Shown: positions 1 through 64,000 of the stretch, piece by piece
How positions within the stretch are numbered: the first letter of the stretch is position 1
How the letters are laid out: the number at the start of each line of letters is the position of its first letter
Position numbers and translations under genes: made by a program
From: Camelus dromedarius
Lineage: Eukaryota
Assembly: GCF_036321535.1 (NCBI RefSeq)
Contig: NC_087436.1
Location: 32,676,001-32,740,000 of the forward strand
DNA length: 64,000 bases
Direction of reading: 5' to 3'
Notes under the pieces: model-generated
Told to the model about the DNA's origin: nothing
Database searches by the model: none
The model's input: only the letters and a program-made list of their open reading frames with translations

Positions 1-1404
1 TAATTTTGATCCCTTTTTTAAGATTTTTTTTTTTAAGATTATAATATAGTTCTTTGCAGGTCACTCTGTCTCTGGAACATTTTCACTCAGTTATCAAGGA
101 AACCCAAAGGCATCTGTGGGAGTAAACCATTCTTTGAAAGATTAGCAAAGATTCACTATCAATAAAACAAAAATAGCCCTTATCCTCTACCACACAACAA
201 CTTTTAAGAGAAGATTTGTGAGCCTTTTAGGTGCATATGCTATAAAAATGCAAAATGGTGGTAACAGGTGATGTAAAGGGAGACAAAGGTTTCCATACAG
301 TTCCTTTGTAAAAGAAAACAAATCCATGGGTTCTATATAACATTCATGATAGGACATAGTGCTCTGTCCCAGACTGCTAATTTTTCCTTTTTCTCATTTG
401 TTTTCCTTTTTCCTCATTCTTTATAAATAGAAACTTTTAATCTTATCATTCCCTTCCTGAAATGAGTTCTTGACCTAGTTCAGACTGCAGAATTCCAAAG
501 AACATGGGTCATGTTTGTGAGGTTTTCTCGGCGAAGGGCCTCAGTGCAACAGCACATGTGAACAAATGCTTAAAAAATAAGACTTTTGATCATGATGTCA
601 CTTAGATTTTAGAAAAAAAAATGTTTCAACTGAATAGCTTTAGGCTGCAACTCATTGTATAATAAACTAGACAGCTGCCTCAAATCTTTTCTGAAATGAA
701 GTAGGATTTATTACTAAATAAAATAAGAGATCCATTTATCAATGCAACAAATATTCATTCTTTAACAGAGTGTGGTGCTAGGCTTGTGTCATCACATGGT
801 TTGTGCTAGAATCTGGTGGGTACAGATGAGGTTACATTAACTCTAACAACTCAAATTTTATTGACTTGTGAGAACCTTGGCCTCCTGAAAACTCCCTGCA
901 GAGTATATTTTTAGGGTATCTTTAAGGGGCATCTCCTATGCACTTGTAGATAGCCCTTCTGCTCAATGATGTCTTCTACCTAAGAAAATATCTGCAAGCA
1001 GTTGCTGCCTCCTGTCACTATACTTCTGAAGCTCCCAAAGTTGCAAGCTTCAGGGGCCACATAGAGTTGCATGTCCTGCAATTGACCCAGGTCCAGGAAC
1101 AAGCTGTGTTCCACACACAATATATTTTGTCAGGCGGCACACAAAGAGGGTCTTAGATGGTGTCTCTTAAGGTCCTTTGGGAAAACATGTTTCCCCCCTG
1201 GTTTTTGCTGATAGCATCTCTCTCTCCTTAGAGCTCAAACATGAGTCTCTGAGTCCTGAGCATGATAGCCACCATGTTGTTCCCTTCAAATCTCAGATGT
1301 CTCCCACAGTGTGCCTTGAAAAGTCCTATTCCTTGCAGCCGTTCTGCACCCCTTGGCAGATCAATTTGTGTTAATAGACACTTGTGGGCTACCACTACCT
1401 CATC

Positions 1405-1424
1405 AGACATGCCCAGACATGTCT
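1405..1424. promoter_or_regulatory. Perfect p53-family response element (two half-sites, no spacer)
   Basis: AGACATGCCC+AGACATGTCT matches RRRCWWGYYY twice at 20/20, both with CATG cores. An extra half-site AAACATGTTT lies at 1184-1193. Function untested. Confidence 0.6.
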
Positions 1425-2029
1425 GAATCCTAGCAGAGGCAACAGCTTAGGTTGAAACTGAAGCCTCTGTACGTGCTTAACAAAAATTCACACAAAGTAC
1501 TATGAAACATAAGTCTTTCAGTGGAAAATATCTCATGTTAAATTGGTTCATGCATGCATGCTTCATTTATAATCCAAATAAATTCCTAAGCCCCATATGG
1601 CCTAGTTTTGGCACAGTACTACATTAAAGAAACAGTCTAGCAACCAAAAGTAATTACAAAGTAATTCCCACATTTATTTGGGCCTCCTTAAGAGTATTAA
1701 GTGAACGACAAGTTCATAACCCTTAGTTATGAACCCTTAGAACTCCTTCTAGAAGCCTTCTATCTTCTTCCTTGTTCTCTCATGTCCCTTCACATCCCTG
1801 CTGCCTCTGTTTATGCTAAGTCCCCAATATTTCTCTCCCAAACCTGCCTCTCTGTCTCTTACTTTTTCTTGGTCTTCTCTTTTTGCCTTTCCAGTTTTTC
1901 CTCTCTTTCTCAAAATCTGGGAATTTCTGGCAAAACTGAACTCATTTTAATGGGTCAAAGTGGTAGGGAAGCTAGCGGACCAAGACAAGACACTTTTTAG
2001 TAAGCAGAAAAGGTAGGGATGAATCAATC

Positions 2030-2580
2030 GTTTTTGTACCTATTATACACTCATCTGACATCAGTTGAGTGCCTATGATACATGGCAGGCACTGTGGAGG
2101 CACTGAGGACATAAGCGAGTAAGACATTATCTCTAGCTTCAGGAAACTCAAGTCCAGTAGCAGGTACAGGCATTCAGACAAATGACTGTAATCAGTGGGG
2201 CAGGTATAAGACTGGAGTTAGATTTTAGGCCATTGTGTGACACCAAACTTGGGTAGGTCAATAAAGGCTTCACAGAGAAAAAGACCTTGGCATTTAAAGA
2301 TAAGCTGTAGTTTTTCAGTGGGTGGTTTCCTAAGCCAGAAACCCAGGAGTGATCCTAGAGTCTCCCCATTCCTTTAACCTCCACAAATACTTTTAACTCT
2401 TATGGCCTCTTGATTCTACCTCCTTAACACCTCTTTTATCCATCTCTTCCTGCCCATCTACATTGCTATTGTTTATGTTAGCACAGCTTTCACTTTGAAA
2501 GTATCCAACTGGCTTCTTACTTACCTTCTTGCCTATAATCTGGCACTTTTTGAAAACATCTACCATATTGCCTATAGTCT
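2030..2580. mobile_element. Degenerate L2 LINE fragments
   Basis: L2-like segments such as TGAGTGCCTATGATACATGGCAGGCACTGTG and CCCAGGAGTGATCCTAGAGTCTCCCC. Boundaries approximate. Confidence 0.4.
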
Positions 2581-2589
2581 AGCTAAGTA

Positions 2590-3397
2590 GTTTTTTTTTT
2601 TTTTTTTGATCTCAAGGCTCCTTTATGCTCTCAAAAATTATTGAGGACCCCAAAAAGCTTTTGCTTATGTGGGTGACAGAAATATTTAATATACTAAAAA
2701 TTAACACTGAGGAACTTTAAAATTAAATTAAAAATTTAAAGCTAAAAATAACCTCATTACATGTTAACATAAATAACACATTTTTATGAAAAATATATTT
2801 TACAAAATAAAATAAAATTTAGTGAGAAGAGTAGCATTGCTTTTTATTTTTTTGCAAGACTATCATGTTTGATTCAATAGAAGATGGATTCACATATCTA
2901 TTTCTTTTTTTATGTTCATATGTATATTTTTTATTGAGTTATAGTCGGTTTACAATGTTGTGTCAATTTCTGGTGTACAGCACAATTTTTCAGTCATATA
3001 TGAATATATGTATATTCATTTTCATATTCTTTTTCACCATGAGCTACAACAAGATATTGAATATATTTCCCTGCGCTATACAGTAATAACTTATTTACCT
3101 ATTTTACAAATACCAGTCAGCATCTATAAATCTCGATCTCCTAGTTTATCCCTTCCCACCCCTCTGCCCCCTGGCAAACACAAGTCTGTATTCTATGTCT
3201 GTGAGTCTGTTTCACATATCTATTTCTACATTCAGTCTGTTGTGATGTCACATAGCCTTGGTAAGCCTCCACTGTACAATCATAAAAAGTAAGAATGAAC
3301 AATAAATATTATTATGAAAATATTTTTGAACTTGAAAACCTTCTGAAATGGTCTTGAGGACCCAAGGGCTTCTTAGGCCACACTCTGAAAACTGCCA
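2590..3397. mobile_element. hAT-Charlie (Charlie1-like) DNA transposon remnant, interrupted by a younger L1
   Basis: CTCTCAAAAATTATTGAGGACCCCAAAAAGCTTTTG, AGTGAGAAGAGTAGCATTG and terminal GGCCACACTCTGAAAACTGC resemble Charlie1-type consensus. Confidence 0.55.
2906..3210 (-). mobile_element. 5'-truncated young L1 3' end
   Basis: L1 3' UTR related to other copies in the window. Exact 17-bp TSD TTCACATATCTATTTCT at 2889-2905 and 3211-3227. Confidence 0.9.
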
Positions 3398-3702
3398 GTA
3401 CAGATCTTTCTAAAGTAAAAATCTGTTTGTTTCCTCCCCCACTTAAAATCTTTCAGCAGCTCTCTTTTGCCTACAGAATAAGATAAATGAAGAGTGGGAA
3501 GGCAGTAAGATGACTCCTAGATTTTACACTTAGATAACTGGATAAACAAAATAGAAAATAAGAAAGGGGAAGCATATTTTTCACAGCGATAAAGTTGATG
3601 AATTCAGGGTGTTTAGTCATGGATTCTGAGGTGAGTACGAGTTAACTACTGTGCACAACATACCACTCAAAAAATGTAGTGGCTTAAAACAGCATTTGTT
3701 AT

Positions 3703-4945
3703 ACAACAAAGACGTGATCTGTGAAAAAAAAGAGTTGATAAGCTGGACTTCATTAAAATTAAAAAATTTCTGCTCTGTGACAGACAATAAGAGAATTAGA
3801 AGACAAACTACAAAGTGAAAGAAAATATTTGCAAAAGACACATCTGATAAAGGACTGCTATACAAAACATACAAGAACTCTTAAAACTCAACAATAAGAA
3901 AGCAAACAACCTGTTTTACAAATGGGCCAAAGACCCGAGCAGACACATGGCAAATAGATGGCAAATAGCATACGAAAAATTGTTTCACATCCTATGTCAT
4001 CAGGGAAATGCAAATTAAAACAACGAGATACCACTAGACATGGTTTAGAATGGCCAAAATCCAGAACACTGGCAACACCAAATGCTGATTTGAATGTGGA
4101 ACAACAGGAACTCTCACTCACTGCTGGTGGGAATGCAAAATGCTACAACCACTTTAGAAGGCAGTTTGGCAGTTTCTTATAAAACTAAACATACTCTTAC
4201 CATGTGATCCAGCAATCACGCTCCTTGGTATTTATTTAATCAAAGGAGTTTAAATTTTATGTCCACACATAAACCTGCATAAGGATGTTTATAGCAGCTT
4301 TATTCATAAATGCCAACACTTGGAAGCAATCAAGATGTCCTCCAGTAGGTAAATAGATAAATAAATCTTTGGTACATCCAGACCACAGAATATTATTCAG
4401 CGCTAAAAAGAAATGAATTATCAAGCCATGAAAAGACACGGAGGAAACAAATGCATATTACTAAGTGAAAGAGGCCAATCTGAAAAGGCTACTTACTATG
4501 TGATTCCAACTGTATGACATTCTGGAAAAGGCAAAACTAGGGAGACAATAAAAAGATCAGCTGCTGCCAGGAGTGTGTGTGTGTGTGTGTGTGTGTGCTG
4601 ATGGTGGTGGGGATAAACAGGCAGAGCACAGAGGATTTTTAGGGCTGTGAAAATACTCTGTATGATATTATATGAAGGATATATGTCATTATACATTGTC
4701 TAAACCCATAGAAGGCACAACAGCAAGAGAGAATCTTAATGTAAACTATGGATTTAGGGTGATTATAATGTGTCAAGGAAGGTTCATCAGTTATGACAAA
4801 TGTACCACTCTGGTGAGTGATGCTGATAATGGGGGAGGCAATGCATGTGGGGGCCAAAGGGTATATGGGAATCTCTGTGTCATCCTCTCAATTTTGCTGT
4901 AAATCTGAAATTCCTCTAAAAAAAAAAAAAAGCCCTTTAAAAAAA
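3703..4945 (+). mobile_element. Old L1 (L1MC-like) ORF2 end plus 3' UTR, inserted into an MLT-like fragment
   Basis: Degenerate ORF2 C-terminus, L1MC-type 3' UTR (GTCATTATACATTG...AAATGTACCACTCTGGTG) and A-rich tail. Residual TSD CAGCATTTGTT at ~3690-3700 and 4948-4958. Internal (TG)n at ~4573-4597. Confidence 0.8.
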
Positions 4946-5964
4946 CCCAGCATTTGTTTATTATTTCTCATAAGACTCCAGGTTGACTGGACCAAGCTAG
5001 GTGGTGAATGGAGGATGGTGGACCCATGAGACAGAGAGCAATATTTTATCTGGCCTATCATTTGGTCAAACAGTCCAGTGTGCTTCCTGCTCAATCTTTG
5101 CTTTTGCAGGAAGAAAGTACTTCCTGCCATTGGTAGGTCAGGAGACATCACATCTAGGTTACTCTTTGCCAAGGAGTGGAGGGCCAGAAGACACACTATG
5201 TTTATTCCACCTTTGTGCCTTTGGTCATTCTGTTGCTTCATCTGGAATGCTTTCTTTCTCTTTGCTTCCCCCTCCTCCCCCCACTGGAATGCTTTCTTTC
5301 TTCCTTTTCATGTGTATCCTTGCTTAACCCAGCCTTTTACTCTCACTTTGACCCACAGTAATCTTATACTAGATCCTTCCATTGTGGACTTGCTTATGCT
5401 GTAAACTGTGCTTCACTGGCAGGTTCTAACTGGCCATAAGGGAAGCTGCAGGAGGTCTGGGAGGCAGAAGTGAAAGCAGCATCCATTATACTTGGAAAGG
5501 TATTATTGGTTAGAGGCAGTGAAGACAGATGCCAAGATGCCAGCAGTTTTCAGGTTATCCTCCTGCTTCCTCATTTCGCTTCCAGCTCTCTTTCCAACTG
5601 CCTGGCCTACGAACCAACAGCAGCCCCAGGCTGGCCCACCACAGCTTTGCTGTAAGCTTCTAGGGCAGGAGCTTCAAAGAGTCAACAGTCTTCCACAGAG
5701 TTCTACAGCAGCACAGTATACTGAGCATGCTTAGCTTCTAGATTCAACTATGACTGGGGAGCAGTGTATTGGGGTCCTTTCTCATGTACCTGTTAGGATC
5801 TAACACCTGGCTACATACTCTCTGATCTTTTTCTTCCTCACTCTTGCTGGATTTTTATCACTTTGGGGGCCAAAATTTGATTTTATATTATCAAACATGC
5901 TTCCTTACTCTATATTCACGGTATATATACTAGGTTCTGAATTTTGATATTTTAAGGGAAGGTG

Positions 5965-6012
5965 ATATACATATATATATATTATATATATGTATATATA
6001 ATATATATATAT
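5965..6012. repeat. Imperfect (TA)n microsatellite
   Basis: Read directly from the sequence. Confidence 0.8.
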
Positions 6013-6331
6013 TAAATTCAAAATACCCTTTCATTTCATTCATATTGCTAGTGACATCGAGAGTCAGAACATGCCATAGATTTACAAAAGTCTACTTATG
6101 AACTCAAAAGCCAAGAATTTGACTCTATTTTCTTTCTGTACATGCTCTAGCCCAGGAGCAGCTCACATAGAAAGCTATTGCTGTTGCCTCAGTGTTGAAG
6201 CAGAGTGCTGGAAAACTGGTTGTGGGATGATGGAAATTTTGGTTTAATATCTTCAAATATTATCTTGACACACAGGAATAAAATTTAAAACTTCTCATGG
6301 AATGAATGGATTGTATGTCCTTTCAGTAATG

Positions 6332-6332
<1 letters not shown>

Positions 6333-6389
<57 letters not shown>
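6333..6389. repeat. (TA)21 microsatellite followed by poly-T
   Basis: Read directly from the sequence. Confidence 0.95.
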
Positions 6390-7009
6390 CAACTTAGCTT
6401 TTGAATAAAAATTGGACAGTAGCCAATCTGAGGCTTCATTTTCTGGCAAGGAACCTAAGTTCATGTGTTCTGTGTTCTTAATTAAGAGCAGATCCGTATA
6501 CTTAGAAATCAACCAAAATAGAAAAAAAAGAGCAAAAGGTAAATTTGACATTTTCTTGAAAAAAAAAAAAGAGAGAAAATCTAACCAGTTTCCTTGCCTG
6601 AATAGAAGATCATCTTTATCTTCTAACAAAAAAAAATTAGTTTTTTGAGAAAAAGGAATATTTTACTTTCTGTATCTTTTATCATGATTTTCTTTCTATG
6701 GAGAAAGAAGGCTTGTTGGAGATAACTGTTATGACCTTTGATTCATACCAGCTTTAGACTATCCAATACCTCACACTCTTGAAATCCCTTTTAATTGAAA
6801 CTGGTAGTGAAATTTGGTATGTTTGGAAAGCATGATGTTCCAAATTTGTAGATACCTAACATGTAGTTAGGTAACTCATTAACCCAGAAAGTGGAGCTTC
6901 GAGAGCCTTGGAAAATGAAGGAATAACATTAACATTCAGCACTGATTCCAGCAGAATTGCTTTCTAAGAAAAATCTTCGCTCTTCTTATACTCCTCTGTG
7001 TCAATCAAA

Positions 7010-7130
7010 CAGATAGTGATGTTGGTTGCACAACACTGTATATGTAGTTAATGCCACTAAATTTTATACATAATAATGGTTAAAATAGCAAATTTTGTTA
7101 TATATATTATAACACAAAAAATTTCCATAA
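7010..7130 (+). mobile_element. Old L1M 3' end fragment
   Basis: GGTTGCACAACACTGTATATGTAGTTAATGCCACTAAATT...ATGGTTAAAATAGCAAATTTTGT is typical of the L1MB/ME 3' terminus. Confidence 0.6.
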
Positions 7131-10100
7131 AAAGGTCTATCTTCTCATACAACAGTCATGGATAAGCTTATGAAGCCCAATGGATTGGTGACTTATATGA
7201 TGATAGAACACAGAAGCAAGACTCTACTCACAAGAAAAAAAAAAAGATTTATATTAAGTTCCTGGAAACGGATTCTGTGGTACTATTTTATGAGCAAAGA
7301 CTGATTTTCAGGTTACTAACTTGGAGAGAGAGACTAAATTTCTTTTTCTTCATTTCCATTTTCAAGACCCTGATGTTTATATATATTGTAGAATTCTTTC
7401 ACTTACTCATTCATTTTTCTCTCCTTAGCAAGTGCTAGCTCTAAGAATATAGGAAATTATTTATTTTATTTTAGAAAAGAATATAATCACTTGAGACTAA
7501 CTTACAGTAGAAGATCATGACATGAAAAATATGGAATCAACATACAGTGGTCTTAATGAGTTTGAATATGCTGAATGGTTGTAATCTGAGATTTCCAAAG
7601 CAAAGATTCTTTCTCTCTCTCTCATTTTTAATATGAAGGTTTTGGAATATGTCCTTACTGATTTTCTAAACATTTGTAATATTTTATTCCTTTCATTTTT
7701 ATTTTTATTCAGTAATTATTTTCATAGCCTGGAGAAAAACTGCCTTTATCCACATCACACAGGTATTTTTATAATGAATAAAAAAAATCACACATATGAC
7801 ATAAAACTTTAGGATATATTATTATATTACGTATTCATACTTAAGCTTTACCTCAAAGTAATTTCTCAATTGCTCCATGACAGCTGGATATGAAGTGCAT
7901 AATTTTTATATGATTAAAAATAAATTGCCATTTTGATTATCTAGAGATTCTACAACTACTGTATCTTTTAAAAAGGATTCTACCTTGGTTTATAGAAATT
8001 AAACTATACTTCAATAAAAAACTAAAAAAATTAAGAAAGAAAAAAAATGAGGAAGCCAATCAAATGTAAAAACTAAACAAAAAAAGAAATGAAATAATTC
8101 TACCTGTATTTTTAGCTGGATTTAAATGTGAAGGCTTCAGACTGGTAAATGGTGTCTTTGGAAGATTTTAATTCTGCCAATTCCATAATATTGAGCTGTA
8201 TCAAACAGATGAAAGAAGTGGAAAGTTAGGCAATTTCCTTTAAATATATTGATAAAATTATCTGTAAATATAAGTGAGAACTGGGTGTTCAAATTATTTG
8301 AGTTCATTTAATTCAAATATTAGAACCATCAGCATTTTTCTCCATGAATAAATAGGAGGTTTTATTATTGTTCCTCTTGTCCAAATTATCCAGGCTATTT
8401 TTAATCTTCCACTTTAATCTTCTAGAGTAGACGTGGTCATACAGGAGGTACACATACACACTGCCAATTGAATATTCCAGCTTTATTCTACTGCCAAAAT
8501 GTGATTTGTAACAAACCTGCTGATATGATTTTACATTCTCTGCAGAAATCACTCAGTGGTAAACCAGGTTTTTTGGCCACAGTAATATCCCCTGCTAAGA
8601 GCTAAATAAGCCATAGTATTGAGAAGCCAGGCTGGAATTTAGCTGTTTAATTGTTTTCATGTGTTTGCATTAGAATGGGTATGAACCCTAACTAGTCAGC
8701 TGTACAAAGGTTGGAGTTGGAATCCAGGCCTTGTTGTCAAAGCACTAAAGCTAAAATTCTCCCTTAGTTAGCCTGCCTTAGCAGTCTCTGTTTCTCAGGA
8801 AATACATTCTATTGCTTTTGAAGGAAAGCAAAATTATTTTAAGAAAAGACCCTCTCTCTCGTCCAATTATACTTCCACTTCCTCCTCTTTTCTCTTGCCA
8901 TTCCTTAGAACCCTGTAATTACCCAATTAAATAAAGCTAAATCTTTACTACTAAAAAACAGCTTCCAGACTACTCATGGATCATGCACTTTATAGCCTTG
9001 CAAAGATTCCCCAATTTACTTTTTGAGGTAGGTATATTATACCATATATAAATTATTAAACAGCTTCATTGAAATACTATTAGTATACAAAGAGCTGCAC
9101 ATATTTAATGCATACAGTTTGATGGATTTGAACATACTCAAACACCTGTGAAACCATTACTACAATCAAGGTAACAAAGGCTCAGAGAGAAGGAATTTGC
9201 TGAAGATTCCAGAGATAATATGTGAGCCAGTAGGGATTTGAACACTGGTCTTTTTGACTCCAACGTCCATGCTGTTTCCAATTCAAGGCTGCCAAGTTGT
9301 ATTTTCACCTCGATTGATGTTTATGTGTTGGTATAGGACTTGTTAGAGATGTTAGCACAGAAGACCTGTACATATGGGACTACTTTTTCCATCAGAAATG
9401 AAGACATATATAAATATACTCATGAGACCCAACAATTAGAATTGGACCGTCCAAAAAAATCCAGAGTATATTCAATTCCAGAAAAGGTCACTTTAGTCAC
9501 AGACAGAGACAAGAGATATTCACACTGTCTGATTATATTTGTCTCTCAGTTGTAAACGCAAATGGGGCGTTGTGTCGATAACAGGAGTGGGTTAAGAAGG
9601 CCTGCTTCCCCAAATAGCCACAGACTCACAAACCACACTATGTGTGATGGATTGGTCCCTCTTTCTAGGGGCTATAATATCATTTTATTAATAACTCTTC
9701 AAAGCAGGCGTGAGTTATATACATGTATATATGGTATCAAATGTATTAAATGGCTTATTAAATTTATTTTCATATATTTGTCTTTCTCCTAATTATATGA
9801 TGGCAATACATACTGACATATGGGGGTGTTGGAATCACTGAAAATATAATCAATCTTAAGTTTCCAGCAGGTAACATACCAAGCAAGGGGATAAAGTTAA
9901 ATTGAAAAGAGTTTTGATTTCTTTCCAATAGTGAAAAATAATAATTTTCACTAGACGATTTGATCAATGCAAAAAATGTTTAAAAAAATGACTTTTAAAC
10001 CTGCCAATCAAATATGAGTATTGTTGTTATTTGGCATATTGATAAAGCTATTTAAAAGAAAGATTTATAAATATTGCTATATGTATGAAAAATGAGTGAA

Positions 10101-10469
10101 GAAACAGGTGTTAAATATTTTACACCATTCACTGTAGAGGAATTAAGGCTGCACAAAAGCAATATAGTCTAGCATTTTACAGAAGAATAACAAAATAATC
10201 ATATTTATTAACAGACATTTTCAAGAAAAAAGAAGCATGGGTTCCTTCAAAGTATACACTGAAAAACTAATTTCATATACTAGTGAGGATTATGATTATG
10301 AAGTTATGGTTAAAAAACAAAACACCATGGTTACCTAGTGTTAAATGATGGCCCCTTCCCTCCCACCTCAACTGGGTTCCTGTTACAATGGCTGATGGTG
10401 TGTTTTGCTCCTCACTTAAAACTAGCTAGAAAAAGAAACCATGTGGAACTAAGTCTAAAAGTATTACTA

Positions 10470-11717
10470 TGTAGCAGATTGTATTTTTGAAAAATGGGTG
10501 CAAAATAACACCCATACCACGTATACTTTTAGAACCTTGCGACTCACCCATAAAAAGATGTAGTCTAATTAGCTCCCTCAATCTGAATTTGGGTAGGATT
10601 GTAATTGCTTCACAAACAGAATCCAGTTGAGGTGACTTTGCATGACTTACGATATTAGCAAAGAATAGGCCAGGCCATAAGCTTCTATTTGGTTCTCTTG
10701 GGATGACTGCTCTGGAAAAATCAGACCATGGAAGCTAACCCCACCCCCCGATACTGCTGTGCTGTGAGGGAGCTGAAATTAGCCTACATGGAAAAAGCAC
10801 AGAGAGGAACACTGAATCTACAAGTTATGAGAGTTGTTTAGCCTTCTCAGCTGCTCCAGCTCCTCATTGTTCCAATCCAGCTACTGTGTGACTACACATG
10901 AGTGACTCAGCCAGAATCATAAACTGATTCCTTTCTGAATTTCTGAGCCACAGAAATCACAAAAGATAATACAATGATTGTTGTTGTTTTAAGCAAGTAC
11001 ATTTTGGGGTGATTTACCATGTAGCAATAGATAATTGGAGCAGAATTTGATACACAAATGGAGTGCTGACATAACAAAAAACCTAAAGTGGACAGAATCC
11101 TTTAGGAAGAGACTGTTAGTAAAATCCTGAAGCACCTAGGAAGGATGTTAGTGAAAGCTGGAAGAAACTTGGGAAGAGTGTTAGCAGAAGGGCCTCAAGA
11201 ATACTGTCTGTGAGGGCTTAAAGCAAAATGAAGAGAACATAAGTGGAAGTTGGAGAAAGGGGACCCCCGTATGTATTGGCAGAAAGTTTAGCACAGTTCT
11301 TGTCTGCGTGAATGTGGAACAGAGACTGTGTGCCTAATGAACTCAATGATCTGACTTTTTCTTGCTGCTCATAATACAATAAAAGAGGAAGGTGATGAAC
11401 TAGTGAACAAATTAATCCATTTTGAATGAAACTCAGAAAATGCAAAGGATTCAGAGTAGTCTTTTCAGATAGCAAGCTGTTCTCAACTTTAAAAAGGAAC
11501 ACAGACCCATGGGATAGACAGGGCTAGAATATTCTTTGTAAGAAAGTTCTAAAGCATCATATAACACATGAAATTCATGAGAGGCCCCAAGCCAGAACCA
11601 CCCTATGAGCCTTCCCTAAATTCTTGGCCCACGGAAACCAGTGGAAATAATAAGATGACTGTTGTTAAGTCAATCCAATTTGCAGTGATTTTTTAAGAGA
11701 AATAGATAACTAGAACA
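10470..11717 (+). mobile_element. MaLR (MLT1-type) element: 5' LTR, internal fragment and partial 3' LTR
   Basis: LTR starts TGTAGCAGATTG at 10470 and ends ...TTTGGGGTGATTTACCATGTAGCAATAGATAATTGGAGCA at ~11042. MLT-internal-like sequence follows, then a second LTR 3' end ...AATAGATAACTAGAACA at 11717. Confidence 0.7.
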
Positions 11718-11907
11718 TATTCAAAAGACAAGAATAATGTATAAAGTCTTAAGTAGTCACGTTTAATTAAAAAAAAATTTACCGCCAGGGAGTAGGGTAA
11801 ACATTATTCAGGTATGTAATGTCTTATTTTACTTCAGAAATAAAATAAACAAAAATAAAAACTGTCTGCTTAAAGATTAAACCTTATTTTACTTAAATGT
11901 TGAATCA

Positions 11908-12055
11908 GTATAGCTGATCAGGGAACTATATTCAATACCTTGTAACAGCCTATAATGAAAAATATGAAAAGGAATATGTATGTATAATGGAATCACTAGG
12001 CTGTACACCAGAAATTAACACAATTGTAAACCGATTATACTTCAATTTTAAAAAA
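11908..12055 (+). mobile_element. L1 3' end fragment (artiodactyl-type)
   Basis: CAGGGAACTATATTCAATACCTTGTAA...GCTGTACACCAGAAATTAACACAA...TATACTTCAATTTTAAAAAA. Confidence 0.75.
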
Positions 12056-12989
12056 TGCAGCAATTTTAAAAAATCCTGGATGGCTAATGCCGAATCAGAC
12101 TCCTGGGCATGGGGGAATGTTGAACTAAACAATCAATTACACGATGATTTCTTTATTAAATCATCATTAACAAAGAATGGAAGTACTTTTAGGCAAGGGG
12201 CTTTGGCTTTCACACCACAAGTACTGAAATATATCACACCCCTTTTAAGAAAGTTGAGTATTAACAGACTGGGGGGCCCATAACAATCACTTTAAGTAAG
12301 CACTTAATTTTCACCTAGAAGTGAAAGTTTCCATACATTGGTAAACTTTCTCACCATTCGAGCTTTCACAATAACTTGTTGAGAAAACAGATACAACTTT
12401 CTTTTACATAAAATTAAAAATGAAGGTAGTGACACTGTGCTTTAATCCATAATAGATACACATTGATTTAAACACAGCAAATTAAATAAACTCTACTGGA
12501 GAAATTCATATGGTGTGTATGGTTAAACTACTTTGAAAAGGGGTAATATAGTAGGGTATTCTTATATTCCGAATCTTCTACAGGATTCTTCTTCGTTACC
12601 TTTTGTTTCCAACCCCTTCTTTCCCTCCTTCCTCTTCCTTCTCCTCCCTCCTACTTCTGTGATTTTAAAAGATAGTTTTCTTTATGATAGGTCAAAATAC
12701 TGTTTCTCTTCACTTTGATTCCTTTATCATTTGCATCTGTATAACCTGTTTAGCTGAGTAGTTAGCTGTATTTACAAAGGAAACCCTTCACCGTGTTAAA
12801 AATGAGTGACAGATAATTATTCCTAGCTTCAGGGAGCGCACATTTTATTGTGGGAAATAGTCATCTATTGAGCTCATCACAGTAGTCTTACATACATGTA
12901 AGTAAAATGAATAATGCACTTGAGACCACAGAAAAGAGAGTAATGAATGTTTTGGAGTGATGAATATTTTGGGGGTGAAATTGAGGTTA

Positions 12990-13190
12990 AGCAGCGGTGT
13001 ACTAGAGTCAGTACTGGGTGCTAACTATGGTCCAGGTACTGTGCTAATTAAGCACTTACACTATCATAATTCATTCTCAAAACAGTCTGTGAGGTAAGTA
13101 TTAGCGACTCCATTTTACATGGGAAATAGAAGCTCTGGGATTTGAAATCCTGTCCATCATATGAAAGGTTTACCGCTGCACTTTACTTTC
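12990..13190 (-). mobile_element. MIR SINE
   Basis: ACTATGGTCCAGGTACTGTGCTAA...CAGTCTGTGAGGTAAGTA...CCATTTTACA, the MIR core in antisense. Confidence 0.55.
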
Positions 13191-13489
13191 TCAAAAACAA
13201 AGAAGTGAATGTGGAGAAGTTTGGGGAGGTGAAGTTGGACTAAGTTTAACAAGACACATTATTTCTCTTATCACCACTTTACATAGCCTGTTATTTTCTC
13301 AAGTTATGTGTAGATTTCTCTGGCTGGGGCAAACTTATTCCTCAAGCAAATTCACTGATTTTATAATACAGAGGATTCCTTTAAGACATTTTGTAATTTG
13401 TCCAGAAAATTAAATTCCAGGATAGCATGTAAAGTCACATAAAGACACGTAAAGTCAGCTGAAGTTGTCATCTGCCCACTGTTTTGGAT

Positions 13490-13770
13490 AAAGAAAGTTA
13501 AGTGTCCTGCAAAGTAGAGGAAAGAGTTAGAGAAAGTTAACTGACAGGGCCAGCCTGAGAGAAGATGTTTGTAGCACATGTAACCCAAAAGGGATTAATA
13601 TCTAGAATATATAAGGAACTCCTGCAAATCAGGAGGGATAACACACAGAAACCAACCAAACTGTCAAAGAGCATGAATAAGCACTCCACAGAAGGAAAAA
13701 TCCCCAATAACCAATCAGTATACGAAGAGGTACAAAACCGCAATAGAAATCAGAAAAATGCAAATTAAAT
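13490..13770 (+). mobile_element. Old L1 ORF2 C-terminal fragment
   Basis: ORF 13565-13768 translates to [14 protein letters not shown]..., homologous to the ORF2 C-terminus of the full-length L1 in this window ([11 protein letters not shown]). Confidence 0.75.
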
Positions 13771-13859
13771 ATCCCAGCCTCCAGCCTCTTAAAAAACCAT
13801 GTCTTACTCAGTGTTTACATTATTATGATTATGTAAATATTACTCATATCTATAATTAC

Positions 13860-14275
13860 ATTTTATTTTATTTATAACTTTTAATAACAGCTTCACAGAG
13901 GTATAATACACAATACAATAAGGTACACATTAAACTAGGAAATTTGATAGGATTTGACACATGTTTACTTCCATGAAACCATCACCGCAATCAAGATAAT
14001 GATCATACCCATCAGCTTCAAAAGTTTCCTTGTGTCCCTTTATAATCTCTCCATACTGCCCATCACCTGATAGGCAACCACTGACAAACATTTTGTCATG
14101 TAGATTGCCTTGCAATTTCAGAAACTTTACATAATTGAATCATAGAGCATTAGTCTTTTTTTGTCTGACTTCTTTCACTTACCATATGAGAGTCATTTAT
14201 GTGGTTACAGATAACAATAGTTTACTTTTATTGCTGAATTGTATTCCATTGTATGGACGATTTTTTTTTCTGATA
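13860..14275 (-). mobile_element. Old L1ME-like 3' UTR fragment
   Basis: TTTTAATAACAGCTTCACAGAGGTATAAT...CATGAAACCATCACCGCAATCAAGATAATG...TATTCCATTGTATGG. Confidence 0.7.
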
Positions 14276-14333
14276 TCTGGTAAGTTTTGCCTGTCCATAA
14301 TTAAGAATGAGAGATTAGAGTTGACTGAAAGGT

Positions 14334-14337
<4 letters not shown>

Positions 14338-14376
<39 letters not shown>
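14338..14376. repeat. (TG)n microsatellite
   Basis: About 19 uninterrupted TG units, with a degenerate extension to ~14412. Confidence 0.95.
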
Positions 14377-14379
<3 letters not shown>

Positions 14380-15022
14380 TGGGGTGATGTGTGTATGTGT
14401 TTAAGTGTGTGTCTGCAGGGTGTGTTGACTGACTGCCTTCTCTGTTGGGAGCTTGCTGATCACAGTCAACTCTGAATACATGGATTTTTTTCTTTATTCA
14501 TGGTTAGTTTCCCCAGGTAGAAATCCTTTATCCTCTTGCCTAGGGTTATAAGGCTCACTGTCAGCATTCCAAGAGTCAAGTTTTGAGTTTGAAGAGGGGG
14601 TTGAGGATCTATTTAGTATCTAGAACTTCACTCACTATGGCAACGCTGCCCCCAGTCATACCCAAAGACTCCTAGTCCAAAATTTCTAAGGTGCAACCTT
14701 CTTAGTCTTTTGTTGGGGTGATGAAGGATATCTAATGGTTTAACTTCTTCTTACAGAGATGAATAACCAATCCTTCTATTTTCAGTCCCACCAGGACCTG
14801 AACTTCAGAGGTACCTTGGTAGACCCAATTCCTGAGACTTTTTATGGTTCTTCAAGGTTTGAAACTCATTTCTCTGCAAGAATTTAGTTTTCTCTTATCT
14901 TCTAAGTAAATTATTACAAGTCCATGTACTTCCCACTTTCCCATATGTAGTTGATATCTTTCTACTTTATCCTCTCCTGTTCTTTTTGCTCTGTAGGTAT
15001 GGAACTTAAAAAAGATCTTTTC

Positions 15023-15147
15023 TTTTTAAAAAAAAGTATTATTATTTTTTTAATTGAAGTACTGTCAGTTACAATGTGTCAATTTCTGGTGTACAGCACA
15101 ATGTCCCAGTCATGTATATACATACGTATATTCATTTTCCTATTCTA
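15023..15147 (-). mobile_element. Short L1 3' end insertion
   Basis: L1 3' terminus (TTAATTGAAGTAC...TACAATGTGTCAATTTCTGGTGTACAGC). TSD AAAAAAGATCT(T/C)TTC at 15008-15022 and 15148-15162. Confidence 0.8.
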
Positions 15148-17859
15148 AAAAAAGATCTCTTCAGTGTAATTTTAATGTGTTTTCAAGAGGGATCAGAGAT
15201 TAGTGAATGGTTGAGACATTATGTTCTCTTTTGTTTAACTTTTATTTAAACTGAAATGTAACAAATATACCTAAAAGTATATAAAAAAAATACAGTTGAC
15301 CGTTTTTCACAAAGTTACCAGTCAGGTTAAGAAACAGAGCATTGCCAATCCACTATAATACTCTCTCATGCTTGACACACTCATACTGTAAGAATCTTCT
15401 TCTCATCTCAATAATTTTAAGTTCAATGTACCCCAAATATTCTAAAACTTATTCTATGCTCTCCCTAGTGTGTCAATCGAAAAAAAGCCCCATTTTCTCT
15501 ACATTTTCTTGCTGTTTACTTTATGGAGAAAATATTCCTTATAATAGGTAATATTTAGTGCTGACGTACAGCAAGATATAACAAATCCTGCTGAGTAGGC
15601 TTTGCCTTAGCTAATAATTAGTTTAATGTTTTAAGGAACATTTGCATGCAGGTACAATCTGACTTTTTTAAAAAAGAAACTTCATCTAACACAGTAAACT
15701 GTTCCTCCCTTGAGGATATTCATTCTGTAAGACTAATCTAATTTTCCAATATTATTTCTTTTTCTGTGATTTTAGAAGGTCCTGGAGAAACACTGAAGTT
15801 AAACTGTGATATAGAGCCAGCATAAAATATGTTGAAAAGTAATATTTCTTGGTAATATCATTTATTCTCTACTTCCTAGAAGCCCAACAACCCACATAGT
15901 TTTCTGTGAACCAGAAAAGCTATAAATTTTACCAGCTGGTTTTAACTGAAAAGAACTATCAAAAAATTCCTCCTGTGGGCTCTATAAATGCTGAGATAGT
16001 AGACTGACACACTTGAAATATAGTAACTGTAGTTAGTCATGTTTTTTTCCCCTCTCCAACATGTCCTAATGATTTGTTATTCTACTCCATTTATAAATAG
16101 CCATGGAGCAGTCTCACTAAGGGAGAGGCCTGCTGTTTTTTCTTATGTAAAGTGTCAAGTGAGTTGAGTATTTTGGGGCACATAAATCTTTGTTTGGTGC
16201 CTAAGCAGAGAACAAGTTAATGATTTAGCATATGGAGGGTAAACTGGTTATCAAATTTTGTCTACATATAGCTGTTTTTCTCTTCTTCAGGAATTCAGTT
16301 GAAATTGATACCCTTTTTTGAATTTTATTCTCTATCAGTAATCTAAAGAAAAAGAGGAAAACAACCAGTACACTTAATTTTCCTTTCCGTGAACACGCAA
16401 CATTGGGAAATTTCTGCAATGCATGAGGCATCCTTCTATATGAGAAACAGGATGTTGGATGAAATCTCCAAAACCTTCTAGTTCCAGTACTTGCATTGTC
16501 ACATTCAATCTCCAGCAGTTTTGTGTTGCTTTTTTTTTTCCCGTGTAAGCGTTTTAGATTAGCTACTGAAATGGAACACTGAAAATGTAACCTCAGCAAA
16601 AACAATTTATACATGTTATACTGGAGATTCCTAAACTTGCTGAATATTAAGAGTCCTGTGGAATTTTTTTAACAGATTCCTGGGTCCTGCTCTCCGAGAA
16701 TCTAATTTTCCAACCGTTTTTGATAAAGCATTTGGTTTCTGCTCCTGTAAGAGTGTAGTTAACAGGCTCTTTCACTGTAGCTTCCCAGACTCTGAAGTTC
16801 AAAGACCATTTTCATTACATTGTTTCTCTATTCTACAGAGCAATAATTTTTAAGCACTAGCATTTTTTCAAGTAAGGAATTGGGGTAGCTAACTTGGGGG
16901 CATGAGGCTCAGTGAGAGAGAAGGGCAGGCTGGAGGGTGGAGGACACAGAATCCTTTGATACCAGATCTCTCAGCAGCCACTGGGAGGATGGAAGGCATC
17001 TATGAAGAAACGATTTCCCCTTTCTAACCATTTCCTCACTAAGTACACATGTGTGTACTCACTCATCCCTCATCTCAGGCAGCTGCTTGAGTGGTTCTGC
17101 CCAAACAGCTGGAAGCAACCCCGATAATCCATCAGCATGGCAACTCAGTATTCTCCCGAGGTCTGCTCTGTGAGACATAGGTTAACTCAAGTCCACTGGT
17201 TTAACTCATGACTCAGAGAAACATTTGAAAATATGGGGCTGAGGAAAGCACACCTGAAATAGGAGTCAGGAGACAAAAGTTCTAGTTCGGTTGTTTATTA
17301 CTAAAGTGACTTCCTTAATATCCCTGGACATTAGCTTTTTTGTTTATTCAAGGAAGGTTGCATTAGATGTTGTCTTGGGTCTCACTTAGATCTCAATCTA
17401 TTCTGAGAGGGCTGAGTCTGAGACAGGAAGCTGGTTTCTGATAAAAGTTCTAGTGCCTGCTGTTGTCAAGTAACTGTTGCCTAAACTCTTGATGAGATTC
17501 TTTCTCTTTAGAAGAAATCAGTGTTTTTGATAAGTCTGGCAACATTGCTTATTTCTGCTTATTGCTGAGTACTGGCATACCTTCTGTTTTCATACACTGT
17601 GGATTGGTCTTTTTATGTTGCAAAGTCTGAAATTAAAGAGGCTGGGATTTGGAGATGTGATATGAGTTGCAAATGAGTCACTGAATTCATACCTATTTGA
17701 ATAAGGATTGAAATTTCTCTTGGACAGTTGAACGATTTCCTCATGGGGTCTCAAGATTTTGTTTGAGTCTCTTTTATTTTAATATTGTAGTTATTAATAC
17801 AATTAGTATTCTAATGGATAGATTCATAAGCAAAAGCTTTTATTTTCAGGAACAATTAA

Positions 17860-18560
17860 TAGCTCAAACTCAATCTGCCCTAAACAAGCTGATCTTCCAC
17901 TCAAAATGCACTTCATTTCCTGGGTTTCCTAACATTTTTGAAAGAGATATCTTTGTAATCACCTCTAATTCCTCCTTCTGCTGTACCCTCCACATTTTAA
18001 TCGATGGCCAATTTTACCTGGTTCTATCTCTTAAGTGTCATTAGTTACATGAGCCTTACTTCCACTGACTCATTACTAGTTCCTTATACCATTGCAACAA
18101 CCTTCTCTCTATCTTTAATCTTTATCCACACCAATTCATTCCTTACTGTCACTAGGATAATCCTGCTAATGCACCATTCTGACGATATCTCTCTTATTTA
18201 AAAAATATTAATGACTTGGCATTATATGTAGGATGAAATCTAAGTTTTCTAGTGGAATTTTAAATTTTTTCTTGTTTGTAAATACTTAATATGCATACAT
18301 TTATGTGATCCCCTACTTTGGTTTATGTTATTCCTATAGCCTTAAACGCTGTTTCCTTACCCCATCCCTGTCTGGCAAAGCCCTATTCATCCTTTAAGGA
18401 CTAGCCCCAAAGTGTCCTCTATCATGAATCCTTACCCGAGCATTTTACACCCAAATAAATGCTCCTTGGTCTAAGCTCTTAGAGCAGATCTTATTGCTTT
18501 AATACTATACTGTTTTGTATTATCTTCATACCTATTTTTCTTTCAACATTAAGAGTTCTT
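17860..18560 (+). mobile_element. Degenerate L2 LINE
   Basis: Pyrimidine-rich L2-like motifs (CCTATTCATCCTTTAAGGACTAGC and others). Boundaries approximate. Confidence 0.45.
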
Positions 18561-19749
18561 AATAAGCATCAAGTAGTCTTCAACCCTTCACACTGATGCA
18601 AATTTTACAAGTATTGTGCATTTCTGGTAAAAGCAGATCTATTTTTTTACCAGGTTTCGAACGATTCAGTAACTCCAAATGATTGAGAAACATAATACTA
18701 TACTGTAAGCTCTTAGAGAGAAGAAATGTATTTTGCCAATTTACCTTCAACATAATCAATAAATAATTTCTCAACTGAATAAGAAGGTAAATGAATACTG
18801 CGTTTATAAACAGTTTAACTGAAGAATCCTCTAAATTCATATTCAGAAACATGTATTGGGTTGTTAAAACTTGCCCGTGTTTCTAAACATCTAGGATAAG
18901 GATGTTTGATATGAGTCACTTCTGTTTTACGAGAAGAGTTTGTTGTTGTTGTTACTTGTTTGGTTTTTGGCTAAGATCCCATGGGATATGAACTTAACTA
19001 GGATTTATCTGGTATATTGGGATATGATTATAAATCACTTCAGTTGACCTGAATATTTTTTTGGCCCCTGAATCAGGAGATAGTCTAGATTAATCTTTAA
19101 GTGGGGACCTAGGATCCAAGGCAGATTTAGATTCGAGTGTCTGCTGTGTGGTTTTGGGCTGAAAGTCGTCTTGGCCTTCTACCTTCCCCTTGCACTCATT
19201 CAATGCCATCCTGTTATTTTTTTACATTTAGATACACTCTCTCTTCTCATCAGCAAACCAATGAGGTGGCGCCCTCCCCAGAGGTAAACACCCTCTCTCT
19301 CAGTAGCAGCTTCTCCTCTATCTTCCTCTAGCCCTCTTTACAGGGGAACTTGGAGGAGAACCAGGCCTGAGGAACTTACGCGGAAGCAAGACATGGCTGG
19401 CAGTTTACCTGTTGGTTTTGCCGCTTCTTCTTGTCTTTGAAATTAGGGAGCAGGAATTATTTGCAGGTTTGGGGATGGTTTGCCAAGGACAGTGGGGAGT
19501 ATTTACAGATGAGGGAGAAAGTGTCACATACTCTGACTTATACTTCCTTTAAGCAGAGAGGGCTTCCTCTGGTGTATAGGCTCAAGCATACGTGATTACA
19601 GAGACAAGAACTGTTGAAAAATGCTTTTTCTTCTTTGTAGAATAACGCTTAATTTTCAATATTTACTTAAACTAGAGTTAATCTAAGGGTTTATAGTCTA
19701 TTTAGAAATAAAGTATGCTGAAGAGGAGGGCATTTGGAATTTATAGTTA

Positions 19750-19920
19750 TTCATACTTTTTCATACATATTATCTCATTTAATCCTGACAATAATTCTGT
19801 GAGGTATGTAGGGAAAATACGATTATTCTCACTAAAAAAATGAGAAGTGGAGCTCAGCAGAATAAATAACCAAGAATCAGAACTAAAATGCAAATCCCTA
19901 GTCCTGTGCTCTTTCAATCA
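19750..19920 (-). mobile_element. MIR SINE
   Basis: CATATTATCTCATTTAATCCTGACAATAATTCTGTGAGGTA...GAGCTCAG. Confidence 0.6.
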
Positions 19921-21698
19921 CATCATATAATAGCAATAACTATTTCTAACTCAGTTACAGCAGAGAACAATTTTTCCTGCAAAGTAAATGGCACAGGCAT
20001 TTTACACTGAGAGATCAGAAATACTTGTGTGTCCTTTGATAGCATGAATATAAATATTACTATAAAATACTCCCATTTAAAAATTATTTAAAAAATTCCA
20101 CATGCTCCTACACTAAAAGCTCTCATTATTTTGAGTGAAGCAGGCAAGCAACAAGAAGTTAGGGATATTTGTATGAAAGGTTTAGGGTGTTTCTCAAATT
20201 CTAAAGTACATCTAGTGTTGAGAAGCAATGGTGGAAAGGCAAGGTGAGAGGCAATCAGAGCAGGATGCTAAAGGCCTGGACCATGGCAGCAGCAGACAGT
20301 CACTTCTAGGAAATACTTAAAAGGATGTTGATCAGTTGAGTATTCAGAGAGAAGGAAAGAGAGTGGTCGATGCTGACACTATAGTTTCCAATCAGCTAAC
20401 AGAAGTGGCTGATCTTAGCAGTAAACTTATTTGATGGGATGGGAGTAGGATACAAAGACATTGGTAAGCCTGATTTTGGACATAGCATGGTAGTAGAGAT
20501 GTAGCTAACCATAGAATAATAGAGTAAGTCTGAGTGACTTGTTCTAAACCTTCTTCTGGTAGATTGACAATTATAATAATGACAATTAAAAAAAATTAAC
20601 ATTTGACAGTAAGATGTTTTCTTGTAAATATTAACTTAGATCCATTAAGTACTCTAAATGGAGTAAAATAGCAAGTGCTCTCCTCCTCCACCCTAGGTCG
20701 GATTTAAACTAAATATCGCTGAGAGGAGCAGAGGTAACCTTGAATGGTTTCTTTCCTAGAAAATATTATCACAGGGTACCTGTTCACATTTCCACTCTGA
20801 AGGAACTTAGCTTCCTGGACCATAATTATATTTGGCTTTCATGTGTAGATAGTGCAAATACTATTTTTATAGTACAATGGCCTCATTATGGAAGTTCTAT
20901 TATTATTTTTGTTCTTTCTGGGGGGCACAGGGTTAAATTCAGGCTGGGTGGGACCCTATGTGTATATTTTGTGGCTACAGACAAAGCAGTATAAGGAGTC
21001 TCCTTCTGCTCAGTTTCCAGGGTAGTTCTGGGAAATCAGACCATGAAGTTTGCCCCAGGAAATTGTTTCTTTGTGGCCAAGACCAGTGTTTACACATTCT
21101 CATTGAGGGAATCTTTAATAAGCTGTTCCATTTGCACAAAAATTGCCCAAAGAAGGTATTTTTACCCTCTTTTCTAAAACCTTGGCATTGTAAGAATGTA
21201 TTAAAACAGTGGCTCAATTGTGAGAGGTCATCCAGAGCTGAAGGTTTGAGGCTCCTTCTTAAGAATGTTGTACATTTAAGCATCTAAAATGACTTAATCC
21301 TGAAGATGTTGTGTCTTCCCCTCATTGGAGGGATGATCCCTTTTAATCTTTGGAGGAAAAAAAAGTAACACAATGTTTTAAAACTTCCCAGTGTTTTGGA
21401 TTTCAAAATAATTTATGAGGAAAGTATAGAAAGATAATTTAGCTCCATTTTACCAATGAGAAAGTCATGGTCTTGACCTGGAAAGGTTATAATACATTCT
21501 CAAGGTTCTGCAGGAAGTTAGCTGTCCAGCTGAAATTAGGACCCTGGAGAAAAATTTTTGGCTTCTTTTATCCCTCTACATAAGGAATTCTAAAATATTA
21601 GATCTTGTAGAAGTTTAATACCAATCTTGAAAAGGTCCAATAATATTTCAACAGATTTGGAATGGATGTAAAAGATAAGGAAGAAAAAAATTCTTCTT

Positions 21699-21800
21699 AA
21701 TAGGAAAACAAATATGTATATTCATGTATGACTGAAGCATTGGGCTGCACACCAGAAATTGTAAACTGACTACACTTCCAAACAAAAGTAAAAAAAAAAA
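21699..21800 (+). mobile_element. Short L1 3' end insertion
   Basis: TTCATGTATGACTGAAGCATTGGGCTGCACACCAGAAATTGTAAACTGACTACACTTC plus poly-A, flanked by an approximate TSD AAAAAA(T/A)TCTTCTT. Confidence 0.7.
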
Positions 21801-22994
21801 AATCTTCTTTGTGTTTAAAACAGGAATATGACATTATTTACTCAAGAGAGAAGCCCTAAATGGCCTGGCTACAGTGACTTTTTGTTTCTCCGTTGCCTCC
21901 ATTAATTTTTTCACTAATTGCTTTTCTCACATTTTTATTCTCCGTACTATTTTATGGCCCTTTGTAACATTTACTTAACTTGAGATCTTCCAAGTATATG
22001 GTTATATACCATAGGATGATAGGGATAAGATAAGGATGAGATGGATATAACTTTTCTCACTAGAGGTTGTCATATGGCAGGAGAGTTCAGTACTGGGAGA
22101 AGAGCGGAGAAGATATATTAGACAAACATTCATCTACAAAATGTTGGGAAAAGTTTCCTCTTCCAAGTCAGGTTTGGACTAGGACATTTCCTCTTTCTCC
22201 TGAGCTGATGAGAACTATGTGGTCCATAAAAATCTCTGTACTTTCTCCTCCTTGAAGTTATTTCAGACTCCAAATGTCCATGGCTACTGGGGAGGGTGGG
22301 TCCACTTATGAATAACATACATGATTGTACGTTTTTCATCATAATTAATGATAATTATATTTGCAACTTTTTTTCCATCTTTTTGTTGAAAAAAAGATTT
22401 GTAAGAGTTCAGTGATAATTTAGACTCATTGTCTATATAATGATCTCTGTTTTTGCACTGGCATCTGCAGTGAGAAATTTAGGAGAATGCGAGCTGTATG
22501 TTAAATTATTTACCTGGGGCCTTAGGATTGGGTATTTATTTAAATCCCGAACTAATATTTCTGGGTTTCCTGATAGAAATTAATTTTTCCCAATATGTCT
22601 CTTTTTCACCAAAGAGTAAAATGAAAGCTTAATAAGCTCTGTCTTCCTCCTGGATTGACATTAGACATCATAGTAGGATATTAGAGAGAAGTGGTGATTT
22701 TTGTCCTCCCTGTCATACGTTACTAACAGAATTTTCTTCCTGCACTGCATTGTGAGAGGGGCATGTGGTCCATTGATAGTTAGGTGATTTTCATTCATTC
22801 TCAGATCTCCTTCCTTTCTTCATTCTTTCCTTCTTATTGTCCTTCATCAACTATTAATTGAGCACACACCATGATCTAGGCATCTAAAATGTTTTTGAGC
22901 ACACAGTCTAAAATGCACACATTTCATTTGCATTATAAAACACAGAGATTCAAAGAGAAAAGATAAAACTAAATAGAAATAGAACTTCCTCTTC

Positions 22995-23085
22995 TTTTTT
23001 TTTTAAATGGAGGTACTGGGGATTGAATCTTGGACCTCATGCTTGCCAAGCATGCAATCTACCACTTGAGCTATACCCTCCCCCC
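22995..23085 (-). mobile_element. tRNA-derived SINE (camelid Vic-1 type)
   Basis: Minus strand reads GGGGAGGGTATAGCTCAAGTGGTAGA...GATTCAATCCCCAGTACCTCCATTTAAAAAA, with Pol III A and B boxes and an A tail. Same family as 62684-62862. Confidence 0.85.
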
Positions 23086-23130
23086 TTATTTTATTATTAT
23101 TATCATTATTATTATTATTATTATTATTAT
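23086..23130. repeat. (TTA)n microsatellite
   Basis: Read directly; abuts the SINE head. Confidence 0.85.
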
Positions 23131-24508
23131 TGAAATAGAAGCTCTAATGACTTCTTACACACATAAAATACAAGAACACAAGGGTAATGGGGTCCAAAAA
23201 AATAGTCCGTGGTAGCTCACTGAATTCCAAAAAGAGCCTGGGTTATGTGCATACTGTGGCTAATGAAAATATTACCCATGGTAGGCCCCCCAACTTGCTG
23301 ATATAATTTCCATCAAGGCTCATGGCAGTTTTATGTACACATTTATAAGGGGAGACTCCTAAATACTACTACTGTTCTATATCTAAGGAGCTAAAGTACT
23401 TTCAGGAAAGACTATTTAATCTTCTTGTGTTTGAAAAACATAAAATGAGGTGATGACTGGCAAATGAGAGTGAGCCTGTTTAATATGAAGATTATGACGT
23501 AAATTGACAAAAGCCCAGGCATTCCAAGTCCAAGTTGCTAGGCACCTTCTTCTTGCTCCCATCTGAGCATAATGATATATTGTCAGCCTTAGCTGAAGTA
23601 CAAAAGGGTTATTAGACCTTGAGTCCATCTGCTGCCCGTGCAAAGGAAACAATTGAACTAACACTGCCTGCTCTTTTTCTTGGTCTCTTGCCACCTTAAT
23701 TATAGTTCATCTGGACTGTGTGTGTACTTGCTGCCTTGAGTAGAACATTTTCCAGGACTGTGAGAAAGCAGAGTGAAAACTCAGGTAAGGGAATTGAAGC
23801 AGAGTCTGCAGTTAGAGCTTGGGGTAGGTGTTATCTGACAAGTCACGGAAGCAATCAAGCCAGCAGCACACGCTACCCACAATTCATGTCACCACGATGC
23901 CTGCTTTTGCCAAACTATTTTCACAGAGTTTTTTTTAATTCAACCTTGGTCCTGGTTTTTATTTTTAAATGTTTTATGAGTGTGCATATGTATTTTTTTT
24001 TTCTTGTCAAGACTGCTACATCAGGAGATACTTTCTTTTGAATGTTAGGAATGAGAGATGAACCGTCTTACCTTTCAGTTCTATTTACCTATCATTTTTT
24101 AGATCAGCAGTCAGCCCCCTGTTTTCTGCTGAGGTACACCTTGTGGTAGATATCTTCAGGCAAAATGACATGGGTATACCATGCAACTAAGTCTGTGACT
24201 TGGATAAGATAGACTCTGGTGACATGCATCTCTTGAGAGTTAGTGTAACTTTATCTCTTTCTGTACAGTTAATTTGCGACTCACTTAGGTTACTATACCG
24301 CAAATAAAAATTGCTGCTCTAAAAATATGCCAAGTAGCTGTAAAATGGTGACAAATACTTAAACTTTTCAAGGGAGATTTTATAAGTCTTTCCTTCTCTT
24401 CATAAATGCTCTCACTGTGTGCAGAGTGTCTTTTCCTTACTCTGTGCAACTAGGACTATTGAGAACCTTTGGACAATGTTTTGATTAAAACTAAATTTCT
24501 TCTGCATT

Positions 24509-25187
24509 GTAGAAAACAGTATGGAGATTCCTCAAAAGACTAGGAATAGACTTACCATATGACCCAGGAATCCTGCTCCTGGGCATATATCCAGAAGGAA
24601 CCCTACTTCAAAATGACACCTGCACCCCAATGTTCATAGCAGCACTATTTACAATAGCCAAGACATGGAAACAGCCTAAATGTCCATCAACAGATGACTG
24701 GATAAAGAAGATGTGGTATAGTTATACAATGGAATACTATTCAGCCATAAAAACTGACAACATAATGCCATTTGCAGCAACATGGATGTTCCTGGAGAAT
24801 GTCATTCTAAGTGAAGTAAGCCAGAAAGAGAAAGAAAAATACCATATGAGATTGCTCATATGTGGAATCTAAAAACAAACAAACAAACAAAACATAAACA
24901 CAAGACAGAAACAGACTCATAGACATAGAATACAAACTTGTGGTTGCCAAGGGTGTGAGGGGGTGGGAAGGGATAGACTGGGATTTCAAAATGTAGAACA
25001 GATAAACAAGATTATATTGTATAGCACAGGGAAATATATACAAGATCTTATGGTAGCTCACAGAGAAAAAAATGTGGCAATGAATTATATATGTATGTTC
25101 ATGTATAACTGAAAAATTGTGCTCTACACTGAAATTTGACACAACATTGTAAAATGATTATAAATCAATAAAAAAATGTTAAAAAAA
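24509..25187 (+). mobile_element. 5'-truncated young L1 (ORF2 C-terminus, complete 3' UTR and A tail)
   Basis: ORF 24630-24872 ([20 protein letters not shown]...) is near-identical to the end of ORF2 at 51180-51743. Ends TCAATAAAAAAATGTTAAAAAAA. Degenerate TSD AAATTT..CT(G/A)CATT. Confidence 0.92.
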
Positions 25188-26317
25188 TTTCTACATTAAC
25201 TGAACTGCCCCTTCCCTCCAGAGTATCAAATATGTTTTTTCAGGGTGGGGGGATGGTCTGATTTTGTGTCTTAGTTCCTTTAAATAAGCATGTAGTTGAG
25301 AAATGTGGACAAGCTATTTGCAATGAATATAGGTAAGAATACATTCTCTCTGCTCAGTGTTAGTGGGTGTAACTTTAATTATTTCTAAGTATAAAATTTT
25401 TTTAATTAGTAAATTTGTTGTTTATCTTAAGATGCATTTTTCCTCAAGAAAATTAGGAAATTTAACCTGAAATTAAAATTTGTCAATATCAATATTAACT
25501 GGATTGCTTATAATAACCAATGGTATATGATGGCTCTAGTCTGCTTTTGGTTTATAAGAATGCTATTTTATGGCTAGTGAGAGGACTGAAAAGATACAAT
25601 GGGAGTAAATTAGTAGTTCCCCACCCTGCTAAATCACAAGAATCATCCTCAGGTGATTTAGATCAGGGACAGACGATGGCAGGGAGTTTGTACTTTGATT
25701 TCCCCAGGTGATTCTGAAGATCAAACAGATTGGGAAACTGCGGGAGAGATGGTAATAGTTTTTTCTTCCTTCTCCTAGTTCTAAAATTCCTTGACTAATC
25801 TCTATTTATCACGTTCAAAATAATAGAAATTTAGAGCTAGAAAGTATCTTATAGCACATTTGGCCTGAACCCCTTATAAAAAATAAAGTATTTTTAGAAT
25901 TAATTTAAAACATTAAGAAAATGGGTATAGAAAAAGAAACTAAAAATCACTACCCCCTAAACTCACCAACTAGACATAATTATTATTTACACTTGTAAAA
26001 TTTTCCTTCCCTTTTCTTGAATATGTATTTTTAAAAATTGGAGCACACTATACATATTTATGTATATACACATGTATGTTTCTAACCTGCTATTTTCACT
26101 TAATATATGAGGGTACATTCTCCACGTCATTAGATGTTCTTCAAGGTTACACAGTCAATGGTTTGGCTTGAACATAATCATTTTAATGGTAATTTAGGTT
26201 ATTTGCCTTTCTTCCCCCTTTATTGTAAATGATGCTGAGATTAACACCCTGATTGAAAGTCATACATATTCTTGATTATTTTCTTAGGATAAATTCCCAG
26301 AAGAGGAAGCTCTGGAA

Positions 26318-26555
26318 GTATAGCATAATGGTTAGTTAGCAGTGTGGATGCTGAATCATATGCCTGGGTTTGTATCCAGGCTTTGCCAATTACTAGTTGT
26401 GTAAACTTGGGCAACTTTTAGTGTCTCCATTTCCTAATATTTAAATGGAGTTAATTATAGTACTAATGCATAGGATTTTTTGTGAGGAATAAATGAGCAA
26501 ATATACTTAAAACACTTAGTGTGTGGAACAGAGTAAGAGTTAAATATTAGCCATT
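26318..26555 (+). mobile_element. MIR SINE nested among L1ME-like fragments
   Basis: GTATAGCATAATGGTTAG...TGCCTGGGTTTGTATCCAGGCTTTGCCAATTACTAGTTGTGTAAACTTGGGCAA matches the MIR 5' region. Confidence 0.75.
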
Positions 26556-29399
26556 ATTCTGGCACTAAGGCAATGTACATTCAGAAACTCCTGATTTTTG
26601 AGAGAGTTACTGGCAACAAATTTAGAAAATTCCTGTTAGTTTGAGAGTTACCGCCAGTTTTCCCTCCAGAAAGGCTGAAGCACTAATGCTCTCACTAGAA
26701 GTGTTTGGAGTTCATTTTCCTGCATCCTCTCCAACACTGTCAACCTTTATTCACTTACAGATGAAGAAAAGTGAGGTGCAGCGAGACCAAGTTCCTTTGC
26801 ACAGGTCTCATTGTCAGGAATTGATAGATAGATCTGGGACTAAAATACAGATCCACAACTCCACACACTTGTCCTTATCACAATTCTAGATAAGAATTTT
26901 ACATCTGTACATTTTAATGGCCCTTGTTTCGCAGGATTGATTGGAGTTAAGCCTTTTTTGCCCTCCAGATACAATGTAACTGTGGGAGCACTGGAAAAAA
27001 AAAAAAGGAGTCATTCTTCAGTGTGCTCTGTGCTGATTGTTACCTTCCCTCCCTGAGAAATTGTCATTTATAAACATTTATGGGAAAAACTCTCTGAAAG
27101 TGTACAAGATTCACTTAAACTTTTGTTCTCTGAGATTGAAATAAAAACAGGTCTTAAAAATAGGTCACTAGAGGGCACTGTGACTCTTCAAGTTTTCAAG
27201 TTGTACTGTTGGTAAAAGAAATTCTACCCCGGGGGTATTTTTGATTTCAGGGAAGATTTTTGCTGGCATCCAGAAAAGTGTAACCAAATATGAAGAGTCT
27301 GAGAGGTGCATAAACATCGATATAAGACTGTGTACGAGCTGATCAGGAGGTTACCTTTTTCGGTTACAGGAAAATCCAAGTTTTATGATCTTTCATATTT
27401 TAATATGAAAATGGTATGTTTTGACCTAGCTTCCTTTTGGTTTAAGATAGTGTTCTGATCTTGAGGCTTTTCAATGTTTTTTCCCTCTAGAATATTTTAT
27501 GTTACAGTTGTAGCTGTGAGTGTTACTTGAGTCACCACATGGCATAAACCAATATTTGTGAAATAAAAATTTACATTGTAGTGACTTTAAAGCACTGTTA
27601 GACATTATATAACATCCCCCACCCCACCCAGTGACCTGGGCCTTTAGTAGATACTTTAGAATTGACCTGAAATAGCTTCAGTGACATCTTTATTTTTATT
27701 TATTTAAATAGTGTGCTGAAGAGAAAGCTCTTCCCCCACACACCATGGTGTTTCCTACTCCAAGCCTAAGATTATAACAATTAGTTAGCAGCATTGCTTT
27801 GACCTTCAAAATAACCTTCCTAAAGGACTACATGCTGAGTAGTACATCAAGTAGCAACTTTATTAACAATTTAAACTATGATTTCCAGTCACATAACATA
27901 AAAACCGAAGAACATTTGAAATAGTAGTAGTTGCTGGTTTTAATCTGATAAACTTGCAAGTGATTTACCAAATTTTTTCCATTATATGTTTGCCATCTTA
28001 AAGTATGCTGTTTATTAAAAAAATCCACAAATCATTAAGTTTGAGTTTGTTCTGACCTTATTAAGTGGACTTGGCTTAAACGAGGAATGGTCTTGTAGTC
28101 TTCAACAACCATATGCTAGGTTTTCCTTTAGAAAACAAAAAGAAAGGCTCTTAATATTATACTAAATATAAAATATTAATACCATATTTAAAATATACTT
28201 AAAAATGAAAAGAAAGGCTCTACTATTTCTATCTGGAAGATAATCTATCAAAATCAGTTCCGACTGATTTCCTTATGTTTCCTAACCAAACTTATCTTTC
28301 ACAAGAGTTCATCTGCCCCATCCCCTCTACATCCCCCTCAATCCCTCAATTCAGAGTTTATGTTAGCAAAACTCTTTCTCTCCATCTCTCTGGCCCCTCC
28401 ACTCCCTTTCCTCCTCTCAGTCCAACAAGCTGTAGGATTCTATTTCTACATATCTCCAATTGTGTATATGCTTATTTTTTCATTTCTAGAGTGACAGTTT
28501 CTAAAAATAGCCAAATCATGTAATACAGCATCTCACTATATGTAGCTTGGGTTCAAATCATGTATCAGTATATGGTTCATTCCTTTCATTATAAGGCAGA
28601 ACCTTTTAAGTAATGGTGGCAAGTCTTTCCCCCAGGATCAATGTTACAGTTTCCTTTATGGAAAGTGAGATTAAAAAAAAAAAAAAAGGAGTATGTGTTG
28701 CATGTCCTTTGTTTGCTGGTCTAGGGTGGCATTTGAAATTGCGCATGAATTAGTGGCCAGTTTAGCTTTTTACGGGTCCATGTGGATACGGGGCTTGCTA
28801 CTTTAAACATGTACTTTTCCTACTGTGGCACTCTGCTCAAATCTGTTTCTGCCCCCTCTTTGCAGCATGGTAATCATAGCTAACACTGGATACCAATATA
28901 CATGGCAGGCTAAGCACTTCACATACGTTATTAGGGCCCATCCAGGTTCCACCGTGCTCTCTTGGCCTGGGCAGGATCGGCAACATGTTCTTTGCGTACT
29001 CAAAATGTATTGAATGTATTTCCAGAAAGGTTATCTTATGGGCAGTAATTTGAGAATTACCTAGCAGTCTGACTTCCAGAATGACCCTAGGATTCCCTTC
29101 ATTACACTTTAAAAATAATATTTTGGGGATGGGATTATAGAAGAAGAAAATATGTCACGGAGTATTTTGTATATAAAAACTCGTTTCCCCACTCCCCCTC
29201 CACCCACAAATGAAAGGTTCCCTGCAGCCATTCCACCATTATGGTTCCTAAGAAGAGGGGAGCTGCTGCCTTGGGAAGAGGAAGATGGTTGTTAAGGGAA
29301 GTCTAAATCAGGTCACGTAGAAACAAAGTCAGGGAGGGGCTGAGGAAGACAACGGTCTGACAAGCGTGTCGGGATTTACTCCGCGAGGGGAAGGGGTGC

Positions 29400-29914
29400 T
29401 AAAGAGTGGGGGAATCTCGGCCGCCTGACCAGGAAACCTGACGGCGGGCATGGGACGCGGCAAGTACCTCATTGTGTCTCAAAGGGAGTGACAGGTATGT
29501 GCGAGACTCAGGGATCACGACACCGCTGTGCAAGTCGCCTCTTCTAACGCAGAGAGAAGGACAGGCAAGGAGAACGGCAGCGACGCTACGCGGGGCTGTG
29601 CAAAGACAGCCACTGGCGGAGGCGGTGCTTCTCGGCAGCTGTGCGTGGCTGTGCGTGGCTTGCGTGGCAGTGCGTGCCTATGCGTGCCTGTGCGTGGCAA
29701 TGCGTGCCTGTGCGTGCCTGTGCGAGCCGGTGCATGTTGTGTGGCACGGGGCAGCCTGGGAGCCGCGGGGTCAATTCTGGGCAATTCCTGGCTGATGGGA
29801 GACGCGGCAGAAGTTGCTCATTGCCCTCGGGGAACCCCTACGGGGTCCGAATGCTCGGTGAGCCCAGCTGCGTCCTCAGTGGATTCCCTCAGAGACCCAG
29901 GCCGCAGGTAGCAA
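29400..29914 (+). other. Probable first exon(s) of an unidentified plus-strand gene
   Basis: Donors CAG|GTATGT (GT at 29495), CAG|GTAGCA (29908) and CAA|GTGAGT (29915) lie within or at the 3' edge of the CpG island. ATG at 29795 opens MGDAAEVAHCPRG... The TSS is not determinable, so the start is approximate. Confidence 0.45.
29641..29730. repeat. 10-bp-period GC-rich minisatellite built on TGCGTG
   Basis: GTGCGTGGCT GTGCGTGGCT TGCGTGGCAG TGCGTGCCTA TGCGTGCCTG TGCGTGGCAA TGCGTGCCTG TGCGTGCCTG TGCGAGCCGG. Confidence 0.9.
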
Positions 29915-30779
29915 GTGAGTTTGCCGGCCGGCTTGACGGAGTGTGTTCCTGCTGACCCTCGCATGACCACCTGGGAGAACGCAAGGGGAGGGAAGCCCTG
30001 TGACAGTCTGCCATTACCTAGAGAGGCCTTGCTTACCCGAAGGGTACAGTTCTACCCTGGAATTGTGTATTTAGCAACCAGAAGAAAAGCAGTAACCTTA
30101 ATGGACTGGTTTACTTCCCAGCTCCACTGAGTGAACTTGAGGGCTGCATGATGTCAGCGATACGGAAAAGAAAGGAGCCACATTTTTCTGAAACACGTGA
30201 GTGTAGCGTGTACTTTTACAATCTCACAAAGCACACTTTGTATTGAAACTATAGAAAAGTGGAATGAAAAAGGGGAACAACATTAATCTAGCAAAAAAAA
30301 AAAACCCTCAGTATCTTTTTTGATAATGTTTTCTTCGAGAAAATACACAATTGTATCAAAAAGGTCATGATGTATATACAATTTCCTGTCTTAGTTTTTA
30401 TACTTAATGCTGTATGTTGAACATTTTCTCAAATTTTCAAATATTCAATGGCTTTAACTTGATTGTACTCTTCACCTTCCTCCCTTTTCTCAAATGTTTC
30501 TTCTGGCCCCTTTACTGCCACAACTGTCTGCTTTATACCTCTCCTGGGTGCATCAGGCTTCCTCTTTTTCAGTCATGCCTGTATTTTGGGAAGCCTTTTT
30601 GAATAATGTAGCTACCATTAAGTATTCAGAGAGACTGTTGCCTTGACATATTCTCCATTTATGACTCAGTGCCTCATTCATAAATCGAATTGGAATTAGG
30701 AAGGGGTAGACTGGCCTGTAATTCCATATATTGAGAATAATTTTGAGAGCTAATTAATATGAGCAGTCTTACTATTTAT

Positions 30780-31371
30780 TGCAGGAAAATGGAATGTAAG
30801 AGGATGGTCATGTCCTAGGTCTCGGGCGAGTCCCTGGGATGTGCCCCGCCAAGTCAGGGCCCTTTGGCTTGTGCAGGAAGGAATTCAAGAGCAAGCCATA
30901 GTAAAGTGAAAGCAGGTTTCTTCAGGGAGATAAACGCTCCATAGAGTGCTGCGGTCTCAGAAGGCGAGCGGCTCTAGGAGATACATGTTCCATGGGCAAT
31001 GCAGTCCATCTCAGAAGGAAGAGCTTTGCGGGTTGGGGTTTTGAGTTAGTTTTTATGGGCTGGATAATTTCATATGTGAACAAGTGGGAAGATAATTCCA
31101 ATCATTTTGGGAAAGGGGTGGGGATTACTAGGAATTGGGGCCCTGCTCACTTTTTGGCCTTTTATGGGCTGCCTTAGAACTGTCATGGTGCCTGTGGGTG
31201 TGCCATTTAGCACGCTAATGTATTACGAGTGTCTAAAGAGGCTCAAGGTCTATGGGAAGTTGAATCTTTCACCTTCTTGGACCTAATAGGTTCTACACAG
31301 TTTTTGTTGTATCCTCAATGGCTATGTCGTTCTTTTAAAGGTTGTGCCCTGCCTCCTTCCCTCCTATCTCA
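30780..31371 (-). mobile_element. Solo LTR of a class I (ERV1-like) endogenous retrovirus
   Basis: TG...CA termini with a 4-bp TSD TTAT (30776-30779 and 31372-31375). Contains AGGAAGGAATTCAAGAGCAAGCCATAGTAAAGTGAAAGCAGG, typical of antisense ERV1 LTRs. Length 592 bp. Confidence 0.75.
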
Positions 31372-32964
31372 TTATTAGAAAAAAATGTCCAGAACCACCA
31401 TGAACTGTACTCTCCAATCATCCAACCAAGTCATAAATAAATGTTCTTGATAGAAAGGAGAGTGAGGGTGACTTAGTTGTGATTAAAACATCATGACTAT
31501 AGAAAATGCCCAAGACTGTAGGAACATGTTCCTCTGAGTACTCCTCTTTCTTCACCTATATGCAGGAGGAGGTTCCCTCTACAAGCGGAAAGTTTATTAT
31601 TACTATATTTTTGGAAAATTTGGGTTTTTTTGACTTCTTTAACTTAAGGCAGTTGCAGCTATACTCTCTTTAGCTGCAACTGGCATGTATATCTGTAGTT
31701 GCTGTCTTCTAATCTTGGGGTGGTTTTTACAGATGTAACTTTATTTTCTACCATGACCTTAATCTATGTGAGGAAATCTGCCTAGAATAAATGACTAGTC
31801 AGTTTTAGTGGTAATTATTCAAGAAGAGCTCCAATTATTTTTATATGTTAAAACTTAAAGAGACCAGGCTTTAGGATTTGATTATTTAAATAAAGATGTT
31901 ATAAGAAGATTTTGAAATTACTCTGAAGAATAAAGCAGGCACTGAAAAAGGAAACATCTTTCCCTTTCCCCCCATCTTAAAGTACACCCTTCCCATAACA
32001 AACCCAGCAGAATCCAAATCTGGTCATTTCTCTAAAATTAAAGGGAAATAATTTTGGGTTTGAAATCTTGAACAGTGATTATTTGCTGGGGATGTATGAA
32101 GATGGAAAGATAACTTTAACAAGAAGAAACAGTTCATTTTAGATATATTGTTTTAAGCTTCGGCATATTATTATTGTCTTTTTTACTGCCCTTGCAAGGG
32201 TGAAGGTGCTGTTGTGATTTCTATTAGGGTCATTTAAAATATGTAAAATTATTCTCAGACTGAGCTTTTACATTTTACCAATTATATTCTTGAGGTCATC
32301 TGTTAGAGGTATATTACCAGGCTTAGCTCAAGAGAAGAAAATTATTTTATAGCAATTAGAAATTTAGAGCCATGGTACCCAGGCTGAGCACTGGATAAAA
32401 AGAACTGGAAGAGAATTAACTCAGCGTAGGCTGAGAAGACTCAGGATAGATAGCCTCTGGCTGTGCCAATTTAAGTTTTATATATTAGGGAAAAAGGATA
32501 TGTATTTCACCTGAATTCAGTACTAAACATGATTGCAGAATAGATACATTGTTATGTCTGTCAAACATGGAATAAAAGTATGCTTTGTCTACAGGCTCTC
32601 CCGTACAAAGATATGACCTTCTATTTATGACGCTAGCTGGGTAATGAGAAGAAATTAGAAAAAAAAGAAAAAGAGGCTGTTCTATGTATAATATTGATCA
32701 TAGGATTCAACGGAAATAATTCTGCAATGTATTGTAAATACGAAGAACCATATGTAGAAAAAACTCTGCAAAAAATTATATCATAATAATGTGAAAAAGG
32801 GGAGTTGAATGAAAGGAGTCATTTTTGTAGAATATATCATTTGGAGACCATATAGCTATTAGGGATTAACTGTGCAAATAGAAAATATCCTAAAGCCCTT
32901 GAAACTTCTGTTTGACACTCAGCATTTGCATTAGCTATTCTCTTTTCTAAACTGTCTTTACTAA

Positions 32965-33340
32965 CAACTTTTCCCTTCACTGAACAACCAATTCTCCAAT
33001 TCTCTGACACCAAGTGGGCGTCCTGCAATTTAGTTCAATTCTGACACTAACTACTGAGAGTTAGCACAGACCCCACAGATTAAGGGCTCAGTTTCATAAG
33101 AGTGCCCCAACTTCAGATGCCAGTAGCAAGTCTCAGGTTGCCATCCATACTTCTGACGTGCCATCTGTATATTGGATGTTCTCATGACTCCTTCCTCAGG
33201 TGGGATAATTTGTTAGAATGACTTACAGAACTCAGGAAATGCTTTAATTGACAGGAGCATCTTTTGTTCTTATATCTGGTCTTTATCCTTGCCTCCTGAC
33301 ACAGACCTCCTATGTCCCTTGTAATTTCCTGGGTAATAGG
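32965..33340. mobile_element. MER21-like LTR fragment
   Basis: TTCAATTCTGACACTAACTAC...GTTAGCACAGACCCCACAGATTAAGGGCTCAG...ACTTCAGATGCCAGTAGCAAGTC. Confidence 0.65.
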
Positions 33341-33659
33341 AGCATTTTTATTTTCCCTCTGTAAGTAAATATTCATCTTCGCATAACAAACATAGGAACC
33401 TCAGGACTAACTTTGCGTTCATTTCTTTGATGATGATGATGATAAAAATACCTGATCTAACACTATGATAGGCATTCAGTATATTTCAATGATTTACTGA
33501 ATTCTCACAACAACTCTGTGAGTTAGGAATTATTTTTATTTTAGAGTCAAGGAGAAATCTGAGTTGAGAATTATGTTAATTGGTTAAGGTCATACAGCTG
33601 GTAGGTGGGAGAGCTGGGTCTGAACTAAGGTCAGGTTTAGTAACAGTCCAACTGATTCT

Positions 33660-34330
33660 CCTTTGTTAACATCTTATCAATGTCACTTATATAAATCTAC
33701 CTGTTTTCCATTCTTGCTGCTCCAAAGAGAAGTTCAGCATATTGTCACTTGGCCTGGACTACTTTAGTTGATTTCCCTTATCTTGGTTGATATGTCTCCA
33801 TTTCATCCTCAATACTGCTACCAGCTAAATCTTTCTAAGATCTGATCATGTTACTTGTCAATTAAAAATGCTTCAGTGGCTTCTCATTAACTGTATGACA
33901 TGATACAAATGTGTCAATGTGGCTCTCCATTAGCTGCACCCTGCCTCTCTGTTGTATCATCTTGTACCATAATCTTCCTTGCATTCTATGCTTTAGTCAT
34001 AAGATTACTTGAAGATCCTGTAAAGCATCATGTTATATCATACTTCTTTGCTTTTTATTTCATCTCTTTACTTTGCTCGGAATGCCCATTTTTCCCTGCC
34101 CAATTGTGGAATCCATATTCTCCATTCAAGACTCATTTCATTTAAGAAGTTGTTTCATGATCTCTGGGTATACTTGATTCTTTATATACTTCTATTATTT
34201 CCACTATAAAAGTTTATTCACTTAGTTGTTTACATATTAGTCTTCTCTAGAGTCTGAATTCCTTGAGGCAGGAAACCATCTTCACTAAATTGTATCTAGG
34301 ACAGTATCTGGCATACCACAAATGATACCT
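33660..34330 (+). mobile_element. Degenerate L2 LINE
   Basis: TCTGATCATGTTACT...AAAATGCTTCAGTGGCTTCTCATT and GAATTCCTTGAGGCAGG L2 3' motifs. Confidence 0.55.
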
Positions 34331-36219
34331 GAATGATCCCTTATATATAGCCCAGGTAAACTGCAGAATTTGCAATAGTTTTCTCAGAGTCACAAATTAT
34401 TTGATAACTATGGATTAGTTTATTTTTTATAACTTTAAGATTAAGAATATGTAAGAAGTTAATGACTCGCCTAGAATTAATCTTGGTTGAATAGGTAGTG
34501 GTATTTGAATAGCTAATCCCCACCTCCTATTTCAGAAAATACTTTATTTTTATACTTGGTTCTCACTTATCTCTAACCATATATCTTCTTTACCTACATT
34601 AATATATATTATTTCATCCATGATTTCCCCAAAGGAATAATTTTTCCCCTCCTGTTTTTTTCTTTTTATAGCTCAAATGTACAGATTGGAATATCAGGAT
34701 TCTATGACATTGTGGGTCTAAAAATGCAAAAATGGGTATAATTGTTTTGGCAGCAATCTAACACATACAACTACGGAAAAAACAAAGCAAAACAAAAACA
34801 CTGAAAGATTGGGTTTGATATGTTTTGGTGTGTCTCTGAACAAACATTCCATCAGTGCTAATGACACTTATTTAAGGGGCTAATTTCTACTCTTGATATT
34901 ATTTTAGAAATGCACATTAGTTATAAATAAATAGGTTTTCTTTAACGAGCTGTTTAACAATATAAAGCCCCTTCTTTCTGCATGGCGGTAGAGAAACTTC
35001 ACACTTGGAGAAATTTCAAAAATTTTAAACATGTATATTAATTCCTCCCTGTTGTGTGAATGGAACACTACTGTTCTGTAAGAAATAACTTTTCACAGAT
35101 TATAAACTATATATGTTAACATGCTCCCATTTTTGGTAAACATTTAAAATATTTGCATGAAAAAAATCAATGAAATGCTTATATTGCTCATTACTGGAGG
35201 TAGTGTTTCAGTAGACTTTATTTCCTATATGTTGTTCTTCTATATGCTAAGTATATATATTTTACTATATTACTTGTGTGACAAATAATAAAGGGAAAAG
35301 TAAGATATACTTTTAAAATATCTCTAACACATATAAATATAATTTTAATGTGGTAGTGTCCTTCTGGGAAGACTGTTTTAAAGCAGGACTCAGCTCTTCA
35401 AGGCTTCCCCCATATATATCCAATTCTCTAATGCATTAATGAAAAATAGAAATTTTTTGAAGATTTCATGGAGAGAGGAGAACAATATATACTACATGTA
35501 TATGCAAAACTTAGTACATATCCCCTTGTTAATTTTCCAAAATTCTTTTTCTGGTGCAATCCGTATTACATTTCCTCACTACCCCACAACTTCACCCCAG
35601 CAGCTTCTAAGCTACATGCACTGAGTCTTAGCTTCTTTTCCTGCTTAGATTCTTCTCTTCACATCAATCCTTTTTTTTTTTTTTTTTAAAGATTGTAATT
35701 ACAGTTCTTTTGGATTCTCTGATTTTTTTTTTACCTTCTCACTCAATGACCTGATCAGCCGACAGAGGAACTTCATTGTGACTCCTCTCTTCTTAGAAGT
35801 CAAATGCATTGCGAATAATAAAGGCATTTTCCCCTTTCATGTACAATTGGATTCACCAGATATTTTCACTTAAATTTTATATGCCTCCGACTGAAGTTAT
35901 TCTTTTAATTCAGTTTGCTTTGTTAGTAGTAGAACATGTAAAAACAATTAGACTTAAATTAGATATAAGTGACAGTATCTCTCCTGGTTATACAATTAAG
36001 CTTTCTCTTATATTTTAACTTGCTTGGAAACCTTGATCAATAACTAAAATTAAAAAAACAAACAAACTGGGAAAGGCGAAACAAATGGAAGAATGTTGAT
36101 AACTGTTGAAGCTGAATGATGGGTACATGGGAATTCACTGTTCTTTTTACTTTGTATATGTTGGAATTTTTCCATAATGAAAAATTAAAATAATTGTGAG
36201 CACCAGAAGTTGCTGCAGA

Positions 36220-36985
36220 CACTGTCAGTTGTGCCCAGTATTCATCTCATCCTCCTCCCTGTCCCCACTCTCCACATTTTTTGCTAACGGAACACAGCTT
36301 TTGTTTGTAGTAGCAATGTGCCCAATTCAGTGACTTGTCACAACTGGCCTGAGTCTGTGTTTCTTAGTGGAAGCATTTTGGTGTTTTGGGCAGTGCATAT
36401 GTCCATTGTAGGGGATTGTTCCTAACATTTCAGTGTTTTTGGCATCTCTTACCTCTAGGCACTAGATGCCAGTCATGGCATTGGCCTCCTTCTCATCACT
36501 GTGATAATCAAAATGTCCTGACACATGATAAAACATTCCCTAGGGCCTGGGGGAGAACCACTGATTGGGAACTACTGGTCAAAGCTAATCATGGCATTTC
36601 TGCCCCTACTTCCCAGATTTCCGCATAGCTGATTGTAGCCTTGTGATCCCTTTTGGGGCACAGAGACCTGAGGGAAGTTAGCTGCAGAGGCTTCAGGGAA
36701 AGCTTTTTGTTTTCTTAGTTGAAAGGACAAATATAGCTGTTGAGTGCTCCTCTCTTTCTTCTTCCTGCCTTGAATGAAGGATGAGCAAAGCTGTGGAAGC
36801 AATTTTGCAACAAGCCAATGTGCCAAGTGTAGTGAGGTAGGAGAGAAGGGGCCTGGATCTTAGAAGATTTGTACCAGCACTGGCCTCTTTATCTCTTTTT
36901 TGCGTGAGAAAAATAAACCCCTTTTTATTCTAGCTACTGTTAGTCGGGTTTTCTATTACTTGCAGCTAAAAACAGTCCTAACTAA
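36220..36985 (+). mobile_element. MaLR MLT1J/K-like LTR interrupted by a MER20-like element
   Basis: 3' end GTGAGAAAAATAAACCCC...GTCGGGTTTTCTATTACTTGCAGCTAAAAACAGTCCTAACT. Confidence 0.6.
36355..36577 (-). mobile_element. MER20-like hAT MITE
   Basis: CACTAGATGCCAGT...TGTGATAATCAAAATGTCCTGACACAT...GAGAACCACTG. Confidence 0.6.
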
Positions 36986-37257
36986 AAACAGGTAAGTTCT
37001 GGGTTCTTTGATCAATGTTAGTGTGAAGTGAGAATTATTTAAACAATTTTAGCCAAACTTCTTTTTGCAAGGTCCTTTATTGTGCTTGGTGAAAAATAAC
37101 ACTTTTGTAAAAATGAGAATGCTATTTGGAAATATTTAACAAAATGACAACTGGAAATAATATTTTCACATATATTCAGCACCCCCCACCACCTCCAGAT
37201 ACTTAAATCCATTGGAGAAATAGCCAGTATAGTCTGGATTTTTTCCCCCAAGATCTA

Positions 37258-37288
<31 letters not shown>

Positions 37289-37589
37289 TAACCTAGTTCA
37301 AGAGACTTTAAATAGATTTAGAGAGGAGGAATTGTTTTACTTTGAATTACAAACTTAGGCTTGGTATCCAATACAGTATGTTTAAGTCTAGAAGAAATTA
37401 AAACATTAGATATAATTCTTATTTGAGTGTGGCATTTGAGGCCCTTTAGACTCACTTTTCTGGCTCATTGTGTTCTTTTCTCTTTCAGTTGTCGTGTCAT
37501 CTTAGGGGACTACAGTGTTCCTGTTTACAGACAGTTCACCATCTCCTTCTTTTATTTACTTGGCTCCAGAAAACAGACAACTTAACTTT

Positions 37590-39590
37590 TCTTTTTACTT
37601 CTTCATTCTTTTCCATGGTCACATGCTGGACTTTATCATAACCTAACATTTCTTCCCAGAAGTAATAAACCTTCTTACCACTTCTTATCCTTCATTATTT
37701 CCTATATTTTTCCCCTCATGTGGACCTCTAGTCCTTGTCTTTTTATGGGTCACTTCCTGCCTTTCCTGTGTCTACCTCATCCTCTTTAATTTCTCTAGTT
37801 CATCATCTCATCCACTCTTAAAATAGTTCCCTAAACTTCCTTACATTTTACATGGCTTGGCAATCTTTTTATTTTACTTTTTTAGTTCTACACAATAGTT
37901 CTTTAAAAACTTTTCCATTCTCTTTGGACTTCAGCCACTTATGCCATCCTCCAACTACTTCTCTCTTAACAGATAAACATGTGTCAAAGAAAATTTACAC
38001 TATACCCATCTTTTACTCATGTCCTCCTGTTATATTTCAGAAAGTATCCTTTCTTGAGTATTATCCCTCTACCTGAGCTCTGGATCTCATCCCCTACCAC
38101 CTTCTTAGGAACCATCTTCTCAGGGACCTTGCTCAATGAATTACTCCCTTTCTCCTCCTAATACATTCTGTCAGAATTTAGATATGGTAGAAGTTTCTCC
38201 CATTTTGTAAACACACCATTCTTAGATCTCTCATTCACTTCTAGATTCTCTTGATCTCTTTTCACTCCATTGCAGCCAAACATCTTGAAAGAATTGCTTA
38301 CACTTGTTGCCTCACCTGTTTCTTCCCTAACTCACTGAGATCTGGCATCTACCATCACTCCTCCATTAGTTCGTTGGCCTGGCTGAAACTTTTCTCTCCA
38401 GAGTCACTAGTGACTTTGCTAAAGCCAAGAGACATGCCTCAATCCTTACGTTATTTGACCTCTTTATGATATTTGACACTTCTGACCTTGACACACTTTC
38501 TTTTTTTTGTTTTTGGGTGTTTTTTTTCTTATGCCTCTTTGCAGGACTCTTTCCCGAAGGAGTCTCTCCTGCAGCCTTCTTCCCTTTTATTCTGCAGTTC
38601 TTTTACTAGATCATCTGTTCTCATGGCTTAAAATACCAGCTATATGCTGATGATTCCCAGGCAGTGGATTCTCAACAGTCATCTTCAAACTCTAGACCAA
38701 TATATCCAATTGCCTGTTAGATGTTTTCACATGGCTATCTATAAGTATTTCAAGACAACACATCTTATCATCTCTTCCCACAAGACTGCTTATCCTCTGT
38801 TGTTTCCAGTCTTGTTAAAAATCATCCAGTTATTCAAAGGAGAAACTGGAACATCGTTATTGACTCGTCATTCTCCTTTATGTTCCATATCTAAAGATAA
38901 TTGGATCCTGTTTGTTCCACCTTCTAAAAGGCTTCCTTCTCTGATCTGCCAACTTTTATCTGTGTTGCTATTCTCCTAGGTTAAGTTGACATCTAGCTGT
39001 CATCTGGATTAATGCAAGAGCCTTCTATTCATCTCCATGCCTTACTCTTTCCCTCTTTGGATATATTCAAATGCACCTATTATTCACCTATTTAAAATCC
39101 CTCAGTGACTTCTAGTTGTTCTTATAGCCTAAACTTTTAAGCATGGGCTCTGTCTACTTCTTGACACTCAGCATTTATCACTTAACCTTTTTTATTCTAA
39201 GCCCTAGACATATGAAAGTTTTTTCCATTCATTTTCCAGTGATATATTCTCTGGATTTCATGATTTTGCACATGATCTTTTCTTCCCACTCCTACTTATC
39301 TAACTCTTGCTCATTTTCTGGATTTCATCTTAGATCTGTCTTCCTTTAGAAAGCCTCCTTTCTGTTCCCCACCCCTACCTCAAGTCCAGGTGTGTCTTAG
39401 GGCACCTTGTGTCTATGCCATCATGGCATTTATAACAGTGTATTATATTTACCTATTTATTTATCTGTGGATTAGACTATGAGCTCTGTAAGGACAGTGA
39501 TTAGGTCAGCATGGCACCCTAGTGTCTGGCAAACTACGTGGTTCCAAATAGACACTTAACACATGACTGGATGAATAAATAAATGAATGA
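37590..39590 (+). mobile_element. Long degenerate L2 LINE
   Basis: L2 RT remnant (TATATGCTGATGATTCCCA, translating YADDS, at ~38641) and L2 3' end (ATTAGACTATGAGCTCTGTAAGGACAG...GAATAAATAAATGAATGA). Confidence 0.75.
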
Positions 39591-40769
39591 AGTTACTTTT
39601 AATCAAATGTATGAAGTGAGTGAAATTTTGGGATTAATAAAAGCTAATACGTGCGTTTGAGGTCCTATTTGGGTGATACTGCCAATCACTGGCTAGGGAA
39701 TCGAGAAAGTAGAGCCATTTTGGGAATGAAATATCTAAAACATCCACAATGGAGATATCTGGTAAGCAGGTAGATATATAGGACTGGTGTCAGATGAAGG
39801 AAACAGTGACTGGGGGTCATCAACTTCTGAGAGAGCCCAGGGAGAGGCTGTATTGTGGGAGAAGAGAGGAACTAGATAGATTACTGAGGAACACTGGCAT
39901 TTAAGAGATGAGCAGAACAACAGGAACCCACAAAGTATCTGAGGGGAAGCTGACAGGTAACAGGGGAAAGCACCCAGACTTATAAGCAAATGGAGGAGAG
40001 AGCTTCATTGAGGGATCATCGACGGTGTCAGGTTAATTTTCTCTTGTCATTAAACAAATTGAGTTTACAAAGGATATAATCACAGATGTTATTTGTCTAC
40101 CTTGCTTCATTACAGGTTTCTTGAATGCAAGGATATTATCTTAGTTGTACTTTCAACCCCAGAATTTTATCACAATATATGGCACACAGTGAAATTCAAA
40201 AGACAGATGTTAAATAAACATAACACATTTGCTCTGGTTAAGTGGTGGCCTCAAAATACATGGTAACGTGGGCATAAATAGCTGATTTCATTCTTTAAGA
40301 ACTTTCTGCTAAATTGTGGTTGGATTTCAAAGGCATCTGGAAAGTGGAGTATGTTTAGATACTTCTCATTGTATGATTTTTCAAATGGGCCAACACTAGT
40401 AAATATTTTCAGTGTTGGCATCCATGACTTTCTGTGTTTTATGCCACTAGTTTTTTTGCTTTATCTTGAAGACATTGCCAATTCTGTCTCTCTTATTCTG
40501 AGGAATAAAAAAGATATCTGATAAAAATAAGTAATTCATATTAAGGAATATTACCTTAAAATGTTAAAAACTCTCATTAATGCTTTCATCCAAAAATAAG
40601 ACTTAGTAGAGAACAGTGCTACTTATCAAGTAGGGTAGAAGCAGTGGTAGTGGAGATGGTAAGAATTTTGAGGGAGATGGAGAGGAAGGTCTTTTTTGTG
40701 TGTGTTCCTAATTATGCAGGAACAGTGCCACTTTCCATTCTTTCAGCTAGAGCTTGCCCTAAAAGGCAT

Positions 40770-40955
40770 GTGTGAAGAGAGCACTGGTTCTCAAAAAAGA
40801 ATACCTGGTTTAAATCCTTAGTCCTTATTTACTAGCTGGGTACCTTTGAATATATCTCAACCTTTCTGAGCTTTAATTTCCTCGTCTGTGAAAGGATCAT
40901 AGTAATTTCTCTACTTACCTCTTGGGCTATCCAGAGGATCAAATGAGATTGCTTA
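40770..40955 (+). mobile_element. MIR SINE
   Basis: TTTACTAGCTGGGTACCTTTG...TCTGAGCTTTAATTTCCTCGTCTGTGAAA...GAGGATCAAATGAGAT. Confidence 0.65.
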
Positions 40956-43900
40956 CATATAGCTAGATTGCACATTAAAGACTTATTTTTCTTTGCAGTA
41001 ACTACATGAAAGTGTCTGATATTGTTGCATTGTGTTTCCAGTCTTATGTTTCTACTATTTGGTTTCCTGTTTGAATACTCTAGAGTTGCAAAAAAGGTTA
41101 TGATACTATAATTGTAATATTATATAACATAAACAATATAATTAGAGATAGAAATACTATAGATAGGCAAATGTTTTAAGTCTCCTCCTCACTTTATGTC
41201 AGCCAATAGCCTAGGACACAAAAACAGTCTTCCCAGTTTGTTCTTCCTGGAGACACTCAAACTCTTTACAGAGCTGATTGGTGTCCATACTTCCCACACA
41301 GCTGTAGTTGAACCTGTGCAATTACCTCCAGATAATTGTCTTGGCTCCAGTCTATTGGATAACTGCCTATTTGGAAAACTTTGCCTTGAATAATTTCTCT
41401 TTGTCCAACTGTGGGATTCATAAATCCATGCTTGGGGGATGGGTTTCAGAAAATGATATTTGGCCATAGATAGTTACAATTTCAGGACCTTTTCAAAGGG
41501 TGATAATGACAGATTTTTACTGGACAGTGTAAATTTTCAAACTTTGAAGATATATCCTGGGATCTAGATCATTTATGCATCAATATAGAAAATACATTGT
41601 TTATCCATCAACTTGTTCTAAAATGTTAAGGTTATGAGTAAGACTGTTCCACAGCCCATAAAATGCTTGTGGAGTATAACTTAACTGGAAGGGAATATTA
41701 TTAAATTACATAAATATTATATATTTATATTTATAAATTATATAGATACTAAAATATGTAGGAGTTCTACTTTGGTATCAGCTGAGATATAAAATTAGAA
41801 AGAAAAAGACCCATTTGCTTCAAAGTATGTTTTCCTTATAATATTAAATGTTTAGAAAGGAATATACCAACAAGGATATGTTGTTTTCTTCTATCTTTTC
41901 CTCATTTCTGAATTTTATTTTATTGTATTTTTTGTTTGCTCATGGAAATCTGGCTGAATGGCCTCAGTAGTTACCTCATCTGTAAAATATGTGAGACACA
42001 GTTACGTTTTCCGAGACAATTACTATGTGCTAAATGTAGGTCAGGAACATTTACAAAGGAGGATGCAGCTGTATAGTATTCCAAGATAAAAAGAAACAAA
42101 GTCAGGACTCATCAGAGAGACTTAGAGATGTTTTCTGCGGGATTTCCAGTTTTCAACAAAATTGTTTTACCCTGAATAATGGTAGGATTAATCTTAACCA
42201 AAATGCAACTGGGCATATGGGAAGCAACTGTTCAAGTAAATTATATAATTTGTACATTACAACTTCGCTGCTGTCATACATTATAAATTCAATTCTATCC
42301 CAAACTGAGACCATCACATGATTGAGCCAAGTTTAATGTTGCTCAACCAACCTTTCTTATAGTTACATCCAGAAAAAAAATGAACTATCTTGTGTATTTT
42401 TTTTATCTAGCTTCTTGGAAATATGAATTTTGTTTAGACCTGTTAGTGGATATCACTTTTATCGTGATTTGGAAAATCAGTCAAGAAGACTTTCTAGAGT
42501 AGTCTATTGTGAACTCAAGAGCCTAATAGGAAAAGATAATTGGTTGTTTCTTTGAATTACTTTTTATTTTCTTCTAAATGAGATTCGTAGTATTAAAATT
42601 GATAGAGAATCTGTAAAATCTAAACATTATTACACGGACCTTTTTATTTTCTCACAATGGTATTGTACCATGAAAGAGCTGAGCTCATGGTCTCTCTGGA
42701 CTGGTGCTTGTGAGGCAGTGCAGAGCGTTCCCTGCTTTGTTGTGTTGGCAAAGGAAATTACACTAGTGCCTAGATTGTCAGAATGATGCAGCACCTCTGA
42801 GGAAAGGGATTACTGCCTTAGTAAAGATAGGTTGGGGTGAGTGATGCCAAGTGTTGAGTGGGATTATTGAATACCCTACAAACACAAAGCAAGAATTCTG
42901 TGCATTTTGGTTATGAGAAAACAAAAGCATTGATAAGAAAGTTAAAAAAATGCAAATGGAAGAATAATAATTATTTCCTGGGTTAGTTCATGAAGGAAAT
43001 GGATGAAGTCTAAAAGGAATGGAAAACTCCTTAAAAAATCCATAGAATTTACTGTTGGAGAAATGTTGTTAATTTAAATGAGGTAGGTAATACACTATTC
43101 ATGCTTTATAGTAAATAGAATAGCTGAGACATGACACTTATGATATGTCTGGCTCTTTATCAGTGATTTTGTTTCCTTTTACTTGGTTTGTGAGGATGTG
43201 TTATGAATGTACAATTTTATTTATCCTTTCTAAAATTCCAATGTTTGAAACATTCTAGTACTTCTCAGATTAAAATGATACCTTTTAAATATGGGACATG
43301 ATATTAAAATATAAACTATAAAAATTTTTTGTTCATTATATGAATGATGTCTAAAATAGTTGCCTTCTTTTTTTATGTGATTTATTTTTTCACAGTGTAT
43401 AATGATCCTTGTTTGGAATTGTCAGATTGTCCTTTTTGTAGCAGATTCACAAAGTAAACACATTAATACAGTCTGCTGGCCTTTACACGAGCCACTGCTC
43501 ATGTAATAGAAGGAAAATCTTACAGTTTCTTTACTGAATAACATTTTCTACAAATGTCAGCATTGGGCTATGCAAACAGCTTAATAAGTACTTGAGGAAC
43601 TCTGAAAATTATTTTTTGCTATAATTAATCAGTAATTGTTTTCCTATATCTTGTATAATTTATATTTAGAACTACGAGTCTTGTATAGGGAATTAAAGGG
43701 AAGCAACAAAGGAACAATTTAAAAGCATAAATTTCAGCAGTAAATAAGGGTAACTTTGTAATGCTTAGAAATTTAATAATAATAAAATTTGAAACTTACA
43801 AATGCTACTGTAGAATTTTCAGTGAGGTAAGTTTATGTATCTTACTTTTGGTGCCACTACTGACCATCATTTGTTAAGATATTGTTATAAACAAACTTGC

Positions 43901-44111
43901 AGTGAATAATTGATATATAATTTATCATTTGATAAATAATGGTTTATAGGTTGGCAGTGTAATGCATTGATTTGGTGAACTGTGAAGGTACTACAATGTG
44001 ATAGAGAATTGTCTGATGACTTTTGGAAGATTAATACCTCAGGAAGTAATTAGATAGGTATGCATAAAAGTCATCTAAGCATACTTAAAGACATTTTGAC
44101 ATCATATTTTA

Positions 44112-44303
44112 TTTTATTTTTAACATTTTTTATTGATTTATAATCATTTTACAATGTTGTGTCAAATTCCACTGTAGAGCACAATTTTTCAGTTATACAT
44201 GAACATATATATATATATATTCATTGTCACATTTTTTTCTCTGTGAGCTACCATAAGATCTTGTATATATTTCCCTGTGCTATACAGTATAATCTTGTTT
44301 ATC
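44112..44303 (-). mobile_element. 5'-truncated young L1 3' end
   Basis: Near-identical to the reverse complement of the 3' end of 24509-25187. Exact 17-bp TSD TTTGACATCATATTTTA at 44095-44111 and 44304-44320. Confidence 0.93.
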
Positions 44304-46635
44304 TTTGACATCATATTTTAAATTGGGGAGCTAGAACTAGATTTGTTAAATGCCGGTAATGTGGAAAACTAGATTATTTTGAATGCTTTTTTCTTATTTC
44401 ACAAAAACCCAGCATTCTGAAAACTGGTAATATATTCCTTAACTAAGCTGCATCTGTAGTCTGGACTTGTGGACTTCGTTCTCCATCTGTTAATTTCTTT
44501 GAACTGTCTCTTCCAGTTGTTTGTATGTTAAGACATAAACAAGAAAATAGTCTTGATATCTTTGAAAATCATTGCTTTCATTTCTCTATAATCTTCACAA
44601 TTTGTAGAAATATATTTCCAGATTGATTGTTTTAAAGGAGAAGGTAGGCAAATGTGAGTTATATATCTTTCTAACACAAAAAAGTCAGTAATAAAGAAGT
44701 TAATAATCTATTCTTATTAGAAAGACCAAGAAACTTGTGCAGAAAGAAAGTTAAACTTTAGTATTTTTTCTAACCAGTGAGCAAAGAAGAAAAATTTTTC
44801 CAGGAGTTTTTTTAACCTCCGTCAGTGCTGCATGGCAGTGTGGTACTTTGTTTTATATTTAGAAGTATGTGCTCTCTCCTAGTTTATGATGCAGCAACAA
44901 AAGTGTGTGAAAATCTACCACCAGTGGTAATGGTACTTTGGAGGAAACAAAGAATTTTTTTCCTAGTGGATAGCAGGAGGCAAAATGACCTCAAATAATG
45001 GTGTTACTCAAGGGAGACACATTCTTATTTCTAATTGAAGGGATTTTTCTTAGTTTCGAAGGATGAAAAGAGTAAACATTAAATAAAAGTTAATACATTT
45101 CATTATTTTATTAATTAAACTTTAGTTGAAAGCATTTTCCCTTTTAAACAATGTAGAGAAGAAATCACATGTGATTAGCACAAACGTAAGACAATTAAGG
45201 CCATAAATTAGAATTTCCAGAAGCTCTGATTGATTACTGAATGCAGGATTTATTTTGAAGACCTTTTGGTAACCTCAGCTGTAATGTTTGCTTCCACAGA
45301 AGGCTCAGTGAGTTGGGGAAGGAGTTCACATGGTCCCCTTAGGTCATAGCCGGCATTTAAAACTGATTTCCAACTTGGGGCTCACACTTTTGTTCCAAAC
45401 CTGAATCTTTTGGCATCAGAGCTCATGTTCTTATGGCCAATTTGGATTTTTAAGCAAAGAAGCTAATTTAAAAAGCCTCTTGGACAACAAATGACTTTTA
45501 AAAAATAACATTTTAATGATTTAAATGGAAACAAACCAGAAGAAGCTGGATTAAATTTCTCTTAAAGTATACATGTTTAGCGATTAAGAGGAAAAAGTGG
45601 CTGAAAAAATGCTGTCTGTTATTTTCCTTCAAAACCCCAAATAGTTGAACAATTGAGTAGCTCAAAATACTTGAATTGTGATATCTTTGTGGAAAATATT
45701 TCTGGCAATGAGTACTGTTAATAAAGGAATGAGAGATGATAAACTCTTTAACAATGAATTTTTTAATCTGTATAGTTTTTTAAAGTCTTGGTGATAAAAC
45801 TATTTTACTGAAGATTCTTGAAGAAGGTCAACCTGATTTAAGAATTTTAAGAAAGAATAAGTGTTTTTAGAAAAATTGTGAATTAAGGTTTTCCTAGATG
45901 GCACTTACTGTTTGTGTTTTCCAAAGCTTTTTAATACCAAACAATTTTGAAATGTCTGTATTTTCTTAGCCACTGTAGACTTTCTATATTAGTGGGAGAG
46001 GTTGAGAAGACTAGGCTTTTCAAAAATGTGAGCTTGATTTAGATGGTAAAAAGTTTTGTTACAGAGGGGAAAAGAAATGTAGATTAGTAGAAGATTTAAA
46101 TTAATAGGCAGAAGTGTGGGTTTGAGGAGGTTCAGTAAATAACACCCCTCTTTTCTTTTAATGTTTTGAGTGAACTGAGAAATGAAGTAGGGAAGATGGG
46201 AGATCAAAATGCCATCTTTATGTTTCATAAAGCTAATGTGGAAGACCAAAGTTTAGCTGTGGTAACAATGGGCTTCTTTTCAAAACAGAGCTAGGCAGCC
46301 TTCCCCAACCAGTTCCAAACAGCACAGGACTGGGCAGGCATTACCTGGCAGGGTCGGGGCTGCCCCATACGACCTTCAGTGTGGGGAGGTAGCATTAAAT
46401 GTTTGCTTTCTGCTGTCATTCTGTTTCCAAGAGAAAGGGAAGGGGAAATGAGTTGAACATGCCATTTTATTCTTCTTAACATTTTAATTCAGTAAGTCTG
46501 TGTGCCTCTCTTGGGGAGTGGGGAGAAAAGTTTTGGCAAGAGCCCAAGAATGTTACTTTAATGGGGTTTCTTTCACATTGGAAGGAAACATCAAGAGCAG
46601 GAAAATGTTTTTTCTGAGATTTTTGTCCTTTTAAC

Positions 46636-46790
46636 CCAGGAGTTCTAAACCAGGATGGTTATCGCCCCTTAGGGAAGTTTTGTTATAACAATGATCACAA
46701 AGTACTGATGGCATTTAGTGGTGGCGGGGGGTCAAGGATGCAAGATATCCTGCAATGCATAGAACATCCCATATAATGAAGAATTGTCCA
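46636..46790 (+). mobile_element. MER20-like hAT fragment
   Basis: CTGATGGCATTTAGTGG...AAGGATGCAAGATATCCTGCAATGCA...GAAGAATTGTCC. Confidence 0.5.
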
Positions 46791-48724
46791 AATAAAGCTC
46801 CCTAGAGATACCCTGAACTGGTCCTGTTGGGTTTTTTGCTCCATGGGGGTGAGGAAGAGAACAGCATTCCTGCTACCTCTTCCTGAGACTGCGCCCTCAG
46901 TGCAACTTGTTGCTTCTTTGTGGCTTCTCTTTGAGCTACTGATGGCAATATAGATTTTGCTCCTAGCAGGCTCTGAAATGGGTCAGAACCACACATTATT
47001 TAAATGGACTTCAGAACGCCTCTGTACACAAAACAGAAATATTACACCCTAGTCTAGTTCCCATAAAAAATGATCTGGAATATTGTCCGACATAGTTTAG
47101 AAATTCTTCAAGGTCTTAGAGTTTGTATTGATTCTGAATCAAATATATGATGAAACTTATTTTTAAAAAAGATTCTAAAGGGCTAACAGGCCATCTAACA
47201 TTATCCCATCACTGGTTCCTCACTCAGGTTGATCCTAAGTCCTGAGAACAGCTATCTCAGGCAAAATTCTGTTCCCTAAAGCCTCGTATTTAGTGTTTCT
47301 AAAGGTCCATGCCAGAAATTCAGTGGTGTCTTTATCAGCTAGGGGCCCTGGAGGAAATAGGCAGCACACCTCTCCTGGGATGACTTGAGGGGAATTTAAT
47401 ACAGTTGTCGGTGGTGAGAAGCAACAGAAAATAGTGTATACCCCGCGGTGGGTAACTGGGAGGCTGTTACCACTCCTAGACCTGGAGAGGGAAGGGAGAG
47501 ATTAATTGGAACCCTGAAAGGGAAAGGGTTGTGGGAGAAGACATCTTGACCAAGGCAAGGAGAGAGCCTAGGGAGCATGTTTCCCAACATCACTCTCTTC
47601 CTTTCCTCCAGTCTCCTGCTGTCACTTCCAAATGACTGAGTCAGTCAGAAGCCAGAGGGCACAGGAGCCCATTGGTGGAGGCACAGAGTGAAGATATCTG
47701 GGCATAGTAACTAAAGAATTGAACGAACAAAGAGAGAATCTTGTTTTACTTTCACCCGGATACCAGTGGAGCTGGACGTCTAGTATCCTTGACCATTGAG
47801 TTTAAACTTGACTGGGAGAAACTCCTTCTCAAGAGCTTAATTTTGACAGCATGGATTCCCTGTATCTGGAGGAGAGAAGTACCTGTGCACACCTTCTCAT
47901 CCTTAGGGAGTGCTGCAGAGACCTTTTTGCTTTCTTGCTAAGTTTAAAAATTGCAATGCTGGCAGCCCTAAATACCAAGTCCCACCTGAGGTATTTTTTT
48001 TTCAACTCAGCCAAAACCTGTTAATGCATTATCAAAGCATCTTAATTTCCAAATCCCCTTTGAGTTCCATGTTCTGACATCTTTAGGCTCTGCCTAGTGA
48101 CAGAGCTTCTAATGTGCCTGAAACGGGGCATTTTCAATCTTGCGCCAGTCTTATGCTGTGAAACCTACCTTTTACGGAGAGTCTACTGGTCAGGGCCATG
48201 TTGGTGTTGGTTGGATATCTAGTTGAGACATTTGTTTTTATAGTAATATTCTAACAGTGTAAAGCTAGACCCTCACTAGTGTTCTCAAACAGAACTCTTG
48301 TGGTTAAAAGCAGCAAATATTATTCTGCCTCCTAATTTCTAAGTTTTTATCCCACTCCAACATATTTAAGCCTTACCTGTGTAGTTCAGGATCAAGCTGC
48401 AACCCCTATTCTCTGCATCCCCACCATTGGTCTAAGGCCTCTTTGACCAAAGTCACTTAACCTTATGGTACTGGCTTGATGGATGGCCAGCCACTTAGTA
48501 TATAGACAAGGTGCCATGGACTGCAGTGGGAATCCATGCAGCAGCTCCTGAGGCCTCAGCTGATCTGCTTCTGTCACAACAGTCACAATAGTTAAAAACC
48601 AAATGTATAATGATAAAAACAAAAAACCTCAAGTTGGTAGCCAAATACATGCTACTATATGCTCCAAGTTTTAAATGCTCTGCCACTTACCAGAAAGCCC
48701 TGTTCTTACCGACAGCCTATCCGA

Positions 48725-49330
48725 TTTTTTATTTTTTAATTTTTTTTAATTAATAGGCTTCATTTAGAGCAGTTTAAGGTTTACAGAAAAATTGAGCACA
48801 AAATATAGAATTCTTGCATACTCTCACACCTTCCCTACCCTAACCCAGTTTCCCCTATTGTGAACATCTTGCATTAGTGTGGTACATTTGTAATAACTGA
48901 TGAACCAATATTGATACATTATTATTAACTAAAGTTCCATAGTTTACATTAAGGCTCACTCTTTGTGTTGTACATGGTATGGGTTTTCACAAATCTATAA
49001 TGGCTTGGATCTACCATTACAGTATTATACAGAGTAGTTTCACTGCCCTAAAAATCCCTTGTCCTTCACCTATTTATCCCTTCCTCTTTTACCCTGAAAC
49101 CTTGACAACCACTGGTCTTTTTATTGTCTCCAGTAGTAAAAAGCTTTGCCTTTTTCAGAGGGTCATGTAGTTGGAATCATACAGTATGTAGCCTTTTCAT
49201 TTTGGCTTTTTCTTTTTTCAACACCTTTCTTATGGTATGATTCCTATACAATAAACTACATAGGTTTCAGATATACAATTTGATGAAATTTGATAGATGT
49301 ATACACCAATGAAACCACCACCACAGTTGA
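48725..49330 (-). mobile_element. Old L1 (L1MC-like) 3' UTR
   Basis: GCAGTTTAAGGTTTACAGAAAAATTGAGC...TAGTGTGGTACATTTG...AGTTTCACTGCCCTAAAAATCC; a related family to 3703-4945. Confidence 0.75.
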
Positions 49331-49810
49331 CTTTTTCAGCTATTATTTTAGTCTGTAAGTTTCACCTCCTGATTGTTTCTCAAGTATATTCAACTTAATA
49401 CAACAAAGGAGATATCCTAGTTTGGTGATATAATATTAATTTTGTATTTTAAACATAATTTAGGAATGAATCTACCTCTTTATGGTTAGATGAAAATGAA
49501 ATATTTAGTCTCCTTCCTCCTCCCTACAGGACAGGGTCTTTTTGTTCATATTAGTATTAGAAGATCACTGTATATAAATCTAGTGCTGTGGTAGCACTAG
49601 AAGTCTTCACTACCATTCTATGAAGGTAATGTGTTTATTACATAGGGACTCTTCAGTTTTGGACAGTAGTAATGGTACCCACCCCACCCTTCTTCAAGAA
49701 CCTGAACACTAATAAAATGAACTAAATATCAGATCTTTCATAGATGAGTTGCTCATCTTGTTGGGGACTATGTTAGGATTCCCAGAAAAACAAAACCAAT
49801 ACAATATATA

Positions 49811-50039
49811 TAGTTGACCTTTGAACGATCTGGTTTTGAGCTGGGAGGGTCCACTTATGCTTGGGTTTTTTTTTTTTTCAGTAAATATGTGTTACAGTAC
49901 AACATGCTCTGCAGTTGATCGAACCTTGGATGTGAAACCTTGGATATGGAGGGCCAGTGGAAAAGTTACATGTTGATTTTTGATTGGGGGGAGGCAAGGG
50001 TTGGTGCCCCTAACCCCTACACTATTCAAAGGTCAACTC
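49811..50039. mobile_element. Tigger2-derived MITE nested in the MLT2 LTR
   Basis: Perfect 14-bp terminal inverted repeats AGTTGACCTTTGAA (49812-49825) and TTCAAAGGTCAACT (50025-50038), next to a TA run. Confidence 0.8.
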
Positions 50040-50040
50040 G

Positions 50041-50071
<31 letters not shown>

Positions 50072-50090
50072 GGTGGGTGGGTGGGTGTGT
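50041..50090 (+). repeat. Compound (GT)n-(GGGT)6 microsatellite
   Basis: Read directly from the sequence. Confidence 0.9.
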
Positions 50091-50828
50091 CTGTGAATGT
50101 GTAAAGGAATTGACTGATGTGACTGGAGGTTGACAAGTTCTAATATCTGTAGTTGGCAAACTGGAGACCCAGAAGAGCCAATGTCTACTTCCAGTCCAAT
50201 ATTGAAGGTGTGAGAACCAGGAGAGTCAATGTGTTCTAGTCTTGAGAGCCAGCAGGCTTGAAACCCAGGAAGACCTGGTTTCATTTTGAGTCTGAAGGCA
50301 GGAAAAACCCCTGATATTCCAGCTTAAGCAGTCATGCTGGAAGAACTTTGTTTTACTCAATGCTTTTTGTTCTATTTAGGCCTTCAATGGATTGGATGTG
50401 GCCCTCCTACACTAGGGAGGGCAGTCTGCTTTACTCAGTGTACTGATTCAAATGTTAATTTCATTCAGAAAACCCCTCAAAGACACACATAGAATAGTAT
50501 TTCACTAAATATTGGTCATCTCCGTGGCTCAGTCAAGTTGACACGTAAAATTAACCATCAGAGGCTAAAAGGAGCAAAGTACTGTCAGAGATAGTGAGAG
50601 AGAGACTAGTGGGCTCCTTTGTCCTTGCCCATAGACAACAGATGCTATCTAACATATTCACTGAATTGTGAGCTGCGTGAGAATGGGGTCATTTTAATCA
50701 TCTTTCCATTCTCTTGCCACCAAAAATGTGTTCTGTAGAGTATGTACCTTGATAAATCAACAAATAGATAAATAAATAAAAATAGCTCCTGCATTACAAC
50801 ATAAAAAGGTAATAGGGTTCTTTTTTTT

Positions 50829-50967
50829 AATTTGTGTTTATATTAAAATAATAGGAGCATTAAAAGGGCATCATATGAATTAACAAAGAGTATCAAATAG
50901 ATTTCATCACATGCGCAAGCGGACTCTTGTTAACATGAGACAACTTTCGTCTGTTGACTCAAAGTTC
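50829..50967 (-). other. Non-L1 3'-transduced sequence
   Basis: Non-L1 DNA between the L1 A-tract (T13 at 50968-50980) and a second T-tract adjoining the TSD (50821-50828). Confidence 0.8.
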
Positions 50968-51179
50968 TTTTTTTTTTTTTCTTTCTGTGAGTTATCATAA
51001 CATTTTGGGTATATTTCCTTGTGCTATACAGTGTAGTCTATTCTACAATTTTGAAATCCCAGTTTATCCCTTCCCACCCTCCACCCCCCTGGTAACCACA
51101 AGTCTGTATTCTCTGTCTGTGAGTCTATTTCTGTCCTTTATTTATGCTTTGTTTTTGTTTGTTTGTTTGTTTTTGTTTT

Positions 51180-54100
51180 TTAGATTCCACATATGAGCGA
51201 TCTCATATGGTATTTTTCTTTCTCTTTCTGGCTTACTTCACTTAGAATGACATTCTCCAGGAGCATCCATGTTGCTGCAAATGGCATTATGTTGTCGGTT
51301 TTTATGGCTGAGTAGTATTCCATTGTATAAATATACCACCTCTTCTTTATCCAGTCACCTGTTGATGGACATTTAGGCTGTTTCCATGTTTTGGCTATTG
51401 TAAACAGTGCTGCTATGAACGTTGGGGTGCAGGTGTCATCCTGAAGTAGATTTCCTTCTGGATACAAGCCCAGGAGTGGGATTCCTGGGTCATATGGTAA
51501 GTCTATTCCTAGTCTTTTGAGGAATCTCCACACTGTTTTCCACAGTGGCTGCACCAAACTGCATTCCCACCAGCAGTGTAGGAGGGTTCCCCTTTCTCCA
51601 CAGCCTCTCCAGCATTTGTCATTTGTGGATTTTTGAATGACGGCCATTCTGACTGGTGTGAGGTGATACCTCATTGTAGTTTTGATTTGCATTTCTCTGA
51701 TAATTAGTGATACTGAGCATTTTTTCATGTGCTTTTTGATCATTTGTATGTCTTCCTTGGAGAATTGCTTGTTTAGGTCTTCTGCCCATTTTTGGATTGA
51801 GTTGTTTATTTTTTCTTATTGAGTCGTATGAGCTGCTTATATATTCTGGAGATCAAGCCTTTGTCGGTTTCACTTGCAAAAATTTTCTCCCATTCCGTAG
51901 GTTTTCTTCTTGTTTTACTTCTGGTTTCCTTTGCTGTGCAGAAGCTTGTAAGTTTCATTAGGTCCCATTTGTTTATTCTTGCTTTTATTTCTTCTAGGAG
52001 AAAATTTTTGAGATGTATGTCAGATAATGTTTTGCCTATGTTTTCCTCTAGGAGGTTTATTGTATCTTGTCTTATGTTTAAGTCTTTAAACCATTTTGAG
52101 TTGATTTTTGTATATGGTGTAAGGGAGTGTTCTAGCTTCATTGTTTTACATGCTGCTGTCCAGTTTTCCCAACACCATTTGCTGAAGAGACTGTCTTTGT
52201 TCCAATGTATATTCTTGCCTCCTTTGTCAAAGATGAGTTGACCAAAAGTTTGTGGGTTCATTTCTGGGCTCTCTATTCTGTTCCATTGGTCTATATGTCT
52301 GTTTTGGTACCAGTACCATGCTGTCTTGATGACTGTAGCTCTATAGTATTGTCTGAAGTCTGGGAGAGTTATTCCTCCAGCCTCTTTCTTTCTCTTCAGT
52401 AATGCTTTGGCAATTCTACGTCTTTGATGGTTCCATATGAATTTTATTATGATTTGTTCTAGTTCTGTGAAATATGTCCTGGGTAATTGGATAGGGATTG
52501 CATGAAATCTGTAGATTGCCTTGGGCAGTGTGACCATTTTAACAATATTGATTCTTCCAATCCAAGAGCATGGAATATCTTTCCATTTTTTAAAGTCTTC
52601 TTTAACTTCCTTCATCAATGGTTTATAGTTTTCTGTGTATAATTCTTTCACCTCCTTGGTTAGATTTATTCCCAGATATTTTATTACTTTGGGTGCTATT
52701 TTAAAGGGGATTGTTTCTTTACTTTCTTCTTCTGTTGATTTATCGTTAGTGTAAGGAAATGCAACTGATTTTTGAACGTTAATCTTGCAACCTGCTACCT
52801 TGCTGAATTCTTCAATCAGCTCTAGTAGCTTTTGTGTGGACCTTTTAGGGTTTTCTATATATAGTAACATGTCATCAGCATATAATGACACTTTTACCTC
52901 TTCTTTTCCAATTTGGATCCCTTTTATTTCTTTCTCTTGCCTGACTGCTGTGGCTAGGACTTCCAGGACTATGTTGAATAGGAGTGGTGATAGTGGGCAT
53001 CCTTGTCTTGTCCCAGATTTTAGTGGGAAGCTTTTGAGTTTTTCACCGTTGAGTACTATGCTGGCTGTAGGTTTGTCATATATAGCTTTTATTATGTTGA
53101 GATACGTTCCCTCTATACCCACTTTGGCGAGAGTTTTTATCATAAATGGGTGTTGAATTTTATCAGATGCTTTTTCTGCATCGATTGAGATGATCATGTG
53201 GTTTTTGTCCTTTCTCTTGTTGATGTGATGTATTACACTGATTGATTTGCGTATGTTGAACCAGCCTTGTGTCCCTGGGATGAACCCCACTTGGTCATGA
53301 TGTATAATCTTTTTTATGTGTTGTTGGATTCTATTTGCTAAAATTTTGGTGAGGATTTTGGCGTCTATGTTCATCAGTGATATTGGCCTATAATTCTCTT
53401 TTTTTGTAGTGTCTTTGCCTGGTTTTGGTATCAGGGTGATGGTGACTTCATAGAATGAGTTTGGGAGTATTCCCTCCTTTTCGATCGTCTGGAAGAGTTT
53501 GAGAAGGACTGGTATGAGTTCTTCTTTGTATGTTTGGTAGAATTCCCCGGTGAAGCCGTCCGGTCCTGGACTTTTATTTGTAGGGAGGTTTTTAATTGCT
53601 ATTTCTATTTCCTTTCTAGTGATCGGATTGTTCAAGCGTTCAGATTCTTCTCGATTCAGTTTTGGTGGACAGTATGTTTCCAGAAACTTGTCCATCTCCT
53701 CTAGGTTATCCAGTTTGGTTCCATATAGTTTTTCATAATATTCTCGTATGATATTCTGTATTTCTATTTTGTTTGTTGTAATTTCTCCATTTTCCTTTCT
53801 TATTTTGCTAATTTGTGCTCTCTCTTTTTTCTTCTTTGTGAGTTTGGCCAGAGGTTTGTCGATTTTATTTACTTTTTCAAAAAACCAGCTTTTGGTTTGG
53901 TTGATTTTTTCTATGGTCTTGTTAATCTCTATTGTATTTAATTCCTCTCTGATCTTTATTATTTCCTTCCTTCTGCTGCTTTTTGGGGCTTTTTGTTCTT
54001 CTTTTTCTAATTCATTCAGCTGGTGGGTTAAATTGTTTACTTGAGATTGTTCTTCTTTTTTGAGGAAGGCCTGTATCGCTATAAACTTCCCTCTTAGCAC

Positions 54101-54923
54101 TGCCTTTGCTGTGTCCCATAGGTTTTGAGTGGTTGTGCTTTCATTATCATTTGTCTCAAGGTATTTTTTAATTTCAGCTTTGATTTCCTCATTGATCCAT
54201 TGTTTTTTCAATAACATATTGTTTAATCTCCATGCTTTCCTTTTTTTCTCCTTTGTTTCTCTGTTGTTGATTTCCAGTTTCATGGCATTGTGGTCAGTAA
54301 AGATGCTTGAGATAATTTCTATCTTCTTAAAATTGTTGAGGTTTCTTTTGTGCCCAAGTGCATGATCGATCCTGGAAAATGTTCCATGTGCACTTGAAAA
54401 GAATGTATATCCTATTTTTGGGGGGTGTTGCCTTGTTTATTTTCTGTCTGGAAGATCTGTCTAGTGATGTTAATGCAGTGTTAAAATCTCCAACTATGAT
54501 TGTATTCCCATCAATATCCCCCTTTATCTCTGTTAGTAATTCTTGTATGTACTTAGGTGCTCCTATATTGGGTGCATATATATTAACGAGTGTAATATCC
54601 TCATCTTGTATCACTCCTTTAATCATTATAAAATGTCCTTCTTTATCTTTCTTTATGGCCTTTGTTTTAAAGTCTATTTTGTCTGAAATCAGTACTGCAA
54701 CACCTGCTTTTTTGGCTTTTCCATTTGCATGGAATATCCTTTTCCATCCTTTCACTCTCAATCTATATGTGTCCTTCTCCCTAAAGTGGGTGTCTTGTAT
54801 GCAGCATATTGAAGGTTCTTGCTTTATTATCCAGTCTGCTACTCTGACTCTGTGTCTTTTGACTGGAGCATTTAGTCCATTAACATTTACAGTAATTAAT
54901 GATGGATGTGTGTTTATTGCCAT
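51180..54923 (-). pseudogene. L1 ORF2 (endonuclease, reverse transcriptase, CCHC), broken by two frameshifts
   Basis: EN motifs (NVNGLN, VGDFN) in 54327-54923, RT motifs (QGCPLSP, YADD) in 51806-54283 and CCHC knuckle CWRGC...HCWWEC in 51180-51743. Lesions are a deletion with frameshift at ~54428 and a 1-bp loss in an A-run at ~51810. Confidence 0.95.
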
Positions 54924-55327
54924 TTTGAACTTATCTTTGCAGTTGAATTGGTATATCCTCTTTGTTCCTTTCTTCTTCCTTTTGTGGTTTGGTAATTTTC
55001 CTTTGTATTATCATGGATTTTATTTAATTTTTGTGACTCCTTTGTAAATTTTTGGCTTGTGGTTACCCTTTTTTGTAAATCTATCAACCCATTACTATAA
55101 CTGTTTTTATTAAACTGATAGTAACATGATCTCAAAGCCATCCTACTGTTAAAAAAATTTAAAAAAGAAAGAAAAAAATATTCTATATTCCCCTGCCTCC
55201 CTCTCCCACTCTCAGTGATTTGTATGTCTTCTTTTATAATTTCATGTTTACTTTATTTGTAATTCATGAGTTATCACCTTTCCAGTTGTGTGTTTCTCAT
55301 TTCTGTAGCATCCTGCTGCTTTTCTAT

Positions 55328-56230
55328 TTAGAATATCCCTTTCAATATTTCTTTTAGCATGGGTTTAGTGTTGCTAAACTCCTGCAGCTTTTTTCTGTCT
55401 GTGAAACTCTTTATTTCTCCTTCTATCCTCAAGGATAGCCTTGCTGGATAAAGGATCCTAGGCTGCATCTTTTTTTCATTCAGGGCTTTGAATATATCTT
55501 GCCACTCCCTTCTGGCCTGTAGTGTTTGTGTAGAGAAATCAGCTGAGAGCCTTATGGGGGTTCCCTTGTAACTTACTCTTTGCTTTTCTCTTGCTGCCTT
55601 TAGAATCATTTCTTTATCCTTGACTCTGGCCATCTTGATTATTATATGTCTTGGTGTGGGTCTATTTGGGTTCTTCCTGTTTGGGACCCTCTGAGCTTCC
55701 TGTACTTGGATATCTGATTCCTTCTTTAAGTTTGGGAAGTTTTCAGTCATGATTTCTTCAAAAACCTTTTCCATCCCCTTTGATCTTTCTTCTCCTTCTG
55801 GGACCCCTATGATGTGAAGATTGGGACGCTTTATATTATCCCATAGGTCCCTTATGCTATTTTCATTATTTTTTATTTGCTTCTCTTGTAGTTCTTCTGA
55901 ATGGGTGCTTTCTATTGCCCTGTCTTCTAGATCACTAATTCGTTCCTCTGCATTATCTAGTCGGCTTTGCACAGCTATTAGATCATTCCTCATCTCTGTC
56001 AATGAGTTTACCCATTCTACTTGGCTCTTCTTTATAGCTTCAATTTCATTTTTGACATATTTTATATCTCTAAACACTATCTCTTTTAATTCCTTCAGCA
56101 ATTCGATCACTCCTTTTTTGAAATCTTGATCTAGTAGGCTATCGATGTCCATTTCGTTGATCTTTCTTTCAGGGGATTTCTCTTGTTCTTTTAATTGGGA
56201 AAGGTTTTTCTGCTTCTTCATCTTGCTCAT
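55328..56230 (-). CDS. L1 ORF1p (coiled coil, RRM, CTD), intact, 300 aa
   Basis: Uninterrupted ORF with L1 ORF1 motifs WDNIKRPNL.IIGVPE, ENFPNL, TPRHIIIK, IRLSADFS, ARREW and YPARLS. Confidence 0.95.
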   Translation of the reverse strand: MSKMKKQKNLSQLKEQEKSPERKINEMDIDSLLDQDFKKGVIELLKELKEIVFRDIKYVKNEIEAIKKSQVEWVNSLTEMRNDLIAVQSRLDNAEERISDLEDRAIESTHSEELQEKQIKNNENSIRDLWDNIKRPNLHIIGVPEGEERSKGMEKVFEEIMTENFPNLKKESDIQVQEAQRVPNRKNPNRPTPRHIIIKMARVKDKEMILKAAREKQRVSYKGTPIRLSADFSTQTLQARREWQDIFKALNEKKMQPRILYPARLSLRIEGEIKSFTDRKKLQEFSNTKPMLKEILKGIF

Positions 56231-57918
56231 ACCTCTTTGGCACTGTGGTGTATGGAGTATCAGTTGTTTATTTTGGTCCTTAAGGATTTTATCTATCTGA
56301 TGCCTATTTAGGAATAAAACTTAGGAAAAACAGAAAAAAAAAAATAAGAGAGAGAGAGAGAATTTTAAAAGAAGGGAGAAAGAGGGTTTGAAAACAGTGT
56401 ATAATGAATAATAGAAGAGTGAGTTGAAGCAGAGTATTAATCGGGTTGAGACGTCCTTTTAAAACCTTTACAAAAAAAGGGGGGGGGGGAGATGAATAGA
56501 TGTATTTGAAACCTGTGTCTAATCAATAGCAGGACATCAAAACCCAAGAGAAATAGAAATGAATTAAGAAGTAAAGATTAAGAGAGTAATAGAAAATAGA
56601 ACAGGTAAAAACATTTAAAAAAAAAAGGGGGGGGGGTTTGTCGGTGTTCTCCTGGAGTCTGTGTGCTTTTAATGTGAAGTCTTTCTGTCTTCGTCCTGTT
56701 TTGGAAGCTCAGCTTGCTGTTTTCAGAGGCCCTCCATTGGCGCCCTCTTCTGTGCTGCTCCCAGCACCTGTCAGCAAGCATATCGTGCCTCCTCCTAACA
56801 CTGGGTCAGGTGCAGCTCTCTGCTGTGGGTGGGCGGGTCGCTGCCCCTCCGGATGCCGCAGTCAGATGTTGCAGACTGGCCAGGTAGGAGGGCGGGTCGT
56901 GCCTCCTCCCAGCACCTCGGTCAGGGGCTTTGTCCTGCCCGAAAGGTGGGGGGCCGCTCTCGCTCTACCTGTGCTGCCGGTAGCTCCGCTGCTCTGTGCG
57001 GCTGTGCGTTCCGCCCTGGTAGGCGCTCCGCCCTGGTCGGCGCTCCGCGGGTGGGCTCGGGAAGACCGAGGGACAGCCCTGTCCCTGCTCCGAGCCAAAA
57101 CCCAGCTGCTTGTTTGTCTTTGTGGAGCAAGTTCTCTGAGGGACCAGGATGGAAGGATCCTATCTGCCCCGGGCTGCAGGCCAGTCTCAGTCTGGCCTTT
57201 GCGGCTGCTAAGCCCTTTGGTGCGGATGCAGGTTTCGCCCCCGCCCCCGCCTGAGTGCTCAGTGCGGAGGATATGGTGGCTGTGCCTGAGCCCCGCCTCT
57301 CTTCCCCCGAAAACTTTCCGCGGGTTTTCAGAGATGGGAGTGTGCACCCTTCCCCCTAGAGCACCTCAACCTTGCTGTTTTATGGAGGGCCCAGGTGGTT
57401 CTGCCCTGTGCACCCACAGCCTCGGCGCGCACCCCCCTGTAGTCCCCCGGGGCAAACTCCGTGCAGCCACTTCTGTCCTCCGCCCGGCTTGTGCAGCCTG
57501 GCCCTGCCCGCGGCTGCCGGCCCGCGTCTCAGGCTGGGTGTCGGGGGGACGCTCTATGCCCCTTTAACTTAGTTCTGTTAGTCAAGGGCTGCTCTGTACA
57601 GATCTGAGCCTCGGAGGCTCCCCCTCCGTCCCGCTGGCCTCTCAGTTGGAGAGGGGAGACCCAGCGAGCGAGCGCCGGTCCTCCTTTGCCGCTCCCTCCC
57701 CGCGGGACCCGTCCTGCGCTGCTTTGCCTTTTGCTCTTTCTTTTTTCCTTTTCTCCTACCAGATTTTTGGCGTCTTTATCTTTTGAAGAGGGCGATGTTC
57801 TGTCGGAGTTCCACAGGTGCTCTGGTTGGCTGAGTGGGTCTGTAGATGTGGGTCTTGGTGTATTTGTGGGAGAGGGTGACCTGCGAGCGTCCTTCTACTC
57901 TGCCATCTTCTCCGTCTC
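56231..57918 (-). promoter_or_regulatory. L1 5' UTR with CpG-rich internal promoter
   Basis: GC/CpG-rich from ~56830 to 57918. YY1-like AAGATGGC near the 5' end. Low-complexity segment ~56300-56640 upstream of ORF1. Confidence 0.85.
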
Positions 57919-58299
57919 AATAGGGTTCTTTTTGAAAGTTTTCTTGATGGTCCTGAATTTGACTTTTTGATTTTTGTATTGGTAGCTTAGTTTTGGGAGT
58001 CTATAGGTTTTTTTTTTCTCTTTTCTTTTTGAGTCTATAGTTTTAAGAGACTTAACAAACCCATAAGTTCTTTATTTCCAGTGCAGTGAAAAATCTTAAA
58101 AATGAACCAGAGTGAACTGCGTGTATTTATTGTTGGTGCATATAATTAAGGAATTATGTGTTGGATGGACATGCTAGAATGGCAGTTGATGGCACAATGA
58201 TTAAAGTAATAATGATTGAAAGACCTGAAAGCATCCCAGATTCAAAGAGTATGTGATCTGAAGACAGTGTATACCCATTGAATTGTTTCCAAATTTAGG

Positions 58300-58410
58300 T
58301 ATCAGAAAATTCTTTACTTCTCTGAAACTCAGTTTCCTCATCTGTAAAATGGGATGATAATTCCTTTTGATTGGGATTGTTGTAAGGATTAAATTAGATA
58401 ATTTATTTTT
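58300..58410 (+). mobile_element. MIR core
   Basis: CTCAGTTTCCTCATCTGTAAAATGGGATGATAAT...TGTAAGGATTAAATTAGATAA. Confidence 0.75.
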
Positions 58411-61016
58411 ATTGCCTGAGTGTGTAATATATAGAAACCAGGGGAGAATAGGTCTTAACTAGAGTCTAACTGAGCTCTAGACATGCCTGGTGAGGTGATT
58501 CAAAAGTATTACCAGAAATTTATTTACAGGGACACTATTAAGCCTCCTGGCAAACATCTCTGGTCATTTGAGTAAAATGGAGATCCTAATTTTTTGAATG
58601 GTATCTTCTACTTGGATTTTCCTTCTGGCCCAGTATTTCATATCTGCATATATTGGAGAGTGTGAGTTGATGCAGACATAAAAAGAGAAAGAGCAGTTCA
58701 TAGAAAACTTTGTGCAACATTATGGATATCAGCAGGACGATCCCTTTTTCTTATAAGTTAAGGGAAATATTTTCTCCCACTTTGTCACAGACTGTTATAC
58801 AGCACTGACACCTTAAAGCTATGCTTCCCAGTGTTTTCCGATGTCATGACAAAACATGGAAACTAATTTTTATGGAACCTTGAAGGTACTGGAATAGTTC
58901 AGAGTCATTGCTTTGGTGCTTGATGAAAAAGTTGAGATGAGGTCAAAGATAAGGTTAGTACACAAAGCTTTGACTGAGAGATACTGTACTTCTACTAGGG
59001 ATGGAAACAACTTTTGGCTCCAGGCTATATAGCCAACCCAAAGCAGAACACAAGATCAGTTACATGATTCACAGTATTCATGACATAAAAATAGTTCAGG
59101 GGGGCTTTATTTTGATTATTTTGATAGTGAGGTCAGAATGAAACCTCACTCGAGACTTCATAGTGAGGACACTGTGAGATATGGTAAATACAAATGTCTT
59201 TAGCATCATATTTATGATAAATACACTGAGAAACTTCATAGGGATCTAAATAAAATCATCAGGATAGCTTGACATTAATTCAAATCATTATTCCAGAAAA
59301 TAAATTCTATGATGTGTGTATGGTAGAATCTAATGTAATGCATTTGGATACTCAGTTGTATGGTGGTCTGGTATTTAATCCAAGAGTAACTTTTAGAATG
59401 GAATATTTCTAATAAGAATCCCTTTTCATGCTTTTGTAGAACACAGATACCTAGGCCCACCCTCCAAAATTCTGATTCCTTTGGCCTTGGGTAGTGTCTA
59501 GGCATGGGCAAGAATAACGGATGCATGACATTTTCTTCAGATAGTCCTCCATAGATATTATTTCTCTCTACTAAGTTTGTTATGGGTATGACACAACAAT
59601 AAATTTCAGAATATATTTCCTGAAAAATGCTTGATTCGTATCTATTTTATAATTTAAATCAAGTACAGAGTTTTAACAATCAGCTGACCTGCAGATGGGA
59701 GTGGCAATATAATATCTTCACCAACAGTTGTTACTATCTTTTTGATTTTAGTCATCCTAGTGGCTGTGAAGTGGCCCTGATGGCTAATCATGACTAATAA
59801 TGGCCATTTCTACAATTTTTTGGAGCAATGTTTATAAAGATCCTTTGCACATTTTTAGATTTTGTTATTTATCCTTTATTTTTGAGTCCTAAGAGTTCTT
59901 TACAATTCTAGATACAAGTCCCTTACCAGATATATGATTTGCAAATATTTTCTCCCAGTCTGGATTATTTTTTTACTGTATGGATGTGATCTTTTGTAGC
60001 AAACGAGTTTTTAATTTCGATGAAGTCTAACTTACATATTTTTCCTTTTGTTGCTTATGCTTTTGGTATCATATAAAAAAAGAAACCATTGCCAAATCCA
60101 ATGTCTCGAAGATGTACTATTTTTTCCTAAGAGTTTTATAGTTTTAGCTCTTTCATTTATGTCTGTGATCCATTTTGAGTTAATTTTTGTGTGCTATGTG
60201 AAAGCATTCAGTTTAATTTCTTCTTGCATAATGTATGTTTTGTTGTCTCATTACCATTTGTTGAAAAGACTGTTCTTTCCTTATAGAATTGCCTTTGCAC
60301 ATTTAATAAAAAATCAGTTTACTGTAAACATAAGAGTTTATTTCTGGACTTTCAATTTTATTCCTTTAATCTATATGTCTATCCTCATGCCAGTATCATA
60401 CTGTCTTGATTACTGTAGCTTTGTAGTAAGTGTTGAAATTGGGAGTCCTACTTTGTTATTCTTTTCCAGGATTGCTTTGGATATTCTGAGTCATTTAAAA
60501 TTCCATATGAACTTTAGGATTAACTTGTCAATTGGTGCCAAAAAGTCAGTTGGGATTTTGTAAGGATTGTGTTGAATCTGTAGGTCTTGCCATCTTAACA
60601 ATATTAAGTCTACTAAATGCTTACTTGGGTCTCTCTACTTACTTTCTTAAATTTCTTTCAGTAATTTATACTTTTTAGAGTATAAGCTTTGTGCCTTTTG
60701 TTGTTAAATTTTTTCCTAAGTATTCTATTCATTTTGATGCTACATAAATTGAATTTTATTAACTTCATTTTTAGATTGTTCATTCCTAGTGTATAGAAAT
60801 TCAAGTGATTATTGTATATTGATCTTGTATGCTATAACATTGTTGAACTTGTCTATTAGTTCTAATAGGTTTTTAGTAGGTTCTTTAGGGTTTTCTGTAT
60901 ACAAAAAATCATTATACATAAGTAGAAATAGGTATACATTCTTCTTTCCTTTCTAGATGCCTTTTAGTTTGTCTTCTTGCCTAATTGCTCTAGATAGACC
61001 CTCCAATACAATTTTT

Positions 61017-61583
61017 TTTATTTTTCTGTTTTATTCGGTAGAATTGTTACAGTTTGACTGATTGCATGTAAATACATATATACTATATACTGCACATATT
61101 TTTTAAAATTTACATATATGTACTGTTCATTGTTTCTAAGAACATGAAGAGCTTTCGCTTTTTACACTTAAATAGTTATCAAAGGAATAAAGCTAACTAC
61201 AAGATAAGAATTAATTCAAAAAGATACATAAACCTTGCCATTAACAGCAACATTATTTTTAATTGCCAAGATATGGACACATCCTAAGTGCACATCAATA
61301 GATGAATGAATAAAAAAGATGCAGCATATATAAATAATGGAATACAACTCACCCGTAAGAAAGAAGGATATTTTCCCATTTGTGGCCTCTCCTTCACTTT
61401 TTTTTTCCACTTCAAAAACCAGAATTTTATAACTGGCATAGACATTTCCATTGCATCAAAAACAACAAAATACATAGAAATAAACTTAACCAAGGAGGTT
61501 ACCTAAACTCTGAAAACTGTAAAACATTGATGAAGGAAATTGAAGATGATACAAAGAAATGGAAAGATATTTTGTGCTCTTGG
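61017..61583 (-). other. TSD-flanked polyadenylated retrocopy or orphan transduction
   Basis: TSD TCCAATACAATTTTT at 61002-61016 and 61584-61598. Minus-strand AATAAA at 61030-61035 lies just before the A tail. About 180 bp of non-L1 sequence plus oppositely oriented old L1 fragments. Confidence 0.6.
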
Positions 61584-61598
61584 TCCAATACAATTTTT

Positions 61599-62061
61599 TT
61601 AACATTTTTTATTGATTTATAATCATTTTACAATGTTGTGTCAAATTCCAGTGTTCAGCACAATTTTTCAGTCATACATGGACATATACACACTCATTGT
61701 CACATTTTTTTCTCTGTGAGCTACCATAACGTTTTGTGTATATTTCCCTGTGCTATACAGTATTATCTTGTATATCTATTCTACAATTTTGAAATCCCAG
61801 TCTATCCCTTCCCACCCTCCGCCCCCCGGGCAACCACAAGTCTGTATTCTCTGTCTATGAGTCTATTTCTGTCCTGTATTTACACTTTGTTTTTGTTTGT
61901 TTGTTTGTTTGTTTTTTAGATTCCACATATGAGCGATCTCATATAGTATTTTTCTTTCTCTTTCTGGCTTACTTCACTTACAATGACATTCTCCAGGAGC
62001 AACCATGTTGCTGCAAATGGCATTATGTTGTCAGTTTTTATGGCTGAGTAGTATTCCATTG
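61599..62061 (-). mobile_element. 5'-truncated young L1 3' end
   Basis: Near-identical to the 3' part of the full-length L1 but with the complete terminus. Exact 17-bp TSD GGTCCAATACAATTTTT at 61582-61598 and 62062-62078. Confidence 0.93.
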
Positions 62062-62584
62062 GGTCCAATACAATTTTTAATAGAAGTGTTGAGAGCAGAT
62101 ATCCTTGTCTTGTTCCTGATCTTAAGAGAAAAGCATTGAGTCTTTAACAATGATGTATGAAGCTAGCTGTGGGGTTTCCCAAGACGACCTTTATCAGGTT
62201 GAGGAAGTTCTCCTCTATTCCTTGTTTATTGAGTATTTTTATCATGAAGGAATGTTGAATTTTGTGGAATTCCTTTTCTGCATTAATTGAGATAATTAAG
62301 TGGTTTTTGTCCATTATTTTATTGATACAGTTTAATACATTAATTGGTCATGGTGTATAATCTTTTTTATATGCTAATGGATTAGGTTTGCTAGTATTTT
62401 GTTGAGGATTTTTGCTTCTATAAGAGATATTGATCTTCAGTTTTCTTGTGATGTCTTTCTGCTTTTGGTATCACAGAATAGTGGCCTCATAGATTGAACT
62501 GGGAGCTGTTCCCTCCTCTTCTATTTTGTGAAAGTGTGTGAAGTATTAATTTTGTATTAAGTACTAATGTTAATACTACTGTAT

Positions 62585-64000
62585 TATTTTTTTATTGAAG
62601 TAGATTTGACATACAATATTATGTTAGGTTCAGGTATACAACACAGTGTCTCAGCATTTATGTACATCAAGAATATGATTACCGGTGGGGAGGGTATAGC
62701 TCAGTGACAGAGTGTGTGCTTAGCATACACAAGGTTCTGGGTTCAATCCTGAGTACCGCCATTAAAGAAAAAATTAAAAGCCTCCATTAAAAAAAACAAA
62801 ACTAAAAAGACATACATACATTCATACATACACCTGATTACCTATGCCCACTACAAAAGAAAAAGAATACGATCACCATGGTAAGTCTAGTAACCATCTG
62901 TCACCATTCAAAGTTACTACACTATTGTTGACTATATTCCCTATAATGCACATTATGTCCCCATGAGTTACTTATTATATGACTAGAAGTTTGTATCTCT
63001 TACTCCTCTTCACCTATTTCATTCACTCTCCTACCCACTTCCCCCCTGGGAACTACCCATTTCTTTTCTGTATCTGTGGGTCTATTTCTGTTTTGTTTTT
63101 TAGATTCCATGTATAAGTGAAATCATTCGGTGTTTATCTCTGTCTGACTTATTTCACTTAGCATAATACCCTCTAGATACATCCATGTTATTGCAAATGG
63201 CGAGGTTTCACTTTTATGGCTAATATTCCATTATGTATCTATAAACACATACACACACGTATATATATGTATGTGTGTACACACACACACACATTTTCTT
63301 TATCCACTCGTCTGTCGATAGCCACTTATGTTGCTTCCATATCTTGGCTATTGTAAATAATGTTGCAATAAACATAGGGGCACATATATCTTTTTGAGTT
63401 AGTTTTTTGTATTCTTCAGAAAAATACCCAGAATTGGAATTATGGAATCATATGGTAGTTTTATTTCTAATTGTTTTGAAGAACCTCCATGCTGTTTTCC
63501 ATAGTGGCTGCACTAATTTACATTCCCATCAATAGTGTTATAAGGGTTTCTTTTTCTCCACAACCTCAAAAAGATAACATTTTTTTTTTGATAAGAGCCA
63601 TTCTGACAGGTGTGAAGTGATATGTCATTGTGGTTTTAAATTAATTTCCCTGATAATTAGTGGTAATTATAATTAGTGATAATTCATTTATCTGTTGGCC
63701 ATCCATATGTCTTCCTTGGAAAAATATCTGTTCAGGTCCTCTGTCCATTTTTTAACTGGATTGCTTCTTTTTTTTTTTGATATTGAGTTGTATGAGTTCT
63801 TCGTCTATTTTAGATATTTTAGATATTAACCTCTTATCAGATGTATCATTTAAAAATACCTTCTCCAAAATGAAAACTAGATGGCTTTTTTCTTTTGTTG
63901 ATGGTTTCCTTTGCTGTGCAAAAAGCTTTTTGATTTGATATTGTTTCATTTGTTCATTTTTCTTTTCATTTCCCTTGGATCTGAGGAGACAGATCCAAAA
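62585..64000 (-). mobile_element. Intermediate-age L1 3' UTR and ORF2 end (runs off the window)
   Basis: TTTTTATTGAAGTAGATTTGACATACAAT 3' terminus, followed by antisense 3' UTR and ORF2 C-terminal homology. Confidence 0.85.
62684..62862 (+). mobile_element. tRNA-derived SINE (camelid Vic-1 type)
   Basis: GGGGAGGGTATAGCTCAGTG...GGTTCAATCC (A and B boxes) with an A-rich tail. TSD AAGAATA(T/C)GAT(T/C)ACC at 62669-62683 and 62863-62877. Confidence 0.88.

Follow-up and report, generated by a model that had tools for sequence, protein, structure and literature searches.

How does a full-length L1 come to be separated from its own target site duplication (TSD) by DNA which is not L1? This question is raised by an insertion on the minus strand of a 64,000-nucleotide stretch of the Camelus dromedarius genome (contig NC_087436.1, positions 32,676,001 to 32,740,000; this whole stretch is termed the window, and all positions are counted from its first letter). 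A preliminary description, derived from the letters alone, had explained the arrangement by a source L1 which had lost its own poly(A) signal, was thereby forced to read through into its flank and should have left a traceable lineage of daughters. The reading favoured here keeps a part of this: with a probability of about 0.5, a weight which, like those given in words to its rivals, is a judgement on rough priors, the insertion is a partnered 3' transduction from a parent which already ended at the internal A-rich tract of its family and is now absent. The insertion is composed of the following features.

50811 to 50825, plus strand: TSD copy on the 3' side of the L1, 15 bp
50817 to 50828, plus strand: left copy of a direct repeat, 12 bp, overlapping the TSD and three A's
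50826 to 50828, minus strand: the three A's beyond the TSD, i.e., the second 'tail'
50829 to 50967, minus strand: non-L1 tag, 139 bp
50837 to 50844, minus strand: variant poly(A) hexamers AATATA/TATAAA, where the contiguous match of a second tag copy also ends
50964 to 50975, plus strand: right copy of the direct repeat, comprising the tag start and A-tract, with an informative part of 4 nt
50968 to 50980, minus strand: A13 tract, at the position of the internal A7 of the L1 family
57919 to 57933, plus strand: TSD copy on the 5' side of the L1, then GA, giving an endonuclease-type site TTTTT/GA

The 15 bp of the TSD are the longest exact match between 50760-51010 and 57500-58500 (50811-50825 and 57919-57933), for which Markov models of the window yield a chance expectation of about 2-3e-6 within 300 positions. 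Read in L1 sense, the order inside the TSD is L1, 13 A, the 139-bp non-L1 tag and 3 A, and the left TSD copy is indeed set apart from the L1 A-tract by non-L1 sequence and a further A-run, as had been described. This second run consists of 8 T at 50821-50828 of the plus strand, five of which lie within the TSD, leaving 3 extra A only; just upstream of the A13 tract 2 extra A's are found relative to sibling copies of the same L1. A single TSD with an endonuclease-type target hence encloses L1 and unique sequence together, by which a 3' transduction is recognised. Five bases at the 5' junction of the L1 (57914-57920) recur at 50957-50963, following the 9 bp shared at the tag start with a 3-nt offset, probably by chance. 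The left flank (50100-50570) looks like an old LTR of MLT2 type, which may be the reason for its lack of depth in the sequencing comparison below.

The 3' end of the L1 can be compared with that of three sibling fragments located within the window.

24505 to 25192, plus strand: sibling L1 3' fragment with full canonical end and an 8-bp flanking match
44095 to 44320, minus strand: sibling L1 3' fragment with full canonical end and a 17-bp TSD
61582 to 62078, minus strand: sibling L1 3' fragment with full canonical end and a 17-bp TSD

Past the internal A7, all three siblings extend for another 104-110 nt and possess AATAAA 7-8 nt before their tail, while the focal A13 sits at this very A7, so that both the reported stop at an internal A-rich tract and the reported absence of the last ~110 nt including AATAAA were borne out. 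The focal copy differs from two of the siblings by 5.3% (the copy at 61582-62078) and 7.7% over about 340 bp, and its 3' UTR carries an about 9-bp deletion near 51037 relative to the siblings. Sibling terminal tails comprise about 5-7 A, TSD A's included (25057-25192, 44095-44247, 61582-61720); a short terminal tail is normal for the family of the focal L1, and tail length was dropped as a sign of internal priming because sibling tails are equally short. Ending at the internal A-rich tract without a normal 3' end, the focal L1 possesses the end that characterises internally primed L1s, and the same end would result from premature polyadenylation (a weak AATATA, 51015-51010, sits 29 nt upstream of the A-tract) or from A-tract deletion. 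The paired A-runs of the family, i.e., the internal A7 and the terminal run, invite internal priming as well as A-to-A deletion. APOBEC editing of the L1 3' UTR was considered too and dropped after inspection by eye, as contexts were mixed.

Elsewhere in the window, an older relative of the same L1 3' UTR with complete end and AATAAA occupies 2900-3300 of the minus strand, and 59800-63972 is a mosaic of older L1 pieces in both orientations (65-75% identity), the young sibling at 61582-62078 residing between reverse and forward older pieces. A CpG-rich patch (29300-30100, o/e 0.74), promoter-like or repeat-derived, stands out from the otherwise AT-rich window and contains, at 29639-29733, 9.6 tandem copies of a 10-bp unit.

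Whether the short end is simply the normal end of a subfamily was addressed by a sequencing comparison over 50560-51130, which covered four of the 24 runs listed, namely X1, X2 and X12 as contigs (organism codes A, B and C) and X21 as raw reads, read to about 12%. Loose ends at 50976 were read as the canonical long end in all four runs. In the bin 50960-50979 the depths observed in the contig runs (21,565; 24,323; 11,102) are close to those expected if the copies of the family leave at 50976 (22,419; 25,106; 11,848), whereas 67,257, 75,316 and 35,545 would be expected if the family ran through the tract. The window's base accounts for 0.5-2.6% of the depth at 50983 and for 0.014-0.066% at 51008, and raw reads of X21 carry the family base in 6/6 and 4/4 cases. 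The short 3' end is hence private or nearly so and not the subfamily consensus, in agreement with the preliminary description.

The L1 itself is full-length and runs on the minus strand from 57918 to 50968 (6,951 bp).

50981 to 51179, minus strand: L1 3' UTR without its last 104-110 nt, with the weak AATATA
51180 to 54923, minus strand: ORF2, endonuclease and reverse transcriptase, broken
55328 to 56230, minus strand: ORF1, open, 300 aa
56231 to 57918, minus strand: L1 5' UTR with a GC-rich promoter part (56700-57918)

Within the promoter part the CpG o/e is 0.57 against a background of 0.13-0.16, and a 17-bp tandem repeat of 2.5 copies is located inside the 5' UTR at 57006-57048. ORF1 matches PF02994, PF17490 and PF17489 above cut-off, i.e., the L1 trimerisation, RBD and dsRBD domains, and its exact protein sequence was absent from the protein collection searched. 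ORF2 matches PF03372 (endonuclease) and PF00078 (reverse transcriptase) and aligns to human ORF2p chains at 1297 and 235 bits, and it is split over three frames by breaks near 54425-54436 and 51806-51815 plus small indels, the endonuclease being short by about 15 residues near 54425-54436. With only one of the two ORFs intact that retrotransposition competence demands, the focal copy is dead, which has no bearing on the competence of its parent.

The 139-bp tag has no second copy within the 64-kb window, the best other match being 19 bp (E 0.08). As described earlier, it carries AATATA (50844-50839) and TATAAA (50842-50837), located 10 and 8 nt before the last A's, against the 10-30 nt at which a signal is looked for ahead of the new tail of a 3' transduction, and the poly(A) tail which follows amounts to 3 A beyond the TSD, sibling tails being equally short and the sibling signal spacing being 7-8 nt. 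The tag start noted before, AAAGAAC, is present in the focal insert, and only one of its A's belongs to the second tag copy treated below. A structured RNA as origin of the tag was rejected: the folding z is -0.09, 89 of 200 shuffles fold as well and no Rfam family was identified, all three matches of the Rfam search falling under the gathering score (best E 0.31). Metagenome contigs scanned for exact patterns gave 0 loci for the tag and likewise 0 for the 3' end of the L1 family.

Evidence on further copies of the tag comes from contig break-points and depths of X1, X2 and X12, as X21 has zero depth on the tag. The unique left flank is at zero depth in all runs; tag copy numbers are relative depth ratios, and since contigs drop rare variants, they would miss rare polymorphic siblings. 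The tag core forms, in X1 and X2, a separate contig (50856-50968) which is identical to the window and has depths of 72.8 and 118.6, while the contigs leading from the tag into the L1 begin at 50939 with depths of 40.5 and 97.4 and one difference each; the core is thus 1.2-1.8 times as deep as the L1 junction. X12 holds core and junction in one contig (50856-51022, depth 10.5). Subtracting the listed contigs from the depth leaves a second piece from 50939 (34.6 in X1 and 69.2 in X2; in X12 from about 50929, 4.3) and a left piece ending at 50885 (25.2, 61.3 and 7.1). In a 31-mer simulation, a non-T at 50969 in another copy was required for the shared contig to end at 50968. A second copy next to an L1 with a tract of 7, 10, 13 or 20 A was rejected, as the simulated contig then ended at 50974 or later and never at 50968. 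At least one other tag copy would accordingly share a single A with the tract, implying that no L1 tail precedes that copy. Chance was taken to explain an apparent joint between 50782 and 50964, which has a side of 21 nt and lies between A-rich repeats.

The core 50856-50968 appears to be shared and identical, and most likely the contiguous match of the second copy spans 50837-50968. Heterozygosity at the focal locus was rejected by reasoning as the cause of the contig breaks, because all three contig runs break at 50856 and no continuation leads from the piece 50837-50885 into the flank of the locus. Fitting the number of loci to the depths of X1 and X2 gave residuals of 0.28 for two loci, 0.33, 0.89 or 1.58, according to how they are arranged, for three, 1.06 for four and 2.77 for six. 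From these assemblies the tag is best taken to have 2-3 copies, the focal locus and an L1-less donor being the simplest reading; three loci, including a surviving L1-tagged source or sibling, are possible and fit worse or need more unseen contigs. A copy of the tag distant from the insertion, as a 3' transduction calls for, is therefore indicated by break-points and depths in three runs, and together with the 15-bp match this agrees with the earlier placement of the tag inside a TSD and with the second genomic copy which had been expected. The empty donor site, which had been allowed for, gives the best fit, with at least one other copy lacking the A-tract. The lineage is another matter: several independent insertions with the tag were not seen, two loci fitting the depths of X1 and X2 best, three being possible and four or six fitting poorly. 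The two-locus fit has its price, as the sampled animals must then differ from the window at 50855, in a contig beyond those compared. Window and sampled animals show one difference in the junction contigs (50969-51022), plus 50855 in the best fit, either as real polymorphism or through assembly polishing by reads of other copies.

On its other side the second copy is less sharply delimited. For the left piece, the simplest start in all three runs is 50837, and a separate 27-bp piece (50818-50844) is obtained in X1 and X2, whereby the fit is non-unique with 11, 2 and 516 solutions within tolerance. By chance, 1-2e-4 such pieces are expected if the match is exact and 0.38 if it has two mismatches. 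As a lead, the 27-bp piece could be the continuation of the donor, separated by a later insertion which made an 8-bp duplication, and this continuation could then end in a genomic A8 run offering 8 nt of complementarity to the target primer. If so, the three 'tail' A's would be genomic and the variant hexamers irrelevant.

On the features tested, the focal insertion is an L1 3' transduction, and to the established points (one TSD around L1 and tag, a private short end, a second copy of the tag) the favoured reading adds a truncated source L1, which would have resided at the donor. It assumes that this parent ended at the family's internal A-tract, where reverse transcription or polyadenylation would have begun at its own insertion. 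With AATAAA lost and only the weak AATATA left, RNA of the parent would frequently have read through, and a full-length L1 RNA running on into about 140 nt of the parental flank may have ended, or been primed, at an A-rich site some 140 nt further downstream, to be integrated by a single target-primed insertion. The parent would not have become fixed, leaving, in the animals sampled at any rate, a donor site that is now empty ('parentless'); it would have left the focal copy and at most one other, hence no visible lineage, and ORF2 of the focal copy would have been broken since insertion. In favour of transduction, the 15-bp TSD and its TTTTT/GA site surround both L1 and tag, and in favour of a truncated parent the 2 extra A's before the tract resemble stutter at an initiation site. 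Precedents are described: in dog an L1 lay within 50 bp of only 3 of 27 mapped transductions, parentless donors being the rule (PMC13141329), donors of this type were similarly reported in non-human primates (PMC4862182), and both internal priming and premature polyadenylation are recognised causes of L1 3' truncation (PMC4859970).

Several points stand against this reading. The donor is known from contig break-points and depths, and the parent L1 at it is one that we infer. Internal priming at the donor faces the difficulty that the primer of an empty donor would end in a single T, whereas efficient priming is described to require about 4 terminal matches (PMC3649969). In the simplest fit the contiguous match of the second copy ends 8 nt short of the tail; a poly(A) signal was reported for 79% (274/349) of human transduction endpoints and hence not for all (PMC13009371). 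The same source describes human L1s with canonical signals which also transduce, so that loss of AATAAA is unnecessary and the earlier statement that the L1 was forced to read through went too far.

A further difficulty is posed by the 12-bp direct repeat which flanks the tag and which the preliminary description had missed. The L1/tag junction repeats the target's initial 9 bp; its A's are to be expected anyway, which leaves 4 informative nt after the A-run, identical at tag start and target. Of the 537 A-runs in the window, 6 (1.1%) are followed by these 4 nt, as are 52 of its 1,133 endonuclease-like sites (4.6%), making the repeat a coincidence at 1-5% chance under the transduction model, and the match of the second tag copy stops exactly within the 5 nt common to the target. 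A template switch with re-annealing, or a later insertion, predicts such a repeat. As the mark of a nested insertion, for which an own TSD of at least 5 bp is looked for, the 12 bp are present with the same limit of 4 informative nt and 1-5% chance.

The alternative that fares best, to be regarded as unlikely and still worth serious weight, needs one nick, two templates and no parent L1 at the donor. Here, the nicked target end would first copy about 140 nt of an unrelated RNA or DNA from an A-rich patch; the new end, with its 5-nt match to the target start, would then re-anneal and recopy the A-run, or jump directly, upon which L1 RNA would serve as template from its internal A-tract up to its 5' end. 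With re-annealing, no coincidence is needed for the 9-12-bp repeat or for the end of the second copy's match in the shared 5 nt, and the scenario also accounts for a second copy that lacks an L1 tract and for siblings not being seen. The single-copy 27-bp piece (50818-50844, two of three runs, from a non-unique fit) would give the 8 nt of primer complementarity at the other end. Nine two-RNA insertions were reported from an L1 expression system in PMC11702581, and that source also describes a full-length L1 with clean TSD, here of 15 bp, as the pattern of an undisturbed insertion, which speaks against such an event. Against it, too, two rare steps are required at once, the catalogued chimeras in the passages of 10.1101/2025.02.02.635956 considered here place foreign RNA 5' of the L1 and not 3', and the repeat has its 1-5% chance anyway.

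A little less probable again is an ordinary transduction from a normal parent which never lost its signal, with the last 104-110 nt dropping out between the two A-runs, the internal A7 and the terminal one, either by slippage of reverse transcription or by later deletion. The missing piece has A7 at both its ends, and 7+7 is close to the 13 seen; moreover, the focal copy carries other deletions, and for Alu internal priming was said to be hard to separate from oligo(A)-oligo(A) recombination (PMC5322556). This scenario leaves the 2 extra A's before the tract and the 4-nt coincidence unexplained and needs a second rare event besides transduction.

Doubtful to a greater degree is a history of two events, i.e., a 3'-truncated L1 with its 15-bp TSD, followed by a 135-bp templated insertion at the tail/TSD junction (an orphan transduction, a class 1 TSIP or a repair patch) having its own 9-12-bp duplication and 5-nt microhomology at its 5' end. 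It accounts for the 12-bp repeat on both sides of the tag and for a donor without L1 tract; microhomology is reported as typical of 5'-truncated junctions (PMC11702581), and TSIPs have been described (PMC5110952). Its nick, however, would lie within the T-run and not at T/A, a rare insertion of unique sequence would have to strike the exact junction of an already rare truncated L1, and the 10-40 A tail, the AATAAA 10-20 nt upstream and the TTTT/A site which define class 1 TSIPs in PMC5110952 are absent here. The reverse order, tag first and then L1 into the same site, was rejected, as the TSD copy at the L1 5' end has target and not tag sequence, while a blunt L1 insertion between the tag and the TSD copy is formally possible. 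That a young subfamily normally ends in this short end plus tag, or that the tag is a pre-existing flank, is highly improbable, since nothing was found in favour of either, the tag depth corresponds to 2-3 copies against a summed depth of 10^5-10^6 in the L1 part, the reads of the family go on into the long end and the tag lies inside the 15-bp TSD.

Compared with known systems, the focal insertion comes close to parentless partnered 3' transduction in dog (PMC13141329) and primates (PMC4862182): L1, unique sequence and A's share one TSD, and the second copy of the unique sequence has no adjacent L1. Unlike these cases the focal L1 is without its own last 104-110 nt and AATAAA, its tail has only 3 A beyond the TSD, and the tag is flanked by a repeat of the target start. 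With 3'-truncated L1s (PMC4859970) and tailless retropseudogenes (PMC5322556) it shares the end at an internal A-rich tract, but here the truncated end is followed by transduced-looking DNA and not by the TSD. As in L1 transduction families, of which a human one has 14 members (PMC6425141), the tag could link parent and daughter; unlike in that family, only 2-3 copies of it are indicated, and no progenitor or sibling was seen. Foreign sequence, an L1-less donor and short junction homologies are common to two-template insertions and TSIPs (PMC11702581, 10.1101/2025.02.02.635956, PMC5110952), from which the focal insertion is set apart by the position of its foreign piece, 3' of a full-length L1, and from class 1 TSIPs (PMC5110952) also by having neither long tail nor AATAAA. 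In the accessible portions of the open-licence literature no report of a 3'-truncated source L1 with transduction was found, and likewise nothing on camel L1 3' ends, including the Camelus TE survey (PMC8605555), 10.1101/2022.02.16.480772 and PMC9311842.

Taken as an ordinary parentless transduction, the insertion testifies once more to recent L1 activity in this genome and is of minor importance. If the parent was truly 3'-truncated, as the favoured reading holds, it would represent a natural L1 which moved without its last 110 nt and without its own poly(A) signal. If instead two templates were joined at one nick, the insertion would be a germ-line fossil that mimics parentless 3' transduction, and 'parentless' tags need not mark lost source elements; some of the catalogued parentless transductions could then be alike, the sign to be looked for being a repeat of the start of the TSD where L1 and tag meet.
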